Positions 1-64,000 of a DNA stretch of 64,000 bases are shown in pieces. Made by a program: the position numbers and the translations under genes. The stretch's first letter is position 1. Every line of letters begins with the position of its first letter. This stretch comes from Bacteroidales bacterium (GTDB taxonomy: Bacteria > Bacteroidota > Bacteroidia > Bacteroidales > WCHB1-69): assembly GCA_045130275.1 (NCBI GenBank), contig JBGUPL010000013.1, positions 3,900 to 67,899 of the forward strand, in the 5' to 3' direction. Below the pieces are notes generated by a model. The model was not told the DNA's origin. It did not search any database and worked only from the letters and a program-made list of their open reading frames with translations.

Positions 1-1
1 C

Positions 2-475
2 GACCGGTTCAAAATGACCGTCAATGTGGACTACGGGACCAAAGTCCTGGCCGAGCAGCAGGCCGTACTCGACAACATCGAGAATTTTGTTCCGGATGTC
101 TATAACTGCCGCACTTTCGTGTTCTTGGATGAACTGCAGTTCCTGATTCAGAACAATCTGGCACGAGGCGGAGACCTTGACAATGCCATCGTTTTCGTTG
201 ACAAGGTGCCCGACAACAAGGTGCTGAACGCCCTCGGGGACTTCTTCCACAAGAAAGACATCACCGTCACCCCCGACCACATCTTGAATAACACTCATCT
301 CCGCCACCCCAATGAGCCGGCGCGCCACAAGCTGCTCGACCTCATCGGAGACCTTTATTTATTAGGGGTTCCGTTGCGCGCGGAGATCATCGCGAACCGC
401 CCCGGTCACTTCGCCAACACCTCCTTCGCAAAAAAAATATTGGAGAGTTGTAACTTTTTGATACAACCTGCGTAA
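2..475 (+). CDS. lpxC: UDP-3-O-acyl-N-acetylglucosamine deacetylase (LpxC), C-terminal part; the 5' end lies outside the window
   Basis: The frame is open from the window edge (same frame as ORF 14..475). It carries the LpxC signature RHKLLDLIGDLYLLG and a late NRPGH motif. The protein ends about 25 codons later with no FabZ-like extension. Confidence 0.8.
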   Translation, partial: DRFKMTVNVDYGTKVLAEQQAVLDNIENFVPDVYNCRTFVFLDELQFLIQNNLARGGDLDNAIVFVDKVPDNKVLNALGDFFHKKDITVTPDHILNNTHLRHPNEPARHKLLDLIGDLYLLGVPLRAEIIANRPGHFANTSFAKKILESCNFLIQPA

Positions 476-531
476 GAGTAAAATGATTATGAATTAATTT
501 TCATTGTCTTACATAGGTTAATGGTTTTGGA

Positions 532-559
532 CAGCGGTATGAACTACCGCTGTTTTTTT
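532..559 (+). terminator. Rho-independent terminator after lpxC
   Basis: Stem cagcggt / accgctg (532-538 / 546-552) followed by a T7 run. Confidence 0.5.
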
Positions 560-568
560 AAAATAATA

Positions 569-593
569 TTGGGGCGTATGCGATACGCCCCAA
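569..593 (-). terminator. Hairpin downstream of the NRPS gene
   Basis: Near-perfect palindrome ttggggcgtat-gcg-atacgccccaa, 12 nt past the NRPS stop. A T-rich tract follows it on the minus strand. Confidence 0.4.
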
Positions 594-604
594 CAGTTCT
601 CAAA

Positions 605-3600
605 CTAATCGAAGAATCCCAGTCCGCTGATAGCGCTCAACATGCGATCCACATAATCCCACGTGGTGGGCGACCATTTGAAGCCCAAACGATAGAGCAC
701 TTGCGTGGTGTACAGGTTGCTTATAGGCACTTCTGAAACTTTCATGCCGTGAGCCATATCCTGGTAAGCGAGCAGGCTGGAAAGCGTTTTGGCCTTTTGT
801 GGGTCATTGCCCGCACTCTCTACGGTAGAATTGTACTCCTCATCTTCCACAAGACGGATGTCCGTGCCCAGCTTGTTGAATCCGCTGAGAACGTCGCCGA
901 GGAACTGCGTGTGGCTGTTGTAGGAATGGAACAGGCAGCAATCCTTGGGAGTGGAACTGAGCAGGATGATGGTGTGCGCCACCTCATCGATGGGCGAGAA
1001 TTCCACCTTGTTTTCGTACAATGAATAGGGGAAACAGCCTAACATGTTGAAGACTTTGATGCGCCCCATGAAGGAGTTGGTGGAGAAGTTGATTTGGAAC
1101 TCACCGTCGCTGGTACGCGCCGCCAAGTTACCGACACGGATCACCTTGGCCGACAATCCTTTATCAACAATGGATTGCAGCACAATGCGTTCTGCCAAGA
1201 ATTTGGAATGGAGGTACTGGTTTCCGAGATATTGTCCGTCGAAGAGTCTTTGCTCGGTGAAAACGTAATCGGGTGCCATGGTGTCGTTGACATTGAGGCC
1301 ACTGGTGCTGTACGTGGAAATGTGTACCAAACGTGCGCCGGTCTTCAGACAGAGGTCAACACAACGTTGCGCACCACCCACATTCACATCTTCGATCTCC
1401 GTGCCTTCGCTGAAGTGTTTCACCACTGCGGCGCAATTGAACACCGTGTCGATTTTCACTTGAACAAGGTTGGTCAGGTCGTTGGTGACATCTCCAAGAA
1501 GAATGTGGAGGCGGTTGCCGAAGAGTTCGTCGTAGGTGGATTCGAAATAGTAGAACAGGAGGGTCTTCAGCCTGTGCTCAGCGGCTTCCATGTCCTTGTC
1601 GCGCACCAGACAGTAAATGTTCTCCGCATCCGACTGGATCAGTTCCTGCAGAATGTGAATGCCCAGGTAACCCGTGGCACCTGTGAGCAGTACATTGCCC
1701 AAAGATTGGCACTCACCTTTTCGGAAGCTATCCAATATATTGTTGCTCAACAAGTTGTTAATGCCAGAATAGTCGAATTTGGTGATATCGTCATCGTCTG
1801 TGGCGACAACCGTATTGCCCGAAACGAGCGCCGCAAGCTTTCTCGGGGTGGCATTGGCAAAAACATCGCCGTAGGCCACGTGCATTCCCGCCTTGTCGGC
1901 TTCGATGATGACACGAGTCACCATGAGCGAGGTGCCGCCGAGGTCGAAGAAGCTGTCGTTGGCACCGATCTTGTCCATGGCAAGAATCTCGCTGAAGATG
2001 CGGCAGAAGAGCGCTTCCGTGTCGTTGGCCGGTGCCACGTATTCGCGGTCGGAGGCCTGCATGAGGGGCGTCGGCAGCGCCTTGCGGTTCACCTTTTGGT
2101 TCTGGTTCAGCGGAATTCTGTCGATCTGCATCGTGGAGGCGGGAATCATGTACGGAGGTTTCCGCTCGCCGATGAAGTCGTTGAGCGCCTTGATGTCCAC
2201 CTGCTGGTCACTGACGATGTAGGCGGCGATGAACTTTCCACCATTCTCGTAATCAAAGGCTTGCACGGTGGCATCCTTGATACCCGGGAACTGGCGAATC
2301 ACGGCTTCCACCTCCTTGAGTTCGATGCGGAATCCGCGAATCTTCACCTGACCGTCTTTACGTCCCACAAACTGGATGTTGCCGTCGGGGAGGTAACGCA
2401 CGATGTCGCCGGTGCGGTAGACGCGGGCGTGTTTCGGGTCGTCGCTGAACGGATTCTTCAGGTAGGTTTCAGCGTTTTTCTCAGGACGGTTCAAATAGCC
2501 GCGACTCACCTGGGGACCGCTCACCCACAATTCGCCGGCCGCCCCGGGAGGCAATCTGTTAAACTGTTTGTCAACTATATAGAGCCTCAGATTGTCCAGC
2601 GGCTTACCGATGGGAATGTCCAACTCATAATCCTTCACCCAATAGTTGGTGGTGAAGATAGTGCACTCTGTCGGACCATAGCCGTTGTACATCTTGTAGT
2701 TTGTCGGAGGATTGAGGGCGGACAACTTCTCACCGCCCACTGCGAAACAGCGCAACGAGTGGTTCTCCACATTCGTCACAAACTGATAACCCACTTGAGT
2801 GGTGATGAACGAATGGGTGATGCCCTGCGTGTTGAAATAATTGTTGAGGTCGGGCAAATTGAGTCGTATGTCTTCCCCGATAATGTGGACGCAGGCACCG
2901 CACGTCAAGGCAGGATAGAGATCCATCATGCAGGCGTCGAAACCATAGCTGGCATACGCCGCCACCTTGTCAGCCGCCGTCAACCCATAGTGCCGCTGAT
3001 ACCAATGGCAGAAGGCCACTATGTTGCCGTGCTCCAGCTGACAGCCTTTCGGTGTGCCGGTCGAACCGGAAGTGTAGAGCATGATGAAAAGGCTTGACGG
3101 AGTGATGTCAGCCTTCACAGGAACCACCGCCGGCAGTTTGTCAATGTCTTTGGTCAACAGCACGATGCCGTGATATTCATCCACGATGGGACGCAACTCT
3201 TCATCGGCAATGAGCAGTTTGGCATTGGCGTCTTGCATCATGAAGTTCAGGCGTTCAGCGGGATAGCTCGGATCCAGAGGCTGGTAGGCGCATCCGGCCT
3301 TCAATACGCCTAACGAAACGATGGCCATCCATTCGCAGCGCGGAATCAACACCGAAACAATATCTTCGTTTTTAAGACCTTGCGCGACAATGTAACCTGC
3401 GATGCGCTCCGAGATCTCATCCACCTCGCGATAAGTGTATTTATGGTCGTGATAAACAACAGCAAGATTGTCAGGTGTTTGCTCCACTTGGTGACGGAAA
3501 AGCGAAACGATAGTCTGGGTGTCGTCATAGGGCACATCCGTCTGGTTGAAGCTGTCGAGCAAAGCGGTTTGTCCGGCATCCAGCAAAGAGACCTGCTGCA

Positions 3601-6600
3601 ACGCCATCTCGGGATGATGGATGAAAGCCTCAGCCGCAGTGCAAACCGACTGCGCCAGACTTTGCATCAGCTCGTGGCTGTAGCGACCATTGTCATATTC
3701 GACCACCACACCCGGCACGCCTTCTTTCTCTTGAATGTAGAAAGCGATGCGGAACTTCGGTATATTCAGCTCAAGAGACTCTATTTCAAGCTTTTGACCG
3801 TTGATTAGATATTGGTCTATCACTCCCATCTGATAGGCGAACATGATTTCGGCCGACAAGTCGTAATCGGCAGCGATCTGCGCGAAAGGATACTTTTCGT
3901 GAGTCAAAGTCTCGTCAAAGTGCTGGCTGGTCTCATTCAGGAAGTCCATCACCTTTTGATTGCCAATCTGGGCACTCAAGGCCAACGTGTTGACGAACAT
4001 GCCCGTAGTATTGCTTATGCGCAGATCGGAACGGCCGTTGCTGATGGTGGTGATGCAAATCTGCTCGTTGTTGGTGAAACGTGAGAGCGCATAGAAAACC
4101 GCCGCCAGGGTAAGGTGCGCAGGCGAGAGGTTGTTCTTCTTGCAGAATTCCTCCATCGCGTCGAAGTCCATCTTGCAGAAGACTTCGCTGACAGTACCTT
4201 GCTCCAACGGATTGGTCAAGTCGGCTGACACTTCAGTGGCCCCTTCCACATTGCCCAAACGCTGGTTGAAGAACTCCTTAGCCTCGATGTAACTCGACGT
4301 GCTTTCAGCCGCTTTCTCATCGACAACAAAACCGGCATAGCTGATGGCTTCAGCCTCGATTTCCTTGCCGTTCATCAAGTCGCACAACTGGTTCAGGAAC
4401 AGGTCGAGGGAACCGCCGTCGAAAATCAAGTGATGCACATCCGCCAAGAGGCAAACGTTTCGCTCGGTGGTGACGATTTCCATTCGGTACAACGGTCCTT
4501 GTCTCAGGTTGAAAGGTCTTACGAACTCCACCTTGTATTTCTCCAATTCCGCCTCGCTCAACTGACTCTTTGTAAGGGCAAGAGGTTGAGTTGTGTCAAC
4601 AATTTGCACGATTTCGCCAGCTTCGCTGTCAAAATGCACAAAAAACTGCGGGTGTGCCTTGATGAGGGTCTCGATGGACTTTTCAAGCAACTGCACATCG
4701 GTGTCTTTGGGGAGACGAATAAGGGTTGGGATGTTGTACACCGTGGAGGTGGGCTGCTTCATGCAATCGACATATACGCCCATCTGCGCGTAGGACAACG
4801 GAACATTATTTAGTTGAGAGTTAAGAGTTGAGAGTTGAGAGTTGTCGGTATTTGAAACAGTTTGGTTGGTGGCAGGAGCATTGAGGAGTTTGTTAAGAAT
4901 CTCATTCTCAATTGTTTGAATATTTCCTGCCTTAACTAAGGATTTGGAATCCACGGTGATACCGTATTTTTTGTTCAGCTGCACGGCCAGTTTGATGGCG
5001 GAGATGGAGGTAAGTCCAACGTAGCCGAGCACGGTGGTCACGCCAAAGTCTTTGGTGCCCACGATGCCCGCCACGATTTCGTGCAGTTCCTCTTCGAGGA
5101 TGTTCATCGGCACATGGCTTTCCTCCACGGTTTCCGCCTTTTTCTCGGGTCTCGGCAGGGCCTTCTTGTTGACCTTCTGATTCTGATTGAGCGGAATGCG
5201 GTCGATTTGCATCGTCACAGCAGGCACCATGTAAGGCGGTTTCTCATCCATGATGAAGTTGTTAAGGGCTTCGATGTCAATCTTCTCATCAGCAACAATA
5301 TAAGCTGCAATGAACTTGCCGCCGCCCTCTTCGTCAAAGGCTTGCACGGTGACATCCTTGATGCCTGGATACTGGCGGATGATAGCCTCTACTTCCGTGA
5401 GCTCGATGCGGAAACCGCGAACCTTCACCTGTGCGTCGCGACGGCCCACAAACTGGACGTTTCCATCAGGCAGGTAACGCACGATGTCGCCGGTGCGGTA
5501 GCAGCGACCCCAAGGGGTCTCCACGAAAGCCTCGGCAGTCTTCTCCGGACGATTCAGATAGCCTCGTCCCACTTGAGGGCCATTGACCCATAGCTCGCCG
5601 GCAGCGCCCACAGGTAACCTATGCCCGCATGCGTCCATAATGTACAGATGCATATTCTCCACAGCCTTTCCTATGGGGATATTCTGCAATTTCTCCTTGA
5701 CAGCAAATGCCGTCACATAACAGATACTCTCTGAAGGACCATAGCCGTTCAGGAACAAGTAGGGAGGAGGCGTGACATCCGCCAGTTTCTCACCGCCGGT
5801 GATAAAGGCCTTCAAGGAGTGATTGGCGATATCGTTGACAAATGAGCGGGCCACCTGTGTCGTCATGAACGTATGGGTGATGCCGTTCTGCTCAAAATAG
5901 TCGTTAAGCGCGAGGAGGTCAAGACGTATCTCCTCAGGAATGATATAGACGGTAGCACCCACTATGAGCGGCGGCCATAACTCAAGCAAACAAGCATCAA
6001 AACCGAAACTAGCATACGCTCCTATGTGACTATCCGCTTCTACATGCAGGGCATGTCGGTGCATGTGACTGAACGCCACCATATTCCGATGTTCGAGTTG
6101 ACATCCCTTGGGTACGCCTGTAGAGCCACTGGTGTAGATTAGCGTAAAGAGGCTCTCGGGCTTGGGTCCATCAAATGCATTGGATTCCTTCAGGTTCTTA
6201 ATGTCTTTCGTAAGCAGCACTTCACCCTTGTATTCATCCAAGATGGAACAAAGTTCCTCGTCGGCAATCAACAGTTTGGAAGCCGTATCCTGCATCATGA
6301 AGTTCAGGCGCTCCTTCGGATAGGTGGGGTCCAACGGCTGATAAGCACATCCTGCCTTCAGCACACCCAGCGAGGCAATGGCCATCCATTCTGAACGGGC
6401 TATCAGAATGGCCACCACATCCTCAAGTCCCAATCCTTTCGATGCAATATAACTTGCAATGCGGTCACTGATTTCATCCACCTCGGCGTATGTAAACCGC
6501 TTGTCCTTGAAGACCACAGCCGTCTTGTCGGGCGTTGCTTTGGCTTGACGGCGGAACAGCGATACGATGGTCTGCGTGTCGTCGTATGGATTATCGGTCT

Positions 6601-7873
6601 CGTTGAAACTGTCAAGCAAGTCGCACTGGCTCTTGGTGCAGATGTCAATGTCGCGCAGGAGGGTTTGGCTTAGAAAGCCCTCCAGAACCGCCTCATAACT
6701 CTCCATAAATTGGTCAATCAGCGTCTCGGAATATTCGTTGGAGCTGTATTCCGCTCTGATATGATATTTTTTGCCGACATAGAAAGCCATCAAATAAAGC
6801 GACACTCCCTCGTTGTGCTTGCGGAGCTGTATGGCCTCCATCGGTTTGCCCATCAGTTCGGTATAATCAAGTAAGAGGCCGTGCCATGCAAAGGTGGTGT
6901 TGATTTGCAGATTAAGGTCCGTCATCATGTCGGTATAGGAATAGAGATCGTGCTTGCGGCAGCCGATCATCTGTTCCTCGCCGGCTTTCAGGAAGTCTAG
7001 CACGGTGGTCTCTTCCGTGAACTTGGCGTAAACGGGCAACGTCTTCACAGTCATGCCAACGGAATGTTGGAATTTCCGTTCGGTGCGGCCGTTGAAGACC
7101 GTGGCGAACAGCGATTCATGCTCGTTGTTGTACTTGGCCAGCAGGAAGGAGTAGGCCGACGTGAAGAAAGTGCTTTTTTTGATGCCGTTGGTCTTGCAGA
7201 AAGCATCCACCCGATCCATGTCGGTGTCGAGAATGCGGAGTTTATTGGCGTCCGTGTGTTCGGGGATCTCCAAATCGGGCATAAGCTGGGTGAACGTGTC
7301 GCCGCAATCGAAGTTTTGGGCATACCACTGTTTGCCCTCTTCGAAGGCAGGTGTTTTGCGCATCTCAACTTCAGCAAGGGCAAGTTCCTGCATCGACATC
7401 TCCTCGGGGGCAAGCTCGACACCATTGTAAGCTTTTTCCACATCGTAAGTGATGATGTTGTACGAGGTGCCGTCGCTGATGATATGGTGCATGTCGAAGA
7501 GCCAATAAACATGTTCCTCGTCGCGCATCACTTTCGTATGAAACAGTCTGCCGCCAATGAGTTTGTAAGGCACGATGAATTTTTGCTTCTCGGCCTCGAT
7601 GTCCGTGAACGGCTCGACAGCAAGGCTGAAATCATCCCTTTCCTTAGTGTCAACGGATTGGACAGGTTCGCCTTCTTCATTCACCTCAATCCGGGTGAAA
7701 AAAACGGGATGCGCCTTTATCGTCGCCTCAATGGCGCGGCACAAACGGTCGGCATCGAGGCTGCCGTCAAAGACAAAAAGGAACGGGAGATTATAGAAGA
7801 CTTCATTCTCGTGCTCCATGCACTCGGCATAAATACCCAATTGCGATTGGGATAAAGGGGAAGTGTTTTTCAT
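605..7873 (-). CDS. Bimodular non-ribosomal peptide synthetase, C-A-T-C-A-T-R (terminal thioester reductase)
   Basis: 2422-aa ORF. C motifs: MHHIISDG (nt 7469-7489) and DVHHLIFDGGS. A motifs occur twice: LIYTSGSTGVPKG / MLYTSGSTGTPKG, GYGPSE / GYGPTE, YRTGD, GRxDxQVKIRGFRIEL and PLNQNQKVNxKALP. Carrier-protein serines sit in YVGLTSISA and FFDLGGTSLMV. The R domain has LLTGATGYLG (Rossmann) and YLHSK (YxxxK). Approximate domain coordinates in nt: C1 6580-7873, A1 5150-6575, T1 4888-5101, C2 3520-4800, A2 2068-3515, T2 1814-2047, R 608-1702. Confidence 0.95.
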   Translation of the reverse strand: MKNTSPLSQSQLGIYAECMEHENEVFYNLPFLFVFDGSLDADRLCRAIEATIKAHPVFFTRIEVNEEGEPVQSVDTKERDDFSLAVEPFTDIEAEKQKFIVPYKLIGGRLFHTKVMRDEEHVYWLFDMHHIISDGTSYNIITYDVEKAYNGVELAPEEMSMQELALAEVEMRKTPAFEEGKQWYAQNFDCGDTFTQLMPDLEIPEHTDANKLRILDTDMDRVDAFCKTNGIKKSTFFTSAYSFLLAKYNNEHESLFATVFNGRTERKFQHSVGMTVKTLPVYAKFTEETTVLDFLKAGEEQMIGCRKHDLYSYTDMMTDLNLQINTTFAWHGLLLDYTELMGKPMEAIQLRKHNEGVSLYLMAFYVGKKYHIRAEYSSNEYSETLIDQFMESYEAVLEGFLSQTLLRDIDICTKSQCDLLDSFNETDNPYDDTQTIVSLFRRQAKATPDKTAVVFKDKRFTYAEVDEISDRIASYIASKGLGLEDVVAILIARSEWMAIASLGVLKAGCAYQPLDPTYPKERLNFMMQDTASKLLIADEELCSILDEYKGEVLLTKDIKNLKESNAFDGPKPESLFTLIYTSGSTGVPKGCQLEHRNMVAFSHMHRHALHVEADSHIGAYASFGFDACLLELWPPLIVGATVYIIPEEIRLDLLALNDYFEQNGITHTFMTTQVARSFVNDIANHSLKAFITGGEKLADVTPPPYLFLNGYGPSESICYVTAFAVKEKLQNIPIGKAVENMHLYIMDACGHRLPVGAAGELWVNGPQVGRGYLNRPEKTAEAFVETPWGRCYRTGDIVRYLPDGNVQFVGRRDAQVKVRGFRIELTEVEAIIRQYPGIKDVTVQAFDEEGGGKFIAAYIVADEKIDIEALNNFIMDEKPPYMVPAVTMQIDRIPLNQNQKVNKKALPRPEKKAETVEESHVPMNILEEELHEIVAGIVGTKDFGVTTVLGYVGLTSISAIKLAVQLNKKYGITVDSKSLVKAGNIQTIENEILNKLLNAPATNQTVSNTDNSQLSTLNSQLNNVPLSYAQMGVYVDCMKQPTSTVYNIPTLIRLPKDTDVQLLEKSIETLIKAHPQFFVHFDSEAGEIVQIVDTTQPLALTKSQLSEAELEKYKVEFVRPFNLRQGPLYRMEIVTTERNVCLLADVHHLIFDGGSLDLFLNQLCDLMNGKEIEAEAISYAGFVVDEKAAESTSSYIEAKEFFNQRLGNVEGATEVSADLTNPLEQGTVSEVFCKMDFDAMEEFCKKNNLSPAHLTLAAVFYALSRFTNNEQICITTISNGRSDLRISNTTGMFVNTLALSAQIGNQKVMDFLNETSQHFDETLTHEKYPFAQIAADYDLSAEIMFAYQMGVIDQYLINGQKLEIESLELNIPKFRIAFYIQEKEGVPGVVVEYDNGRYSHELMQSLAQSVCTAAEAFIHHPEMALQQVSLLDAGQTALLDSFNQTDVPYDDTQTIVSLFRHQVEQTPDNLAVVYHDHKYTYREVDEISERIAGYIVAQGLKNEDIVSVLIPRCEWMAIVSLGVLKAGCAYQPLDPSYPAERLNFMMQDANAKLLIADEELRPIVDEYHGIVLLTKDIDKLPAVVPVKADITPSSLFIMLYTSGSTGTPKGCQLEHGNIVAFCHWYQRHYGLTAADKVAAYASYGFDACMMDLYPALTCGACVHIIGEDIRLNLPDLNNYFNTQGITHSFITTQVGYQFVTNVENHSLRCFAVGGEKLSALNPPTNYKMYNGYGPTECTIFTTNYWVKDYELDIPIGKPLDNLRLYIVDKQFNRLPPGAAGELWVSGPQVSRGYLNRPEKNAETYLKNPFSDDPKHARVYRTGDIVRYLPDGNIQFVGRKDGQVKIRGFRIELKEVEAVIRQFPGIKDATVQAFDYENGGKFIAAYIVSDQQVDIKALNDFIGERKPPYMIPASTMQIDRIPLNQNQKVNRKALPTPLMQASDREYVAPANDTEALFCRIFSEILAMDKIGANDSFFDLGGTSLMVTRVIIEADKAGMHVAYGDVFANATPRKLAALVSGNTVVATDDDDITKFDYSGINNLLSNNILDSFRKGECQSLGNVLLTGATGYLGIHILQELIQSDAENIYCLVRDKDMEAAEHRLKTLLFYYFESTYDELFGNRLHILLGDVTNDLTNLVQVKIDTVFNCAAVVKHFSEGTEIEDVNVGGAQRCVDLCLKTGARLVHISTYSTSGLNVNDTMAPDYVFTEQRLFDGQYLGNQYLHSKFLAERIVLQSIVDKGLSAKVIRVGNLAARTSDGEFQINFSTNSFMGRIKVFNMLGCFPYSLYENKVEFSPIDEVAHTIILLSSTPKDCCLFHSYNSHTQFLGDVLSGFNKLGTDIRLVEDEEYNSTVESAGNDPQKAKTLSSLLAYQDMAHGMKVSEVPISNLYTTQVLYRLGFKWSPTTWDYVDRMLSAISGLGFFD
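4813..4844. repeat. Heptanucleotide tandem array (GTTGAGA/GTTAAGA, about 4.5 units) inside the NRPS T1-C2 linker
   Basis: Direct reading gives gttgaga gttaaga gttgaga gttgaga gttg. On the coding strand this encodes NSQLSTLNSQLN. Confidence 0.9.
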
Positions 7874-7923
7874 ATCTTTTTTGTTTCTCTATTTATTGCT
7901 ATTCAATTATTAGGTTCGGCTAA

Positions 7924-7950
7924 CAGCCAATAGCCAACGACCAATAGCTA
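7924..7950. repeat. Short heptamer array (GCCAATA/GCCAACG/ACCAATA) in the porin-NRPS spacer
   Basis: Three to four imperfect 7-nt units overlapping the porin stop codon. This is the reverse complement of the GCTATTG family seen at 41374-41444. Confidence 0.6.
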
Positions 7951-9291
7951 TTGTTTTTTCTTGTCATTCCACGGCAAGGTGAATATCGTCGGGTTGACAG
8001 TCAACATCACCCACCCCCAGTGCAATCGGCGGGTTTGGGAGACCTGTTGGAGAATCTCCATCGTCTCTGTGCCTTGCATGTAGGAATATCCTGCCGACAC
8101 CCTGACAAATTTCGCGAACGAATAGCCCACATTGATCACGAATTCATGACCCAACGATTTTTTCAGTTTGTTAAGATCGGCTGAAATGGCGTAGTAATGA
8201 TAGGCAGCGTCGATTCTCAGGCCTCTGACGGGATTGACGACGCCTCCGGCATAGAGGTTCTGCAAGCCAGGGGAGAAATTGTTCAAATAATTGTCCATAT
8301 AGAAGAAATCCATGGCACCATAGAATTCGTGGTGCGAGCCGAACAACGGGCAGAATGCCCGCGCCTTTTCGTGGAATATGAGGCCGAATCCTCCGTTAAT
8401 CCTGACGGGGAATTGATCACCGCTCAGGTAATCATATCCGGCAAAGAGGGTGTATATTTTGCTGGGCGTAACCTGAAGCTTCGCACTTCCCATGAAAGCG
8501 TCCAGCTTCATTGCGTTTTCCTCTTTTCCCATCTGATAATAGAAAGAGCCTTCCAATGTCACAATGCTGGGTTTCAATTTCACGTAGGCGCCGAACAGTT
8601 GCTGAAAGAAGGTTGTATCCGGAAAATTGGAGTTCTTGCTCTGAACCCCGATATTCATGCCAAGCAGGGACATCCCGAACAGTGACTTCGGCGTCTCGTA
8701 GTGATACCAAAGAGTCTGCATGGTCTTGTAAGGCTGGATTCCGCCGGCATAGTAAGTGGTACCTTGTGAAATGTTTTCCGAATTCTGGTTGTAGGCGAGG
8801 AGGATGTGCAGTTTGTGGCCATGACCTTCGTAGCCTAATTTCAGCGCATCGTGGGTGGGCGCAGTCATCGTCCAGTCATCGTAACCCAGGATACGCTCGT
8901 CATCGTATTCCAACGTCTGACGGCCGAGCTTTGCGAAAAGCCCTGTCTTTGTGTGTCTCATCGAGAGCCAACCCTCGGAAAGACTCAGGTTGCCACCGGC
9001 TTGTCCCCAAACCCCGGAAAACTGAGGCGAAAGCCTCAATTCGAACCAGTCGGCCCGTTTGTATCCGAGGTTAAGCCTGTACTGTCCCATGATGAAGTGG
9101 GACATCCGCTCCTTCTCGTTTTCTTCCTCGTCATCCGGATTGAAACCTCCGACACGGATTTCCCCACGGGTGTTGATTTTGGCGTCAATGGTGAATTCGT
9201 TGTCCGCCTCTTGCGCCTGCAGATTCAGGGCTGTCATCATTATCAAGGCTAAGAAGCACCAACGGAAGATTGAGTTAAGGTTTGTCTGCAT
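7948..9291 (-). CDS. Secreted outer-membrane beta-barrel (porin-like) protein; family not assignable by eye
   Basis: 447-aa ORF with the signal peptide MQTNLNSIFRWCFLALIMMTALNLQA|Q. The rest of the sequence has the alternating aromatic/Gly-rich strand pattern typical of OM barrels. It lies 74 nt upstream of the NRPS. Confidence 0.65.
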   Translation of the reverse strand: MQTNLNSIFRWCFLALIMMTALNLQAQEADNEFTIDAKINTRGEIRVGGFNPDDEEENEKERMSHFIMGQYRLNLGYKRADWFELRLSPQFSGVWGQAGGNLSLSEGWLSMRHTKTGLFAKLGRQTLEYDDERILGYDDWTMTAPTHDALKLGYEGHGHKLHILLAYNQNSENISQGTTYYAGGIQPYKTMQTLWYHYETPKSLFGMSLLGMNIGVQSKNSNFPDTTFFQQLFGAYVKLKPSIVTLEGSFYYQMGKEENAMKLDAFMGSAKLQVTPSKIYTLFAGYDYLSGDQFPVRINGGFGLIFHEKARAFCPLFGSHHEFYGAMDFFYMDNYLNNFSPGLQNLYAGGVVNPVRGLRIDAAYHYYAISADLNKLKKSLGHEFVINVGYSFAKFVRVSAGYSYMQGTETMEILQQVSQTRRLHWGWVMLTVNPTIFTLPWNDKKKQ

Positions 9292-9310
9292 ACGCTATAA
9301 TTTCAATTAT

Positions 9311-9895
9311 TCACTTGATACTGTTGTCAAAACCAGTATGGAATTTTGCGATAGAGAAAACGTAATGTTGTGTATTGATGGTTTCGATCGAATATTTCTC
9401 TGAATTCATCAGAACATTTTTCATATTGTTGCGGATACCTTCGCCCGTGAGTTTCAACACAGCCTCTTTCCGGGTCCAGAGTGTCAGAAAAGCCTCATCG
9501 GTGTTTTGCGACGCCCGGATCCAATCCTGTTCCTCATCGTTCATAGTATAGTCGATCAATTCAGGGCTGACATGGCGCACAACCTCCACATCTGCGCCTA
9601 CAGGTTCGCTGTCTATGACGCATAGCGCCACTGTCTTGGAGTGGCTGAGACTGAAATGGATATCAGGGTGCTGCTCGAGAAAAGGTTTTCCGCTATCGGC
9701 CATGACGAAAACAGGATTCTCCTGGATGCCATGTTCCATCCAAAGCCCTTTCTTCAGCAGAAGATATGCCGCTAACGAGAGCTTTTGGTCGCGCTCATGC
9801 CGGAACCGCAGTGCCTCCTCGCGCCGCTGCACCGACACTTGAGCCATCGCGAAGTCGATGTCAAGCACATCCACCCGGTCATTGACATAGACCAT
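9311..9895 (-). CDS. Sfp-type 4'-phosphopantetheinyl transferase
   Basis: 194 aa with the PPTase motifs GKPF...FSLSHS, VGADVE and WTRKEAVLKLTGEG. Confidence 0.85.
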   Translation of the reverse strand: MVYVNDRVDVLDIDFAMAQVSVQRREEALRFRHERDQKLSLAAYLLLKKGLWMEHGIQENPVFVMADSGKPFLEQHPDIHFSLSHSKTVALCVIDSEPVGADVEVVRHVSPELIDYTMNDEEQDWIRASQNTDEAFLTLWTRKEAVLKLTGEGIRNNMKNVLMNSEKYSIETINTQHYVFSIAKFHTGFDNSIK

Positions 9896-9897
9896 CG

Positions 9898-10203
9898 TTA
9901 GTCAATCACCTCAAAAATATCGTCCAACTTGGTCATCTTGAAGACCTGCATCACATCGGGGCAGACGTTCCTCAGGTACATTTTTCCACCTTTAGCGGAG
10001 ACTTCTTTTCTAATTTTCAAAAAGATACGCAAACCGGAGCTGCTGATGAACGGCATCTTTCCACAGTCGAGAATGATGTTGCGATCCGCATGTTGCAGCA
10101 ACGGATCAATGGTGTCCGCTATTTGTTGTGCGGCTACAGTGTCCAACCGTCCGTCAAAAACGGCAGTAGTGGTGTTTCCCTCTTCTGTGATATTAATATT
10201 CAT
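9898..10203 (-). CDS. STAS-domain protein (anti-sigma-factor antagonist, RsbV/SpoIIAA-like)
   Basis: 101 aa. It has the typical STAS layout with the phosphorylatable-serine motif in PFISSSGLRIF. Its stop lies 2 nt from the PPTase start codon. Confidence 0.8.
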   Translation of the reverse strand: MNINITEEGNTTTAVFDGRLDTVAAQQIADTIDPLLQHADRNIILDCGKMPFISSSGLRIFLKIRKEVSAKGGKMYLRNVCPDVMQVFKMTKLDDIFEVID

Positions 10204-10267
10204 AACCTTCTAAAATATTGTATTTCAATAAATTATTTATCGTTGAAAAAATAATCAAAGCACAGCG

Positions 10268-10275
10268 CAAAGATA
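10268..10275 (-). promoter_or_regulatory. Candidate Bacteroidota -7 box (TATCTTTG) for the STAS-PPTase-porin-NRPS operon
   Basis: Plus strand caaagata equals TATCTTTG on the minus strand, matching the TAnnTTTG consensus. It lies 65 nt upstream of the STAS ATG. Confidence 0.5.
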
Positions 10276-10313
10276 ATGTTTTTCTTTTAAACCTCAAAAA
10301 CAACCTTGATTTT

Positions 10314-10376
10314 CTATTGCCTGTTGCCTATTGCCTGTTGCCTATTGCCTATTGCCTGTTGCCTGTTGCCTGTTGC
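10314..10376. repeat. Heptamer tandem array, 9 units of CTATTGC/CTGTTGC
   Basis: Nine contiguous 7-nt units counted directly. The array covers the last 21 codons and the stop of the sensor gene. Confidence 0.95.
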
Positions 10377-12434
10377 CTGTATCTTCATCCTCAATACATT
10401 CTGCCCGTTTTCGTGCGCATATTCCACCTGATCCATAATCGTCCTGATAAGATGGATACCTAAGCCACCGATCTGCCGTTCCTCTAATGGAACGTCGAGG
10501 TTGACCTCTTTTTTTTGCAAAGGATTAAACGGCGCGCCTTCGTCAATGAGGGTGGCACAAATCTGCCCGTCCATAACCTCCAGGGAAAGCTCCACGGTGC
10601 CCTTTTCACCTTCAGGATAAGCATACATGATGACATTGGTCGCGGCCTCCTCCAGCGCGAGGTTCAACTGCGGCAACAACGACATGTCAAGATTCTCTTG
10701 CTTGAAATAATCGTTCAGGAAAGGTTCCAACTTGTAGAGTTCCTCGATATTGTTGCTCATGCTCAGGGTATTATTGCCGCCTTTCGTGAAACGGACGGCC
10801 AGCATGGTGAGGTCGTCGCTCTGCTCGGCTTCCCCCACAAAGGTCTGTACCGCCAGCCGCATCTTTTCGACCTTCTCTTGAGCTGTCGCTCTGCAGTACT
10901 CCGTTGCAATTTCCAACGCTCTCGACTCCCCGAAAAGTTCCTTTTGGGTGTTCTCGGCTTCGGTCAAGCCGTCGGTGTAGAGGAACAGGGTGTCTCCGGG
11001 CAAAAGGGCCACCTCGCAAGACGTGTATTCAGCATCAGCATCAACCCCAAGGATAAGAGAAGGCGCGCTGTCCAAAAACTTCACCTTCCCGTCACGGATG
11101 ACAATCGGCGGATTATGCCCGGCATTGCAATAACGGATCATGCCTGTGGATAAATCCATGACACCTATGAACATTGTGATGAACATAATGTCGGGGTTGT
11201 TGTCGCTGATTGAGGCGTTGAGCGCCTGCATGATGTGTTCGGGGCGGCTGTCGCGGGCGGACAGGGTGCGGAACAGACTATGGGCGATGGCCATCAACAA
11301 TGCCGCCGGCACCCCTTTGCCGGAGACATCCCCGATGCAGAACAACAGCTGGTTGTCATGCACATAATAGTCGTACAAATCGCCGCCGACAAACTTGGCT
11401 GGGATCTGCAACCCCTTGATATCGATGGTTTTGATGGATTTCGTCAACGTTTCGGACGGCAACATCGCCTGCTGGATGTTTCTGGCGATGGAAAGCTCAT
11501 CCTCGATATGCTGTTCCTTCAAACGCACCTCGTTAAATTTCCACAAATTCTGCACCGAACGGTACGCAATGAAGAAGACCGTCAAAACGCCTGTGAAGGC
11601 CAAAATAGAGAAAAACAGCGTTGCCATCCTTAACCGATGGTACATGTCGGCGTTGGAAATCGTAATGGTAAGGACCATGTCCTTGCCATCAATAGCCTCT
11701 GAGAAGACATGATATCTGCCTTTCGTCTTGGGCACTGACGGTGGCGCCACCAGTACAGAACCGTCTGTGGTGACTAATGTACAGAAACTATGAGGATAGA
11801 GCTTTATGTTGCTGACAATACTGGCAAGCGTGTCGAGGGTGACATCCGTGCAGATAACGCCTACCGTTTCGCCTGTACTGTCGCTGATCGGGAGACAGTA
11901 GGAAATCATGTATGCCATCCCGCCGGCATTGTCGTAGTAGGGAGCACTCCAAAAGCCTTTCTCCGACGCCAGTCCTTTCTTGAACCAGTCCATTTGGAGA
12001 TAGTCATGTTCCTCACTCCCCAACTGGGTGACGAACAAGGTGTCGAGATTCTTCCGATGGCCGGCATAGGTTTCATACCATCGACCCTCATTGGGATAGT
12101 AGTTTTCTTTGAAGGCGACGCCTGCACCCATAATGTGTGAACTGGACTCCACCGTGTGATATGCAATGTCGTACATTGCTTCAGGGTCGTCAATCATGTA
12201 TTCGGCCATCGGCCCAATGGAGTTCACAACGGTTTCTATCTTACCCAAACATCTGTTAATCGAAGCTTCAGCGTTCTTCAAGGTCATTTCCACCCGTTTT
12301 TCAACTGACCTGACTTCCTGTTTCCTAATATAAAAGTAGTACTTGATTCCAACCAAAATCAAGGCCAGAACGGCAATGAGAATCTTCAGGAGTTCTTTCT
12401 TTGCGAATTGGTATTTGTCAATAGGATAGGACAT
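10314..12434 (-). CDS. Membrane sensor combining a periplasmic Cache-like domain, a PP2C (SpoIIE/RsbU-type) phosphatase and a C-terminal HATPase (RsbW/SpoIIAB-type kinase)
   Basis: 706 aa. There are two TM segments (about aa 17-37 and 272-292) around an extracytoplasmic domain of roughly 230 aa. PP2C motifs: GGDLYDY, GDVSGKGVPAALLMA (nt 11293-11334) and LYTDGLTEA...DDLTMLAV. Kinase motifs: LEEAATNVIMYAY and GGLGIHLIRTIMD. The C-terminal tail QATGNRQQAIGNRQQAIGNRQ is encoded by the repeat array. Confidence 0.85.
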   Translation of the reverse strand: MSYPIDKYQFAKKELLKILIAVLALILVGIKYYFYIRKQEVRSVEKRVEMTLKNAEASINRCLGKIETVVNSIGPMAEYMIDDPEAMYDIAYHTVESSSHIMGAGVAFKENYYPNEGRWYETYAGHRKNLDTLFVTQLGSEEHDYLQMDWFKKGLASEKGFWSAPYYDNAGGMAYMISYCLPISDSTGETVGVICTDVTLDTLASIVSNIKLYPHSFCTLVTTDGSVLVAPPSVPKTKGRYHVFSEAIDGKDMVLTITISNADMYHRLRMATLFFSILAFTGVLTVFFIAYRSVQNLWKFNEVRLKEQHIEDELSIARNIQQAMLPSETLTKSIKTIDIKGLQIPAKFVGGDLYDYYVHDNQLLFCIGDVSGKGVPAALLMAIAHSLFRTLSARDSRPEHIMQALNASISDNNPDIMFITMFIGVMDLSTGMIRYCNAGHNPPIVIRDGKVKFLDSAPSLILGVDADAEYTSCEVALLPGDTLFLYTDGLTEAENTQKELFGESRALEIATEYCRATAQEKVEKMRLAVQTFVGEAEQSDDLTMLAVRFTKGGNNTLSMSNNIEELYKLEPFLNDYFKQENLDMSLLPQLNLALEEAATNVIMYAYPEGEKGTVELSLEVMDGQICATLIDEGAPFNPLQKKEVNLDVPLEERQIGGLGIHLIRTIMDQVEYAHENGQNVLRMKIQATGNRQQAIGNRQQAIGNRQ

Positions 12435-12458
12435 AGCAGGCTATTATTTACAATGCGA

Positions 12459-12466
12459 CAAAAATA
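12459..12466 (-). promoter_or_regulatory. Candidate -7 box (TATTTTTG) for the sensor gene
   Basis: Plus strand caaaaata, 25 nt upstream of the ATG at 12434. Confidence 0.5.
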
Positions 12467-12493
12467 CAATAATTCCACGAGCATCGCCCAACT

Positions 12494-14419
<1,926 letters not shown>

Positions 14420-14452
14420 TATGGGAGACAGGGTTCAACGTTCAAGGATCGA

Positions 14453-15631
14453 TTAGGATTGCCGCAGCAACTCCATCGGATCCTCCTTCTGGTTTTCTTC
14501 ATAGGAAACTTTGCCGATATTCAAGAGCATACCTACGGCACATCCCGAGACAAACAGGGAGGCGCCGCCGCTGCTGATGAACGGGAGCGTCTGTCCCGTG
14601 GTGGGCAGGAGCTCGCAGTTCACCCCGATATGCACCAGTGCCTGGCAGGTGAACCAGAAGCCGATGCCGAAGGCCAACAGCCGCCCGAATGTGCCTGTCG
14701 CCTCCTTGGCGATTTTCCGGGATCTATAAAAGATGATGAGATAGGCCAGCAATACCGCCACTCCCACCACAATGCCTGTCTCCTCAAACAAAGACGCGAA
14801 GGCATAATCGGTCTCCTTCTCCGGCAACCGGTTTTTGATGACCCCTTTGCCGGGACCCGCGGGATTGAAGCCCGACCGGGCGATGGCCGTCCGCGCCAAA
14901 ATCATCTGATCGCCATAACCGTTGGTGTTATCCTTGGTGACAAAATACTCAAGTCTGTTGATGAACGTCGCCATTCGCCCGAACTTCGACTGTTTCTCCT
15001 CACTGAGATTCACCGCGACAATCATGGCCACGATCAACAATGCGGAGACGATCCCGAGCATTCCGGCAATGTCACGCAATTTGAACCCTCCAATGAAAAA
15101 CAACACCAGACCTGTTACAAAGAGGATAATGGCCGTGGACATATTCATCGTAGCTATGCACAAACAGAAAAACGAGAGCAACAGAAACAGGTACCGGACA
15201 TTGTTCGGGGTGATTTCCCCATGATTATGGTACAACCGCGCAATATAATTGGCGATATAGAATATTATCAAGAACCCAATAATGTAGAAAGTCTGCACGT
15301 CACGGCCAAAAATGGTGACGCCGCGCACGGCTTGTGAAAGCATGGTCAGCACCAACAGCACCACAGCCAAAAGGAGCAGGAACGGAGCCGCCACCCCAAC
15401 CTTCCGATAATCGAATTGGTACACCAAGAACATCCCGACATAGCCGAACAACAGATGTTTGAGATGCTGGAGAACCACGGCTCCGCGCATGCTGTAAACC
15501 ATCACGATGGATATAGCCGTCAGGAAAACCACAAGGATCAGGATCACCTTGTCGGTTTTCAGCGTAATCCGCCGCAGGAAAGACATCTTCGGCAACGGGG
15601 AAACGGTCGGGCTTGAGGTATCTGCATCCAT
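14453..15631 (-). CDS. ftsW: SEDS-family peptidoglycan glycosyltransferase FtsW
   Basis: Polytopic membrane protein with LPFISSGGASL near the C-terminus, in the dcw position after murD. The start is set at internal ATG 15631 (MDADTSS...) because the longer ORF would overlap the upstream gene by 122 nt. Confidence 0.85.
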   Translation of the reverse strand: MDADTSSPTVSPLPKMSFLRRITLKTDKVILILVVFLTAISIVMVYSMRGAVVLQHLKHLLFGYVGMFLVYQFDYRKVGVAAPFLLLLAVVLLVLTMLSQAVRGVTIFGRDVQTFYIIGFLIIFYIANYIARLYHNHGEITPNNVRYLFLLLSFFCLCIATMNMSTAIILFVTGLVLFFIGGFKLRDIAGMLGIVSALLIVAMIVAVNLSEEKQSKFGRMATFINRLEYFVTKDNTNGYGDQMILARTAIARSGFNPAGPGKGVIKNRLPEKETDYAFASLFEETGIVVGVAVLLAYLIIFYRSRKIAKEATGTFGRLLAFGIGFWFTCQALVHIGVNCELLPTTGQTLPFISSGGASLFVSGCAVGMLLNIGKVSYEENQKEDPMELLRQS

Positions 15632-15641
15632 AACAACACTG

Positions 15642-16199
15642 TTAAAGTTGTGCAACAGAAGCTTTGAAACGTTCGCCGCGTTCCCTGTAGGTGACCTGGC
15701 CGTTGCCGTGGACGCCCGGAGCATACAACACCGCATCGCCTTTCTGGCAGGAATAGAATGCATGGTTCACTGCATCCTCCATGCTCATGGTCATCATCAC
15801 CGGAATGCCCAACTCCGCAATTCTTTGGTAAACATCAATGCTGTACACGCCTTGCAGCACCACCTCCTTGACCTTTTGTTGCGCCTCTTTCAGGACATCC
15901 TCGCTCAAAAGGTCCGGGGAATCGATGTTGGTGATCCATACGGTGGGTTTGGTCATGGACTGCAACGAATACCAAACGGCATTTGCCGTGGTGGAACGCG
16001 CATCATCGATGAAATCCACGCCCGCGAAGCTCTTGACGTGCTCCAATTTGTGGGCGCTGCCCTCGAAATCGGACAACGATTCGGCTATATTTTTCTGACG
16101 CAGGCGGATCAGCTGTTCTGACAAAGTCCCAACCCGTGGATTGGATGTCTCTCTGGCTTGTTCGAACAAGCGAAAACTGTTATTCTTCTTTGTAGGCAT
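15642..16199 (-). CDS. MurD C-terminal-domain-like protein (185 aa) occupying the murD slot; ligase N-terminal and ATPase domains are absent
   Basis: FEGSAHKLEHV...GVDFIDDARSTTANAVWYSLQSM resembles the MurD pattern F.G..HR.E.V...GV.FINDSKATN. However, NDSKATN, the GG.DKG motif and the SP.CASFD motif are replaced by DDARSTT, TNIDSP and APGVHGNG. Only 62 nt separate this ORF from the mraY stop. Confidence 0.6.
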   Translation of the reverse strand: MPTKKNNSFRLFEQARETSNPRVGTLSEQLIRLRQKNIAESLSDFEGSAHKLEHVKSFAGVDFIDDARSTTANAVWYSLQSMTKPTVWITNIDSPDLLSEDVLKEAQQKVKEVVLQGVYSIDVYQRIAELGIPVMMTMSMEDAVNHAFYSCQKGDAVLYAPGVHGNGQVTYRERGERFKASVAQL

Positions 16200-16260
16200 A
16201 ATGGTTTGTGGTTTGTTATTTATTGTCTAAGGTTTTGATTTTAAGTCCAGGCCCGAAGTT

Positions 16261-17523
16261 TTATCGGATTTTCAGTGTCGCAATGGCCAACACCGCAAGG
16301 AGCATGCTGACCACAATGAACCGTTGCACGATTTTCGATTCATGCATCCCTTTTTTCTGAAAATGGTGATGCAGCGGCGACATCAGGAATATACGCCGGC
16401 CTTCGCCGTAACGTTTTTTGGTGTATTTGAAATAAGACACTTGCATAATCACCGACAGGGACTGAGCCAGATAAATCCCACACAGGATCGGGATAAGCAG
16501 CTCTTTGCGGATGATGATGCAGGATACTGCCACGATACCGCCGAGGGTGAGGCTTCCTGTGTCGCCCATGAACACCTGCGCCGGATAGCAGTTCCACCAA
16601 TAGAAACCGATACAGGCGCCGATCACGGCCGAAACGAAAATCACCAACTCCCCGATATTGGGGATATACATGATGTTCAGATAATTGGCGAAAATCACAT
16701 TTCCCGACACATAAGCGAGAATGGCTATACCAACAGCAACAGAGGCGGTTGTACCGGTCGCCAGGCCATCCAGCCCGTCAGTGAGGTTCGCCCCGTTGGA
16801 GACTGCCGCGATAATGAAAACGATTATCGGGATGAACAACAGGAACGACCACTTCCCGGATTTGTCACCCATCCAACGGGTAAGTGCAGCGTAATCCATC
16901 TCGTGGCTTTTCACAAAAGGAATCGTGGTCTTGGAAGAGTGATGGGGCTCATCGAAAAGTTTGGGTGTGTGCGCGTTACCTTGATTCTCCACTTGGAGCA
17001 ACTCCCCGGATGTGACTTGGGTCACTTGCTGCTTCTGGACAGTTTTCTCGCAAATGACAGCACTCGGATGAAAATACATGACCGCGCCGACCACCAAACC
17101 AAGCAGAATCTGTCCCAACAACTTCTTGCGTGGCGAAAGTCCTTCCTTGTTCTTCTTGAAAACCTTGATATAGTCATCGGCAAATCCCAGCATTCCTAAC
17201 CACAGAGTGGTGAAAATCATCAAAATGACATAGATATTCCGCAATTCACAAAGCAGAAGCACCGGAACGAGTATGGCGGCAATGATGATGAGCCCGCCCA
17301 TCGTGGGGGTGCCGGCTTTCTCACTCTGCCCCGCCAGTCCCAACTCTCTGACACTCTCCCCTATTTGCTTTTTTTTCAGGTATTTGATGAAAAACTTACC
17401 AAAGAAAATAGAGATGATCAATGCCAGTACAAAGGCGGAAACGGAACGGAAGGAAATATATTGGAAGACACCCGTGCCGGGGTATCTTTGTGTATGCAGC
17501 CAAGAGAATAAATAATATAGCAT
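16261..17523 (-). CDS. mraY: Phospho-N-acetylmuramoyl-pentapeptide transferase MraY
   Basis: 420-aa polytopic membrane protein with GTPTMGG, ADDYIKV, NLTDGLDGLA and PLHHHF motifs. Confidence 0.92.
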   Translation of the reverse strand: MLYYLFSWLHTQRYPGTGVFQYISFRSVSAFVLALIISIFFGKFFIKYLKKKQIGESVRELGLAGQSEKAGTPTMGGLIIIAAILVPVLLLCELRNIYVILMIFTTLWLGMLGFADDYIKVFKKNKEGLSPRKKLLGQILLGLVVGAVMYFHPSAVICEKTVQKQQVTQVTSGELLQVENQGNAHTPKLFDEPHHSSKTTIPFVKSHEMDYAALTRWMGDKSGKWSFLLFIPIIVFIIAAVSNGANLTDGLDGLATGTTASVAVGIAILAYVSGNVIFANYLNIMYIPNIGELVIFVSAVIGACIGFYWWNCYPAQVFMGDTGSLTLGGIVAVSCIIIRKELLIPILCGIYLAQSLSVIMQVSYFKYTKKRYGEGRRIFLMSPLHHHFQKKGMHESKIVQRFIVVSMLLAVLAIATLKIR

Positions 17524-17534
17524 ATCTTTCTGAT

Positions 17535-19007
17535 TTATTGAATGTTGAAATTGGCTTTTAGTTCTTCTGTATCATCAAAATGGTGTTTGACGTGGTTGAT
17601 TTCCTGATAGTTCTCATGCCCTTTTCCCGCCACAAGAAGCACTCCTTGCGGTTGCAACATCATGCAGGCCGTCTTGATGGCCTCGCGACGGTTCTCAATG
17701 ACCAACACCTGCTTGGATTTCGCTGCGGGGACGCCTTTCAACATGTCGTTCAGAATGGCTTGAGGATCTTCGGTACGAGGATTGTCGGAGGTAAGCAACA
17801 CTTTGGAACTGTAACGGCAGGCAATTTCAGCCATTTCAGGGCGTTTCAGCGCGTCCCTGTCTCCTCCGCAGCCCACCACTGTAATCACCTCAGCCCCTTT
17901 GCCGACGATGTCGCGGATGGTTTTCAACACATTTTCAAGGGCATCTGGTGTATGCGCATAGTCCACAATGGCCGTGCCTCCCGCTTCATTGTGCAACATC
18001 TGGAAACGACCCGCCGCACTGTCCAGCATACTCATTTTCGTCAGCACCATGTCCTTGTCCAGACCCAACAGAACTGCTGCCCCATAGATGGCCAAGAGAT
18101 TGTATGCATTGAACTTGCCGCAAAGCTTGAAATAGACCTCCCGGTCGTTGATCCTCATGTGGAGACCGGTGAAGGCGTTTTCCATCACCAAACCTTTGAA
18201 ATCGGCGGCGGTACGGAGACTGTATGTATGAACGGCCGCCTTGGTGTTCTGCACCATCACCCGACCGTTTTTGTCATCGACATTGGTAAGGGCGAAGGCC
18301 GTTTTAGGCAATTTGTCAAAGAAGGACTTCTTGGCCGCGATGTAATTGGCGAACGTCTTGTGGAAATCAAGGTGATCGTGGGTGATGTTACTGAAGATCG
18401 CACCGGCGAAACGCAATCCGGAGACCCGATGTTGGCAAAGCGCATGCGAACTGACTTCCATGAAGCAGTACTCGCACTGGCTCTCAACCATCTGGGAGAG
18501 CAATTTGTTGAGTTCTACCGCGTCAGGCGTGGTGTGGGTAGCAGGAATCGTTTCATCCCCCACCCTATTGACAATTGTGGAGAGCAGACCCGCCTTGTGA
18601 CCTGCCAACATAAAGAGACGGTGAAGGAGGGTGACCGTAGTGGTCTTGCCGTTGGTTCCGGTGATTCCAACCAGCTTCAGTTTGCGGCTCGGATGGTCGA
18701 AAAAAGCATCTGCAAGCAGGCCCAACGCCACGGAACTGTCCGCCACCTTGATGTAACATACATGCTCGTCAAGTGTGTCGGGAAGCGTCTCGCACACCAC
18801 GGCGCGGCATCCCTGTGCGATGGCGGCCGGAATGTACTTGTGTCCATCCGTCTGCGTACCACGCTGTGCCACATAGAGTTGCGTAGTGCCTTCGGGCTGG
18901 ACCGACACGACACGAGAGTCAAACAGTATTTCCGAAATGTTCAACTCCGGAAACCCCGTCAGCTCATAAGAGCGCAACGACTTCAGCAGTATATCCAATG
19001 GTTTCAT
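17535..19007 (-). CDS. murE: UDP-N-acetylmuramoyl-tripeptide synthetase MurE
   Basis: 490 aa with GITGTNGKTT and the Mur ligase central and C-terminal domains (VDYAHTPDAL, GCGGDRD...KR). It sits in the dcw position. Confidence 0.9.
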   Translation of the reverse strand: MKPLDILLKSLRSYELTGFPELNISEILFDSRVVSVQPEGTTQLYVAQRGTQTDGHKYIPAAIAQGCRAVVCETLPDTLDEHVCYIKVADSSVALGLLADAFFDHPSRKLKLVGITGTNGKTTTVTLLHRLFMLAGHKAGLLSTIVNRVGDETIPATHTTPDAVELNKLLSQMVESQCEYCFMEVSSHALCQHRVSGLRFAGAIFSNITHDHLDFHKTFANYIAAKKSFFDKLPKTAFALTNVDDKNGRVMVQNTKAAVHTYSLRTAADFKGLVMENAFTGLHMRINDREVYFKLCGKFNAYNLLAIYGAAVLLGLDKDMVLTKMSMLDSAAGRFQMLHNEAGGTAIVDYAHTPDALENVLKTIRDIVGKGAEVITVVGCGGDRDALKRPEMAEIACRYSSKVLLTSDNPRTEDPQAILNDMLKGVPAAKSKQVLVIENRREAIKTACMMLQPQGVLLVAGKGHENYQEINHVKHHFDDTEELKANFNIQ

Positions 19008-19019
19008 TGTCTTTTTAAA

Positions 19020-19068
19020 GGTTAATGGTTAAAGGTTAATGGTTAAAGGTTAATGGTTAAAGGTTATA
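19020..19068. repeat. Heptamer array (GGTTAAT/GGTTAAA alternating, 7 units) filling the ftsI-murE spacer
   Basis: Units counted directly, with one further degenerate unit extending to 19075. Confidence 0.95.
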
Positions 19069-19081
19069 GTTTAAGTCAGGG

Positions 19082-21406
19082 TCAGGGATCAAGATAGATT
19101 TTCACGATTCCTGACGAATTATCAAGCACTTGCGATTTGACGCGGCCTTTTCCTGAGATTCTAACTTTGTAGCCGGCACGGATAAGTTCCGTGACAGCAT
19201 CGGAGGCGAGCATACCCCGCACATCGGGCATTTTCTGGTACTGAGTCAGCGGCAGCGCGCGCACTGAGACGTGGCGGTTCGTGTCTGCCGCATCCACCCG
19301 GAGATAAGGCGCTGGCGTTTCGTAATCCACTGTATCATAGCCCAAACCGTTCAGCAGGGTGTTGAAGTATTTCCTGCGGATGGGGGCCGTGCGTCCCAGC
19401 GGCGTGAACGGGAAATCTGCGGCACTGCGTGTGGCACTGTAGTTGGAGCTGTTCATGATGCTGCGGGCAATGCGCGCGAAAGCATCAACAGCCACACTAC
19501 TCATCTGAGGCACACCGTAGATATAGACAATGACGGTGTATTGCGGCCTGTCCATCGGGAAGTAGCCACAGAAGGAGACCGCGTTGATATCCTTCCTGTA
19601 GCAACCCATCTGCTCGTCCCAAATGTCGCGGGTTCCCGTCTTGCCTGCGAACATGCAGTTCTCGTCACGGTACCGGTAGGCTGTCCCGTGTTCACCCCAC
19701 ACCACTTGCTCCAGATAATAGCGTGCCTTCCGGACAGTGGAAGCAGAGGCTATGGAATCCATAAGTACCTGTGGCTCAAAACGTTGAACGGTATCATACA
19801 TATCCGTGACATAACGGACAAACATAGGTGCCATCATCTTTCCATCGTTGGCAATGGCGTTGTAATAGATCAACGTTCGGATAATCGGGATGTTGAAGCC
19901 CGCCCCGAAACAAGTTGCATAGTAGGTGTTAAAATCGTTGGTGCCGTCCTTGATGCGGGCAGGCAGAAGGTCGCCGAGCTGGCTGTGCACCGTGTCCAGG
20001 AGACCGAACTTCCTGAGCTGCTCGAGATAGTTGGCGAACCCCCGTTTCCCGTACGTGTCAAAGATCATCTTGGCTATACCGACATTCGACGAACGTTTGA
20101 ACACCTCAAGGGCAGAGACGTCGAGCACCGGATAGTCATGGTCAACCTTCGTGTACTTGAGGATTTTTCCGGATTTTGTGGGGAATTCGAACGTGTTCTT
20201 GTAGATTCTGTACCTGCCGACGGTGTCATTGGGGACTTTCTCGAGGTATGCCAGCAGGGAAGCCAGTTTGAAGGTGGAGCCCGGCTCGACCTTGGCATTG
20301 AGGGCATACTCCATGCTTTCGGTATAGTAGGAAGCGTCAGGCGCCGCACGGCGCAGGTTGGAAATGGCCTTGATCTCACCGGTCTTGGTCTCCATCACGA
20401 TGGCGCAGCCCCACTCCGCATTCAACTCCGAAAGTTTCCGGGAGAGTTCGTTGTGTACAGCGTGCTGTATTTCCAACTTCAAGGTAGTGTGGATGTTATA
20501 GCCATCGACAGGGTCCATTCTGTCCCGAAGCGGCACTTTGGCATGGTTAAGTTCAAGGTATTTCTTACTGCCCTCGACACCGCCCAGAATGTCGTTCATG
20601 GAATGCTCCAGCCCGTATTGGCGTTCCGGACTCTCCACACCGAGAGTGCGCTTGGCCATCTCCCCATAGGGGTTAATACGCACATTCGCAGACACATAGT
20701 TGAAGTGCGGATGCATCACTGCCACCCGGAGGGTGTCATAGGTGGGCGCCGCTTCGACACCTTGGCGTTTCGCTCTTCTTTTCTCCCGTTTGCTTATCTT
20801 CTTGTCGGCCACGACAACCGTCTTGAACAGATAAGGCCGGTTTTTGATGAATGCGGTATCGACGCCCATCACCCACGACTTTTCATCCCAATCCTTCACG
20901 GGGAACAGGGTGGCATAGTGCTTGTTCTTGACATTCTTTTTGAAGAAGTCGTAGTAGTAATCGGCATCATATCTCGGGAAACGGTCTTTGAATTGCAGAT
21001 AAAAGTCATCGGCCAGTTTGCGGAAGATGGAGTCGAAGGCGTTCGGATTCTTGCTGAGCGTGTCGCCATACTCTTTCACAAAGCCTTTGCCGTCGAAGGC
21101 CACCTCGAAAACGGTGAAATTCGCCACCAGCACACGGCCGTGGTCATCATAGATCTCGCCGCGGACAGGCCGCAGGGTGTTCTCGCGCACGAAACAGTAG
21201 GTGTCGTCGTTCGCCAGATCCTCCCAGCCGGGCTCGGTGGTGTCCACACATTTGTCGGACGTGCCGGAAGCGACAGCGCGTTCCACGATGGAAAGGTAGA
21301 GGATCTTGGCCAAGCAGGCAACGCCGAACAACAGCATCAGCAGATAAACCACCGACATTCTCCGCAAGGTGGTAGGAGAGGCCTCTTTTCTTCTACTTGT
21401 TTTCAT
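19082..21406 (-). CDS. ftsI: Class B penicillin-binding protein (FtsI/PBP3-like) with a C-terminal PASTA-like domain
   Basis: 774 aa with an N-terminal TM anchor. Transpeptidase motifs STFK, SSN and KTGT are present. The last ~60 aa (MPDVRGMLASDAVTELIRAGYKVRISGKGRVKSQVL...) fit the PASTA pattern. Confidence 0.88.
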   Translation of the reverse strand: MKTSRRKEASPTTLRRMSVVYLLMLLFGVACLAKILYLSIVERAVASGTSDKCVDTTEPGWEDLANDDTYCFVRENTLRPVRGEIYDDHGRVLVANFTVFEVAFDGKGFVKEYGDTLSKNPNAFDSIFRKLADDFYLQFKDRFPRYDADYYYDFFKKNVKNKHYATLFPVKDWDEKSWVMGVDTAFIKNRPYLFKTVVVADKKISKREKRRAKRQGVEAAPTYDTLRVAVMHPHFNYVSANVRINPYGEMAKRTLGVESPERQYGLEHSMNDILGGVEGSKKYLELNHAKVPLRDRMDPVDGYNIHTTLKLEIQHAVHNELSRKLSELNAEWGCAIVMETKTGEIKAISNLRRAAPDASYYTESMEYALNAKVEPGSTFKLASLLAYLEKVPNDTVGRYRIYKNTFEFPTKSGKILKYTKVDHDYPVLDVSALEVFKRSSNVGIAKMIFDTYGKRGFANYLEQLRKFGLLDTVHSQLGDLLPARIKDGTNDFNTYYATCFGAGFNIPIIRTLIYYNAIANDGKMMAPMFVRYVTDMYDTVQRFEPQVLMDSIASASTVRKARYYLEQVVWGEHGTAYRYRDENCMFAGKTGTRDIWDEQMGCYRKDINAVSFCGYFPMDRPQYTVIVYIYGVPQMSSVAVDAFARIARSIMNSSNYSATRSAADFPFTPLGRTAPIRRKYFNTLLNGLGYDTVDYETPAPYLRVDAADTNRHVSVRALPLTQYQKMPDVRGMLASDAVTELIRAGYKVRISGKGRVKSQVLDNSSGIVKIYLDP

Positions 21407-21809
21407 GAGTCCGCTCCTTTCTTTTAAACCAACGGCGCTTCTCCACCGGCTTCGGGGTCTCTTTCACCGTAAACGTGTGTTTCTCGTCTGTCACAAATCC
21501 CCTTTCCTGCATCTTCTGGATGAGGATTTTGTTTTTCTCGTAGGGGATGAACTGATTGTTCGCTTTCAGTTTGCTGATTTCCGCTTTATACGTATTCTCC
21601 AGCTCCGTGATCTTCTTCTGTTTGACATGGATACGCTGCTCGCTGACCACCAAAATGGTGACCAGGATCAGCACGAAAAAGAAATACAAGTACCATGGAC
21701 GGACTTTCTTTTTCACCAAAATCTCACCTCCGAAGATATTGGAGAAGAATTCACCGAAACGGGTGCGTTCTTTCGGCTGCTGTTGCGGATTATGAGAGGT
21801 GGTTTCCAT
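21393..21809 (-). CDS. FtsL-like single-pass division protein
   Basis: 138 aa with one TM (WYLYFFFVLILVTILVV) followed by a short coiled-coil. It lies between rsmH and ftsI. Confidence 0.6.
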   Translation of the reverse strand: METTSHNPQQQPKERTRFGEFFSNIFGGEILVKKKVRPWYLYFFFVLILVTILVVSEQRIHVKQKKITELENTYKAEISKLKANNQFIPYEKNKILIQKMQERGFVTDEKHTFTVKETPKPVEKRRWFKRKERTHENK

Positions 21810-22716
21810 GATTGATAGGGGTTATTTTCTCGGCGACGCGCAGTTTGGCGCTGCGGGCGCGAGGATTGACACTAATTTCTTCTTCATCAGGCTGAACGGC
21901 TTTCCTCGTGATGAGTTTGAACGGAGTCAGGGGATTGCCGTAAAAATCCTTCTCCACCTCGCCGTCCAGTTTTCCGGCACGCATGAAGTTCTTCACCATG
22001 CGGTCTTCCAAAGAATGGTAAGAGATGACGACCAGCCGGCCGCCAACTTTCAACGCTTCCAGGGCTTGCGTGAGAAAAGACTCCAAAACGGCCATTTCCT
22101 GGTTGACTTCGATGCGTATGGCCTGGAATATTTTGGAAAGGCTTTTATTCTCCTTCCCCCGCAACAACGACGGGCGAAGAGCCTCCACCAGTTGTCCGGT
22201 GGTGGTGATGGGCTGCTCCTCACGGGCTTTAAGGATGCGGCGGGCCAACGCACGAGCGTCGGAAAGCTCGCCGTATCGGTAGAACATGTCGGTCAGCGCC
22301 TTCTCATCGTATTGGTTCACAACATCTTGGGCCGATTTTCCGGATTGAGTGTTCATCCGCATGTCCAACACGCCGTCCTCGCGGTAGGAAAAGCCGCGTT
22401 CAGGGGTATCGAACTGATGGGAAGAGACCCCAAGGTCGGCCAAGATGCCGTCCACGGGAAGGACCTGATGATATTTAAGGAATCTGTTGAGATTCTTGAA
22501 ATTGGAAGGCACAAAAGTGAATCGCTCGTCCTCGATAAGTTGCGATTGCGCATCCGAATCCTGATCAAAAGCGACAAGACGGCCTTGCTGCAATTTCTGC
22601 ATGATGGAACGAGAATGACCACCGCCGCCATAAGTGACATCGACATAAGTGCCGTTGGGATTTGTAACTAAGTAATCTACAGATTGTTGAAGAAGGACCG
22701 GGTTATGATATTCCAT
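21790..22716 (-). CDS. rsmH: 16S rRNA (cytosine1402-N4)-methyltransferase RsmH
   Basis: 308 aa starting MEYHNPVLL..., with DVTYGGGGHS and LGVSSHQFD motifs. Confidence 0.92.
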   Translation of the reverse strand: MEYHNPVLLQQSVDYLVTNPNGTYVDVTYGGGGHSRSIMQKLQQGRLVAFDQDSDAQSQLIEDERFTFVPSNFKNLNRFLKYHQVLPVDGILADLGVSSHQFDTPERGFSYREDGVLDMRMNTQSGKSAQDVVNQYDEKALTDMFYRYGELSDARALARRILKAREEQPITTTGQLVEALRPSLLRGKENKSLSKIFQAIRIEVNQEMAVLESFLTQALEALKVGGRLVVISYHSLEDRMVKNFMRAGKLDGEVEKDFYGNPLTPFKLITRKAVQPDEEEISVNPRARSAKLRVAEKITPINHGNHLS

Positions 22717-23185
22717 TTTGGCCCTCCTTTTCCGTCAAATAGTGCCCGAGGTGCATCTCCTCGTTGAGTTTCTCAAAGTCTTCGGGCTGCATGTCGAACT
22801 TTTCGTGGTATTTCCGACTGTTCCACATTTCGATCTGCCCATTATCCAGCACCATAACCAACTCTTTGTCAATGGAATACATATCCATCAGCGGTTTAGG
22901 GATAACAATACGATGCTGGGCGTCGCATTCCAGCATGGCCGTGTTGCGCAGAAAGGCGTTGCGGTACAGTTTCACACGGGTCAGGTTGCGGTCAAGGGAA
23001 TTCATATAGTCCATCTGCTTGCGATAGGCTTTTTCGGACCAAAGCATAATGTACTCGCCGAAACCGTGCGTGACATAGAAAGTCTTGCGCTCATCTTCCG
23101 ACAGCGCACGCAAAAGAGCCGTGGGCAGCTTCAACCGCCCGCTCTTCTCTATCGAGACTTCCCAATATCCGTATTCCGTAGTCAT
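22703..23185 (-). CDS. mraZ: Transcriptional regulator MraZ
   Basis: Two SpoVT/AbrB-like halves (SGRLKLP... / HRIVIPKPL). The start is set at ATG 23185 because a -7 box overlaps the longer ORF start. Confidence 0.8.
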   Translation of the reverse strand: MTTEYGYWEVSIEKSGRLKLPTALLRALSEDERKTFYVTHGFGEYIMLWSEKAYRKQMDYMNSLDRNLTRVKLYRNAFLRNTAMLECDAQHRIVIPKPLMDMYSIDKELVMVLDNGQIEMWNSRKYHEKFDMQPEDFEKLNEEMHLGHYLTEKEGQNGIS

Positions 23186-23218
23186 TTTCCTTCCAAAAAA
23201 CCAGAATTTTTCAGACGA

Positions 23219-23226
23219 CAAAAATA
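23219..23226 (-). promoter_or_regulatory. Candidate -7 box (TATTTTTG) for the dcw operon
   Basis: Plus strand caaaaata, 34 nt upstream of the mraZ ATG at 23185, at the edge of a very AT-rich divergent region (23222-23570). Confidence 0.5.
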
Positions 23227-23569
23227 TAATTTTTCCTCAACAAATTTCCATAATCCTCTACTTATTTAATGCTTGTTGTTAAAAATTACACTTAACATTC
23301 TGATTATCAATATGGAATAATATGGAAAAAAGTTATAAACACATTTCAACAATAAAAATAACATGTTGATTTACAAATAAATACAATATACTGTTTATTA
23401 AATTGTTATATCGCTGATAGTTAGTTATTTTAATAAAATATCAAGATTATTATTCAAAAATAACACTGTCACCACAACTGATCTTGGAAAAAAATGGAAA
23501 CTTTTGGAGAGCCACCCGCTCATCCAAACGCCAAATCAAGACATCGTCATGGTTATCGTCAAAAAATTG

Positions 23570-23577
23570 TATTTTTG
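23570..23577 (+). promoter_or_regulatory. Candidate -7 box (TATTTTTG) for hflX
   Basis: Exact TAnnTTTG match 26 nt upstream of ATG 23603. Confidence 0.5.
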
Positions 23578-23602
23578 CCGTCATAATAAGAAAGAAGCAT
23601 CA

Positions 23603-24805
23603 ATGGCGAAGCAAAAGGAGATAGAACACCCTGACAATTACCGCGAGACAGCTGTGCTGATAGCCGTGTCCACGCCCGACGTGGCGGAAGAGAAAACGAT
23701 GGAATACCTTGACGAGCTAGCCTTCCTCGTGGAGACTGCCGGCGGGACCAGCGTGAAGAAGTTCACCCAAAACCTCGCCCACCCGGACACGCGCACCTAT
23801 TTCGGCTCCGGCAAAATCCGTGAGGTGGCCGACTACGTGCACGAAAACGACATTGACATGGTGGTCGTGGACGACGAGCTTCCTCCTTCACAACAGCGTA
23901 ATATAGAAGAACTTATGCGCTGCAAGGTCATGGACCGCACGCACCTCATCCTCGACATCTTCGCCAAGCATGCGCAGACCGCCCACGCCAAGACGCAGGT
24001 GGAGCTGGCGCAGTACAAATACCTCCTACCCCGCCTCACCGGTATGTGGACACACTTGGAAAAACAGCGTGGCGGTATTGGCATGAGAGGTCCCGGCGAG
24101 AAGGAAATCGAGACCGACCGCCGTATCATCCGCGACCGTATCTCTTTGTTGGAAAAGCGGTTGAAGGAAATAGACAAGCAGAAGAAAACCCAGCGCGGAC
24201 ACCGCGAGCAATTCGTACGAGTCGCTTTGGTCGGCTACACCAACGTCGGGAAATCGACCATCATGAACCTGCTCAGCAACTCCGATGTGCTCGTCGAGAA
24301 CAAGCTCTTTGCCACCTTGGACACCACTGTTCGTAAGGTCGTTTTCCAAAACCTGCCCTTCCTATTGTCTGACACAGTGGGATTTATCCGAAAACTCCCG
24401 CATAGTTTGGTGGAGTCGTTCAAGTCAACCCTCGACGAGGTCCGCGAGACGCATCTGTTGCTGCACGTTGTCGATATCAGTCATCCCGACTTCGAGGAGC
24501 ACATCCAAACCGTGCAGAAAACGCTCGATGAAATTGACTGCGGCGGAAAGCCCACGGTCATCATTTTCAACAAGATAGACCAATACTCCTGGGTGGAGAA
24601 AGCCGAGGACGATCTCACACCCAAGACCAAGGAGAACGTCACACTTGACGAGCTCAAGGCCACCTGGATGGCGAAACTCGGCCCGAAAACGCTCTTCATC
24701 TCCGCAAAAACGAAGGAAAATGTCAATGAAATGAAGGATTTTCTGTACGAAGAGATCAAGAAGTTGCATATCCAGATTTATCCGTACAATAATTTCTTGT
24801 ACTAA
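23603..24805 (+). CDS. hflX: GTPase HflX
   Basis: HflX N-domain followed by G motifs GYTNVGKST, DTVGF and NKID. The start is set at the first ATG after the promoter box; the tracked ORF begins at an upstream TTG. Confidence 0.88.
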   Translation: MAKQKEIEHPDNYRETAVLIAVSTPDVAEEKTMEYLDELAFLVETAGGTSVKKFTQNLAHPDTRTYFGSGKIREVADYVHENDIDMVVVDDELPPSQQRNIEELMRCKVMDRTHLILDIFAKHAQTAHAKTQVELAQYKYLLPRLTGMWTHLEKQRGGIGMRGPGEKEIETDRRIIRDRISLLEKRLKEIDKQKKTQRGHREQFVRVALVGYTNVGKSTIMNLLSNSDVLVENKLFATLDTTVRKVVFQNLPFLLSDTVGFIRKLPHSLVESFKSTLDEVRETHLLLHVVDISHPDFEEHIQTVQKTLDEIDCGGKPTVIIFNKIDQYSWVEKAEDDLTPKTKENVTLDELKATWMAKLGPKTLFISAKTKENVNEMKDFLYEEIKKLHIQIYPYNNFLY

Positions 24806-24808
24806 TGT

Positions 24809-24863
24809 CATTCCTTAAACAGTCCCGACAGGGACAAGAGCTCGGTATAAGAACGATTCGCAA
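24809..24863 (+). repeat. Copy A of a conserved intergenic hairpin element (CATTCCTT..CAGTCCC-loop-GGGACAAGAGCTCGGTA...ATTCGCAA)
   Basis: A second copy lies at 33812-33872 in the same orientation. The ~39-nt core differs at about five positions, three of them in the hairpin loop. Confidence 0.8.
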
Positions 24864-24899
24864 TTAATTTGGAAAAAGAAATGCAGGTTCAACGTTAAC

Positions 24900-26189
24900 A
24901 TGTTAGCAGAGAAGACATTAGAGAAGCTGCGCGTTTTGGCGGAGTCGGCGAAGTACGATGTGTCGTGCTCGTCGAGCGGCACCGTGCGCGGCGGCAAGAA
25001 GGGCATGGTGGGCAACACCGTGGGCGGCGTGGGCATCTGCCACTCTTTTGCCGATGACGGTCGCTGCATCTCGCTGCTGAAGGTGATGCTGACCAACCAC
25101 TGCATGTACGACTGCGCCTATTGCGTCAACCGGCGCTCCAACGACATCAAACGCGCCACCCTCTCCGTGTCGGAATTGGAGGAGATCACGATGGAGTTCT
25201 ACCGCCGCAACTACATCGAAGGGCTGTTCCTTTCCAGCGGTGTGGTCCGCAACCCCGACTACACGATGGAGCGGCTCACCGCCATCGTCCGCGACCTCCG
25301 GCTCATCCATCGTTTCAACGGCTACATCCACCTGAAAGCCATCCCGGGCGCCTCGCAGGAACTGCTCAACGAGGCCGGCCGCTACGCCGACCGTATGAGC
25401 GTGAACATCGAAATACCCCGCGAGGAGTCGCTGAAGATGTTGGCACCGGAAAAAGACCACCGCAGTGTCTTCCAACCCATGAAACTCATCCAGCAAGGCG
25501 TGCTCGAGAACAAGGAGGACCGCAAACACTACCGTCACGCGCCCCGCTTCGTGCCCGCCGGACAATCGACCCAGATGATCGTGGGCGCCACCAAGGATAC
25601 CGACCGCGAGATCCTCACCATGTCGTCGCTGCTCTACGGTCAGCCCTCCATGCGCCGCGTCTATTATTCGGGCTACGTGAGTGTCAACACGTTCGACTCG
25701 CGCCTGCCCGTGCTCAAACAGCCGCCACTCGTGCGCGAAAACCGCCTCTACCAGGCCGACTGGCTGCTCCGCTTCTACCACTTCAAGGTGGACGAATTGG
25801 TGGACGACAGCCACGCGAACCTCGACTTGGAGATCGACCCGAAGTTGGCGTGGGCGTTGCGGCATCCCGAATTCTTCCCGGTCGATATCAACACGGCAGA
25901 TTACGAAATGCTGCTGCGCGTGCCCGGCCTCGGCACCAAGTCGGCGTGGCTCATCGTCAACTCCCGCCGTTTCAACCGGTTGACCACCTTCGACCTCAAG
26001 AAGATGGGCGTGGTGATGAAGAAGGCGAAATACTTCATCACCTGCCACGAGCTCGGCGCCTCCAACCTGCAGCCCCTCCTCGGCATCAACGAGCTGACGC
26101 CCGAACGGCTGCGCCCGCTGCTCGTCTCCAAGGCTGAACAGAAACTCGCCGCGAAGGAGGCGCAGTTGTCGTTGGAGTTTGTAGAGTGA
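24900..26189 (+). CDS. Radical SAM protein of the putative DNA modification/repair type (normally paired with a DUF4130/TIGR03915-type partner)
   Basis: 429 aa with the N-terminal AKYDVSCSSSG motif, a CMYDCAYC (Cx3Cx2C) cluster and a C-terminal helix-hairpin-helix-like region (LLRVPGLGTKSA). Confidence 0.8.
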   Translation: MLAEKTLEKLRVLAESAKYDVSCSSSGTVRGGKKGMVGNTVGGVGICHSFADDGRCISLLKVMLTNHCMYDCAYCVNRRSNDIKRATLSVSELEEITMEFYRRNYIEGLFLSSGVVRNPDYTMERLTAIVRDLRLIHRFNGYIHLKAIPGASQELLNEAGRYADRMSVNIEIPREESLKMLAPEKDHRSVFQPMKLIQQGVLENKEDRKHYRHAPRFVPAGQSTQMIVGATKDTDREILTMSSLLYGQPSMRRVYYSGYVSVNTFDSRLPVLKQPPLVRENRLYQADWLLRFYHFKVDELVDDSHANLDLEIDPKLAWALRHPEFFPVDINTADYEMLLRVPGLGTKSAWLIVNSRRFNRLTTFDLKKMGVVMKKAKYFITCHELGASNLQPLLGINELTPERLRPLLVSKAEQKLAAKEAQLSLEFVE

Positions 26190-26300
26190 CGTTGGATATA
26201 GAAAGGGGTTCGTGCCTCCTGCACGGGCGGAATCCGCAATGTCCAACCATCACGCCGGATAATGGCCATGCTCATATACCTACCGTCCAACGCCTCTCCT

Positions 26301-26315
26301 CGTGTCGAAGACACG
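26301..26315. repeat. Palindrome P1, CGTGTCgaaGACACG
   Basis: Perfect 6-bp arms. Same family as 26388-26407 and 27448-27470. Confidence 0.8.
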
Positions 26316-26327
26316 ATATTTTAGAAA

Positions 26328-26364
26328 CCCCACACGGCACTCACTTCGTTCGTTTCGTGTGGGG
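26328..26364. other. Strong hairpin (9-bp GC-rich stem ccccacacg / cgtgtgggg)
   Basis: Read directly, inside a GC-rich non-coding stretch of about 250 nt. Confidence 0.7.
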
Positions 26365-26387
26365 TTGGGCGTGCGCACACGGAATCA

Positions 26388-26407
26388 GCGTGTCGGAGAC
26401 ACGCAAC
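26388..26407. repeat. Palindrome P3, GCGTGTCggaGACACGCAAC: left boundary of the AT-rich cassette
   Basis: Matches 27451-27470 at 17 of 20 positions; all three differences are in the central loop triplet. Confidence 0.85.
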
Positions 26408-26605
26408 TGCACACGCCGCCCCCAGTCGGTTCGAGATTAAATACGGATACTTGAGAACACCTCTTCGTTGGTGTGGAAGGTGGCTTCACCGGCCTCTTTT
26501 CGTATATTTTTAGAGATAACGTCATAATATACAATGGTTTATTATGATATTATTCCTTTTATTAGAAAAAAATCAGAGAGAAGTGTTTTGTGATTAAAAA
26601 TTGTG

Positions 26606-26613
26606 TATCTTTG
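26606..26613 (+). promoter_or_regulatory. Candidate -7 box (TATCTTTG) for the cassette gene
   Basis: Exact consensus match 67 nt upstream of ATG 26680. Confidence 0.5.
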
Positions 26614-26679
26614 CAAAGTTTTATCAAACCAAAAATTTAAAAAAAATAAATATGGGAACAGATTAGTTATCAGTACGAT

Positions 26680-27435
26680 ATGACAGGCAATACAAAAGAA
26701 ACATTATTGTTTTGGCTTGCGATTTTGAGTGGCATATCCTCAATTGCAGGCTTTTTTGTAGCTTTGAGTTCAGATCAAAGCAAGGTTGTTATTGTGTTGA
26801 TTGCCATCATCGTCTTTCTTGTAGCATTGCTGCTTTCAGTTTGGTATGCCATTCACAAAATTGTCCACAAAGAATTTGACAGGGGATACATAAAGCTTTC
26901 GTTCTTTACAAAATGTGAATACGTCAACCAAAATCACATTATCTATGATGGTTATCGTCTGATTCAATCCAAGCGAGCCTTTTTACCAAGTATTAAATGG
27001 GCATTCAAATGGTCAGGCTCCAAACAGCCGATTATTAGCTCAACCCTGCAGGATTGCGATGGTAAAATAATTGAAAACACTTCGAATGACTATGACCACG
27101 TTGTTCTGAAATTTAAGAAAGCACTTTCTTACAATGAATCCGCAGTAGTTCATTTCCATGCCAACATGGATGATGTGGACAATACTGCACAACCATATCT
27201 GGATGTCAGGATTGAAGAACCTATCAGTGTCGTTGATTTCCGTGTAATATTGGCATATAAAGACGCTCAATTTTCAGAAAGGGCACAATTCATGCGAAAG
27301 CCTATCAACAGCGGAATCCCGACGGAATATCAAATACTTGAAACGGTTTCATTCAATTCGTATTCCAAAAGCTACGAATATGTTTTGACAAATCCGGAAG
27401 TCGGATATTTCTACCGGTTGCAGTGGGTGAAATAA
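26680..27435 (+). CDS. Hypothetical membrane protein with two N-terminal TM helices and a beta-rich C-terminal domain of about 185 aa
   Basis: 251-aa ORF that is clearly more AT-rich than its flanks. TM helices: LLFWLAILSGISSIAGFFVAL and VVIVLIAIIVFLVALLLSVWYAI. No recognisable catalytic motif. Confidence 0.7.
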   Translation: MTGNTKETLLFWLAILSGISSIAGFFVALSSDQSKVVIVLIAIIVFLVALLLSVWYAIHKIVHKEFDRGYIKLSFFTKCEYVNQNHIIYDGYRLIQSKRAFLPSIKWAFKWSGSKQPIISSTLQDCDGKIIENTSNDYDHVVLKFKKALSYNESAVVHFHANMDDVDNTAQPYLDVRIEEPISVVDFRVILAYKDAQFSERAQFMRKPINSGIPTEYQILETVSFNSYSKSYEYVLTNPEVGYFYRLQWVK

Positions 27436-27447
27436 CTTGTTGAACTT

Positions 27448-27470
27448 GTTGCGTGTCTTCGACACGCAAC
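27448..27470. repeat. Palindrome P4, GTTGCGTGTCttcGACACGCAAC: right boundary of the cassette and likely terminator
   Basis: Perfect 10-bp arms, 13 nt after the cassette gene stop. Confidence 0.85.
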
Positions 27471-27563
27471 TATTATATGTGCACATCTTCTATTGTTCTT
27501 TATGTTCTAGAGTGCAAAAATCGTAAGTATTTTCATATTCCGAAGAAATATTTCTAAAAGTTG

Positions 27564-27571
27564 TATCTTTG
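27564..27571 (+). promoter_or_regulatory. Candidate -7 box (TATCTTTG) for the DUF4130-type gene
   Basis: Exact consensus match 133 nt upstream of ATG 27704. The leader in between is the TAACC array. Confidence 0.45.
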
Positions 27572-27618
27572 CAACCAGAAAGATCTCCCGATTTCTTCTT
27601 CCTCTCGGTACTACCCAC

Positions 27619-27699
27619 CATTAACCTTCTAACCATCTAACCCATAACCTTTTAACCTTCTAACCCCCTAACCTTCTAACCCTCTAACCTTCTAACCAT
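27619..27699. repeat. Octamer array (ten TAACC cores, mostly TTCTAACC)
   Basis: TAACC recurs at 8-nt spacing (once at 7) from 27622 to 27697. The plus strand has no G across the array, which ends 4 nt before the ATG. Confidence 0.9.
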
Positions 27700-27703
27700 A
27701 AAA

Positions 27704-28489
27704 ATGACCTACTACACCTTCGACAGCACCTTAGACGGCCTACTCACGGCGGTCTTCGAGGCGTTTGCCCTGCGCGAACGGCCAGAAAAACTGTTGTCGG
27801 AAGGCGAGACCGTGTCCTTGTTCTGCGACCGCCTCTACCAAGTGTCCACCGACGAAGAGAAGGCACGCCGAGTATGGAAAGGATTAGAGAAACGACTGTC
27901 GAAAGAAGCACTCAAAATGCTTTATGTCAGCTGGTTATCAGAACTTCCGGAACTCAACAACGCACTATTCCAATATATCTGCAAGGTATTCCGGCAACCG
28001 GAAGGGGAAACGAGCATCGAGCGGAACTTCGCCGACCCGGACGTGCTCGCCGTGACCAACATCGCCCGCAAGGTGCTGCACGAACAGCTGCGGATGAAAC
28101 AGTTCATCCGTTTCCAGAAGGCCAAGGACGGCACCTACCTGGCTGTTGTCGCGCCCGACCACAACGTGCTGCCGCTCATCATCGACCATTTCGCCGACCG
28201 GTTCAACGACCAGCCGTGGCTCATCTACGACGCCAAGCGGCATTACGGGTATTACTACGACGGCACGGGAGCCCCTTCCCGCATCACCTTCGCCGACGAG
28301 TCGGCCGTGACGTTCAACCTCGCCAACGGCCGTCTGAACGACGACGTGCTAAGCGACGATGACCAACTTTTGCAGGAGCTATGGCGCACCTACTTCAAAG
28401 CTATCTGCATCCGCGAGCGCCTGAACCCGCGCAAACAGCTTCAGGATATGCCGCGAAGATATTGGAAGTACTTGACAGAAAAGCAGTAA
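27704..28489 (+). CDS. DUF4130/TIGR03915-type putative DNA metabolism protein, the usual partner of the radical SAM gene at 24900
   Basis: 261 aa. The N-terminus MTYYTFDSTLDGLLTAVFEAF and the C-terminus ...WRTYFKAICIRERLNPRKQLQDMPRRYWKYLTE are typical of this family as I recall it. Confidence 0.65.
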   Translation: MTYYTFDSTLDGLLTAVFEAFALRERPEKLLSEGETVSLFCDRLYQVSTDEEKARRVWKGLEKRLSKEALKMLYVSWLSELPELNNALFQYICKVFRQPEGETSIERNFADPDVLAVTNIARKVLHEQLRMKQFIRFQKAKDGTYLAVVAPDHNVLPLIIDHFADRFNDQPWLIYDAKRHYGYYYDGTGAPSRITFADESAVTFNLANGRLNDDVLSDDDQLLQELWRTYFKAICIRERLNPRKQLQDMPRRYWKYLTEKQ

Positions 28490-28506
28490 CGATTCCGAAT
28501 AATGGG

Positions 28507-30255
28507 CTAATCAATATTCTTGATTAAATCCATCACATATATCACCACCTCATACAGAACTCCGTGACGGAGTCCCGGTACTGCATTGACATTCATGGTG
28601 AAGGTGTTTCCATCGACAAAACAGACCATATCGCGGATAGGCATGGCGGCCTCCGGACCGAGCAAGGCGACAAACGCATTGAAATCAACTTGTGCGAAAA
28701 CAGCATGGTTTAAGAACTCTTTCGGCCATTCGCGCTCAAAAGGCTGCGAAAGTGTTTCTATTCCCTTGAGACTCTTGGTGTAGAACATCAGCCCGTCCTT
28801 CACCAACACGCAGGAAGAGTCTTCTTTCACGATTTGCGTGAAAGTCTCATAATCCATCTCTTTCTTGTTGGTTATAATCACATAGGCATCCCAACCATCT
28901 ATCTTTTTGTGATTCAGTGTTTTCATATTAATCGTGGAATCCTCTGGATCCACAGCTGAAGCGAACGACAATCCGAGCATTTCAAAAGTGTCAAAATCTT
29001 CAGGAAATTGGGGTGACGACATCGGTTCCTCCGATGCATTCTCCTTTTTCTTCTCGTCCATCGCTTTTTTACGCGCATGGAAAGTGGAGTCTGTAATGTG
29101 GTTGCTGACAGCCACATAACGTTCCAAGGCTCCGCGCACTTGTTCAGGATGGTCTATGAGGGTGACCGCTTGCATCTGGTATTCCGTTGCGGAGAGAGCT
29201 AACGTGAACACAAACGGTTTGTTCAACAACGGGCAAAGTTCACGCCACTGCGGAAGTGTTGTCATGTAGGGTTTCGCAAGGTCACCGTAACCTTCTATCG
29301 AACTGGCAGCCAAAACCAGATAGTCGCCCGACACGTATGGCATTAACCGCCTCAACGCCTCGGGGGATGACTTCAAGGCTTGGAATTCCGGAATGGGGGT
29401 GCGTTGATGGATCTCGCTTACAGCGGTAATACGGTCATGAAAAACATCTCCTCGTGAAAACAACTCCATATCCAGCTTAGCGAAAGCATCTTGAACATCT
29501 TTGGAAGTGGGGAAATAAACAGCCACTGCGTTGCTGAGGGTACGGATAAGTGGGTTGTTGGAACGATAGGCGGTATAAGAATCCCAACCCTTGGTCAGCA
29601 TGGTGGTCGCCAACTCACTTGAAGCAAATTTTGAACTGCTGATCCGGTTCCATAATTGCATAGGTGTTTCCTTATTTTTGTAGAAAGACTCCAACATAAG
29701 ATCAATGTCGTTGGTGTCCGGAATGGTCGAGTTGAACACGGGACTTGAATAGATGGCGTTCATGTCGTTGAGCAACGCAAGACAGGCGACATCTTCCGTG
29801 CAGATTACAGCTGCGCTTATGCTTTCTTCATCAAAAAGCATACAACGGAATTTCCGGCCAGAAGGATCCGTCATCGTCTCGAACGGCGGCACCGATTTGT
29901 CAAGAGAACGGATTGTTTTCTCGAAGTTCTTCTCATTATTCAACGGCAGGATGATGTATCGGGAATCAACCATGGCTGCCGTCGCGGTGAAATCAACGCC
30001 CATCTTACTGTCTTTCTTTATCCAACTCTGCACCAGCTTTTTGGAGAACTTTAGACTGTCATATAGTGGCTTAAGGAAGTTTTCACGATGCATGGACTCC
30101 AATTCAAATGCCCGCGCCAAAGTGTCGAGGTTCACCATGGATATCGAATAGCTGCTGTCAGGCACATAGTTGAGCACTCGCAGATGTTTCGGAACTTGCG
30201 CAAACGCGACCGACACCATAAATAACATAATGATTGTTAATATTTTACGCTTCAT
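28507..30255 (-). CDS. Hypothetical secreted protein of unknown function
   Basis: Long ORF. The start is set at MKRKILTIIMLFMVSVAFA|Q (signal peptide). No motif recognised. Confidence 0.7.
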   Translation of the reverse strand: MKRKILTIIMLFMVSVAFAQVPKHLRVLNYVPDSSYSISMVNLDTLARAFELESMHRENFLKPLYDSLKFSKKLVQSWIKKDSKMGVDFTATAAMVDSRYIILPLNNEKNFEKTIRSLDKSVPPFETMTDPSGRKFRCMLFDEESISAAVICTEDVACLALLNDMNAIYSSPVFNSTIPDTNDIDLMLESFYKNKETPMQLWNRISSSKFASSELATTMLTKGWDSYTAYRSNNPLIRTLSNAVAVYFPTSKDVQDAFAKLDMELFSRGDVFHDRITAVSEIHQRTPIPEFQALKSSPEALRRLMPYVSGDYLVLAASSIEGYGDLAKPYMTTLPQWRELCPLLNKPFVFTLALSATEYQMQAVTLIDHPEQVRGALERYVAVSNHITDSTFHARKKAMDEKKKENASEEPMSSPQFPEDFDTFEMLGLSFASAVDPEDSTINMKTLNHKKIDGWDAYVIITNKKEMDYETFTQIVKEDSSCVLVKDGLMFYTKSLKGIETLSQPFEREWPKEFLNHAVFAQVDFNAFVALLGPEAAMPIRDMVCFVDGNTFTMNVNAVPGLRHGVLYEVVIYVMDLIKNID

Positions 30256-30344
30256 ATTACAAAAAATTAATTTATAGACAAACAATAGATTTTTCAACTC
30301 TTATGACACAAATAATATAAAAGGTTGCACCTTAAAAATAATCT

Positions 30345-30372
30345 TTCTTCATTCTACATTCTTCATTCTACA
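30345..30372. repeat. 14-nt direct repeat x2 (ttcttcattctaca)
   Basis: Two exact copies; the second contains the sbcC stop codon. Confidence 0.85.
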
Positions 30373-33300
30373 TTATGAATTGTCACCTCGCTCGTTCCGT
30401 GGCTCACCGGCTGCACGATGATTTTGGTCGGGATTTTGTCAGCAAGGACATCCAAATGGCTGATGATGCCGATACTGCAATGTACGATGTGGTGCAATTG
30501 CTGGAGGGTGTTGACCACACTGTCGCACAATGTCCCGTCAAGTTGGCTGATGCCCTCGTCGATGAAGAGGAAATCGGAGGAGATGCCTTGCAGGGCGAGG
30601 TTGGAAAGGCCGAGCGCGAGCGCGATTGAAATCAAGAAACTTTCGCCGCCGGAGACCATCTCGACAGGACGTGGCGCGTCACCCAAGTACTTGTCTTTCA
30701 CCAAGATCATAAGTTCGCGGCCCGCACCGGTGAGTTCGTAACGGTCGGAGAGCATCCCGAGGAAATAGTTGGTGTTGTCCAGGAGTTTCTGCAGGATGAA
30801 ACTCTGCGCAATCTTGCGGAAGGTCTTGCCGGTGCTGTCGCCGAAGACGTTGTTGAGTCGCTCCCACTGCCGCACCTGTTGTTGCAAGGCATCCAACTTC
30901 GCCAAGGTATCGGCATATTTCCGTTTGTTGTCGGCATCCTGCCGTAAAATCTGCTGAATCTGTCCTATTTGCTGTGACTTCTGCGTCTTCAGATCGTTTT
31001 TTGTGCGGATTTGCTGCTCAATATCGGAAAGTGGCTCCTCTTCACCCATCTCCGGCTTCGACTCCTCATGTTTCCGCAGCGTTTCCTGCGCCTGCTGCCA
31101 TTTGCCGTATGCGGTATGCGCTACTTCCTGCACCGTTTTCAGCTGCTCACGAAGCTGGGCAATCATCTCAGCGGATATGCCAGCCAATTCCGACAACATC
31201 TGTTCTGAGATTTCCGAATGCTGACGATAATAGTCTTGCAAAAAAACTTCCGTTTGGGACATCTTCTTGGACAATTCCGACTGCTTTTGCGCCAGCACCA
31301 CACAGTTTTCGGCCAACTGCATCCATTCTTCGGCCAATTGTTCGCACGGTTTGGCAACTTCAGAAGCGGGGAATGGGAACAACGCCGACACTTTTTTCTC
31401 GAAAGTATGCATTTGTTGCAGTTCAAGCTCTCTTTTTTCGGCAGAATCCTGCCGGTTTCTTAACACCTCCTTGCATTTTTCGTAAGCTTTGGCTTCCCTG
31501 TCAAGTGTTTCGGCTGTTTCGGGCGGATTTTCTTCCCATTTTGGGTATATTTCACTGAAAAATGCGGCCAATTCCGCTTTGGAAGTCTCAATATTTTGGT
31601 CAGTTTGCGTTTTTTGAGCTTGAAGACTGTCCAACGACTTCTGTGCGGAAACGAGATTCACTTCCGCCTGATGCCTGTCAGCCGTCAGTTCCTCCATCCG
31701 CTTGCCCTGCTGCGAAAGCAACTCCGTTTTCTCCGTCAATTGCTTGTTGAGTTGAATAGCCGCCTGAATTCGGCAAGCGATTTCCTTAGCAGCCGAATCA
31801 GCAGTAAAAATCTGGTTTTCAATTTGTTCGTCAATGGTTTTGTCCATTGTGATATTCAACGACTTACAGGTTTCTCCCAAAGCCGTCAAGGCGGTTTTCT
31901 GTTGCTGGGATTTATTTTGGAGATCCTTTTGTGCGATCTCGAATCCAGCCTGCGCACGACTCAGGTTGGTGGCGGCGACATCCATCGCGTTCTTGGCGTC
32001 CGTCAAGGCAACGTTCGCCTCAGAAAGTTGTTGTTGCAACATCTTGACGCTTTGCTCAACCGCTTCATTGGTAAGCAGTTGTTCCACTTTTTGCCCGCAA
32101 ACGGGACAAGTGTCGCCCACTTGGAGTCCCGCGCGGATTTGCTTGGCGAAGTCGTTGACGCTCTGCGCCGCGGAATCGTAGCATTTCTGGGCCGTTTCTT
32201 GCGCCGCCTTCGCCGACGAATAACGCCGCTGCGCTTCCGCGAATTGCTGGCCAAGTTCCTGAACATTCTGCTGTTGCGTCGTCACCGCATTTTTCAACGC
32301 GGCAATCGCATCTTGCTGATTTCTAAGTTCCTGAACCGACTTTCGGATGTTCGCCAACTGGTTCAACAGATTCGTCTTCTCCGTTTGCTGGCGGGTGAGT
32401 TCCGCCAAATCGAACTGCTGTGTCTGCGACTTCAACGTTGCCGCTTCTTGCGTGAGTTGGGTGATGATTTCCTGCTGCTGACCTATTTCTCCCTTTTTTT
32501 TCTCCAAAGCCTCCCCATATTGCCCAATAGAAACAGTTGTGGCCTTGATTTTGTCCTCTGTCTGCGATAAATCTTGCTGGAAACGGGCAAATTGACCGAG
32601 TTTTTCGCACAGGACAGGAGCTTCAGCATACACATCCACCTTATATGCCTGGGTTTTCTGCTCGTTTTGGAGTTTTTCAATTTCAGCATGTAACAACTCG
32701 AGTTGTTGCCGTTCATACTGCAATCCCGATGTAAGTAATTGATATTCTGACTTATACTTTTTTTCTGACGCTTGAAGAAGATCAACATCTTGACGAAGTT
32801 GCACCATTTCTGCGTAAGTTTTGCGCACCTTTTCAGTCTTCTCCCAACGCTGTACAGTTTCCTGCGTACGAAGATGCGCTTCGGATTTTGTTGCGGCATC
32901 GGCTGATACCCATTGAGCCTCAGAAGTTCTTACATTTTCTTGATATTGAGCCAGTTGATTAATCCAATTGGATTTATTTGTCAACACCTTCAATTCTTCG
33001 TCAATCTGCTTGTTTTCCGCCTCTATATCTTGTATATTCTGCTGATATTCAGTAATTTGCTCCTCATTTAGGCGTACAATGTTCTCATTCTGGCTGTTGA
33101 GTTGCTCATATGCTCTCTTTTGGGCGTTGTATTTCTCATAAATCCTCCGACCAATCTCCGAAAAGATACTCGTATCGGTCAGCTTTTCAAGGATTTCCGC
33201 CTTGGCGTTCTGGTCGCTTTTCATGAACTTGGTGAACTCACCCTGCGCTAGCATCGTGGTGCGGCAGAATTGATCGTAGGTCAGCCCCGTGACCGTAATC

Positions 33301-33758
33301 ACCTGCTGTTCAACTTCTTTCACCTTATTCCAAACTCCATTTTCGGAAGTCAGCGACCATTCCACATTATTCAGATTTCCATTGCGGTTGATAGAGAATG
33401 CGGTTTTAGCGGTATATGTAACACTATCATTTCCAACGAATTGCAGACTACACCAACCATCTTTCGTGCCACGTTTGAGATACTGCCGCAGGTCGTTGAT
33501 GGCGATGCCTTTGTTCTTGTCGCTGAACTGGAATTCGGGGTCGGAGTACTGATTCTCTTTCTTTTCGGCGATGCTTTGCAGCCGCGGCGTTTTGCAGAAC
33601 AACGCCATGCAGATCGCATCGAGAATAGTGCTCTTGCCCGCACCCGAGGGACCCCAAATCATGAAAATATGCTGATTCTCGGGCATCAGATGCTCAAAAT
33701 CGACAACCGCTTCCGCAATGGAGTTGATATTTCGTATATCTAATCGTTTGAATTTCAT
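30363..33758 (-). CDS. sbcC: SbcC/Rad50-like ATPase of the SbcCD nuclease
   Basis: 1131 aa with Walker A GPSGAGKST, a long coiled-coil carrying the CPVCGQ zinc hook, and C-terminal SGGE...LFIDEG. Confidence 0.9.
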   Translation of the reverse strand: MKFKRLDIRNINSIAEAVVDFEHLMPENQHIFMIWGPSGAGKSTILDAICMALFCKTPRLQSIAEKKENQYSDPEFQFSDKNKGIAINDLRQYLKRGTKDGWCSLQFVGNDSVTYTAKTAFSINRNGNLNNVEWSLTSENGVWNKVKEVEQQVITVTGLTYDQFCRTTMLAQGEFTKFMKSDQNAKAEILEKLTDTSIFSEIGRRIYEKYNAQKRAYEQLNSQNENIVRLNEEQITEYQQNIQDIEAENKQIDEELKVLTNKSNWINQLAQYQENVRTSEAQWVSADAATKSEAHLRTQETVQRWEKTEKVRKTYAEMVQLRQDVDLLQASEKKYKSEYQLLTSGLQYERQQLELLHAEIEKLQNEQKTQAYKVDVYAEAPVLCEKLGQFARFQQDLSQTEDKIKATTVSIGQYGEALEKKKGEIGQQQEIITQLTQEAATLKSQTQQFDLAELTRQQTEKTNLLNQLANIRKSVQELRNQQDAIAALKNAVTTQQQNVQELGQQFAEAQRRYSSAKAAQETAQKCYDSAAQSVNDFAKQIRAGLQVGDTCPVCGQKVEQLLTNEAVEQSVKMLQQQLSEANVALTDAKNAMDVAATNLSRAQAGFEIAQKDLQNKSQQQKTALTALGETCKSLNITMDKTIDEQIENQIFTADSAAKEIACRIQAAIQLNKQLTEKTELLSQQGKRMEELTADRHQAEVNLVSAQKSLDSLQAQKTQTDQNIETSKAELAAFFSEIYPKWEENPPETAETLDREAKAYEKCKEVLRNRQDSAEKRELELQQMHTFEKKVSALFPFPASEVAKPCEQLAEEWMQLAENCVVLAQKQSELSKKMSQTEVFLQDYYRQHSEISEQMLSELAGISAEMIAQLREQLKTVQEVAHTAYGKWQQAQETLRKHEESKPEMGEEEPLSDIEQQIRTKNDLKTQKSQQIGQIQQILRQDADNKRKYADTLAKLDALQQQVRQWERLNNVFGDSTGKTFRKIAQSFILQKLLDNTNYFLGMLSDRYELTGAGRELMILVKDKYLGDAPRPVEMVSGGESFLISIALALGLSNLALQGISSDFLFIDEGISQLDGTLCDSVVNTLQQLHHIVHCSIGIISHLDVLADKIPTKIIVQPVSHGTSEVTIHNVE

Positions 33759-33778
33759 TATTTAGTGGTTGGTGAACA

Positions 33779-33794
33779 GTTTAAGGTTTAAGGT
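33779..33794. repeat. Heptamer repeat (GTTTAAG x2.3) in the sbcD-sbcC spacer
   Basis: Read directly. Confidence 0.6.
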
Positions 33795-33811
33795 AATAAA
33801 AATTTGAAACA

Positions 33812-33872
33812 CATTCCTTGAGCAGTCCCAGTAGGGACAAGAGCTCGGTAGAATTTTGAAATGAATTCGCAA
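33812..33872 (+). repeat. Copy B of the conserved intergenic hairpin element (see 24809-24863)
   Basis: CATTCCTTgagCAGTCCCagtaGGGACAAGAGCTCGGTA...ATTCGCAA, in the sbcD-sbcC spacer. Confidence 0.8.
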
Positions 33873-33885
33873 CCATGGTTAGTAG

Positions 33886-35073
33886 CTATCGTGATTGTTC
33901 CTCCCTAACCTCTTGTATGACAGAATGTAACAATTCTTTCAGCGTATCGTCCATATCGGTTTGGAGGGTGTCGGTGAAGTAGCGTTCGGCAATCTCGAAG
34001 GGGTCTTTTTCGCGGAATTCCGACAGGTTGAAGTCCGGTTTTTCCACAGCAGTCTTGCCTTCGGAGGTGGGACGCGAGACTTTGTAGTCGCAATAGAGGA
34101 GGTCTTCGCCGCGTTCCAAAATGCCGCGTATTCGGTTCTCCGTGTCGGAGGGCAGCCGCTCGGCCGACAAGACATTGACCTGCACATAGCCCTGTCGTTC
34201 AGGAAGATGCGTCTCCAAATAGTCCAAAGCCTCTTCCAACGGCTGCGGTTCGGCGGGAATCATATAGAATTTTCGCAAGGGTTCCAGATCGATCGTTTCT
34301 ATCTTTGGCATATCCCCGTGATTATCAATGGTGACCATCGTCACTGAGTGCGAAAACTGCTCTTTGAAGTTGAGCTGCACCGGACTGCCGCAGTAGCGCG
34401 CCTTGCCATTCGGCAGGGTCTGCGGTGTGTGGATATGCCCTAGCGCAAAATAGTCGTAATAATCATCTATATCACAGAGATTCATACTGTTAATACCACC
34501 AACTATGTCACGGCCGTTGAACGAGGTGCTCTCATGCGCGCTGAAGATGGCGTTGCCAATTGTAGTATGTCCCATCAGAATTACAGGCAAATTCCGGGTG
34601 TTTCGAGCACGGATTTCGGTCAGCACAATATTGTATAGATCATTTTGATAATCAGGCACATAAGGAATAGCCGCAATCCAGCCTTTGTCGGGAATCTCGA
34701 CAATGTGTTTGTCGAGAAGATATTGGTCGTCAGCACGTTCCGCCGCGCCGACAAAGTAGGCGTTCACGCGCCGCCACACCCCGGACATACTCTCCACTCG
34801 CGAACTACTGTCGTGGTTGCCGGCCGTGAGGACAACCGGCATTTCCGGTGCCAAGTCGCAGATTCTAAGCAGATTGTCGGAAAGGAAACGCATGGAACTG
34901 TTGCTGGGCGCGTTCTTGTCGTAAAGGTCGCCGCTGACGATAAGCGCGTCAGGGCGCTCGCGCACAATGATATCGCAGAGTTGATCTAAGAAGCATTGGT
35001 GTTCTTCCTGCCTATCGTAGTGGAAGTTAAGCACCTGTCCGATGTGCCAGTCTGAAGTGTGTACTATTTTCAT
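33886..35073 (-). CDS. sbcD: SbcD/Mre11-like nuclease subunit
   Basis: Starts MKIVHTSDWHIGQ, with GDLYD, GNHD and GH motifs. The start is set at ATG 35073, downstream of the -7 box. Confidence 0.9.
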   Translation of the reverse strand: MKIVHTSDWHIGQVLNFHYDRQEEHQCFLDQLCDIIVRERPDALIVSGDLYDKNAPSNSSMRFLSDNLLRICDLAPEMPVVLTAGNHDSSSRVESMSGVWRRVNAYFVGAAERADDQYLLDKHIVEIPDKGWIAAIPYVPDYQNDLYNIVLTEIRARNTRNLPVILMGHTTIGNAIFSAHESTSFNGRDIVGGINSMNLCDIDDYYDYFALGHIHTPQTLPNGKARYCGSPVQLNFKEQFSHSVTMVTIDNHGDMPKIETIDLEPLRKFYMIPAEPQPLEEALDYLETHLPERQGYVQVNVLSAERLPSDTENRIRGILERGEDLLYCDYKVSRPTSEGKTAVEKPDFNLSEFREKDPFEIAERYFTDTLQTDMDDTLKELLHSVIQEVREEQSR

Positions 35074-35091
35074 TATACCCGTTTTGAGCGG

Positions 35092-35099
35092 CAAAAATA
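35092..35099 (-). promoter_or_regulatory. Candidate -7 box (TATTTTTG) for sbcDC
   Basis: Plus strand caaaaata, 19 nt upstream of ATG 35073. Confidence 0.5.
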
Positions 35100-35155
35100 C
35101 TATTTTTTCAAAGGATATTTTCCGTGGAAGCCCATGACCATGTCTTAAAAAATGT

Positions 35156-35163
35156 TATCTTTG
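35156..35163 (+). promoter_or_regulatory. Candidate -7 box (TATCTTTG) for gmk
   Basis: Exact consensus match 20 nt upstream of ATG 35183. Confidence 0.55.
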
Positions 35164-35182
35164 CAGCCTAAATCAACCTGAT

Positions 35183-35752
35183 ATGAATGGCAAAGTAATT
35201 ATTGTATCCGCGCCTTCCGGGGCCGGCAAAACCTCTATCGTCAAGCACGTTCTGAATTTCCTTCCCGAACTGCGCTTCTCCACATCGGCCACCACCCGCA
35301 CCATGCGTAAGGGTGAGGTCAACGGCAAGGACTACCATTTTCTCTCCGTGGACGACTTCAAAAAGGGTATCCGTCGCAACGATTTCCTCGAATGGGAGGA
35401 GGTATATGCCAACCAGTTCTACGGCACGCTCAAGAGCGAAATCCAACGCATCTGGGACGAGGGCAAGACGGTGATTTTCGATGTGGATGTGAAAGGAGGT
35501 CTCAACATCAAGAAATATTTCGGCGACAACGCACTGGCCATCTTTGTGGAACCGCCCACCGTGCAGGAGTTGGAAAACCGGCTTCGCAATCGCGGCACCG
35601 AGACCGAAGAGTCGTTGCGCAAAAGAGTCGAAAAGGCTGAGTACGAGCTCTCCTTCGCGCCCCAGTTCGACAAGATCATCCTCAACGACAATCTCGACGA
35701 TGCCCGTGAGGAAATGCTCCAAACAATTCGCGAATTCCTTGATAAAGAATGA
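35183..35752 (+). CDS. gmk: Guanylate kinase
   Basis: 189 aa with P-loop SAPSGAGKTS and the TTR...E..G..YHF pattern. Confidence 0.9.
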   Translation: MNGKVIIVSAPSGAGKTSIVKHVLNFLPELRFSTSATTRTMRKGEVNGKDYHFLSVDDFKKGIRRNDFLEWEEVYANQFYGTLKSEIQRIWDEGKTVIFDVDVKGGLNIKKYFGDNALAIFVEPPTVQELENRLRNRGTETEESLRKRVEKAEYELSFAPQFDKIILNDNLDDAREEMLQTIREFLDKE

Positions 35753-36867
35753 GTTGTAAGCAAAAACATATCGCCATCATCGGGGCGGGCGCTTCGGGGC
35801 TGTTCTTGGCGAGGAAGCTTTCCGAATCGCCGGAAGTGGATGTCACCGTTTTCGAGAAAAACCGCCAAGTGGGCGCTAAGTTGCGTGCCTCGGGCGGTGG
35901 CAAAGCCAACCTTTTCAACCGCGATATACGTCCAAAACACTATAATCAACCGGATTTTATCGAAGCATTGCTACGACGATATTCCCCGGAACAGCTTGAA
36001 AACCAGTTCGCTGAATGGGGTCTGGTGACCGTTTCCGACGAGGAAGGGCGTGTCTATCCTGCCTCGCAGTTCTCCCAAACTGTGGTCGATGTGCTCACTC
36101 AACATACGCATGATAAAACTCGATTAGAGACGAATTACGACATCCAACATATTGAGTATAAAAACAATACGTGGATAATCAACGACCACCCCACCCCATT
36201 TGATGTGTTGGTTCTGGCGTCAGGATCCCCTGCCGGGATGATTCCGAAAAACCAACGTAATTACAATCTCTATTTGCAAGATTTATCCCTGAAAACCAAT
36301 CCATTAGAGTCTTCTTTGTCTGGTTTTATCCTAAAAGATTACCCGAAGTCGATATCAGGCTGCCGAACGAAGGCTATTGTTTCCTTGTATCAAAACAAAA
36401 AACTGATACATAAGGAGTTCGGTGAAATCACGTTTAAGGACGACGGAGTGTCTGGTATTGTTGTCATGAACCTGTCGGCCCATTACAGACGGTTGCAATC
36501 AAAGAAGAATTGCCGCTTGGACATCAACCTCACCTATTGGGACGAAAGTTTCGACACAAGCACATATATTCATAAAAATCAAAATGTTATAGGATTATTG
36601 CATCCTAAATTGGCTGCTCTTTATCAGCAAAAGCCTTTCGACATCCATCGCCTCATCTTCCAAATCGAAGACACCTATCCGTTGGAAGGGGCGCAGGTGG
36701 CCCACGGCGGCATCGACCTGTCGGAAATTGATGGGAACTTCGCTGCAAAAAGGTTTAAGAACCTCTTTATTCTGGGCGAAATGTTGGATGTAGATGGCGT
36801 TTGCGGCGGCTACAATCTGTTTTTCGCGTTCGCATCGGCTGCGATAGTCGGAAACAATATCCTGTAG
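35749..36867 (+). CDS. NAD(P)/FAD-dependent oxidoreductase (HI0933/BaiN-like flavoprotein)
   Basis: 372 aa with the N-terminal dinucleotide fold IAIIGAGASGLFLA and a C-terminal GEMLDVDGVCGGYNL motif. ATGA start/stop overlap with gmk. Confidence 0.7.
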   Translation: MSCKQKHIAIIGAGASGLFLARKLSESPEVDVTVFEKNRQVGAKLRASGGGKANLFNRDIRPKHYNQPDFIEALLRRYSPEQLENQFAEWGLVTVSDEEGRVYPASQFSQTVVDVLTQHTHDKTRLETNYDIQHIEYKNNTWIINDHPTPFDVLVLASGSPAGMIPKNQRNYNLYLQDLSLKTNPLESSLSGFILKDYPKSISGCRTKAIVSLYQNKKLIHKEFGEITFKDDGVSGIVVMNLSAHYRRLQSKKNCRLDINLTYWDESFDTSTYIHKNQNVIGLLHPKLAALYQQKPFDIHRLIFQIEDTYPLEGAQVAHGGIDLSEIDGNFAAKRFKNLFILGEMLDVDGVCGGYNLFFAFASAAIVGNNIL

Positions 36868-36902
36868 TGGCGATTATTCGTCAATCTTCTTTCAAAAAAT
36901 CG

Positions 36903-36910
36903 TATCTTTG
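36903..36910 (+). promoter_or_regulatory. Candidate -7 box (TATCTTTG) for purL
   Basis: Exact consensus match 26 nt upstream of ATG 36936. Confidence 0.55.
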
Positions 36911-36935
36911 CGCCGCATTTTAGAATTTACAGATT

Positions 36936-39900
36936 ATGCGTGACGCTCGTATCTTTATAGAGAAAAAACAGGGTTTTCAGGTCGAGGCCGACAGTTTGAA
37001 AGCCACTTTGAACCAGAACTTTAACCTAAACATCACCAATCTTCGACATCTGAAGGTCTATGACATTTTCAACATAGATGAAGAACTGTTGAAGAAAGCC
37101 GAAAACGTGGTTTTCTCCGAGCCCGTAACGGACAACGTGAGCCATGAGTTCCCCTTGGAGGGACTTAAATATTTCGCCGTGGAGTTCCTGCCCGGACAGT
37201 TCGACCAGCGCGCCGACAGTGCCATGCAGTGCCTTAAACTCTTGAACCCCAAGACGGAAGCGGTCATCAAAAGCGCTAACCTTTACGTGATTGACGGCGA
37301 ACTGACCGACGATCAATGGCAAAAGGTCAAGAAATTCTGCATCAACGAGGTAGAAGCCCGCGAAAAGGACATGTCCCGATTGGAGCTGACCGAAAATCCT
37401 GATGTTCAAGATGTTCCGATATACAATGGTTTCAGAACCTGGACAGAGGAACAGTTGCGCGATTTCCATGGCAAGATGGGATTGGCCATGTCGCTGGAAG
37501 ACCTGAAGTTCATCCAGCAATATTTCGCCAATGATGAGAAACGCGATCCGTCCGACACGGAAATCAAGCTGCTGGACACCTACTGGAGCGACCACTGCCG
37601 CCACACAACTTTCGAAACGGCCATCACGGACATCCAGACGGAGGGCGACAACGTTTACAAAGAGCAAATTGAGAATGCGTTGCGGGAATATCTCGCCGTG
37701 CGCGACGAGATGTACGGCAAAGAGACGCAACGGCCGGTCACGCTGATGGATTTGGCTTCCATTAACGGCAAATACGAATACAAGCGCGGCAACCTTCCCG
37801 ACAAGGAGATTTCCGAGGAGAACAACGCCTGCAGCATCCGCGTGAAGGTGGATGTTGATGGCAAAGAGGAAGACTGGCTGTTGATGTACAAAAACGAGAC
37901 GCACAACCACCCGACGGAAATCGAGCCCTTCGGTGGTGCAGCCACTTGCGTGGGCGGCGCCATCCGCGACCCGCTGAGCGGCCGTAGCTACGTGTATCAG
38001 GCACTGCGTGTTACAGGTGCGGGTGACATTAACGCCCCGATTTCCGCCACGCTGCCCGGCAAACTCCCGCAGTCGGTGATTTCCAAGACCGCCGCCGCTG
38101 GATATTCCTCCTACGGCAACCAAATCGGTTTGGCTACCACCTGCGTTCGCGAAATCTATCATCCTGATTATCAAGCAAAACGTCTGGAAATCGGTGCCGT
38201 GGTGGGTGCCGTTCCCGAGAATCAGGTGCGCCGTGAGCGTCCGCTGCCCGGCGACATCATCATCATGTTCGGTGGCCGTACGGGACGCGACGGTATCGGA
38301 GGCGCCACCGGTTCCTCGAAGGAGCACACCGAGAAGTCGCTCGACACCTGCGCCGCGGAGGTGCAGAAAGGTAACGCACCCGAAGAGCGCAAAATCCAGC
38401 ATTTGTTCCGCCGTCCCGAGGTGACCAAGCTCATCAAGAAGTCCAACGACTTCGGTGCTGGCGGTGTCAGCGTCGCCATCGGCGAGCTGGCCGACGGACT
38501 CACCATCGATTTGGACACAGTACGTACGAAATACAAAGGTCTGAACGGCACAGAAGTCGCCATCAGCGAGTCGCAGGAGCGCATGAGCGTGGTGGTCGCG
38601 CCCGAAGACGTGGAGACCTTCTTCCAGTACTGCCGCGAGGAGAACCTGGAGGCCAACATCATCGCCAAGGTGACCGACAACAACCGCCTGACGATGACGT
38701 GGCGCGGCAAGACCATTGTCGATCTCAGCCGCGATTTCATCAACACCAACGGCGTGCGCCAGAAGGTGACCGCCAAAATCGCGCACGTGGCTGACGATGT
38801 GCTGAAACCTGCTGAAATTCAAGGGAAAACGATGCAGGAAAAGTGGCATAGCTGCCTTACCAATCCGAACGTGGCTTCCCAAAAGGGGTTGATCGAGATG
38901 TTCGACGCCACCATCGGTGCATCCACCGTGTTGATGCCCTTCGGCGGCAAAGACCAATTGACGGAAGCGCAGGTGAGCGCACAGAAACTGCCTGTACTGC
39001 ACGGACATACGGATCTCGCCTCCATCATGGCATTCGGTTACAACCCGTTCATCGCTATCCGTTCGCCGTACCACGCAGGGGTGATGGCCGTGTTGGAAGC
39101 CATGTCGAAAATTGTGGCTGCTGGCGGCGACTACCACAAGATCCGCTTCACCTTCCAAGAATATTTCGAAAAACTCGGCAAAGATGCTACCCGCTGGGGC
39201 AAGCCGCTTTCCGCGTTGCTCGGTGCTTTCTGGATGCAGAAAGAGTTCGGACTCGCTTCCTTGGGCGGCAAGGACTCCATGAGCGGCACCTTCAAAGACA
39301 TGCACGTGCCGCCCACCATCGTCTCCTTCGCCATCACCACGGAGAATTCCGACCACATCATTTCGCCGGAATTCAAACAAAAAGGAAACTATATTTACCT
39401 TATTGAGAATAAATTAGAAAACGATATCCCGAACATTCAGCACACAGCCGAGATATTCGACTTTGTACGTAAAAACATTCTGGACCAAAAGATAATCTCT
39501 GCATTCACGCTGCAGTTCGGCGGCATTGCGGAAGCATTGGCCAAGATGAGCTTCGGAAACGATTTAGGCTTTGATATTCAGACAAATAAAGACTTGTTTG
39601 CATACGGTTACGGTAGTTTCATCGTGGAAACCACCGAAAAGTTAGACGCCCCGTTCGCCATCGAGTTGGGTAAAATCGCTGACGACTTCATCGTCAACGG
39701 CGAAAAGCTCGACAAGGCGGCGTTGTTGGCGGCTTGGCGCGGTTTCTACGGCAAGCTTTACCCACAAACTGCCCCGAACGAGACGGCTTCCGTGGGCGCG
39801 GAGTTCGCCCGCAACGTGCAAAACAACAATTTCGCGCCTGCCACGAAAGTCAGCAAGCCGAAAGTGATTCTGCCCGTATTCCCCGGCACCAACTGCGACT

Positions 39901-40652
39901 ACGACACCGCGAAGGCTTTCGAGGATGCCGGTGCGGAAACCCGCATTTTGGTCTTCAAAAACTTGGACGAAGCGGCCATCGAGCACTCCATCGACGAGCT
40001 GGCGGCAGCCATCCGTGAGTCGCAGATCCTTGCGCTCTCCGGCGGTTTCAGTTTGGGAGACGAGCCCGACGGCAGCGGCAAGTTCATCGCCAACGTGCTG
40101 AACAGTCCGAAGGTCAAAGCGGCAGTCGAAGATCTGTTAGCCCGCAAGTGCTTGGTGCTTGGCATCTGCAACGGCTTCCAGGCGCTTGTCAAGTCCGGTC
40201 TGTTGCCTTTCGGTAAACTCGGCGATGTCACGCCCGACTCCCCCACCCTCTACCGCAACAACATCAACCGTCACATCTCGCGCATCGTGCGCACCCGCGT
40301 GGGCAGCACCAACTCCCCATGGCTTGCCTCCTTCAACGAGGGCGATGTCCACCAAATCGCGGTCAGCCACGGAGAGGGCAAGTTCGTGGTGTCGGAGCAA
40401 TTGGCCAAGCAACTTTTCGAGAACGGCCAAGTTGCATTCCAGTATTGCGACGAAAACGGACAAGTGAGCATGGATCCGGAAGACAACCCGAACGGCTCCT
40501 TCTACGCTATCGAGGGCATCGTCTCCGACAACGGCTTGATTCTCGGCAAGATGGGTCACAGCGAACGCAAAGGACATAACCTCTACAAGAACATCAGCGG
40601 AAACAAAGTGCAGGATATCTTTGCGAATGCAGTTCATTACTTTAAAGGTTAA
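36936..40652 (+). CDS. purL: Phosphoribosylformylglycinamidine synthase, single-chain large form
   Basis: 1238 aa. FGAM synthetase core motifs (NETHNHPTEIEPFGGAATCVGG, ESQERM) plus a C-terminal glutaminase with GICNGFQ and SHGEG. Confidence 0.95.
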   Translation: MRDARIFIEKKQGFQVEADSLKATLNQNFNLNITNLRHLKVYDIFNIDEELLKKAENVVFSEPVTDNVSHEFPLEGLKYFAVEFLPGQFDQRADSAMQCLKLLNPKTEAVIKSANLYVIDGELTDDQWQKVKKFCINEVEAREKDMSRLELTENPDVQDVPIYNGFRTWTEEQLRDFHGKMGLAMSLEDLKFIQQYFANDEKRDPSDTEIKLLDTYWSDHCRHTTFETAITDIQTEGDNVYKEQIENALREYLAVRDEMYGKETQRPVTLMDLASINGKYEYKRGNLPDKEISEENNACSIRVKVDVDGKEEDWLLMYKNETHNHPTEIEPFGGAATCVGGAIRDPLSGRSYVYQALRVTGAGDINAPISATLPGKLPQSVISKTAAAGYSSYGNQIGLATTCVREIYHPDYQAKRLEIGAVVGAVPENQVRRERPLPGDIIIMFGGRTGRDGIGGATGSSKEHTEKSLDTCAAEVQKGNAPEERKIQHLFRRPEVTKLIKKSNDFGAGGVSVAIGELADGLTIDLDTVRTKYKGLNGTEVAISESQERMSVVVAPEDVETFFQYCREENLEANIIAKVTDNNRLTMTWRGKTIVDLSRDFINTNGVRQKVTAKIAHVADDVLKPAEIQGKTMQEKWHSCLTNPNVASQKGLIEMFDATIGASTVLMPFGGKDQLTEAQVSAQKLPVLHGHTDLASIMAFGYNPFIAIRSPYHAGVMAVLEAMSKIVAAGGDYHKIRFTFQEYFEKLGKDATRWGKPLSALLGAFWMQKEFGLASLGGKDSMSGTFKDMHVPPTIVSFAITTENSDHIISPEFKQKGNYIYLIENKLENDIPNIQHTAEIFDFVRKNILDQKIISAFTLQFGGIAEALAKMSFGNDLGFDIQTNKDLFAYGYGSFIVETTEKLDAPFAIELGKIADDFIVNGEKLDKAALLAAWRGFYGKLYPQTAPNETASVGAEFARNVQNNNFAPATKVSKPKVILPVFPGTNCDYDTAKAFEDAGAETRILVFKNLDEAAIEHSIDELAAAIRESQILALSGGFSLGDEPDGSGKFIANVLNSPKVKAAVEDLLARKCLVLGICNGFQALVKSGLLPFGKLGDVTPDSPTLYRNNINRHISRIVRTRVGSTNSPWLASFNEGDVHQIAVSHGEGKFVVSEQLAKQLFENGQVAFQYCDENGQVSMDPEDNPNGSFYAIEGIVSDNGLILGKMGHSERKGHNLYKNISGNKVQDIFANAVHYFKG

Positions 40653-40675
40653 AGGCTAAGGGTTAAAGGTTAAAG
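40644..40675. repeat. Heptamer array (AAAGGTT family, 4.5 units) containing the purL stop
   Basis: aaaggtt aaaggct aagggtt aaaggtt aaag. Confidence 0.9.
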
Positions 40676-40687
40676 ATGCGACCCGTA

Positions 40688-40734
40688 CCATTAACCGTTA
40701 ACCGTTAACCATTAACCATTAACCGTTAACCATT
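40688..40734. repeat. Heptamer array (CCATTAA/CCGTTAA, 6.7 units) running up to the next ATG; reverse-complement family of 40644-40675
   Basis: Counted directly. It ends at the nucleotide before ATG 40735. Confidence 0.95.
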
Positions 40735-41373
40735 ATGAGAATCAACGATATAGAATACATTGAGGTGGAAGTCCTGGATGTGCGGGCGGCGGCGCAGGCG
40801 AGCGAAGCATTCTCCATGATTGTGACGGAGCGCTACCATCCGGACCATTACATCCCGATCATCATCGGGTTGAATGAAGCCCGGGCAATTCTGGGCGAGC
40901 GTCACGGCCGTCTGCCGCAGCGACCGCTCACGCACACCCTCTTCGCAGACCTGCTGACAGACCATATTCCAGACTACAATCTTGAATTTGTCTCCATCGA
41001 CGACTTCGGCGACGGCATCTATTACGCTTCTATCGTTATCCAATCGCCCACGGGCACCTATTTCAACGTGGACGCGCGCCCGTCGGATGCGGTGGCTATC
41101 GCTTTGCACGCGAATATCCCCATCTACTTCCGGAAATCCTTGTTCGAGAAGCAGATGCAGATTGCCAAAAAGGCCTCCGACTATCAGGAAACGGCCGATT
41201 TCATGGATTTCCGTCCCGGGGCCAAAGCAGCACCCACCGTCCCCTCCGCTGAAACGGAATGGGAGACCATGTCCTTGTCGGAACTCAACGACTTGTTGCA
41301 AAATGCCATAGAAGAGGAAAATTACGAACTGGCTGCGAAGATCCAGGAGGAGATTGATAAGAGAGGGGCTTAG
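40735..41373 (+). CDS. Bifunctional nuclease (DUF151/BFN-type) with a C-terminal UVR motif
   Basis: 212 aa. The N-terminal half fits the BFN pattern (PIIIGLNEARAI...DARPSDAVAIAL). The C-terminus NYELAAKIQEEIDKR is a UvrB/C-type UVR helix. Confidence 0.6.
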   Translation: MRINDIEYIEVEVLDVRAAAQASEAFSMIVTERYHPDHYIPIIIGLNEARAILGERHGRLPQRPLTHTLFADLLTDHIPDYNLEFVSIDDFGDGIYYASIVIQSPTGTYFNVDARPSDAVAIALHANIPIYFRKSLFEKQMQIAKKASDYQETADFMDFRPGAKAAPTVPSAETEWETMSLSELNDLLQNAIEEENYELAAKIQEEIDKRGA

Positions 41374-41444
41374 GTGGTTGTTGGTTGTTGGCTGTTGGCT
41401 ATTAGCTATTGGCTGTTGGCTATTAGCTATTGGCTGTTGGCTGG
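41374..41444. repeat. Heptamer array (GTTGTTG/GCTGTTG/GCTATTG/GCTATTA, about 10 units)
   Basis: Read directly; it begins right after the nuclease stop. Confidence 0.9.
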
Positions 41445-41478
41445 TCACTGGCGAGAAATTTGAAAACTGAAACCGATT

Positions 41479-41537
41479 GACTTAGACTTAGACTTGGACT
41501 TAGACTTGGACTTAGACTTAGAACTTAGACTTAGAAC
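41479..41537. repeat. Hexamer array (TTAGAC/TTGGAC, about 9 units, two of them 7-nt variants)
   Basis: Read directly; it ends 7 nt before the recQ ATG. Confidence 0.9.
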
Positions 41538-41544
41538 ATAAACT

Positions 41545-43440
41545 ATGATGACAAATGAAGATGTTTTCACGCAACGCGCTCGCGCGGTTCTCAAGCAACA
41601 TTGGGGATACGACAGTTTCCGTCCGTTGCAGGAAGACATCATCCTGTCGGTTTTAGAGGGCCGTGACACGCTGGCGTTGCTGCCCACAGGTGGCGGAAAA
41701 TCCATCTGCTTTCAGGTGCCCGCGCTCGTGATGGGCGGCCTCTGCATTGTCATCTCCCCACTCATCGCACTGATGAAGGATCAGGTGGAGCACCTCCGTG
41801 CCCGCCGAATCAAGGCTGGCGCCATCTACTCTGGCATGCGTGTGAGCGAAATCCAAGCCACCATCGACAATTGCCTCTTCGACCCCGAATACCGTTTTCT
41901 ATACGTCTCCCCGGAACGCCTTCAGACCGAAAGCTTCAAGGCCAACTTCGGACGGATGCCAGTCTCGATGATTGCCGTGGACGAGGCACACTGCATCTCG
42001 CAATGGGGGTACGACTTCCGTCCGCCGTATCTCGAAATCGCACAGATCCGCAAGATATTCCCCAAGGTGCCGGTGCTCGCCCTCACCGCCACTGCCACCC
42101 CCGAAGTGGTCAAAGACATTCAACTACGTCTGGATTTCAAAACCGAAAATGTTTTCCAGAAGAGTTTCAAGCGGAGCAATCTGACCTATTTTGTAGTGAA
42201 TGAGGAGGACAAGAACAGCCGGATGCTACGGATCATGAACCGTTACCCTGGCTCGGGCATCGTGTATGTGCGCAACCGCAAGCGGACAGCAGAAACCGCT
42301 GAGTTTCTGAGGAACAACGGCATCTCCGCCGACCACTACCACGCCGGGCTCGACCCCCGCGAGCGCGACCGCAAGCAGCAGAGCTGGATGAAAGGCGAGA
42401 CTCGCGTGATGGTCGCCACCAACGCCTTCGGCATGGGCATTGACAAACCGGACGTACGGTTTGTGGTCCATATCGACCTGCCCGACACGTTGGAGGCTTA
42501 CTTCCAAGAGGCGGGGCGCGGGGGCCGCGACGAAAAGCCCGCAGTGGCGATTTTACTCTACGACAACTACGACATCGCGCAGCTCAAGCGCAACTTCACC
42601 TTCACCTTTCCAGAACTCGACCGCGTGCGCGAGGTCTATCGCGAACTATGCCAGTCGCACCACATCGAACTCGGCACCGGCGAAGGAAAGGTCTTCCCAT
42701 TCTCCATGGAAGAGCACGCCCGCGCTGTGAACATGAACGCCACGCAATATTTCAGCGCGCTGAAACTGCTCAACAACATCGGCGTGATCCTGGTTTCCGA
42801 ACACTTGCGCGAGAAATCCGAACTGCAATTCCGTCTCAACGGCGACCAACTGATAAAATACTATCAGGAAAAAACGGATTATGAACCACTTATCACCACT
42901 ATCCTGCGCTCCTACAGCGGTGTTTTCAACCAATACACTAACATTGACGAACGCCTGCTCGCCAACCGTTTGGACATATCGGAAAACACTGTGGTCGAAC
43001 AACTTAAGCAATTGCGCGCGGAAAAGGTATTATCCTACCAACCTCAAAGCAACATTCCGCTGATTGTCTTCCTGAAAGACAGAATTGACGAAAAGTACCT
43101 CTATTTCGACAAAAAGATTTACGATTTCCGAAAAGAGAAGGCAAAAGAGCGGCTTGCTGCAGTGGAAAATTACGTGAAAAGCGACAACGTATGCCGCAGC
43201 CAGCTGCTGTTGCAATACTTCGGGGAGTGGGACAGCACCCCTTGCCAGGAATGCGATGTTTGCAGAAGAAACCAAATCCACCGTGTGCGGAAAACCGATT
43301 TCGAACTGATATCCAACGAGATACACATTCTTCAACAACAAGGTAAATCTCAAAAAGAGATACTTGCGGAATTATCAAAAAAGTACGAAGAGCCTCAGAT
43401 TGTGGAGGTGATGAGATGGTTGGCAGACCAGAAACATTAA
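41545..43440 (+). CDS. recQ: ATP-dependent DNA helicase RecQ
   Basis: 631 aa with PTGGGKS, VDEAHCISQWGYDFRP, the RecQ-C zinc cluster (CRSQ...C.ECDVC) and a C-terminal HRDC-like region. Confidence 0.9.
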   Translation: MMTNEDVFTQRARAVLKQHWGYDSFRPLQEDIILSVLEGRDTLALLPTGGGKSICFQVPALVMGGLCIVISPLIALMKDQVEHLRARRIKAGAIYSGMRVSEIQATIDNCLFDPEYRFLYVSPERLQTESFKANFGRMPVSMIAVDEAHCISQWGYDFRPPYLEIAQIRKIFPKVPVLALTATATPEVVKDIQLRLDFKTENVFQKSFKRSNLTYFVVNEEDKNSRMLRIMNRYPGSGIVYVRNRKRTAETAEFLRNNGISADHYHAGLDPRERDRKQQSWMKGETRVMVATNAFGMGIDKPDVRFVVHIDLPDTLEAYFQEAGRGGRDEKPAVAILLYDNYDIAQLKRNFTFTFPELDRVREVYRELCQSHHIELGTGEGKVFPFSMEEHARAVNMNATQYFSALKLLNNIGVILVSEHLREKSELQFRLNGDQLIKYYQEKTDYEPLITTILRSYSGVFNQYTNIDERLLANRLDISENTVVEQLKQLRAEKVLSYQPQSNIPLIVFLKDRIDEKYLYFDKKIYDFRKEKAKERLAAVENYVKSDNVCRSQLLLQYFGEWDSTPCQECDVCRRNQIHRVRKTDFELISNEIHILQQQGKSQKEILAELSKKYEEPQIVEVMRWLADQKH

Positions 43441-43545
43441 TCAAAAAAAATAGTATCTTCGCTGCGTTATTTTTTTTCAAACATTGTTTGCCACATTTGA
43501 CTAGGTTTTTCGTCAGTATTAATGTTGTTAGAAAATCATATTCTT

Positions 43546-45771
43546 ATGAAAAATACATGTATCCTTTTAGCAATCAGTTTGTTGTTGTCATTGACCGCAA
43601 CTGCGCAATACACGCCTTGGGATTCCACACAGGGAGCGTTGAATTTCAACACCATTTCGGCTCCCTACGTCAAGATTACGCACGGCAGCAGCACCAATCC
43701 ATGGCCTTCCGTCATCAACACGCCAGGTCCAAACCAAGCGAACGGTCACACCACCCATAAACTGATCACCACTCAGGCGACCGACCCCTGCAGGTGCTAC
43801 GGAAATGTCGCCGGGACGCCGCACGACAATGTCCTGCCCCCCGACTGGTCCATGAGTTATAACCTGCCGCATTTGGACACGGTGGTCATGTTGGGATGCA
43901 ACGACTGTTCCGGTTCGTGCGAGTGCACCAAGCACGCCCAGATAGAATACTGGTTCTACCCCGAAGTGGCAAACAGCACCCTCCTGTTCATGTTCACCTT
44001 CGCTGAAGAGGACGTGTCGTCACACGTTGCATACGGTTCTGGCACGAAAAACCCTCAGTTCTATGTTGAAGTGTTGGACGGGCAAACCGAACAATTGATC
44101 CCAAGCGGCTTCTATAAAGACCAGAACGGCAATCCCAACACCGCATGGCCCTACAATCGCTTTATGGCTTGTCCTGACGGAAGTCAGTATGGACAATCTT
44201 TTCATGTCGGGCCTAACAATTACGGTATCACCACCTATTATTGGGCACATCCCGATGCCACACCCACAACATTTGACTTCTACAAATGTCCTGTCGCCCA
44301 AACTTCCGGCCATGCTACCCAGCCTGTGGGTTGGTTTGAATACAGACCATTGGCTTTCGACTTGAGTGAACATGCCAGACAACACAAATCGGTGAAGTTG
44401 CGCATCCGTGTCTATGCTTGCACCGCGACATACCACTGGGCTTATTGCATGTTCACCGCGAAGATGATTCCTGGAGTCATTCAGGTGGACGCTTGCGGTG
44501 ACCAAGATGTCTCTTTGAGCGTACCTGCAGGCTTCCGCGAGGAGGGTTCCTATGTCTGGCATTACGGCTACGACTCCACAGACGCCATCAACCGTATATT
44601 AGACTGGGAGAACCCGCCTGTCGGCATCACGTCCAACGGTTGCTATGACATCTACATCGACCGCGACCTCACCAGGCTGTGGCCTTATTATCGCTGCGAG
44701 ATGCTCTCCTACACCGGAGCCCCGTTCATCTATGAGGCCCACGTGAAGTCATACTTCCTATATCCTGGTTTTGATTTCGAACAGATCTACGACAATTGCG
44801 ACCTGACGGTCAAGTTCCGTGACACCAGCAACATCTTCGCCGTTGTGCCACCCACATCCGCAGGTGCCACAGAAGACACCATCTATCAAGACACCCAATT
44901 CATACGATGGTTTGTGAAACGTAACGGCACCTTTATCCAATTCGCCCAAAACGACACGACACCCACTTATACTTTCCAAGATGGGGAAGTGAATGCTAAC
45001 GGAGAAGCCACCATCAAAATCATCATCCAGGATGAGGAATTGAAATGCATTGACACCTTGGAAAGGACCATCCAGCTGGACACCAGTGCGCTGGAAAAGG
45101 TCCTCGACACTGACACCATCTACACCTGTGAGGAAAAACTACCTTACAGGTATGACCCAGCCTATTTCGGGAACACACAAGAATGGTCCACAGAAGGCAC
45201 CCGCCGCGTGACCTATCAGAATCTGGCTTGGAACGGCTGCGACAGTCTGGTGGACGTCACGCTCATCATCCGCAAGCCCAAAGTCGATATCACGTTTGAT
45301 TTGGACTACTGTGATGAATTCACCACCACGCTCACCGCAGAGACGACCTCGGAAGTGGATCGTTATGAATGGAACACGGGCGAGACAACCCCGTCTATCA
45401 CCATCACCGAGCCGGGCAACTACTCCGTCGTCATCACTGACGATGAAGGTTGCATCTCCGACCCCCCGGGAACCATCAACATCCCGGCTTGCAAACCTTT
45501 CCTCAACCTGCCCAACACCATCACTCCGGGCCGTCAGGACGGTCTGAACGACTATTTCTCCATTCCACAGAAAAACCTCATCCAGGAACTTGAATTCACC
45601 GTTTACAACCGCAATGGCGACATCGTGTTCCACACCACCAACAAGGATTTCCGGTGGAACGGCTCCGAAAACGGCAAACTGTTCTATGGTGCCACATATA
45701 CCTACACCCTCTACATTATTGACTACGAAGGTGTCGCTTCGCGCCACAAAGGTTCCATCACGATTTTGTAA
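43546..45771 (+). CDS. Secreted protein with a T9SS type B (gliding-motility-associated) C-terminal sorting domain
   Basis: Signal peptide MKNTCILLAISLLLSLTATA|Q. The C-terminus NTITPGRQDGLNDYF...FTVYNRNGDIVF...WNG...YTYTL matches the type B CTD pattern. The N-terminal region is unassigned. Confidence 0.7.
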   Translation: MKNTCILLAISLLLSLTATAQYTPWDSTQGALNFNTISAPYVKITHGSSTNPWPSVINTPGPNQANGHTTHKLITTQATDPCRCYGNVAGTPHDNVLPPDWSMSYNLPHLDTVVMLGCNDCSGSCECTKHAQIEYWFYPEVANSTLLFMFTFAEEDVSSHVAYGSGTKNPQFYVEVLDGQTEQLIPSGFYKDQNGNPNTAWPYNRFMACPDGSQYGQSFHVGPNNYGITTYYWAHPDATPTTFDFYKCPVAQTSGHATQPVGWFEYRPLAFDLSEHARQHKSVKLRIRVYACTATYHWAYCMFTAKMIPGVIQVDACGDQDVSLSVPAGFREEGSYVWHYGYDSTDAINRILDWENPPVGITSNGCYDIYIDRDLTRLWPYYRCEMLSYTGAPFIYEAHVKSYFLYPGFDFEQIYDNCDLTVKFRDTSNIFAVVPPTSAGATEDTIYQDTQFIRWFVKRNGTFIQFAQNDTTPTYTFQDGEVNANGEATIKIIIQDEELKCIDTLERTIQLDTSALEKVLDTDTIYTCEEKLPYRYDPAYFGNTQEWSTEGTRRVTYQNLAWNGCDSLVDVTLIIRKPKVDITFDLDYCDEFTTTLTAETTSEVDRYEWNTGETTPSITITEPGNYSVVITDDEGCISDPPGTINIPACKPFLNLPNTITPGRQDGLNDYFSIPQKNLIQELEFTVYNRNGDIVFHTTNKDFRWNGSENGKLFYGATYTYTLYIIDYEGVASRHKGSITIL

Positions 45772-45801
45772 TATATCGGATTTTTTATAAGACTATTAAT
45801 T

Positions 45802-46782
45802 ATGAAAAGAACAGTTGTACTCCTTGCATTTTTGACTGGTATTTTGGGAATGTATGCCCAAACTCCCTCTATCACAAACAGTGACTTCGAATTGTGGTCC
45901 TACGGGAAACCGGTGAACTGGACTGTCGGGTTGCATGGCAACATCACCTCCTTCGTCAACATTCCCGTGGAGGTCAACTTCGGCACACAGAGCAGCGATG
46001 CACATTCGGGTAACTATGCCATCCAGCTGACATCGGCGGATTTCACCATCCCCCTTTTGAGCTACAGTTTCAACCTGCCCGGAATTCTGCAAGCCGGAGA
46101 ATCGGAAGGGTTTTCCATTCCGCTTGAGGCCATCTTGACCATCATCCAGATGTTCTCCGACACCACCGGTGGTTCCATCGGCGACCTGGATTCATTGGAC
46201 CTCGAAGCTCTGTCCTCGCTCCTGCAACTGCTCTCCAAGGGGGTGCCGTGCAACGCTACGCCCTCCGTTGTATCCGCTTGGGTGAAGTACCAGGCTCAGG
46301 GCAATGACCAAATGACCATGGTTGCTGTAACGAAGAAAAATGGGGTCCCTGTGGACTACGCCTACAAATCATTCAGCGACCTGAACCCGAACGCTTACCA
46401 GGAAGTTGGCGTCAACTTTGAGAATCCCAATGCGGAGTGTGACTCCATTATGATTGTGTTGCTCTCTGCCACAAGTCTAAACAGCGGTTCCGTGTTGCTT
46501 GTGGACGACATCGCGCTGCATTTCAGCGGTGTCGGCATTGCCACCCTGGAAGATTTTGAGGGGAAAGTTTATCCCAACCCGGCTTCTGATATGGTGCACA
46601 TCCGTCCTGGTGACGGAAGCGCCTACCAGTGGACGCTCACCGATTTGACTGGCAGGACCTTGCAAACGGGTGAAGCTTGCGGCGAGACCACTGTGGACAC
46701 CCGCAGCTGCGCCCCGGGCATCTACCTGCTCCAAATCCTCGCAAACGGGAAAAACAGTGTCTCCAAAGTCGTGATCCGCTGA
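45802..46782 (+). CDS. Secreted protein with a T9SS type A C-terminal sorting domain (N-terminal region possibly PCMD-like)
   Basis: Signal peptide ...GILGMYA|Q, then NSDFELW near the N-terminus. The C-terminus KVYPNPASDMVHI...GIYLLQI...VSKVVIR is a Por-type CTD. Confidence 0.7.
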   Translation: MKRTVVLLAFLTGILGMYAQTPSITNSDFELWSYGKPVNWTVGLHGNITSFVNIPVEVNFGTQSSDAHSGNYAIQLTSADFTIPLLSYSFNLPGILQAGESEGFSIPLEAILTIIQMFSDTTGGSIGDLDSLDLEALSSLLQLLSKGVPCNATPSVVSAWVKYQAQGNDQMTMVAVTKKNGVPVDYAYKSFSDLNPNAYQEVGVNFENPNAECDSIMIVLLSATSLNSGSVLLVDDIALHFSGVGIATLEDFEGKVYPNPASDMVHIRPGDGSAYQWTLTDLTGRTLQTGEACGETTVDTRSCAPGIYLLQILANGKNSVSKVVIR

Positions 46783-47708
46783 TGAGTCCGAAAATCTGGC
46801 TGGCTCCGTTGCACGGAATCACTTCCCGCACGTTCAGAAACACACTATGCCGTCACGTTGACGGCATAGATTTTTTTATGGCCCCATTCTTGCCTGTGCA
46901 ATCCTTCGGGAAACTGAACCGACGGGTATGGCAGGATATCTATCCGGAACTCAACACGGCGGTCCCGCTTGTTCCGCAACTCATGGGCAACCGCGCCGAC
47001 CAATTTGTGGAAACCCTAACCATGTTGAACAACTTATTCGGTTATGAGCGCTTTAACATCAACATCGGATGCCCCTCTTCGCCGGTTGTCCGCCATCAGC
47101 GCGGCTGCGGACTGATGCCCCACCCCGACCGGATAGAGGCTGTCGTTGCGGAGATAACCGCCAAGACGGACTTTCAGCTGTCCCTGAAAATGCGTCTCGG
47201 CCTGCACTCCCCTGACGAAGGGCGCGAACTGCTCCGCCGCCTCAACGACTATCCGCTGGATTTCCTCGTCATCCATCCCCGACTGGGAGACGAACAATAC
47301 ACCGGACATCCTCATTTGGATATTCTCGAGGAGTTTTGTTCCCTTTCTGCACACAAAATAGTGTATAGTGGAGACCTTTTCACAAGAGCGGATTTCGAGG
47401 CTCTTTCCGCCCGTTTCCCGAACGTGGAAGCCTGGATGTTAGGGCGCGGGCTGCTCTACAACCCCTTTCTGGCGGAGGAAATCAAAGGTCTGGAATCCGG
47501 TGACAGCACCGCTCGGTTTTGGACCTTTCACCAAGACCTCATCGAATCTCTATTGCCGATCCGCGGCGAATCCGGCACATTAGCCAACCTCAAGGAGCTG
47601 TGGCATTACTTCGCGGAGTTCACGGGCATGACGACAGAAGCACTGCACCGATTGCTACGAACTCAAGATTTGCAGGCATTTTGCGGTGAAATCAGCCGAT
47701 ATTGCTGA
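46782..47708 (+). CDS. tRNA-dihydrouridine synthase family protein
   Basis: Starts MSPKIWLAPLHGITSRTFR and has a NINIGCPS motif. The start is set at ATG 46782, which overlaps the preceding TGA (TGATG). Confidence 0.7.
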   Translation: MSPKIWLAPLHGITSRTFRNTLCRHVDGIDFFMAPFLPVQSFGKLNRRVWQDIYPELNTAVPLVPQLMGNRADQFVETLTMLNNLFGYERFNINIGCPSSPVVRHQRGCGLMPHPDRIEAVVAEITAKTDFQLSLKMRLGLHSPDEGRELLRRLNDYPLDFLVIHPRLGDEQYTGHPHLDILEEFCSLSAHKIVYSGDLFTRADFEALSARFPNVEAWMLGRGLLYNPFLAEEIKGLESGDSTARFWTFHQDLIESLLPIRGESGTLANLKELWHYFAEFTGMTTEALHRLLRTQDLQAFCGEISRYC

Positions 47709-47780
47709 TTCTTTGTTGTATAAAACCTATTTAAAAACCATTGGGGCTGCCCGTTCTACAGAATATTAACGGACAACCCC

Positions 47781-47808
47781 AATTATCAATTATCAATTAT
47801 CAACTACT
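47781..47808. repeat. Heptamer array (AATTATC x3 plus one degenerate unit)
   Basis: Read directly; it abuts the stop of the 993-aa gene. Confidence 0.8.
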
Positions 47809-50789
47809 TACTTAACCAGCGTCACCGAACCCGTGTACTCCTTATCGTCACCGTTGAGGTTGAGCAGGCGGATTATGTACACATAGACTCCTTCGGGACA
47901 CATTTGGCCGTTCTTGTTACGACCGTCCCAATAATCGTAAGGATTGCGGGTGGAATAGATCAACATACCGCTCCGGTCGAAGATCTGCATGGAATAGTTG
48001 TCGGGATCCACTCCCTCGCCACTCGGCGCGAACGTCTCGTTCACTCCGTCACCATCAGGTGTGAAGGCATTGGGAATATAGAAGAAATACGGCACTGTGA
48101 CGGACACCCTCCTCTTGACGGAATCCACGCAATTGAGTGAATCGGTCGCTGTCAGGGTAATCGTGTAGTAACCCGAATGCGTATAGTCGTGGGTGACTTG
48201 CTCGATATTTTCCACTTGGTTGACATTGGAGAAGATGTCGCCGAAGTCCCACAACAGATGATACTCATCCTGAGACAACGGGGTCGTGCACGTAACAGTT
48301 CCTACGCCGTTCTCGACATAGATTTCCGTGGGATCCGGTATAAACGTCGGGGTGGGAAGTGGCAGCACCGTAACGGTAAAGGTATCGATGACCGTGCAGT
48401 TGCCCTCCATAGTGGCCGACACCGTGTAAAGGGTGGTCACCTGCGGTGAAACCGTGATGGTGGGACCACTTTGGCCGTTGCTCCATTGGAATTGATTGGA
48501 GGTGGCGTGCGTGGCAACCAGTGTGGCGTTCTCGCCCATACAAATCGAATCCGTACCAGAGATTTCCGGAAGCTCCAAGTCCGTGATCTTCACCCGGACC
48601 GTGTCTTTGTTGTCGCAACTATTGTCGAAAGTGACGGTAAGGGTGTAAGTAGTACTCTCCAACGGGTTCACCGTTACTGTCGCCGTCGTGTCTCCGGTGC
48701 TCCACAAATACGATTCGGGCAAAATGTCCGGATAACCGGAATAGGTTGCCGACAGGGTGGCCGGGTCGCCCGGACAGATAAAGTTGTTGCCCGTGGAGGA
48801 GGAGAGGTGCACCTCCGGCACCTGCACAAGGATGGTGGTGGTGTCCATCAGCGTGAAGGACTGCCCTGAGGCATTCGTGAACTGATAAACGGAAATGTAT
48901 TTCGTGACCGGTGCATTTGGTTTACTGACAGTGATCATCTGCTCAGTACTATAGGGCGTACCCAACGTATCGTTCACGAACCAGCGCAACGTACCTTGCT
49001 CATCCAGCGGGGTGATGGGTGTGAAACGCCATGCCTCGTCATTGGCACTCCACGCGTTAAAAGAGCCGACATGCGTAGTTGGATTGTACGTGACCCCGCG
49101 ACCCGGCGCAAAAAGAATCTGAGATGATGTTTTGTTTTGCAGGCCTATGATACCTTGGTTTCCGCTATTTGTCGAAGCACAACATGCCCGATGTTTCACA
49201 TATACGTCTATAATGTTTGTTCCCTCGTAAATCACCATCTGATAAGTGTTGTAATTGCTCGGGGAATTGTGATTACCGAAAAGGCCCACATTCAAATAGT
49301 TGAACACAAATGCACGACATGGGGGGCTACCAAGCACACCTACTCGAACAGCACCTGGGGTATTAAAGCAGTAGCTGTTGTAATAATTACAGTCAATATC
49401 CTCATATACACCATAAATACAATTGTTGTAATTAAAAGGCACCGTCATACTGCCTCCTCCTATCGTCTGGTTATTGGCAATATTCACATCATAGGGTGGC
49501 GATTGAGGAGGAACCCCGTATGAATAACCCAGATCAATTCCAGGATTGCTATGCCTGTATGTCATGGAAATCAACCCGTTGGTGCCAGGATACACTGTAT
49601 TGTAATCTTGCCCGAAAAAGGTGAAAGTAAAAGGCAAATTGACTCCCGCCAACCATTGGTCGTCATCACTGGCATTAATGCTTTGACCCTGATTGAATTC
49701 GAAAATGTGCGATTCAAAGGGGATTTGTTTTACGGAGTAGTCGCTGGTATATTGTCCAGTAGCAATGACACCGGCTTTGAGCAGGATAATGGGAATATCA
49801 CAATTCCACAAAATGGTCTTCGTCTCAGCATCAAACATGTCGGCATATAAAGAGTCAATATCGTTGGTCACCGACGGACAAGCGCTTCCGTCAGGGCTGT
49901 CAAACAACTCAGGCACGCAGGAAATCTGCGCTTTCCATCCGGATTTCTGGAGATCGCCGGCCTTGCCGCAATAGACGAAAGTGAGTGCGCTGGAAGTGGA
50001 AAAAAGTGTCGGGGGTTTGTTTTGAGTGGAATTATCAAGTGTGGATGTGCAAAACTGCCCGATGAGGCGCTTGTCTTGCGCCCAATAGTGCCCGTCATAA
50101 ATCTTCATCACCCCATTCACCGAAAACTCCGTGAACTCGCATTTCACATGCGATCCGACCGGAGAGGTGAAACTGGCAAAAACCGTCTCGTTGGCATTTT
50201 GATCCACCGTGGCTATATTGCCATTGGGACCGCCAGAATCATAAAACCATGTATTACAAGTGGTCACATCCGGTGAGTTGCCGTCTGTGGGCCAGTTGTA
50301 GCTCGATGGAGTAAGGGAAAAGGCATACACCTGTGCCCGCCATCCGGCCTGCAACCCCGGAACATGCGCATCGTTCGAATGGAACACAAATGTCAGCATA
50401 CGATCGGCGGCTGTAATCTCACCCGGGCTCTGCACCAGCGTATAGGCTCCTATAAGCGGAGAAGAGGTATTGGGGCCGTTGAAAATGTAGAGCGTGTCGC
50501 CATTGTCCATCGCAAATTCTTCAAAAGCGATATACAACACCGTGCCCGACATATTGGTTCGCAGGGTCATTGTGTCTCTGAGATTCTCTGCAAAATAGCC
50601 GTTCGGATCCTGGTTTGCACCCATTTGGCCTGGGACACCACCGGGGTCGTAGAAATTTCTGGGATAGTCATCGATATCGGCCACCAACGGGGCGGATCCC
50701 ATAATAATATCTTGGCCTTCAGCATTTTGCAAAAAATAAAAGCCGCTTACGAGCAAGATTAGCGTGAATAATATTTTCCTCATTGTCAC
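47808..50789 (-). CDS. Large secreted protein with two CUB-like N-terminal modules, Ig/PKD-like repeats and a T9SS type B C-terminal sorting domain
   Basis: 993 aa with a signal peptide. FYDPGG... and WFYDSGGPNG... segments have CUB-like spacing. The C-terminus NAFTPDGDGVNETF...MQIFDRSGMLIY...WDGRN...GVYVYII is a type B CTD. Confidence 0.7.
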   Translation of the reverse strand: MTMRKILFTLILLVSGFYFLQNAEGQDIIMGSAPLVADIDDYPRNFYDPGGVPGQMGANQDPNGYFAENLRDTMTLRTNMSGTVLYIAFEEFAMDNGDTLYIFNGPNTSSPLIGAYTLVQSPGEITAADRMLTFVFHSNDAHVPGLQAGWRAQVYAFSLTPSSYNWPTDGNSPDVTTCNTWFYDSGGPNGNIATVDQNANETVFASFTSPVGSHVKCEFTEFSVNGVMKIYDGHYWAQDKRLIGQFCTSTLDNSTQNKPPTLFSTSSALTFVYCGKAGDLQKSGWKAQISCVPELFDSPDGSACPSVTNDIDSLYADMFDAETKTILWNCDIPIILLKAGVIATGQYTSDYSVKQIPFESHIFEFNQGQSINASDDDQWLAGVNLPFTFTFFGQDYNTVYPGTNGLISMTYRHSNPGIDLGYSYGVPPQSPPYDVNIANNQTIGGGSMTVPFNYNNCIYGVYEDIDCNYYNSYCFNTPGAVRVGVLGSPPCRAFVFNYLNVGLFGNHNSPSNYNTYQMVIYEGTNIIDVYVKHRACCASTNSGNQGIIGLQNKTSSQILFAPGRGVTYNPTTHVGSFNAWSANDEAWRFTPITPLDEQGTLRWFVNDTLGTPYSTEQMITVSKPNAPVTKYISVYQFTNASGQSFTLMDTTTILVQVPEVHLSSSTGNNFICPGDPATLSATYSGYPDILPESYLWSTGDTTATVTVNPLESTTYTLTVTFDNSCDNKDTVRVKITDLELPEISGTDSICMGENATLVATHATSNQFQWSNGQSGPTITVSPQVTTLYTVSATMEGNCTVIDTFTVTVLPLPTPTFIPDPTEIYVENGVGTVTCTTPLSQDEYHLLWDFGDIFSNVNQVENIEQVTHDYTHSGYYTITLTATDSLNCVDSVKRRVSVTVPYFFYIPNAFTPDGDGVNETFAPSGEGVDPDNYSMQIFDRSGMLIYSTRNPYDYWDGRNKNGQMCPEGVYVYIIRLLNLNGDDKEYTGSVTLVK

Positions 50790-50905
50790 TATTTTTTTGT
50801 CTTAACGAAATAGTTTGCCAGATGTTGCAAAAAAAATCATTTTTGGTGAAAAAAGGCGCGAAAAAACAAAAATTTCCACAACGTGTTTTTATTTCAAAAA
50901 AAGTG

Positions 50906-50913
50906 TATTTTTG
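50906..50913 (+). promoter_or_regulatory. Candidate -7 box (TATTTTTG) for tRNA-Pro
   Basis: Exact consensus match 16 nt upstream of the tRNA 5' end. Confidence 0.55.
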
Positions 50914-50928
50914 CAGCCGCAAAACGGA

Positions 50929-51001
50929 CGGGGTGTGGCGCAGTTGGTAGCGCGCTACGTTCGGGACGTAGAGGCCGGAAGTTCGAGTCTTCTCACCCCG
51001 A
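50929..51001 (+). tRNA. tRNA-Pro (anticodon CGG)
   Basis: The cloverleaf was folded by hand: acceptor CGGGGTG/CACCCCG, D arm GCGC-AGTTGGTA-GCGC, anticodon arm CTACG-TTCGGGA-CGTAG, T arm GGAAG-TTCGAGT-CTTCT. No CCA is encoded. Confidence 0.9.
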
Positions 51002-51008
51002 CATTACT

Positions 51009-51043
51009 GTAGAGACGCATTTCTTGCGTCTCTACTTTTGTTT
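51009..51043 (+). terminator. Rho-independent terminator after tRNA-Pro
   Basis: Stem gtagagacgca / tgcgtctctac followed by ttttgttt. Confidence 0.7.
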
Positions 51044-51051
51044 AAAAAATG

Positions 51052-51059
51052 TATCTTTG
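51052..51059 (+). promoter_or_regulatory. Candidate -7 box (TATCTTTG) for the MORN lipoprotein gene
   Basis: Exact consensus match 20 nt upstream of ATG 51079. Confidence 0.55.
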
Positions 51060-51078
51060 CCGCCCTATATTTTTATAT

Positions 51079-51747
51079 ATGAAGAACCTTATTCATACCG
51101 CTATCATCGCTGTCACCCTGCTGACTGTCGCGTCATGCACGCACACGGAGACCACCTACTACCCTGACGGGAGCACCGAATCCGTTATCCAATACCGCGG
51201 AAAGAAAGAACACGGGAAGACCGTCTATTTTTACCGGAGCCCCAACACGGTGGAAATGGAGGTGGAAATGCGCGACGGGAAGCGCAACGGGGAGTTCCGA
51301 CGCTATTTCAAGAACGGGACATTGGACACCTACTGTGTCTATGTGAACGATTCCATCGAAGGACCCGAGATCTTGTATTCCGCCAACGGCTGCAAAAGCC
51401 AGGAATACACATACGTTCATGGGCGGAAAAACGGCCCTCACAAAGCCTATCACCTTGACGGAAACATCAAAATCGAAGGAGGTTTCAAGGACGACCTTTT
51501 CGACGGGCCGTGGACTTACTATGACGAGCGTGGAGTGCCGGTGGGTGAGGGAACCTTCCGGAACGGCACCGGCGAAGTCACCTTTTACGACAAAAACGGC
51601 CGCCCGCTGCGCACCACCCATTACGAAAACAACCTGAAGAACGGGCCTGAAACCTACTTCACCCCTTCCGGCGAGGTGTTCCGCACCATCATTTTTAAAG
51701 ACGACCGCATTGTCAGCCAAGAAGTTGACTCTACCCTGATTCCATAA
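51079..51747 (+). CDS. MORN-repeat lipoprotein (YwqK-like family)
   Basis: Lipobox ...LLTVASC, followed by repeated G.....Y..NG/GK..G units (HGKTVYFY, KRNGEFRRYFKNG, GRKNGPHKAYHLDG, LFDGPWTYYDERG, LKNGPETYFTPSG). Confidence 0.65.
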   Translation: MKNLIHTAIIAVTLLTVASCTHTETTYYPDGSTESVIQYRGKKEHGKTVYFYRSPNTVEMEVEMRDGKRNGEFRRYFKNGTLDTYCVYVNDSIEGPEILYSANGCKSQEYTYVHGRKNGPHKAYHLDGNIKIEGGFKDDLFDGPWTYYDERGVPVGEGTFRNGTGEVTFYDKNGRPLRTTHYENNLKNGPETYFTPSGEVFRTIIFKDDRIVSQEVDSTLIP

Positions 51748-51750
51748 CCC

Positions 51751-53283
51751 ATGAGAAAACTGTCCGTCATATTTCTCCTCATCCTCCTGTTCGCCAGTGC
51801 GACGTATGGGCAAGGTGGCCGCAAAATCCTTTACCGGGCGGACATGGGGTACTATGACGAGGAATTTCTCCCCGGAGCGCAACGGCTCATCGGACACGTG
51901 AAGTTCGCCCAGGACAATGTGGTGGGCTACTGCGACAGCGCTTATCTCTACGAAGCGGACAATTACCTCATCGCCTTCGGGAGCCCCGTGCGGTTCATCA
52001 TCAGTGACTCCATCAACCTGTTCGGGCGACGGGCCACCTACGACGGGGAAATCCGCCAGGCCTCCATCTCCGGCAATGTACGGTTGGAAAACGGCAAGTC
52101 CTATCTTCTTTCTGACAGCCTTTTCTACGACCTGAACACCGACTGCGGCTATTACACGACCGGCGGGCAAATCTTCAACGATGACGACACCCTCACCAGC
52201 CGTATCGGAAAATACTACACCAACACCGACGATGCCTATCTCCACGAGGATGTTCTGCTGCGCAGCAGCCGATACCAGATGGATTGCGATTCCCTGCGCT
52301 ACAATGCCAGCAGCAAAATCGCCTACTTCATCTCCCCAACCCACCTCGTCAACGAGGAAAACACCATCTTCACCGATCGGGGGTTCTACAATACCAACAC
52401 CGATATCTCCGTGCTTTACGGCAATGTGAAACTTTTGGGCGAGAAACAGCAGCTCTTCGCCGACAGTCTTTTCTACGACCAAAATCTGAAATTCGGAAAA
52501 GCCTGGTACAATGCCACTTACATTGACACATCCAACCATATTATCCTTAAGGGGAATTATATTGAACACCATGAGAAAGGCGGCACATCCATCGCCACTG
52601 ACAGCAACCTGCTCATCTACATTGACGACAACAAGGACACCCTTTATCTACATTGCGACACGCTGAAAGTCGATTTCGACACCGCCTCGAATCCCACCCT
52701 GGTGCGCGCCTATTTCCATACCAAATTCCTGCACAAGAACATCCAAGGGGCATGTGACTCCATGACCTACAATGTGAAGGACTCGTTGTTGGTAATGTAC
52801 TACAACCCTGTCTTCTGGTCCGACAACTACCAGCTCTCCGGCGACACTGTGCGTTTCTGCATCATCGATTCCGTACAAAGCACCATCGAACTCTGCCGCT
52901 CCGGTTTCATTGTCGGCGGACTTTTCAGAGACACGGAGTTCAACCAGATCAAAGGTCTGAATATCAAAGGGTTTATGGAGGACACCTACTTGCAAAGGGT
53001 GGATATAATAGGCAATGCGGAATGCGTTTACTATATCCAGGAAGAAGACAGCTCCCTCATAGGGATCAACACGTCCATCACAAGCGAAATGCGTATCTAT
53101 CTGGACAGCAATCACATACAACAGATCCGTTACTTTGATTCCCCCAATGGGAAAGTACATCCGGACAAACAGATGACTGAGAAAGACCGCAAGCTTCAAG
53201 GATTCCGCTGGTTAGACGCCTATCGCGCCCGAAAACCCGAAGACCTTTTCATAATGCCTGTCCCGAGGCTAATTGACAATTGA
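51751..53283 (+). CDS. Secreted OstA-like (LptA/LptD N-terminal-like) repeat protein
   Basis: 510 aa with signal peptide ...FASATYG|Q. Repetitive beta-rich segments with recurrent ...D.L.Y....... patterns resemble OstA-like domains. The assignment is tentative. Confidence 0.45.
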   Translation: MRKLSVIFLLILLFASATYGQGGRKILYRADMGYYDEEFLPGAQRLIGHVKFAQDNVVGYCDSAYLYEADNYLIAFGSPVRFIISDSINLFGRRATYDGEIRQASISGNVRLENGKSYLLSDSLFYDLNTDCGYYTTGGQIFNDDDTLTSRIGKYYTNTDDAYLHEDVLLRSSRYQMDCDSLRYNASSKIAYFISPTHLVNEENTIFTDRGFYNTNTDISVLYGNVKLLGEKQQLFADSLFYDQNLKFGKAWYNATYIDTSNHIILKGNYIEHHEKGGTSIATDSNLLIYIDDNKDTLYLHCDTLKVDFDTASNPTLVRAYFHTKFLHKNIQGACDSMTYNVKDSLLVMYYNPVFWSDNYQLSGDTVRFCIIDSVQSTIELCRSGFIVGGLFRDTEFNQIKGLNIKGFMEDTYLQRVDIIGNAECVYYIQEEDSSLIGINTSITSEMRIYLDSNHIQQIRYFDSPNGKVHPDKQMTEKDRKLQGFRWLDAYRARKPEDLFIMPVPRLIDN

Positions 53284-53374
53284 TAATCCAAATCACTATT
53301 CACCAATCACTAATCACTATTCACTGCTCACTGATCACTGCTCACTGATCACTAGTCACTAATCACCAATCGCC
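53284..53374. repeat. Heptamer array (NNTCACT family, 12-13 units) filling the spacer before uvrC
   Basis: Units aatcact attcacc aatcact aatcact attcact gctcact gatcact gctcact gatcact agtcact aatcacc aatcgcc. Confidence 0.95.
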
Positions 53375-53383
53375 CCCATCCCA

Positions 53384-55165
53384 TTGAAAGAGACTCCAAA
53401 CAATATCAAACTGATACTGAGATCTTTGCCGGAGAAGCCTGGTGTTTACCGCTTCTACGATGACAAGGGCACGGTGATTTATGTGGGCAAGGCAAAGCGG
53501 CTGAAGCGGCGGGTTTCCTCCTACTTCAACAAAGAGCATGACTCTGCCAAGGTGCGGATGCTGGTCACGAAGATCCGCGACATCCAGACCGTAGTGGTGG
53601 ACACGGAGTGGGAGGCTTTGTTGCTGGAAAACAGCATGATCAAGGAATTCAAGCCGAAATACAACATCATGCTGAAAGACGACAAAACCTATCCATGGAT
53701 TGCCGTCACGAAAGAGCCGTTTGCAAGGATCTTCCCCACCCGCAGGCCCGACCCCGCCACCATGCATCTTTTCGGGCCCTATTCTTCTGTGAAACAGATG
53801 AATATCCTGCTCGACCTCATCTACGGGCTATTTCCGATACGGAATTGCAAGATATTGAAGAACAATGACCGTCCGTGCATGCAGTACCAAATCAAAAAAT
53901 GCGCTGCTCCCTGCTGCGGACTCATCACTGCCGAAGAATACAGGCAGAATATCGACCAAGCAACGCAAATCATCAAAGGGAACCGCAAAGAGGTGATCCG
54001 GCAGTTGCGTGAGGAGATGATGGGCTATGCCGACGAATGGAAATTCGAGCAAGCCGCCGAAGTGAAGCGCAGAATCGATGCTTTGGAGACCTTCATTGGC
54101 AAATCCGTCGTGGTGAACCCCTCGCTCACCGACATGGATGTCTTCGGGATGGAGGAAGACGACAACTGCGTGTACGTCAGTTTTTTACGTGTTTTGGACG
54201 GAGCGGTGGTGCAGGCGCAGACCCTCGAAATCGACAACCGTTTGGAGACCACCCGCGAAGATGCGCTTTGGACAGCCATCCTGGAGATCAGGGAACGTTT
54301 GGGAAGTCTCTCCCCCACCCTGCTGGTGCCCTTCACGCCGGAAATCGCCCCCGACGACTGGGACCTGCAAGTGCCGCAACGTGGCGACAAGCGCAAACTG
54401 TTGGAGTTGGCCGTCCGCAACGCGCACTTCTATATGCTGGAAAAGAAAAAACGGCAAGACCTCGCGGATCCCGAACGACGTAACATCCGGGTACTGCAGG
54501 CGCTCCAAGACGCTTTAGGCATGAAGACTTTGCCGCGACGTATCGAATGCTTCGACAACTCCAACACCCAAGGCGAGGAGCCCGTGGCCGCGATGAGTTG
54601 CTTCATCGACGGCAAGCCCGCCAAAAGCGAATACCGGCACTTCAACATCAAGACTGTGGTCGGTGCCGACGACTTCGCCTCCATGGAAGAGGTCATCTAC
54701 CGCCGCTACCACCGGTTGCTGGAGGAGGAAAAGCCGTTGCCAGACCTGGTAGTCATCGACGGCGGCAAAGGGCAGCTCCACGCCGCCTGGAACGCCATCC
54801 AAGCCCTCCACATCGAAGACCGCCTTATGATGGTGGGCATCGCCAAACGGTTGGAGGACATCTACAAGGTGGGCGACGACCTGCCCGTCTATATCGACAA
54901 ACGCTCCGAGGCGCAGAAACTGCTGCAGCACGTGCGCGACGAGGTGCACCGCTTCGGCATTACCCATCACCGCAAACGCCGCAGCAAAACCAGCATCGCC
55001 TCCATCTTAGATGACGCGCCCGGCATAGGTAAAACACTCAAGACCAGACTGTTGAAAGAATTCAAGAGCGTATCGAAAATCAAAGCCGCCAACGAGACCG
55101 AACTCGCCGCAGTCATCGGTCCGAAGAAAGCCGCGGACCTCAAGGCATATCTGTTAAAGGTTTAG
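53384..55165 (+). CDS. uvrC: Excinuclease ABC subunit C
   Basis: 593 aa with a GIY-YIG N-terminus (PGVYRFYD...VIYVGKAKRLKRRVSSY), a UVR motif, an Endo V-like domain and a C-terminal HhH. The only in-frame start in the right place is TTG 53384. Confidence 0.9.
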   Translation: MKETPNNIKLILRSLPEKPGVYRFYDDKGTVIYVGKAKRLKRRVSSYFNKEHDSAKVRMLVTKIRDIQTVVVDTEWEALLLENSMIKEFKPKYNIMLKDDKTYPWIAVTKEPFARIFPTRRPDPATMHLFGPYSSVKQMNILLDLIYGLFPIRNCKILKNNDRPCMQYQIKKCAAPCCGLITAEEYRQNIDQATQIIKGNRKEVIRQLREEMMGYADEWKFEQAAEVKRRIDALETFIGKSVVVNPSLTDMDVFGMEEDDNCVYVSFLRVLDGAVVQAQTLEIDNRLETTREDALWTAILEIRERLGSLSPTLLVPFTPEIAPDDWDLQVPQRGDKRKLLELAVRNAHFYMLEKKKRQDLADPERRNIRVLQALQDALGMKTLPRRIECFDNSNTQGEEPVAAMSCFIDGKPAKSEYRHFNIKTVVGADDFASMEEVIYRRYHRLLEEEKPLPDLVVIDGGKGQLHAAWNAIQALHIEDRLMMVGIAKRLEDIYKVGDDLPVYIDKRSEAQKLLQHVRDEVHRFGITHHRKRRSKTSIASILDDAPGIGKTLKTRLLKEFKSVSKIKAANETELAAVIGPKKAADLKAYLLKV

Positions 55166-55201
55166 GGTTTAGGGTTTAGGGTTTAGAGTTTAGAGTTTAA
55201 G
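55159..55201. repeat. Heptamer array (GGTTTAG x4, AGTTTAG, AGTTTAA) containing the uvrC stop
   Basis: Counted directly. Confidence 0.95.
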
Positions 55202-55216
55202 ATATTACGAAAGATT

Positions 55217-56950
55217 ATGATTTATATGAACCGTTTTTCCAAAAGGGCTGTAAGCCCGAAACACGTCAACCCGACGCGCCGCGCTGGGATCATTACCCTC
55301 TTCGCCATCCTCATCGCCGTCACGGCCATGGCGCAAAACCAAAAGCTCACCTATCCCGAAACCTACATCGAGACCGTGGTGGACGCCGCCACGCTGAGCT
55401 CGCTGTCGCACGACTTTTCCGTGGACCACGTGAGCCGCAACAACGACGGCACTTTCAACACACGCATCTACCTGTCGTACAGGGATTTCGACAGTTTTCT
55501 ATCGAAAAACATTCCCTTCACGACCGTACCGCAGACCCGTGCCTTTGTGCAAATGGCGCAGAACTATGCGCAGCTGACCAGCAGTTGGAACCGCTACCCG
55601 ACCTACAGCACTTATCTTGCCGCGATGGACACCTTCCGCACGCGCTACCCACAGCTGTGCGAAATCGACACCATCCTGGACAACACCCCTGATCACCACA
55701 AGATCCTGGTGGCGCACATCAGCAACAACCTCAGCGACCGCGAGGGCAAGCCCTCCGTCTTCTACACCTCCACTATCCACGGCGACGAGGTGCTCGGGTA
55801 CTATATGATGCTGAGACTTATCGACTATCTTCTAACAAATTACAACTCAAATACATACGTCACTGATTTAGTCAACAGCATCGACATTTGGATCTGTCCG
55901 TTGCACAACCCTGACGGCACCTACTACACCTCTGACAACCAAATCAACAGTTCACCGGTCTCCATTCGATCGAACCTCCACGGCGTGGACCTGAACCGGT
56001 CGTTCCCGCAGGTGGGGCAAACTCCAGCCAAGGAAAACGAGGACGAACCTGAGGTGCAAGCGATGATGCAGTTCATGCAGGCTCACGACTTCACCTTGGC
56101 GGCCAACTTCCACGGGGGTGCAGAGGTATTCAACTACCCATGGGACACTTGGACCAGCTGGCAGCACAGCCACGCTGACGCCGCTTGGTGGGCATTTGTC
56201 GGCCACCGGTTCGCCGACACGTGCCAGTACTACAACTCCAACTACATGAACGAGGAAAACGACGGCATCACGGAGGGCGGCGACTGGTACGTCATCACCG
56301 GCTCCATGCAGGACTACCACAACTGGTATCTTGGCACACGCCACGTAACCATCGAAGTCGGCGACAACAAAGTGCAATCCACCAACTCCTTGCCGAATTA
56401 CTGGGGCTACATCAAGCAAGCGCTGCTGAATTTCATCGCCGAGGCGGACAACGGTATCCACGGCAGGGTCACCGACTCGCTAACCGGCGAACCGTTGGAG
56501 GCGCTCGTTTATATCGCCAATCACGACCTCGATCACTCCTACGTGGAGTCCTCCCTGCCCTATGGCGACTATCACCGTCCCATCAAGGCCGGTCAGTACG
56601 CTGTCACCTACTCGGCGGAGGGTTACCTACCCAAAACCATCGTCACCACCATTGCCGACGGCCAAAAATTAGTGCAGAATGTGCAACTGACCAAGAGTGT
56701 CGGCATTGACAGCTACGAAAACCGCGTGACCGTTTATCCGAACCCTGCAAAGGAGATTGTCAATGTACAATGTACAATGAACAATGTACAAAGCGTTGAG
56801 GTGTTCGATGTATATGGTAAATTGTTGCAAATTGTACCGGTCACCTCCGAAATCACACCGATCAACATCTCCGGCCTGGCCGACGGCATGTATTTCGTTC
56901 GCGTGGCCACTGAGGCAGGCACAGTGACCAAGACTTTCGTGAAGAAATAG
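55217..56950 (+). CDS. M14-family zinc carboxypeptidase with a T9SS type A C-terminal sorting domain
   Basis: 577 aa with signal peptide ...AVTAMA|Q, zinc motif STIHGDE, ...ANFHGGAEV, and the C-terminal VTVYPNPAKEIVNV...GMYFVRV...KTFVKK. Confidence 0.8.
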   Translation: MIYMNRFSKRAVSPKHVNPTRRAGIITLFAILIAVTAMAQNQKLTYPETYIETVVDAATLSSLSHDFSVDHVSRNNDGTFNTRIYLSYRDFDSFLSKNIPFTTVPQTRAFVQMAQNYAQLTSSWNRYPTYSTYLAAMDTFRTRYPQLCEIDTILDNTPDHHKILVAHISNNLSDREGKPSVFYTSTIHGDEVLGYYMMLRLIDYLLTNYNSNTYVTDLVNSIDIWICPLHNPDGTYYTSDNQINSSPVSIRSNLHGVDLNRSFPQVGQTPAKENEDEPEVQAMMQFMQAHDFTLAANFHGGAEVFNYPWDTWTSWQHSHADAAWWAFVGHRFADTCQYYNSNYMNEENDGITEGGDWYVITGSMQDYHNWYLGTRHVTIEVGDNKVQSTNSLPNYWGYIKQALLNFIAEADNGIHGRVTDSLTGEPLEALVYIANHDLDHSYVESSLPYGDYHRPIKAGQYAVTYSAEGYLPKTIVTTIADGQKLVQNVQLTKSVGIDSYENRVTVYPNPAKEIVNVQCTMNNVQSVEVFDVYGKLLQIVPVTSEITPINISGLADGMYFVRVATEAGTVTKTFVKK

Positions 56951-56990
56951 GGGGTTAGAAGGTTAGAGGGTTAGAAGGTTAGTAGTTAAT
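56951..56990. repeat. Octamer array (GGTTAGAA/GGTTAGAG, 4 units, degenerating to 57009); reverse complement of the 27619-27699 family
   Basis: GGTTAG recurs at 8-nt spacing, starting one nucleotide after the carboxypeptidase stop. Confidence 0.9.
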
Positions 56991-57217
56991 GGGTTGTTGG
57001 TTAAGGGGGTTGAATTGAACCCGATTGGACTTGCAGTCAGTATCCGCTACTATTATTCACAATAAAAAAAGCAATAATATAGAAGTTGACCGGCTGTCTG
57101 TTTTGCAGTTAATACAGATTAGCACTTGTTATAGTTGAAAACATGGGCATTCCCGTTTCTTATAATGAGCTGACGCACAATATTTTCTTTGTCCGCACAG
57201 CCGGACCCCAAAAAGTT

Positions 57218-57415
57218 CCCCTTCTTTTTAAGAAGGGGTGGCCGCAGGCCGGGGTAGTAATATAAAGAATATGAATACCCTAGCAGAAAAATATAACCAT
57301 TACCCACACTATTGGAAACAAGGAAATCCCATCCGCAACCTTTATGCAAATATGGAATTATCATCCATATTAACTACCCCGCCCTTTGGGCACCCCTTCT
57401 GAGAATCAGAAGGGG
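57218..57415. repeat. Inverted-repeat (MITE-like) element of about 198 bp: 41-43-bp arms flanking an AT-rich core of about 114 bp
   Basis: Left arm CCCCTTCTTTTTAAGAAGGGGTGGCCGCAGGCCGGGGTAGT (57218-57258). The reverse complement of the right arm (57373-57415) is CCCCTTCTGATTCTCAGAAGGGGTGCCCAAAGGGCGGGGTAGT. Each arm also contains its own CCCCTTC/GAAGGGG hairpin. Confidence 0.75.
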
Positions 57416-57513
57416 AATTGGCGCCTCGTGGCACGGAAGTGCCACCGTATGATGGGAGAGGTTGTCGTCCCGGTCTTATTTGTCTTTTTGGGTCAACATC
57501 TATATCATTGCCA

Positions 57514-57547
57514 TAAAAAAAGCCCGACCATGATGTCGGGCTTTTTT
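57514..57547. terminator. Bidirectional rho-independent terminator
   Basis: A7 run, then stem agcccgac / gtcgggct, then a T6 run. It lies between convergent genes. Confidence 0.8.
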
Positions 57548-57572
57548 ATATCAATAACGAAATAAAGGGGTC

Positions 57573-59297
57573 TTACTTCTTGACGATCTTGTGCATGGAG
57601 GTTCCATTATCGGTCGTCAGTTTCAAGGTATAGACACCGTTGGCAAGACTCTTCAGGGAGATGCTGTTCACGTCGCCGGACTCAGCCTTCACCATTTGAC
57701 CCTGCATGTTGAAGATTTCAACACGTTGGACATTCGAGGTGGAATTGATGTTGATCATATCCGTGGCAGGGTTAGGATAGATAACCGTCACGCTTTCAAG
57801 CGTCTCAACACCAGCAGGATAGGTCACATTGATCATATAGGTTGCCTGGCTACCGAACTTACCATTGTCTCTGAAAATCTGGGTGCCGTCCTCAGCATTA
57901 AGTTTGAAAAAGCCGAGACCGTAATTGGTGTTAATACCATCACCATATTCGTCATAGACTTCCAAACGATAGCAACCGGTGGTGGTAGGACGGAACGGGT
58001 ATTCATACGTGTGGGAGCCGGACAGTTCATGGCCTTCGCCACCGTCGGAAAGAACCACTTCGCCATTAGGATCAAAGAACTTAAAGGAAGTTTCATCACC
58101 GTATTGGTCAGTTCTGAGGGTGAAGGTCATTCTACCACCGCCCTCATAAGCATTCTTCTTGAAGGTCAAGGATTTGGGGAGAATAGTGATGCTTTCATCG
58201 TTAATCTTAGTGATTTGGATAGTCAACGTGTTATCCACACCATTCAAGATGGTCAATTCAGGAAGATTGATGATATCCTCGTGCATTGAAGGAATGCTTC
58301 CATTCCACGTGTTCGTATAGGTTGTTCCATTCAACGTGTAAGTATAAGTGACTGATGTCACCGTTTGAGCGCCCATGTTTTTGAATTTGAAATAGGCATT
58401 CGTATAATTGTCGCAAGAGGTGTTCGGGACCTCAACAACCTTGATCAGACGTCCGTCAAGAGGAGTGGTGACATTGAGGTGTTCGATCGGAACCTCAATA
58501 CCGGTGAGAACTTCCTGGTGACCTTCACAAACGAAAGCGATGAAAGAGAGATTCGACAAGACCGCATCGATAGGATTGGGCGTACCGAGCTGTGCAGGAA
58601 TCACGTACTCGTAGTTTTTCTCCACCAGTGTTCCAGGAGTGATATTGTCGATTGTCTCGCCCCATTGTCCGGTAATCAGATGGCGAAGCATATGCATGTG
58701 GCAGTATTGGTTGCCCACCATTTGGTCAGGATTCCACGTGGCACCGCCCGTTTGAGAACCCATCACATAGTCTTGGATGATGGCAACGTTCAACGCATTG
58801 GTCGAAACCGTTTGTGTGCCAGTGTAGTACAGTTGGACACGAATGTTCAATGTACGTGTAGCCCAATCCAGGGTGCCTTCAGCAGCGATGTTGACCGGGG
58901 AGGCCATTCCCATGATGGTATTGGCAGCAGCAGCCCATTGATTTCTGCTAAGCTCAGTAACGCCACCACTGAAAACATGACGGTTAACAGTACCGGCGGG
59001 GTAGCCAGTCAAACCCGTCTGGTCGGCCAGAGCAGTACCGAATGCGGTGGTATAGTTATTGTCTGCATAGTAACCTTCATGCACATTGATGATGTTCACT
59101 CTTTCGGGATACGCATCTTTGAGCTCATTGGCTCTCTTGTGTCCATCAGGACAATATTGGCAATAAATACCCGTGTACTCCTCGAGAAGCACATTGCGGT
59201 TGGAAGGGGTCAAAGACACAATCGTGTCAGTAACTTGCGCGGAAGTGACCAGGCTGGTCAGCAACGCAGCAACTAAAATAAGTAACGTTTTCTTCAT
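57573..59297 (-). CDS. Omp28-related/thioredoxin-fold-like secreted protein with a T9SS type A C-terminal sorting domain
   Basis: The start is set at MKKTLLILVAALLTSLVTSA|Q. An EEYTGIYCQYCPDGH motif is present. The C-terminus VIYPNPATDMININ...GVYTLKL...HKIVKK is a type A CTD. Confidence 0.6.
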   Translation of the reverse strand: MKKTLLILVAALLTSLVTSAQVTDTIVSLTPSNRNVLLEEYTGIYCQYCPDGHKRANELKDAYPERVNIINVHEGYYADNNYTTAFGTALADQTGLTGYPAGTVNRHVFSGGVTELSRNQWAAAANTIMGMASPVNIAAEGTLDWATRTLNIRVQLYYTGTQTVSTNALNVAIIQDYVMGSQTGGATWNPDQMVGNQYCHMHMLRHLITGQWGETIDNITPGTLVEKNYEYVIPAQLGTPNPIDAVLSNLSFIAFVCEGHQEVLTGIEVPIEHLNVTTPLDGRLIKVVEVPNTSCDNYTNAYFKFKNMGAQTVTSVTYTYTLNGTTYTNTWNGSIPSMHEDIINLPELTILNGVDNTLTIQITKINDESITILPKSLTFKKNAYEGGGRMTFTLRTDQYGDETSFKFFDPNGEVVLSDGGEGHELSGSHTYEYPFRPTTTGCYRLEVYDEYGDGINTNYGLGFFKLNAEDGTQIFRDNGKFGSQATYMINVTYPAGVETLESVTVIYPNPATDMININSTSNVQRVEIFNMQGQMVKAESGDVNSISLKSLANGVYTLKLTTDNGTSMHKIVKK

Positions 59298-59344
59298 ACT
59301 TTTGATTAATTTTATGTGAATACTACTTTCAAAAATCAAACCTG

Positions 59345-59352
59345 CAAAAATA
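59345..59352 (-). promoter_or_regulatory. Candidate -7 box (TATTTTTG) for the Omp28-like gene
   Basis: Plus strand caaaaata, 48 nt upstream of ATG 59297. Confidence 0.5.
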
Positions 59353-59393
59353 CATTTTTGTTTCAAAAAATCAAGTCGAACTACAAATATATT

Positions 59394-60665
59394 TTATTTC
59401 AATATCATTTGGACAGTGTGACGATTGCTCTGTCGAATTAGAACTTCTTCATTTGCAAACATTTCCAAAACATTTTTTTCAGAATTCTCATCGTAATGGC
59501 GGATGGTCACCAACCGGATCCCGTCATTGAATTTGACGATGAATTCCTCTTGCAACGCCTCGATGCAGGGCTGGAGGCGCAACGGCACATTGTCGGTGCA
59601 GACCGAGAAAGTGAGTGCAGAATTCTGGATCAGGTTGATTTTCACGCGGTACTTCGCCAAAATATCCAATATTATGGAAAGATTTTCGACTCCGATGATT
59701 GAGAAATCGCGTGGCGAGACGGAAAGCAGAAGCTGATTGTCCTTCACGATATAGGAAGGGACTTCCACAGAATCAGCCTCTTGTGTAATCATGCTACCCT
59801 CGTTTTCCGGATGGAAGAAGGATTTTACGAACAAGGGTATCTGTTTGTTATGCAGCGGTTTAAGGGTTTTGGGATGGATGACGCTCGCACCGTAGTACGC
59901 CAACTCAACAGTCTCGTGGTACGTCAACTTGTCGATTTTGACGGCATTTGCAAAACGTTTCGGATCGGCATTGAGGATGCCGGGAACATCTTTCCATACT
60001 GTAACGCTCTCTGCATCAAGCGTATGCGCAAGAATAGCGGCGGAATAATCGGATCCCTCGCGACCAAGCGTGGTGGTCTGGTTCTCTGCTGTGCCGGCAA
60101 TAAAGCCCTGCGTCAGCACAATGCCATGGGTACGATTCTGGAAGTAGGGATTGATGGTGTTGCAGACCAACTTTTGCGTCACTGTCCAATCAACATGCCC
60201 TTCGCGGTAGGTGTTGTCGGTGCGCACCAGCAGACGAGCATCAATCCATTGCGTATCAAGACCTTGCGCATTCAGATAGGTGGCAATCAATGTGGTGGAG
60301 AGCAGCTCGCCGAAACTCACGATGCGGTCGTAATCGTAGTCGAAGTTGTCGGACGTGGGACGCTGCAACTGCTCGTTCAGCAACGTGAAGAGGCGATCGG
60401 AGTGCGGCAGGAAGGGGTTGTTCGCGCCCATAAGTTGTTCGGCCACAGCCTCGTGATTCGTGCGCAACTCCGCAAGCAAAGCAGGCACGTTCTCAGGGGC
60501 ATGGTAATAGGCATCCAACAACTTCTCCATGAAGTTGGTGGTCTTGCCCATAGCGGAAATCACCACCACAAGTTGCTCATTCTCATAGCGTTGAAGAATG
60601 GATTTTAAGTTCTCGATGGCTGGGGCGTCCTTCACGGAGGCGCCGCCGAATTTAAATACTTTCAT
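59394..60665 (-). CDS. Aspartate kinase
   Basis: 423 aa starting MKVFKFGGASV, with an amino-acid kinase fold and C-terminal ACT-like repeats. Confidence 0.85.
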   Translation of the reverse strand: MKVFKFGGASVKDAPAIENLKSILQRYENEQLVVVISAMGKTTNFMEKLLDAYYHAPENVPALLAELRTNHEAVAEQLMGANNPFLPHSDRLFTLLNEQLQRPTSDNFDYDYDRIVSFGELLSTTLIATYLNAQGLDTQWIDARLLVRTDNTYREGHVDWTVTQKLVCNTINPYFQNRTHGIVLTQGFIAGTAENQTTTLGREGSDYSAAILAHTLDAESVTVWKDVPGILNADPKRFANAVKIDKLTYHETVELAYYGASVIHPKTLKPLHNKQIPLFVKSFFHPENEGSMITQEADSVEVPSYIVKDNQLLLSVSPRDFSIIGVENLSIILDILAKYRVKINLIQNSALTFSVCTDNVPLRLQPCIEALQEEFIVKFNDGIRLVTIRHYDENSEKNVLEMFANEEVLIRQSNRHTVQMILK

Positions 60666-60673
60666 AGTTCAAG

Positions 60674-61657
60674 TTATTCATTTTTAAGGACTTGCAATAA
60701 AGTTGTGCCCACCACGCCGAGGGTGTTCTTATCGATATGCTGGATGTTGTCGTCGAGCGTGTGCCACACCGGGTCGAAGCCGGTGCCGGAGACCGCGTCA
60801 TAGTGGATGATGTCGATCATCTTGAAGGATGCATACTTGTTGACATAATAGTGGTCGTCGGTGATCACACCACCGGGACGGTTTTGGAAATGCTGGCCGT
60901 GACCGAGTTCGTAGGCTGTGGACCACACTTTACGCACCACATCCTGAGCATCGCGGAGGGAAAACTGTTCCTGCATGAACTGTGCATTCGGACTGCCCAC
61001 CATATCCAGCAGGATACCGAAATCGGCCGTATAATCTTGGATATGAGGGTTTTTCGCCCAATACTGGGCACCAAGTCCCCACCATTCGCCGGGAACATCC
61101 TCGCTCTCCTTCGGGCCGTAGTCCTCTGCGTCGAAGAAGACGATATCGACACCCACATCCGGACGGGCTGCATGCAGCTGGCGGGCTACTTCGAGGAGAA
61201 CGCCCACGCCGCTGGCCCCGTCATTGGCCCCGTCAATTGCCTTGTCGCGGTTAGCGGGATTGGGATCGTGGTCGGCAAAAGGACGGGCATCCCAGTGAGC
61301 TGCCAGTACAACACGTTTGGTTTTCTCCGGCCCGAAACTGCCAATGAGGTTGGCGCAGGGCCACGATTTCCCATCGTAGGTCCTGGCCGTAAACGACTGA
61401 TTATAAACAGTGTCGCAATACTCGCGCAGCTTGCCGAGCAGCCAGACACGGCAATTCTCATGCGCTTCCGTGCCTAACACGCGCGGTCCGAAATCGGTCT
61501 GCGCCTTTACAAAAGCGTATGCAGAGTCATTGTCGAATGCCGGCAAGGCAACAACAGGTTGGGAGTTATCCTTTGGGGTTTTCTTGGTGCGGTCACAAGC
61601 TGTGAACAGAACAACCGCAATCATCAGCAGTATAAATATTGACCTGATTTTCAACAT
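60674..61657 (-). CDS. M28-fold protein, probably glutaminyl-peptide cyclotransferase
   Basis: 327 aa with a lipoprotein-like signal (...VLFTAC). Motifs AAHWDARPFADHD, DGASGVGVLLE and FFDAEDYG fit the metal-site pattern of M28/animal-type QC. Confidence 0.6.
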   Translation of the reverse strand: MLKIRSIFILLMIAVVLFTACDRTKKTPKDNSQPVVALPAFDNDSAYAFVKAQTDFGPRVLGTEAHENCRVWLLGKLREYCDTVYNQSFTARTYDGKSWPCANLIGSFGPEKTKRVVLAAHWDARPFADHDPNPANRDKAIDGANDGASGVGVLLEVARQLHAARPDVGVDIVFFDAEDYGPKESEDVPGEWWGLGAQYWAKNPHIQDYTADFGILLDMVGSPNAQFMQEQFSLRDAQDVVRKVWSTAYELGHGQHFQNRPGGVITDDHYYVNKYASFKMIDIIHYDAVSGTGFDPVWHTLDDNIQHIDKNTLGVVGTTLLQVLKNE

Positions 61658-61710
61658 ATTAAAATAGACTACTAAGGTTTTTCAATGTTTAAAAAAAGAC
61701 GGGCGAAGAT

Positions 61711-61748
61711 ACAAAAAAAGATGGCTGAATCGTCAGTCATCTTTTTTC
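61711..61748 (-). terminator. Terminator downstream of tRNA(CAT)
   Basis: Stem aagatggctg / cagtcatctt (one mismatch), flanked by A and T runs. Confidence 0.6.
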
Positions 61749-61750
61749 TG

Positions 61751-61824
61751 TGGCGGGATCGAGAGTTGAACTCGAGACCTCCGGGTTATGAATCCGACGC
61801 TCTAACCAACTGAGCTACCCCGCC
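61751..61824 (-). tRNA. tRNA with CAT anticodon (Met, or Ile2 if lysidine-modified)
   Basis: The reverse complement folds as acceptor GGCGGGG/TCCCGCC, D arm GCTC-AGTTGGTTA-GAGC, anticodon loop TTCATAA and T arm TCGAG-TTCAACT-CTCGA. Confidence 0.9.
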
Positions 61825-61836
61825 TTTTTGAGGCTG

Positions 61837-61844
61837 CAAAAATA
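61837..61844 (-). promoter_or_regulatory. Candidate -7 box (TATTTTTG) for tRNA(CAT)
   Basis: Plus strand caaaaata, 13 nt upstream of the tRNA 5' end. Confidence 0.55.
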
Positions 61845-62026
61845 CACTTTTTTTGGATTGTGCAACGGATGTTTGAAAATTTTATATAAAATTTTGACAA
61901 TCAATATGATACGTAATACTCAAAGGCAATAATCGGTGACTTGAAGATGAAGAAACGAAAAGATTTTGAGCGTTTCTGTCCCGAAAAGAACCACAGAGAT
62001 GCAAAATATCGTGTCTCCATTTTGTT

Positions 62027-62566
62027 TTATCGCTGCTTGACAATCCTCCACTCGCCTGGCTGGAGATCTCCCATGCTAAGCTCGCCGATCTGGACGCGGA
62101 TGAGCCGCAGCGTGGGGAAACCGACGGCGGCGGTCATGTGGCGCACCTGGCGGTTCTTGCCCTCGGTGAGGGTGAGGCGCACCCAGCTGGTGGGGATATT
62201 GGCGCGATAGCGGATCGGGGGCACGCGCTCCCAGAGGTTCTCGGGTGGCAGTGCTCGCTCGGCCTTGCAGGGACGGGTGCGATAACCTTTGATGACGACC
62301 CCTTTCCTTAGTTTTTGCAAGGCCTCGTCGGTGATTTCGCCATCCACTTGGGCAAGGTAGGCGCGCGGGTGGGCGTTCTTCGGGTCCAGCAACCGCTTCA
62401 CCAGCCGTCCGTCGTCGGTCAGCAGCAGGGCGCCCTCGCTGTCGTGGTCGAGCCGTCCCGCGGCATAGACGCCGGGCGGGAATCCGAACTCGTTGAGGGC
62501 GGGATGTCCCGCCTCTGGGGTGAACTGGCTCAGCACGCCATAGGGTTTGTTGAAGAGGATGAGCAT
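62027..62566 (-). CDS. Pseudouridine synthase, RsuA/RluE family
   Basis: The start is set at [15 protein letters not shown]. The catalytic motif [15 protein letters not shown] is present, and the C-terminus has GKNRQVRHM. Confidence 0.8.
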
Positions 62567-62586
62567 GGGTGGTTCTTTTTGGGTGG

Positions 62587-62594
62587 CAAAGATA
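62587..62594 (-). promoter_or_regulatory. Candidate -7 box (TATCTTTG) for the pseudouridine synthase gene
   Basis: Plus strand caaagata, 21 nt upstream of ATG 62566. Confidence 0.5.
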
Positions 62595-62620
62595 GGATTT
62601 TTCGGAGAATGTGTTGCTTT

Positions 62621-62656
62621 AAACAAACGTAGAGACGTTTCATGAAACGTCTCTAC
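62621..62656 (-). terminator. Terminator hairpin following the tRNA 3' fragment
   Basis: Perfect palindrome gtagagacgtttcatgaaacgtctctac, followed on the minus strand by gtttgttt. The stem sequence GTAGAGACG is the same as in the tRNA-Pro terminator. Confidence 0.65.
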
Positions 62657-62664
62657 AACTTCTG

Positions 62665-62700
62665 CGGAGAGAGAGGGATTCGAACCCCCGGTTAAATCGC
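62665..62700 (-). pseudogene. Isolated 3' fragment of a tRNA (Ser-like acceptor end): T arm plus acceptor 3' strand only
   Basis: The reverse complement reads ...CCGGGGGTTCGAATCCCTCTCTCTCCG. This gives a T loop TTCGAAT, a T stem, and an acceptor strand TCTCTCC complementary to GGAGAGA. The sequence further 5' (higher coordinates) has no D or anticodon arm. Confidence 0.6.
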
Positions 62701-62997
62701 CCTCTCATTTTTACTCATACAACAATCACAATTACTTGATTGTTAATAATTTATATTTTTTACTTTTAGTCAAATTTGCATTGCTTTGTCTCATTTCTGT
62801 CTCAGTACAAAGCAATAAAAATAACTGATTTTCAATCAGTTATCAGCATATTGATTTCGCCGTTTTTGCAGAGCGAAAGCGGCATTTTAGTTTTGTCGTT
62901 TCAAAGAGCACTGAAAAAAAATTTTTCCCAGTTGATATTTGTATTTATAAATTAAGTATCTTGCACCCAGCAAGTTACAACAAAAAATTGCTGCAAA

Positions 62998-63043
62998 TTT
63001 TGCTGCAATTTTTTGCTACAAATTTTGCTGCAAAAATACATAG
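62998..63043 (+). repeat. Four direct copies of TTGCTGCAA (one is TTGCTACAA) at 12-13-nt spacing
   Basis: Copies at 62998, 63010, 63023 and 63035. Each has palindromic arms TTGC/GCAA. Confidence 0.85.
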
Positions 63044-63076
63044 TTTTTTGGAATTAACATTTTAAATTCCAACCTT

Positions 63077-63391
63077 ATGGTAAAAAAAAATTTTGTGCTC
63101 ACAGAGCAGGCACTGAACGTGCTAAAAAGACCTGATGTAAAACCGATGCTTATGGTGTTTTTTAGGGTAAGAGACGCCAGAACCATTGATTCGTACATTG
63201 CAAACAACGTCCCGTATGGTCCGTTGATGAACCTCCATGTCAAGGAACTGATACAGTTCCTTGTACCCGATTTGCCCGAAAAGTCAATCTACCGCAGGCT
63301 GACACCGGAAGAGGAGGACGCGCTAAACAGAACCATGCCGGAATACAAGCAAAGAAAACGCCAAAATGAACAAGATGGAGAAAACCATTAA
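63077..63391 (+). CDS. Hypothetical protein (104 aa)
   Basis: ORF only; it overlaps the next gene by 26 nt. No motif recognised. Confidence 0.45.
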   Translation: MVKKNFVLTEQALNVLKRPDVKPMLMVFFRVRDARTIDSYIANNVPYGPLMNLHVKELIQFLVPDLPEKSIYRRLTPEEEDALNRTMPEYKQRKRQNEQDGENH

Positions 63392-63584
63392 ACAGGTGAT
63401 GAAGCACCTGCTATTACTGTCCGGCTACCTTGTTATCCTCAAGATTTTCGGATGGCTGACAAAAGGATGGCTGTTCGCTCTCGCCCCGCTGCTGGTAGTG
63501 GCGGCGGCGAGGCTTGCGGCCTTCACCGTATTACTCACACAATATATTATAGAGAAGCATGGGAGCAAGAAAGGCAATCAGTAA
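63366..63584 (+). CDS. Small two-TM protein, holin-like by architecture
   Basis: 72 aa with TM segments HLLLLSGYLVILKIFGWL and WLFALAPLLVVAAARLAAFTVLL and a charged C-terminus. It lies two genes upstream of an amidase. Confidence 0.45.
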   Translation: MNKMEKTIKQVMKHLLLLSGYLVILKIFGWLTKGWLFALAPLLVVAAARLAAFTVLLTQYIIEKHGSKKGNQ

Positions 63585-63792
63585 GGAGCTGCGGCGGTTC
63601 CTGCCGCACGGTTACGGGCAGGTGCTGGCCGACGAGTTCGGCTGCAGCGTCAGCAAGGTATATCACGTGGTGACGGGCCAGCTGACAGACTACCGCATCC
63701 TGGAAGCCCTGCTCGACATCATAGAGAGGAACGCCGCCCTCGAAAGACGGCTTGAACGGCGCACCAAAACCACCAAAACCAAGGAGCAATGA
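63559..63792 (+). CDS. Hypothetical small basic protein (77 aa), possibly DNA-binding
   Basis: ORF only. A helix-rich region is followed by a basic tail; there is an ATGA overlap with the amidase gene. Confidence 0.4.
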   Translation: MGARKAISKELRRFLPHGYGQVLADEFGCSVSKVYHVVTGQLTDYRILEALLDIIERNAALERRLERRTKTTKTKEQ

Positions 63793-64000
63793 TCAAGATA
63801 TACAAGGACTGGAACTTCCCCGACACGCAGTATGTCCGGGAAGAGACCGCAAAGAGACAGATTGTGCTGCACCACACCGTTTCCGGCGACAGCGTGAACG
63901 GGGACATGTCGTGGTGGTTGCACACCACGGAGCGGGTGGCCACCTCCTACGTCATCAGCCGCGAGGGACATCTGCACCGATGCTTCGACGACAAGTACTG
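63789..64000 (+). CDS. N-acetylmuramoyl-L-alanine amidase (Amidase_2/PGRP-type), N-terminal part; the gene runs off the window
   Basis: My own translation from ATG 63789 is MIKIYKDWNFPDTQYVREETAKRQIVLHHTVSGDS...ERVATSYVISREGHLHRCFDDKY. The IVLHHT and SYVISREG.L motifs fit the zinc amidase fold. It is not in the ORF track because no stop falls within the window. Confidence 0.6.
   Translation, partial: MIKIYKDWNFPDTQYVREETAKRQIVLHHTVSGDSVNGDMSWWLHTTERVATSYVISREGHLHRCFDDKY

Follow-up and report, generated by a model that had tools for sequence, protein, structure and literature searches.

The attC sites of integrons are about 57 to 141 nt long and follow the order R''-L''...L'-R' (RYYYAAC ... 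GTTRRRY), with extrahelical bases and with AAC/GTT placed innermost in the R stem; they lie in one orientation between cassettes that are mostly promoterless. REPs number from tens to hundreds of copies, are dispersed genome-wide among invariant intergenic regions, and in REP/REPIN-RAYT systems flank the gene of a Y1 transposase (RAYT). Minimal mobile elements of Neisseria occupy a fixed slot between conserved genes with different whole-gene cassettes by strain, and the NIME/dRS3 elements of the same genus are intergenic mosaic repeats bounded by 20-nt inverted repeats at variable sites. IS200/IS605 elements carry tnpA (Y1 HUH), tnpB, or both, and their ends (IS608) are distinct hairpins read on one strand. 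Little is known of integron-type cassette platforms in the Bacteroidales, one of the dominant orders among gut and rumen bacteria; their accessory-gene traffic is mostly credited to phages, conjugative transposons, and loci of the invertible or shufflon type. Clusters of attC sites without an integrase are known as CALINs (PMC4889954). A dif-like site measures 28 bp (11-bp XerC arm, 6-bp centre, 11-bp XerD arm), and the pdif modules of Acinetobacter, which are shuffled between replicons, have no recombinase of their own adjoining; a housekeeping enzyme is presumed to act (PMC6449649).

We describe a cassette gene, cas251, lying between two conserved genes in a 64-kb stretch of DNA from a rumen Bacteroidales bacterium (the window, meaning the whole stretch analysed); the cassette may mark integron-like exchange of accessory genes via a two-hairpin repeat. 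The repeat, or PH unit, couples a hairpin H to an outward-facing hairpin P, and units bracket cassettes with P toward the cargo (H-P, cassette, P-H). Related loci and contigs are denoted by L numbers.

The repeat lacks the defining properties of attC, dif, REP, and IS200 ends. As in integrons and CALINs, tandem small foreign cassettes, mostly single-gene or toxin-antitoxin, have a hairpin site at the boundary; an occupied site equals an empty site plus a cassette with one site; and, as in CALINs, no integrase was found nearby, among the 38 of 40 window ORFs scanned. Unlike attC, P is 17 to 23 nt long, with a perfect 7- to 10-bp stem, a 3-nt loop, no extrahelical bases, and its GTT/AAC outermost in the stem, and it belongs to a two-hairpin unit of 72 to 94 nt. 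Unlike integrons, the P sites alternate (GGA loop left and TCC loop right of each cassette), the cassettes have their own TAnnTTTG promoter boxes, there is no attI/Pc platform, the host is one of the Bacteroidales, and the array sits within the spacer of a two-gene operon. Discrete modules, toxin-antitoxin ones among them, lie between inversely oriented short palindromic sites and occur in multiple contexts, which recalls the pdif modules; those, however, are carried on plasmids, whereas the modules here are chromosomal and every site has a further hairpin, H, attached to it. Where dif has asymmetric XerC and XerD arms, P has identical arms of 7 to 10 bp around a 3-nt centre and no similarity to dif. 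A MITE or composite transposon would have terminal inverted repeats with a target-site duplication around them, and its empty site would lack both repeats; the locus does not fit, in that empty sites retain one P plus H and no target-site duplication flanks the insert.

Locus and insert

The following features were defined along the locus (window coordinates).

24900-26189, + strand: TIGR03916 radical-SAM gene, left conserved flank (NCBIfam TIGR03916, 638.4 bits, cutoff 343.5; Pfam Radical_SAM and HHH_3; GC 0.607).
26190-27617, unstranded: accessory block filling the radical-SAM/DUF4130 spacer, missing where the relatives' genes overlap or only the 8-mer tract separates them.
26408-27470, + strand: insert relative to empty sites, 1,063 nt, comprising leader, promoter, 251-aa gene, and one P site (empty-site alignment; start-to-start spacing also 1,063).
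26421-26496, + strand: conserved 76-nt leader module, 100% identical to L030 15809-15884, where no 251-aa gene lies downstream.
26604-26616, + strand: Bacteroidetes-type -7 promoter box TGTATCTTTGCAA of the cassette gene, read from the sequence.
26680-27435, + strand: cassette gene cas251, 251 aa (ORF; 47 homologs at 42-98% identity, none named).
27471-27603, + strand: terminal module with the DUF4130 promoter box (27562-27574), 92.5-94% identical in L019, L023, L030, L130, L138, and L171.
27618-27703, + strand: ancestral-spacer remnant, an 8-nt tandem repeat (TAACCTTC x 9.6); in the empty sites L016, L021, and L031 the whole spacer is a tract of this kind, 150-180 nt long.
27704-28489, + strand: TIGR03915/DUF4130 gene, right conserved flank (TIGR03915, 255.6 bits, cutoff 112; PF13566, 176 bits).

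The two flanks are DNA-repair genes that are normally neighbours. A first-pass annotation made from the sequence had assigned them to TIGR03916 radical SAM and TIGR03915/DUF4130 and taken the pair as usually adjacent; both points held, with scores of 638 and 256 bits, each higher than its cutoff, and gaps of 0 to 101 nt in 43 of the 64 related loci having both genes (gap 0 in 23, 5 to 101 nt in 20). In the window, order and orientation are kept and the spacer is 1,514 nt. GC content of the DUF4130 gene was 0.562, and family scans returned core genes for the window's own ORFs.

The ORF at 26680-27435 was confirmed, as were the TATCTTTG boxes at 26606 and 27564, which lie inside an identical 13-mer, TGTATCTTTGCAA, starting at 26604 and 27562. 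Because homology to distant copies of the gene (L004, 79% nucleotide identity) starts at 26601, the cassette promoter moves along with its ORF. The AT-richness that had been noted by eye is borne out by a GC of 0.385 and a GC3 of 0.40 in the ORF, against 0.519 ± 0.029 and 0.660 ± 0.067 in the 32 other window genes (z = -4.6 and -3.9), and foreign origin of cas251 is supported by this composition. Between genomes, cas251 was 94 to 96.6% identical in nucleotides, compared with 86 to 88% for the radical-SAM gene and 77 to 83.5% for the DUF4130 gene of the same pairs, and it also occurs in unrelated contexts, so that the proposed foreign insertion agrees with composition, identity, and context alike. 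Its proposed extent (26408-27447) was too narrow: relative to the ancestral spacer, all of the DNA from 26190 to about 27617 is accessory, including the left palindromes as parts of a repeat element. The block 26190-27617 is made of modules that are common piecemeal to other arrays.

The insert begins after ...GCAAC and its own end is ...GCAAC; its ends share an 11-nt direct identity, GACACGCAACT. The terminal module 27471-27603 was found joined at P to four different left partners, and the promoter box that it carries is missing from the empty spacers L016, L021, and L031. A 75- to 84-aa GC-rich ORF over the junction element (26186-26440) was set aside as a gene candidate, as it consists of the hairpins themselves.

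Palindromes and the two-hairpin repeat

Four palindromes and one complete PH unit were located.

26211-26225, unstranded: degenerate "B" palindrome CGTGCCtccTGCACG at the start of the junction element, aligning to gtttCGTGCCTAyGGCACGggg (L001, L014, L017, L030); weak covariance-model match.
26300-26316, unstranded: "C" palindrome TCGTGTCgaaGACACGA, kept as tcctCGTGTCGrAGACACGatattt in L001, L014, L017, and L030.
26323-26413, - strand: complete PH unit (regular expression and alignment of 78 variants; covariance model R1, 66.5 bits, E = 3.8e-21).
26388-26407, unstranded: left palindrome P GCGTGTCggaGACACGCAAC, loop GGA, GCAAC end; the cassette insertion point is directly after 26407 (empty-site alignment).
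27448-27470, unstranded: right palindrome P GTTGCGTGTCttcGACACGCAAC, perfect 10+3+10, loop TTC (TCC type) (sequence and junction alignment).

The first-pass annotation had reported GCGTGTCGGAGACACGCAAC at 26388-26407 and a perfect 10+3+10 palindrome, GTTGCGTGTCTTCGACACGCAAC, at 27448-27470 as near-identical palindromes bracketing the gene, and a third relative, CGTGTCGAAGACACG, at 26301-26315 (the C palindrome). All three are present; the bracketing pair differ from simple direct copies in the opposite orientation of their 3-nt loops (GGA against the TTC/TCC type). With one mismatch or fewer, CGTGTCnnnGACACG occurred at 3 sites where 0.24 were expected, and none of 100 shuffles reached 3; the observed count of the 20-mer palindrome pattern was likewise reached in 0 of 100 shuffles. 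All palindrome-motif sites fall inside one 1.2-kb stretch of the 64 kb.

Each PH unit consists of tAGTTGCGTGTCtccGACACGC, a linker of 25 to 28 nt, CCCCACAC, a loop, and GTGTGGGGTTATT, the window palindrome being its hairpin P. In the window, H lies at 26326-26366 (11-bp arms, 19-nt loop) and is followed by the linker and by P at 26388-26407, which points toward the cassette; a DNA fold of 26323-26413 yielded both hairpins. Structure is conserved: in both stems, 96% of cells were paired, and double changes occurred at 6 of 15 pairs against 1.3 in shuffles (0/500), in a test in which visible variation is limited because the units were gathered by sequence pattern. Run with filters off, R1 gave a single strong match in the window. 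Across 1.29 Mb (80 genomes), all R1 matches above 50 bits were within or directly beside arrays, and in the roughly 1.2 Mb of flanks outside arrays the sole such match lay directly downstream of DUF4130 in L045. For the palindrome family as a whole, 31 of 35 matches were in 3.7% of 1.4 Mb, that is, in variable regions, a distribution that does not fit a ubiquitous terminator. The arrangement of H-P, cassette, and P-H recurs at other variable loci, around an ECF sigma trio, TonB_C proteins, an ATPase, and a methylase.

Rfam models over 26100-27800 gave just two sub-threshold matches at chance level (Gut-1, E = 0.45; miRNA, E = 1.2). The 1.5-kb block was unmatched in phage and plasmid collections and the 20-mer in viral contigs. 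A pattern of 17 specified bases matched soil-type high-GC metagenomes, and these matches were set aside as chance, their loops being random. Literature searches on TIGR03916/DUF4130, Bacteroidetes integrons and CALINs, Prevotella palindromes and cassettes, and RAYT/REPIN turned up no description of the repeat or the hot spot.

Empty sites and the array in relatives

Comparison with related contigs revealed single-palindrome empty sites, exact to the nucleotide, in six independent ones (L019, L130, L138, L171, L164, L207), where ...GACACGCAAC is joined straight to TATTATATGTGCACATC. These sites retain one P and the adjoining H, with no duplication beyond the site. The target-site duplication suggested at first does not hold: the right palindrome has an inverted loop and is a hybrid, with its left arm and loop from a cassette-borne P and its right arm and GCAAC from the resident P. 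Past the end of the gene, L017 and L014 have a full PH unit, and the window and L023 retain just the hybrid palindrome.

Nor is the cassette a lone insertion, as had been supposed; its slot belongs to an array of several cassettes. Throughout a clade of uncultured rumen Bacteroidales, the radical-SAM/DUF4130 spacer is hypervariable and holds shuffled cassettes, with different cassette sets in 17 relatives and families that recur in other orders and combinations. Cargo includes PIN and MNT/HepT toxin-antitoxin pairs, RhuM, HTH pairs, AAA_14/DUF4143, and an FGE-sulfatase lipoprotein; cas251, the F16/17 pair, and the sigma trio were each seen in several contexts. Two relatives (L026, L027) have the window's hflX synteny yet other cassettes.

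Homology breakpoints were concentrated at P: 46 of 355 lay within 15 nt of it where 9.5 were expected (about 5-fold). Truly independent events at P are few, and many contigs may be heirs of one event. Partners reassort there, with one linker class joined to 8 right classes and the DUF4130 promoter module to 4 left classes, and at several junctions the partners have in common only the P site of about 20 nt. Cassettes can also occupy the slot without P, since arrays L024 to L027, L029, and L045 have none, and distant cas251 copies (L004 to L012) move without PH units.

Search for a recombinase

A scan covering 38 of the 40 ORFs of the window yielded no recombinase, integrase, transposase, or Y1/HUH protein (Phage_integrase being among the models without a match), in agreement with the first-pass remark that no transposase or integrase is visible nearby. 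The same classes, and RAYT genes, were missing beside PH units in about 2.2 Mb of loci. When the 429 ORFs within 2.5 kb of palindromes were clustered and representatives compared with Pfam, only cargo-type genes emerged. Three short contigs with cas251 (L213 to L215) lacked terminal overlap and were ordinary fragments, so that no circular cassette contig was recovered.

Explanations considered

The insertion and its junction positions, the empty sites, the array, and the repeat family with its conserved structure are direct observations, as is the failure to find a recombinase nearby. We regard it as an even call that the locus is one filled slot of an integrase-less cassette array, whose cassettes come, go, and change order through recombination at P. 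In favour stand the empty and occupied sites, the differing cassette sets of the relatives (L026 and L027 with shared synteny among them) and their cargo, the identity of cas251 above that of its flanks, the concentration of the repeat in arrays, the breakpoints and reassortment at P, junctions with nothing but P in common, the recurrence of the layout at other loci, and the compensatory stem changes. In such a scheme, the array would have colonised the radical-SAM/DUF4130 spacer in one clade of uncultured rumen Bacteroidales. A donor with one P (loop TCC) would have recombined with the resident P (loop GGA), with the crossover 3' of the loop, within GACACGCAAC(T), so that the resident P stayed intact on the left and the right end became a perfect palindrome of hybrid origin; the terminal module would then give the separated DUF4130 gene a new promoter box. 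By analogy with attC x attC or Xer/dif exchange, we infer, at the same even odds, that an enzyme specific for site or structure, with its gene elsewhere, carries out the reaction, which would then not be passive. Several observations weigh against recombination at P. A spacer of 3 nt falls short of the core that a classical tyrosine recombinase needs; the 11-nt identity of the insert ends would also permit slippage deletion; and the missing recombinase in the loci scanned, the lack of a circular contig, the arrays without P, and the distant cas251 copies without PH units all count here.

A passive origin, the main rival, is possible, though we lean against it. The PH units would be structured repeats (REP/BIME- or NIME-like, for example transcript-end or insulator hairpins) that have accumulated in accessory DNA, and general recombination would do the rest. 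Turnover would proceed as for Neisseria minimal mobile elements, whole slot alleles being imported by homologous recombination in the flanks or in the 70- to 90-nt PH units as portable homology, and palindrome-stimulated slippage would make deletions. The fixed slot with swapped cassettes is indeed like the Neisseria elements, and flank recombination could serve both; the repeat family and the phylum are different, and several junctions fall exactly at the repeat, not in the flanks. Conservation of the flanks suffices for homologous recombination. Over its last 240 nt or so, the radical-SAM gene was 91 to 97% identical to several relatives, against 82 to 90% upstream, a jump that suggests recombination tracts extending into the flank. 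Similarity of this gene also does not track synteny, its best matches lacking the upstream hflX and the syntenic L026 and L027 reaching just 92 to 93% (protein). P-less arrays, the lack of an enzyme near the units, and the 11-nt end identity fit this account as well.

In hairpin character, the units resemble REP/BIME/REPIN elements (short GC-rich extragenic palindromes, inverted pairs with linkers, conserved structure, often past stops). H is a GC-rich hairpin followed by TTATT, P often begins 1 to 20 nt past a stop codon, and a simple scan flagged 27448 and 26300 as terminator-like. Unlike REPs, PH units are low in copy and limited to variable slots, and with one strong R1 match in the 64 kb they are no general terminator of this genome; no RAYT gene turned up among the scanned window ORFs or near the PH units of the loci examined. 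Half of the units are in the wrong orientation to terminate any adjoining gene. The junctions at which only the 20-nt P is shared are under the usual length for efficient RecA exchange, and homologous recombination between flanking PH units could not have made the window junction, because the cassette has no H on its right side. Slippage, finally, accounts for loss, not for first insertion.

Hairpin-guided single-strand transposition by a HUH (Y1) enzyme encoded elsewhere (IS200/IS605 TnpA or RAYT-like) would recognise P or H and cleave and insert 3' of GCAAC, the cassette being a non-autonomous passenger. As in IS200/IS605, the insert lies directly 3' of a short specific sequence by a hairpin (here a fixed pentanucleotide), ends with the same pair, and has no target duplication. 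The compensatory stem changes are those expected of a folded single strand, and the "flip-flop" of the loop between P sites (GGA/TCC) suggests hairpin intermediates. We nevertheless consider it improbable: neither the scanned window ORFs nor the surroundings of the PH units examined yielded a Y1/HUH protein (TnpA included); a single palindrome, inverted, forms both ends, whereas IS200/IS605 ends are distinct one-strand hairpins; and the insert encodes just cas251, a predicted membrane protein, with no transposition functions. Copy number is low compared with REP/RAYT systems, and matches were lacking in viral, phage, and plasmid collections. The HUH/IS200 or integron-like mechanism offered in the first-pass annotation gained no support: the scanned window ORFs include no such enzyme, and P departs from attC geometry.

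That the palindromes are ordinary gene-end terminators with no part in insertion, placed at both ends by coincidence, agrees with the scan matches at 27448 and 26300 and was already disfavoured; it is very improbable, given that one 20-mer is common to unrelated cassettes, empty sites break exactly there, breakpoints are enriched about 5-fold at P, and other transcription-unit ends in the window have no palindrome. A classical integron remnant, with attC palindromes and cassettes moved by an IntI from elsewhere, shares the form of the CALIN definition (small toxin-antitoxin or uncharacterised cassettes, an imperfectly conserved 3' hairpin site, no nearby integrase; PMC4889954) and is extremely improbable in view of the short P, its GTT/AAC at the outer stem ends, the alternating site orientation, and the cassettes' own promoter boxes.

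Returning to recombination at P, a fuller version can be put forward, tentatively and with some doubt. The PH unit would be the recombination site of an undescribed Bacteroidales cassette-capture system, a functional analogue of integrons and dif modules, in which a trans-encoded enzyme recognises the folded two-hairpin site and DNA is exchanged at the base of P, in GCAAC. Operon spacers would thereby acquire chromosomal arrays of cassettes that bring their own promoters and encode defence, toxin-antitoxin, or surface proteins, with the loop flip-flop as a by-product. Compact and defined by its sequence, the PH unit marks the junctions of exchangeable, self-expressed cassettes in several slots of the chromosome, and its signature can be searched for to reach accessory and defence genes in uncultured rumen Bacteroidales. 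The palindrome of 20 nt with its GCAAC end, for which empty and occupied alleles are both known, offers a concrete substrate for identifying the enzyme, and the locus is a natural example of an incoming array that splits an operon and then provides a new promoter. If exchange is passive, it is still a clean hot spot of the minimal-mobile-element type outside Neisseria.

The cassette protein

The cas251 product had no family match in Pfam, NCBIfam, PADLOC, or PHROGs and none in a PDB sequence/profile search. Foldseek on its model retrieved generic beta-sandwich folds only (M1 aminopeptidase N-domain, OST subunit; TM 0.37 to 0.43). The protein is predicted to have two N-terminal transmembrane helices followed by a 12-strand beta-sandwich (AlphaFold pLDDT, 86.9).

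A cassette array between the radical-SAM and DUF4130 genes

The observation in the first-pass annotation was confirmed, and its interpretation was partly supported. In the window, the radical-SAM gene (TIGR03916, 638 bits) on the left and the DUF4130 gene (TIGR03915, 256 bits) on the right flank a one-gene cassette between two palindromes, with a third relative of the palindrome nearby; the three palindromes and the cassette ORF lie where that annotation had placed them. The features of the locus are:

24900-26189, radical-SAM gene
26211-26225, B palindrome
26300-26316, C palindrome, including the third relative of the palindrome, CGTGTCgaaGACACG (26301-26315)
26323-26413 (- strand), complete PH unit (hairpins P and H), covariance model 66.5 bits
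26388-26407, left palindrome P, GCGTGTCggaGACACGCAAC, loop GGA
26680-27435 (+ strand), cassette gene cas251 (251 aa)
27448-27470, right palindrome (collapsed site), GTTGCGTGTCttcGACACGCAAC, perfect 10+3+10
27704-28489, DUF4130 gene

The palindrome motif has these three sites and none elsewhere in the 64-kb window (0.24 expected; 0 of 100 shuffles reached three). The segment is AT-rich, as claimed: cas251 has a GC of 0.385 and a GC3 of 0.40 (z = -4.6 and -3.9), against 0.519 ± 0.029 and 0.660 ± 0.067 for the mean of 32 other window genes. The radical-SAM gene is much richer in GC than its surroundings (0.607; GC3, 0.865; z about +3). The promoter boxes proposed for the cassette and DUF4130 genes were found inside identical 13-mers (26604 and 27562), each with a Bacteroidetes -7 box (TAnnTTTG). 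The cas251 protein is predicted to have two transmembrane helices and a beta-sandwich.

Eighty related loci were fetched (all rumen/gut Bacteroidales and Prevotella, mostly MAGs), and both genes were found in 64. The gap between them is 0 nt in 23 loci, 5-101 nt in 20, 153-181 nt in 3, 472 nt in 1, and 1.1-6.0 kb in 17, which agrees with the earlier statement that the pair is normally adjacent; the DNA between the genes is accessory. Thirteen of the 17 large gaps belong to the window's closest clade (91-97% identity in the radical-SAM protein), where 13 of 15 scorable loci have an expanded spacer. The 153-181-nt spacers (related loci L016, L021, and L031) are an 8-nt-period tandem tract, (TAACCnnn)n, of which window positions 27618-27703 are a remnant. 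Empty spacers have no -7 box between the two genes. The last module of many arrays (window 27471-27603) is 92.5-94% conserved, and its -7 box (27562-27574) precedes the DUF4130 start by about 130 nt; judging by this consensus match, the separated DUF4130 gene may be expressed from array-borne sequence.

Tandem repeats of 6- to 8-nt period fill many short spacers between codirectional genes of the window genome (10317-10380, 19015-19074, 27622-27697, 40642-40735, 41375-41535, 53291-53371, 55159-55199, and 56948-57005), e.g., TTGCCTG ×9, TTAAAGG ×8.6, ACCATTA ×7, TGGCTGT ×10, AATCACT ×11.6, and TAACCTTC ×9.6; the "empty" spacers of relatives are one such tract. To our knowledge, these spacer repeats have no described function.

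The radical-SAM/DUF4130 slot is a cassette array. Expanded spacers hold 1-8 small low-GC genes from at least 33 families, which reappear in differing combinations and orders. Cargo includes an antitoxin and PIN pair (5 arrays), an MNT/HepT pair, RhuM-family genes, an HTH and 159-aa pair, an FGE-sulfatase-like lipoprotein, an AAA_14/DUF4143 ATPase, and several unknown secreted or membrane proteins. cas251 occupies the same slot, alongside other cassettes, in L001-3, L014, L017, L023, and several metagenome contigs; L026 and L027 have the upstream hflX in common with the window and entirely different cassettes. Nucleotide identity between the window and L017, L001, L023, and L014 is 94-96.6% for the cassette (26421-27447); in these genome pairs it is 86-88% for the radical-SAM genes and 77-83.5% for the DUF4130 genes. 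Because cassette identity exceeds that of the flanking genes, these comparisons indicate that the cassette spread later than the hosts diverged.

Distant cas251 homologs (83%, 67%, and 48% identity) sit in unrelated neighborhoods that include AAA_14/DUF4143, AbiEii, GmrSD, or DndB genes. Nucleotide homology to the window covers the promoter box and ORF only in L004-L008 (26601 or 26639 to 27435), and none was detected for the 48% copies (L009-L012). Inside the cassette, 76 nt (26421-26496) are 100% identical to L030 15809-15884, where no cas251 follows, and are a separate conserved module. In L004/L005, from a genome without PH units, a PF05635/zinc-ribbon gene adjoins the 83%-identical copy and is followed by a perfect hairpin (6714-6769) with a 26-bp stem of 8-mers (GTAATnCC).

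Structure and distribution of the PH unit

Alignment of all copies showed that the palindrome is hairpin P, which opens a unit of 72-94 nt, ordered tAGTTGCGTGTCtccGACACGC, a 25-28-nt linker, CCCCACAC, a 5-25-nt loop, and GTGTGGGGTTATT, with 78 distinct variants in the loci compared. Both stems are kept through compensatory changes, from CGTGTC/GACACG to CGTGCC/GGCACG or CGTCTC/GAGACG in P and from CCCCACAC/GTGTGGGG to CCCCATAC/GTATGGGG or CACCACAC/GTGTGGTG in H. Over 50 diverse units, gathered by sequence pattern (a caveat to the covariation test), 96% of cells were paired (slid controls, 24-62%), and double changes occurred in 6 of 15 pairs versus 1.3 in shuffles (0/500). P invariably points toward the cassette (H-P, cassette, P-H), and the GC-rich junction element that separates cassettes, some 270 nt long, consists of two facing units with the B and C palindromes between them.

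The 19-nt loop of H occurs in both orientations within otherwise near-identical units (window 26337-26355; L019 10325-10416; L097 11304-11393 versus L210 30-119); with arms of no more than 9-11 bp, an assembly artifact is unlikely. P shows the same flip-flop: at one and the same cassette end, its 3-nt loop reads TCC in L030 but GGA in L020.

Arrays make up 3.7% of the 1.40 Mb of related loci but hold 31 of the 35 palindrome hits, and two of the remaining four are immediately adjacent to arrays; covariance model hits above 50 bits (1.29 Mb) are all inside or directly beside arrays. At that threshold, none was found in Prevotella relatives with adjacent genes, and with filters off there was no second strong copy in the 64-kb window. 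On this distribution, the PH repeat is not a general terminator, nor is it a high-copy REP, and the ubiquitous terminator that would have counted against the first reading was not found. Coincidental terminators are among the less likely explanations, and a very improbable one.

When metagenomes were scanned for the 20-mer, many rumen-type contigs carried its GGA/TCC-loop version, some of them the radical-SAM/DUF4130 hot spot and others different loci where PH units flank small accessory cassettes. One such locus is a second slot, which follows a conserved 333-aa gene (metagenome contigs L135, L142, L155, L198, L199, L136, L107, and L134), with an ECF sigma/anti-sigma three-gene cassette or 1-2 paralogous TonB_C-domain genes between PH units, in either orientation; it adjoins an ATPase-rich, defense-island-like stretch. 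Further PH-flanked sites hold an AAA_14/DUF4143 ATPase, a toxin-antitoxin pair beside a cas251 copy, and a DNA methylase. The repeat had no match in Rfam, viral contigs, phages, or plasmids, and no description of it was found in the literature. In L094, L103, L115, L137, and L187, a PH unit abuts a 75-aa ORF resembling an IS4-type transposase N terminus and may have inserted into, or truncated, an IS.

Empty sites and junctions

The search for empty sites found six (L019, L130, L138, L171, L164, and L207), in which hairpin H and a single palindrome (...cagCGTGTCGGAGACACGcaac) run straight into tattatatgtgcacatcttc..., the sequence after the window's right palindrome. In the window and L023, these same two sequences are 1,063 nt apart; the insert starts directly after GCAAC and ends with GCAAC. 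The loop of the right palindrome (TCC in L023, TTC in the window) is inverted relative to the left loop GGA, and in L017 and L014 the same gene end precedes gttgCGTGTCTCCGACACAccgcccc... and a further hairpin. The window's right palindrome is therefore a hybrid: the cassette-borne site supplied the left arm and loop, and the resident site the right arm and GCAAC. The structure is reproduced exactly if a donor with one site underwent a single crossover with the resident site, 3' of the loop. Simple target duplication does not yield the inverted loop or hybrid palindrome and was rejected, and with it the earlier suggestion of insertion by duplication of a hairpin site.

Between arrays, homology breakpoints are about 5× enriched within 15 nt of the P center (46 of 355 versus 9.5 expected), a crude count of non-independent breakpoints. 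Classed by 20 nt on each side, 132 P sites fell into 42 left and 54 right classes, joined in 69 combinations. A single linker class meets 8 right-hand sequences, another 7, and another 9, and the DUF4130 promoter module meets 4 different left partners; P is the sole sequence common to partners at these reassorted junctions.

Mechanism and related systems

Insertion and empty alleles, an array, a repeat with conserved structure, and junctions at the GCAAC foot of P are established. We infer, at about an even chance, that exchange at P is catalyzed by an enzyme encoded elsewhere, as in attC × attC or dif-module exchange. The 38 of 40 window ORFs (≥90 aa) scanned are core genes (e.g., mraZ-murE-mraY, hflX, sbcCD, recQ, and uvrC) with no recombinase among them, and none was found beside PH units at other loci, in line with the earlier remark that no transposase or integrase is nearby. 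The missing enzyme, and arrays entirely without P sites, favor the main rival, a possible but less probable account in which PH units play a passive part as structured repeats (perhaps transcript-end or insulator hairpins) and turnover occurs by homologous recombination in the conserved flanks or in PH units and by palindrome-stimulated slippage. The radical-SAM gene also fits this account, being a mosaic (last ~240 nt 91-97% identical to relatives, the rest 82-90%); because of this mosaic, and because its best matches are genomes with other upstream synteny, recombination tracts appear to reach into this flank. Against this account, junction partners share only a very short stretch of identity, P stands without H at the window's right junction, and half of the PH units are wrongly oriented to terminate any neighboring gene.

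HUH-type single-strand transposition is also less likely, indeed improbable, as the window insert lacks the transposase and asymmetric ends of IS200/IS605. Less likely still, and the most doubtful of all, is a true integron/CALIN, the P site differing from attC in size, layout, and orientation.

We classify PH arrays with repeat-bounded cassette arrays. In how they work, they come closest to integron/CALIN arrays (PMC4889954) and Acinetobacter dif modules (PMC6449649), although P does not match the 11+6+11 structure of dif. They partly resemble REPIN/BIME, but without the copy number of REP, and Neisseria NIME/MME arrangements.

Other window genes

After the DUF4130 gene lies a convergent 582/596-aa gene (28507-30297, - strand), with no match in Pfam or PADLOC; it is a fast-evolving or replaced neighbor, since it is 60-64% identical in L026/L027, where hflX is 96% identical. 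At 30363-35073 (- strand), 2-7 kb away from the palindrome-rich slot, are an sbcC-like gene (1131 aa), with hits to SMC/LmuB-type profiles, and an sbcD-like gene (Metallophos); SbcCD is the nuclease classically associated with hairpins and palindromes. A 2422-aa ORF (605-7873, - strand) adjoins a 4'-phosphopantetheinyl transferase gene (9311-9895) and is probably an NRPS/PKS-type gene.
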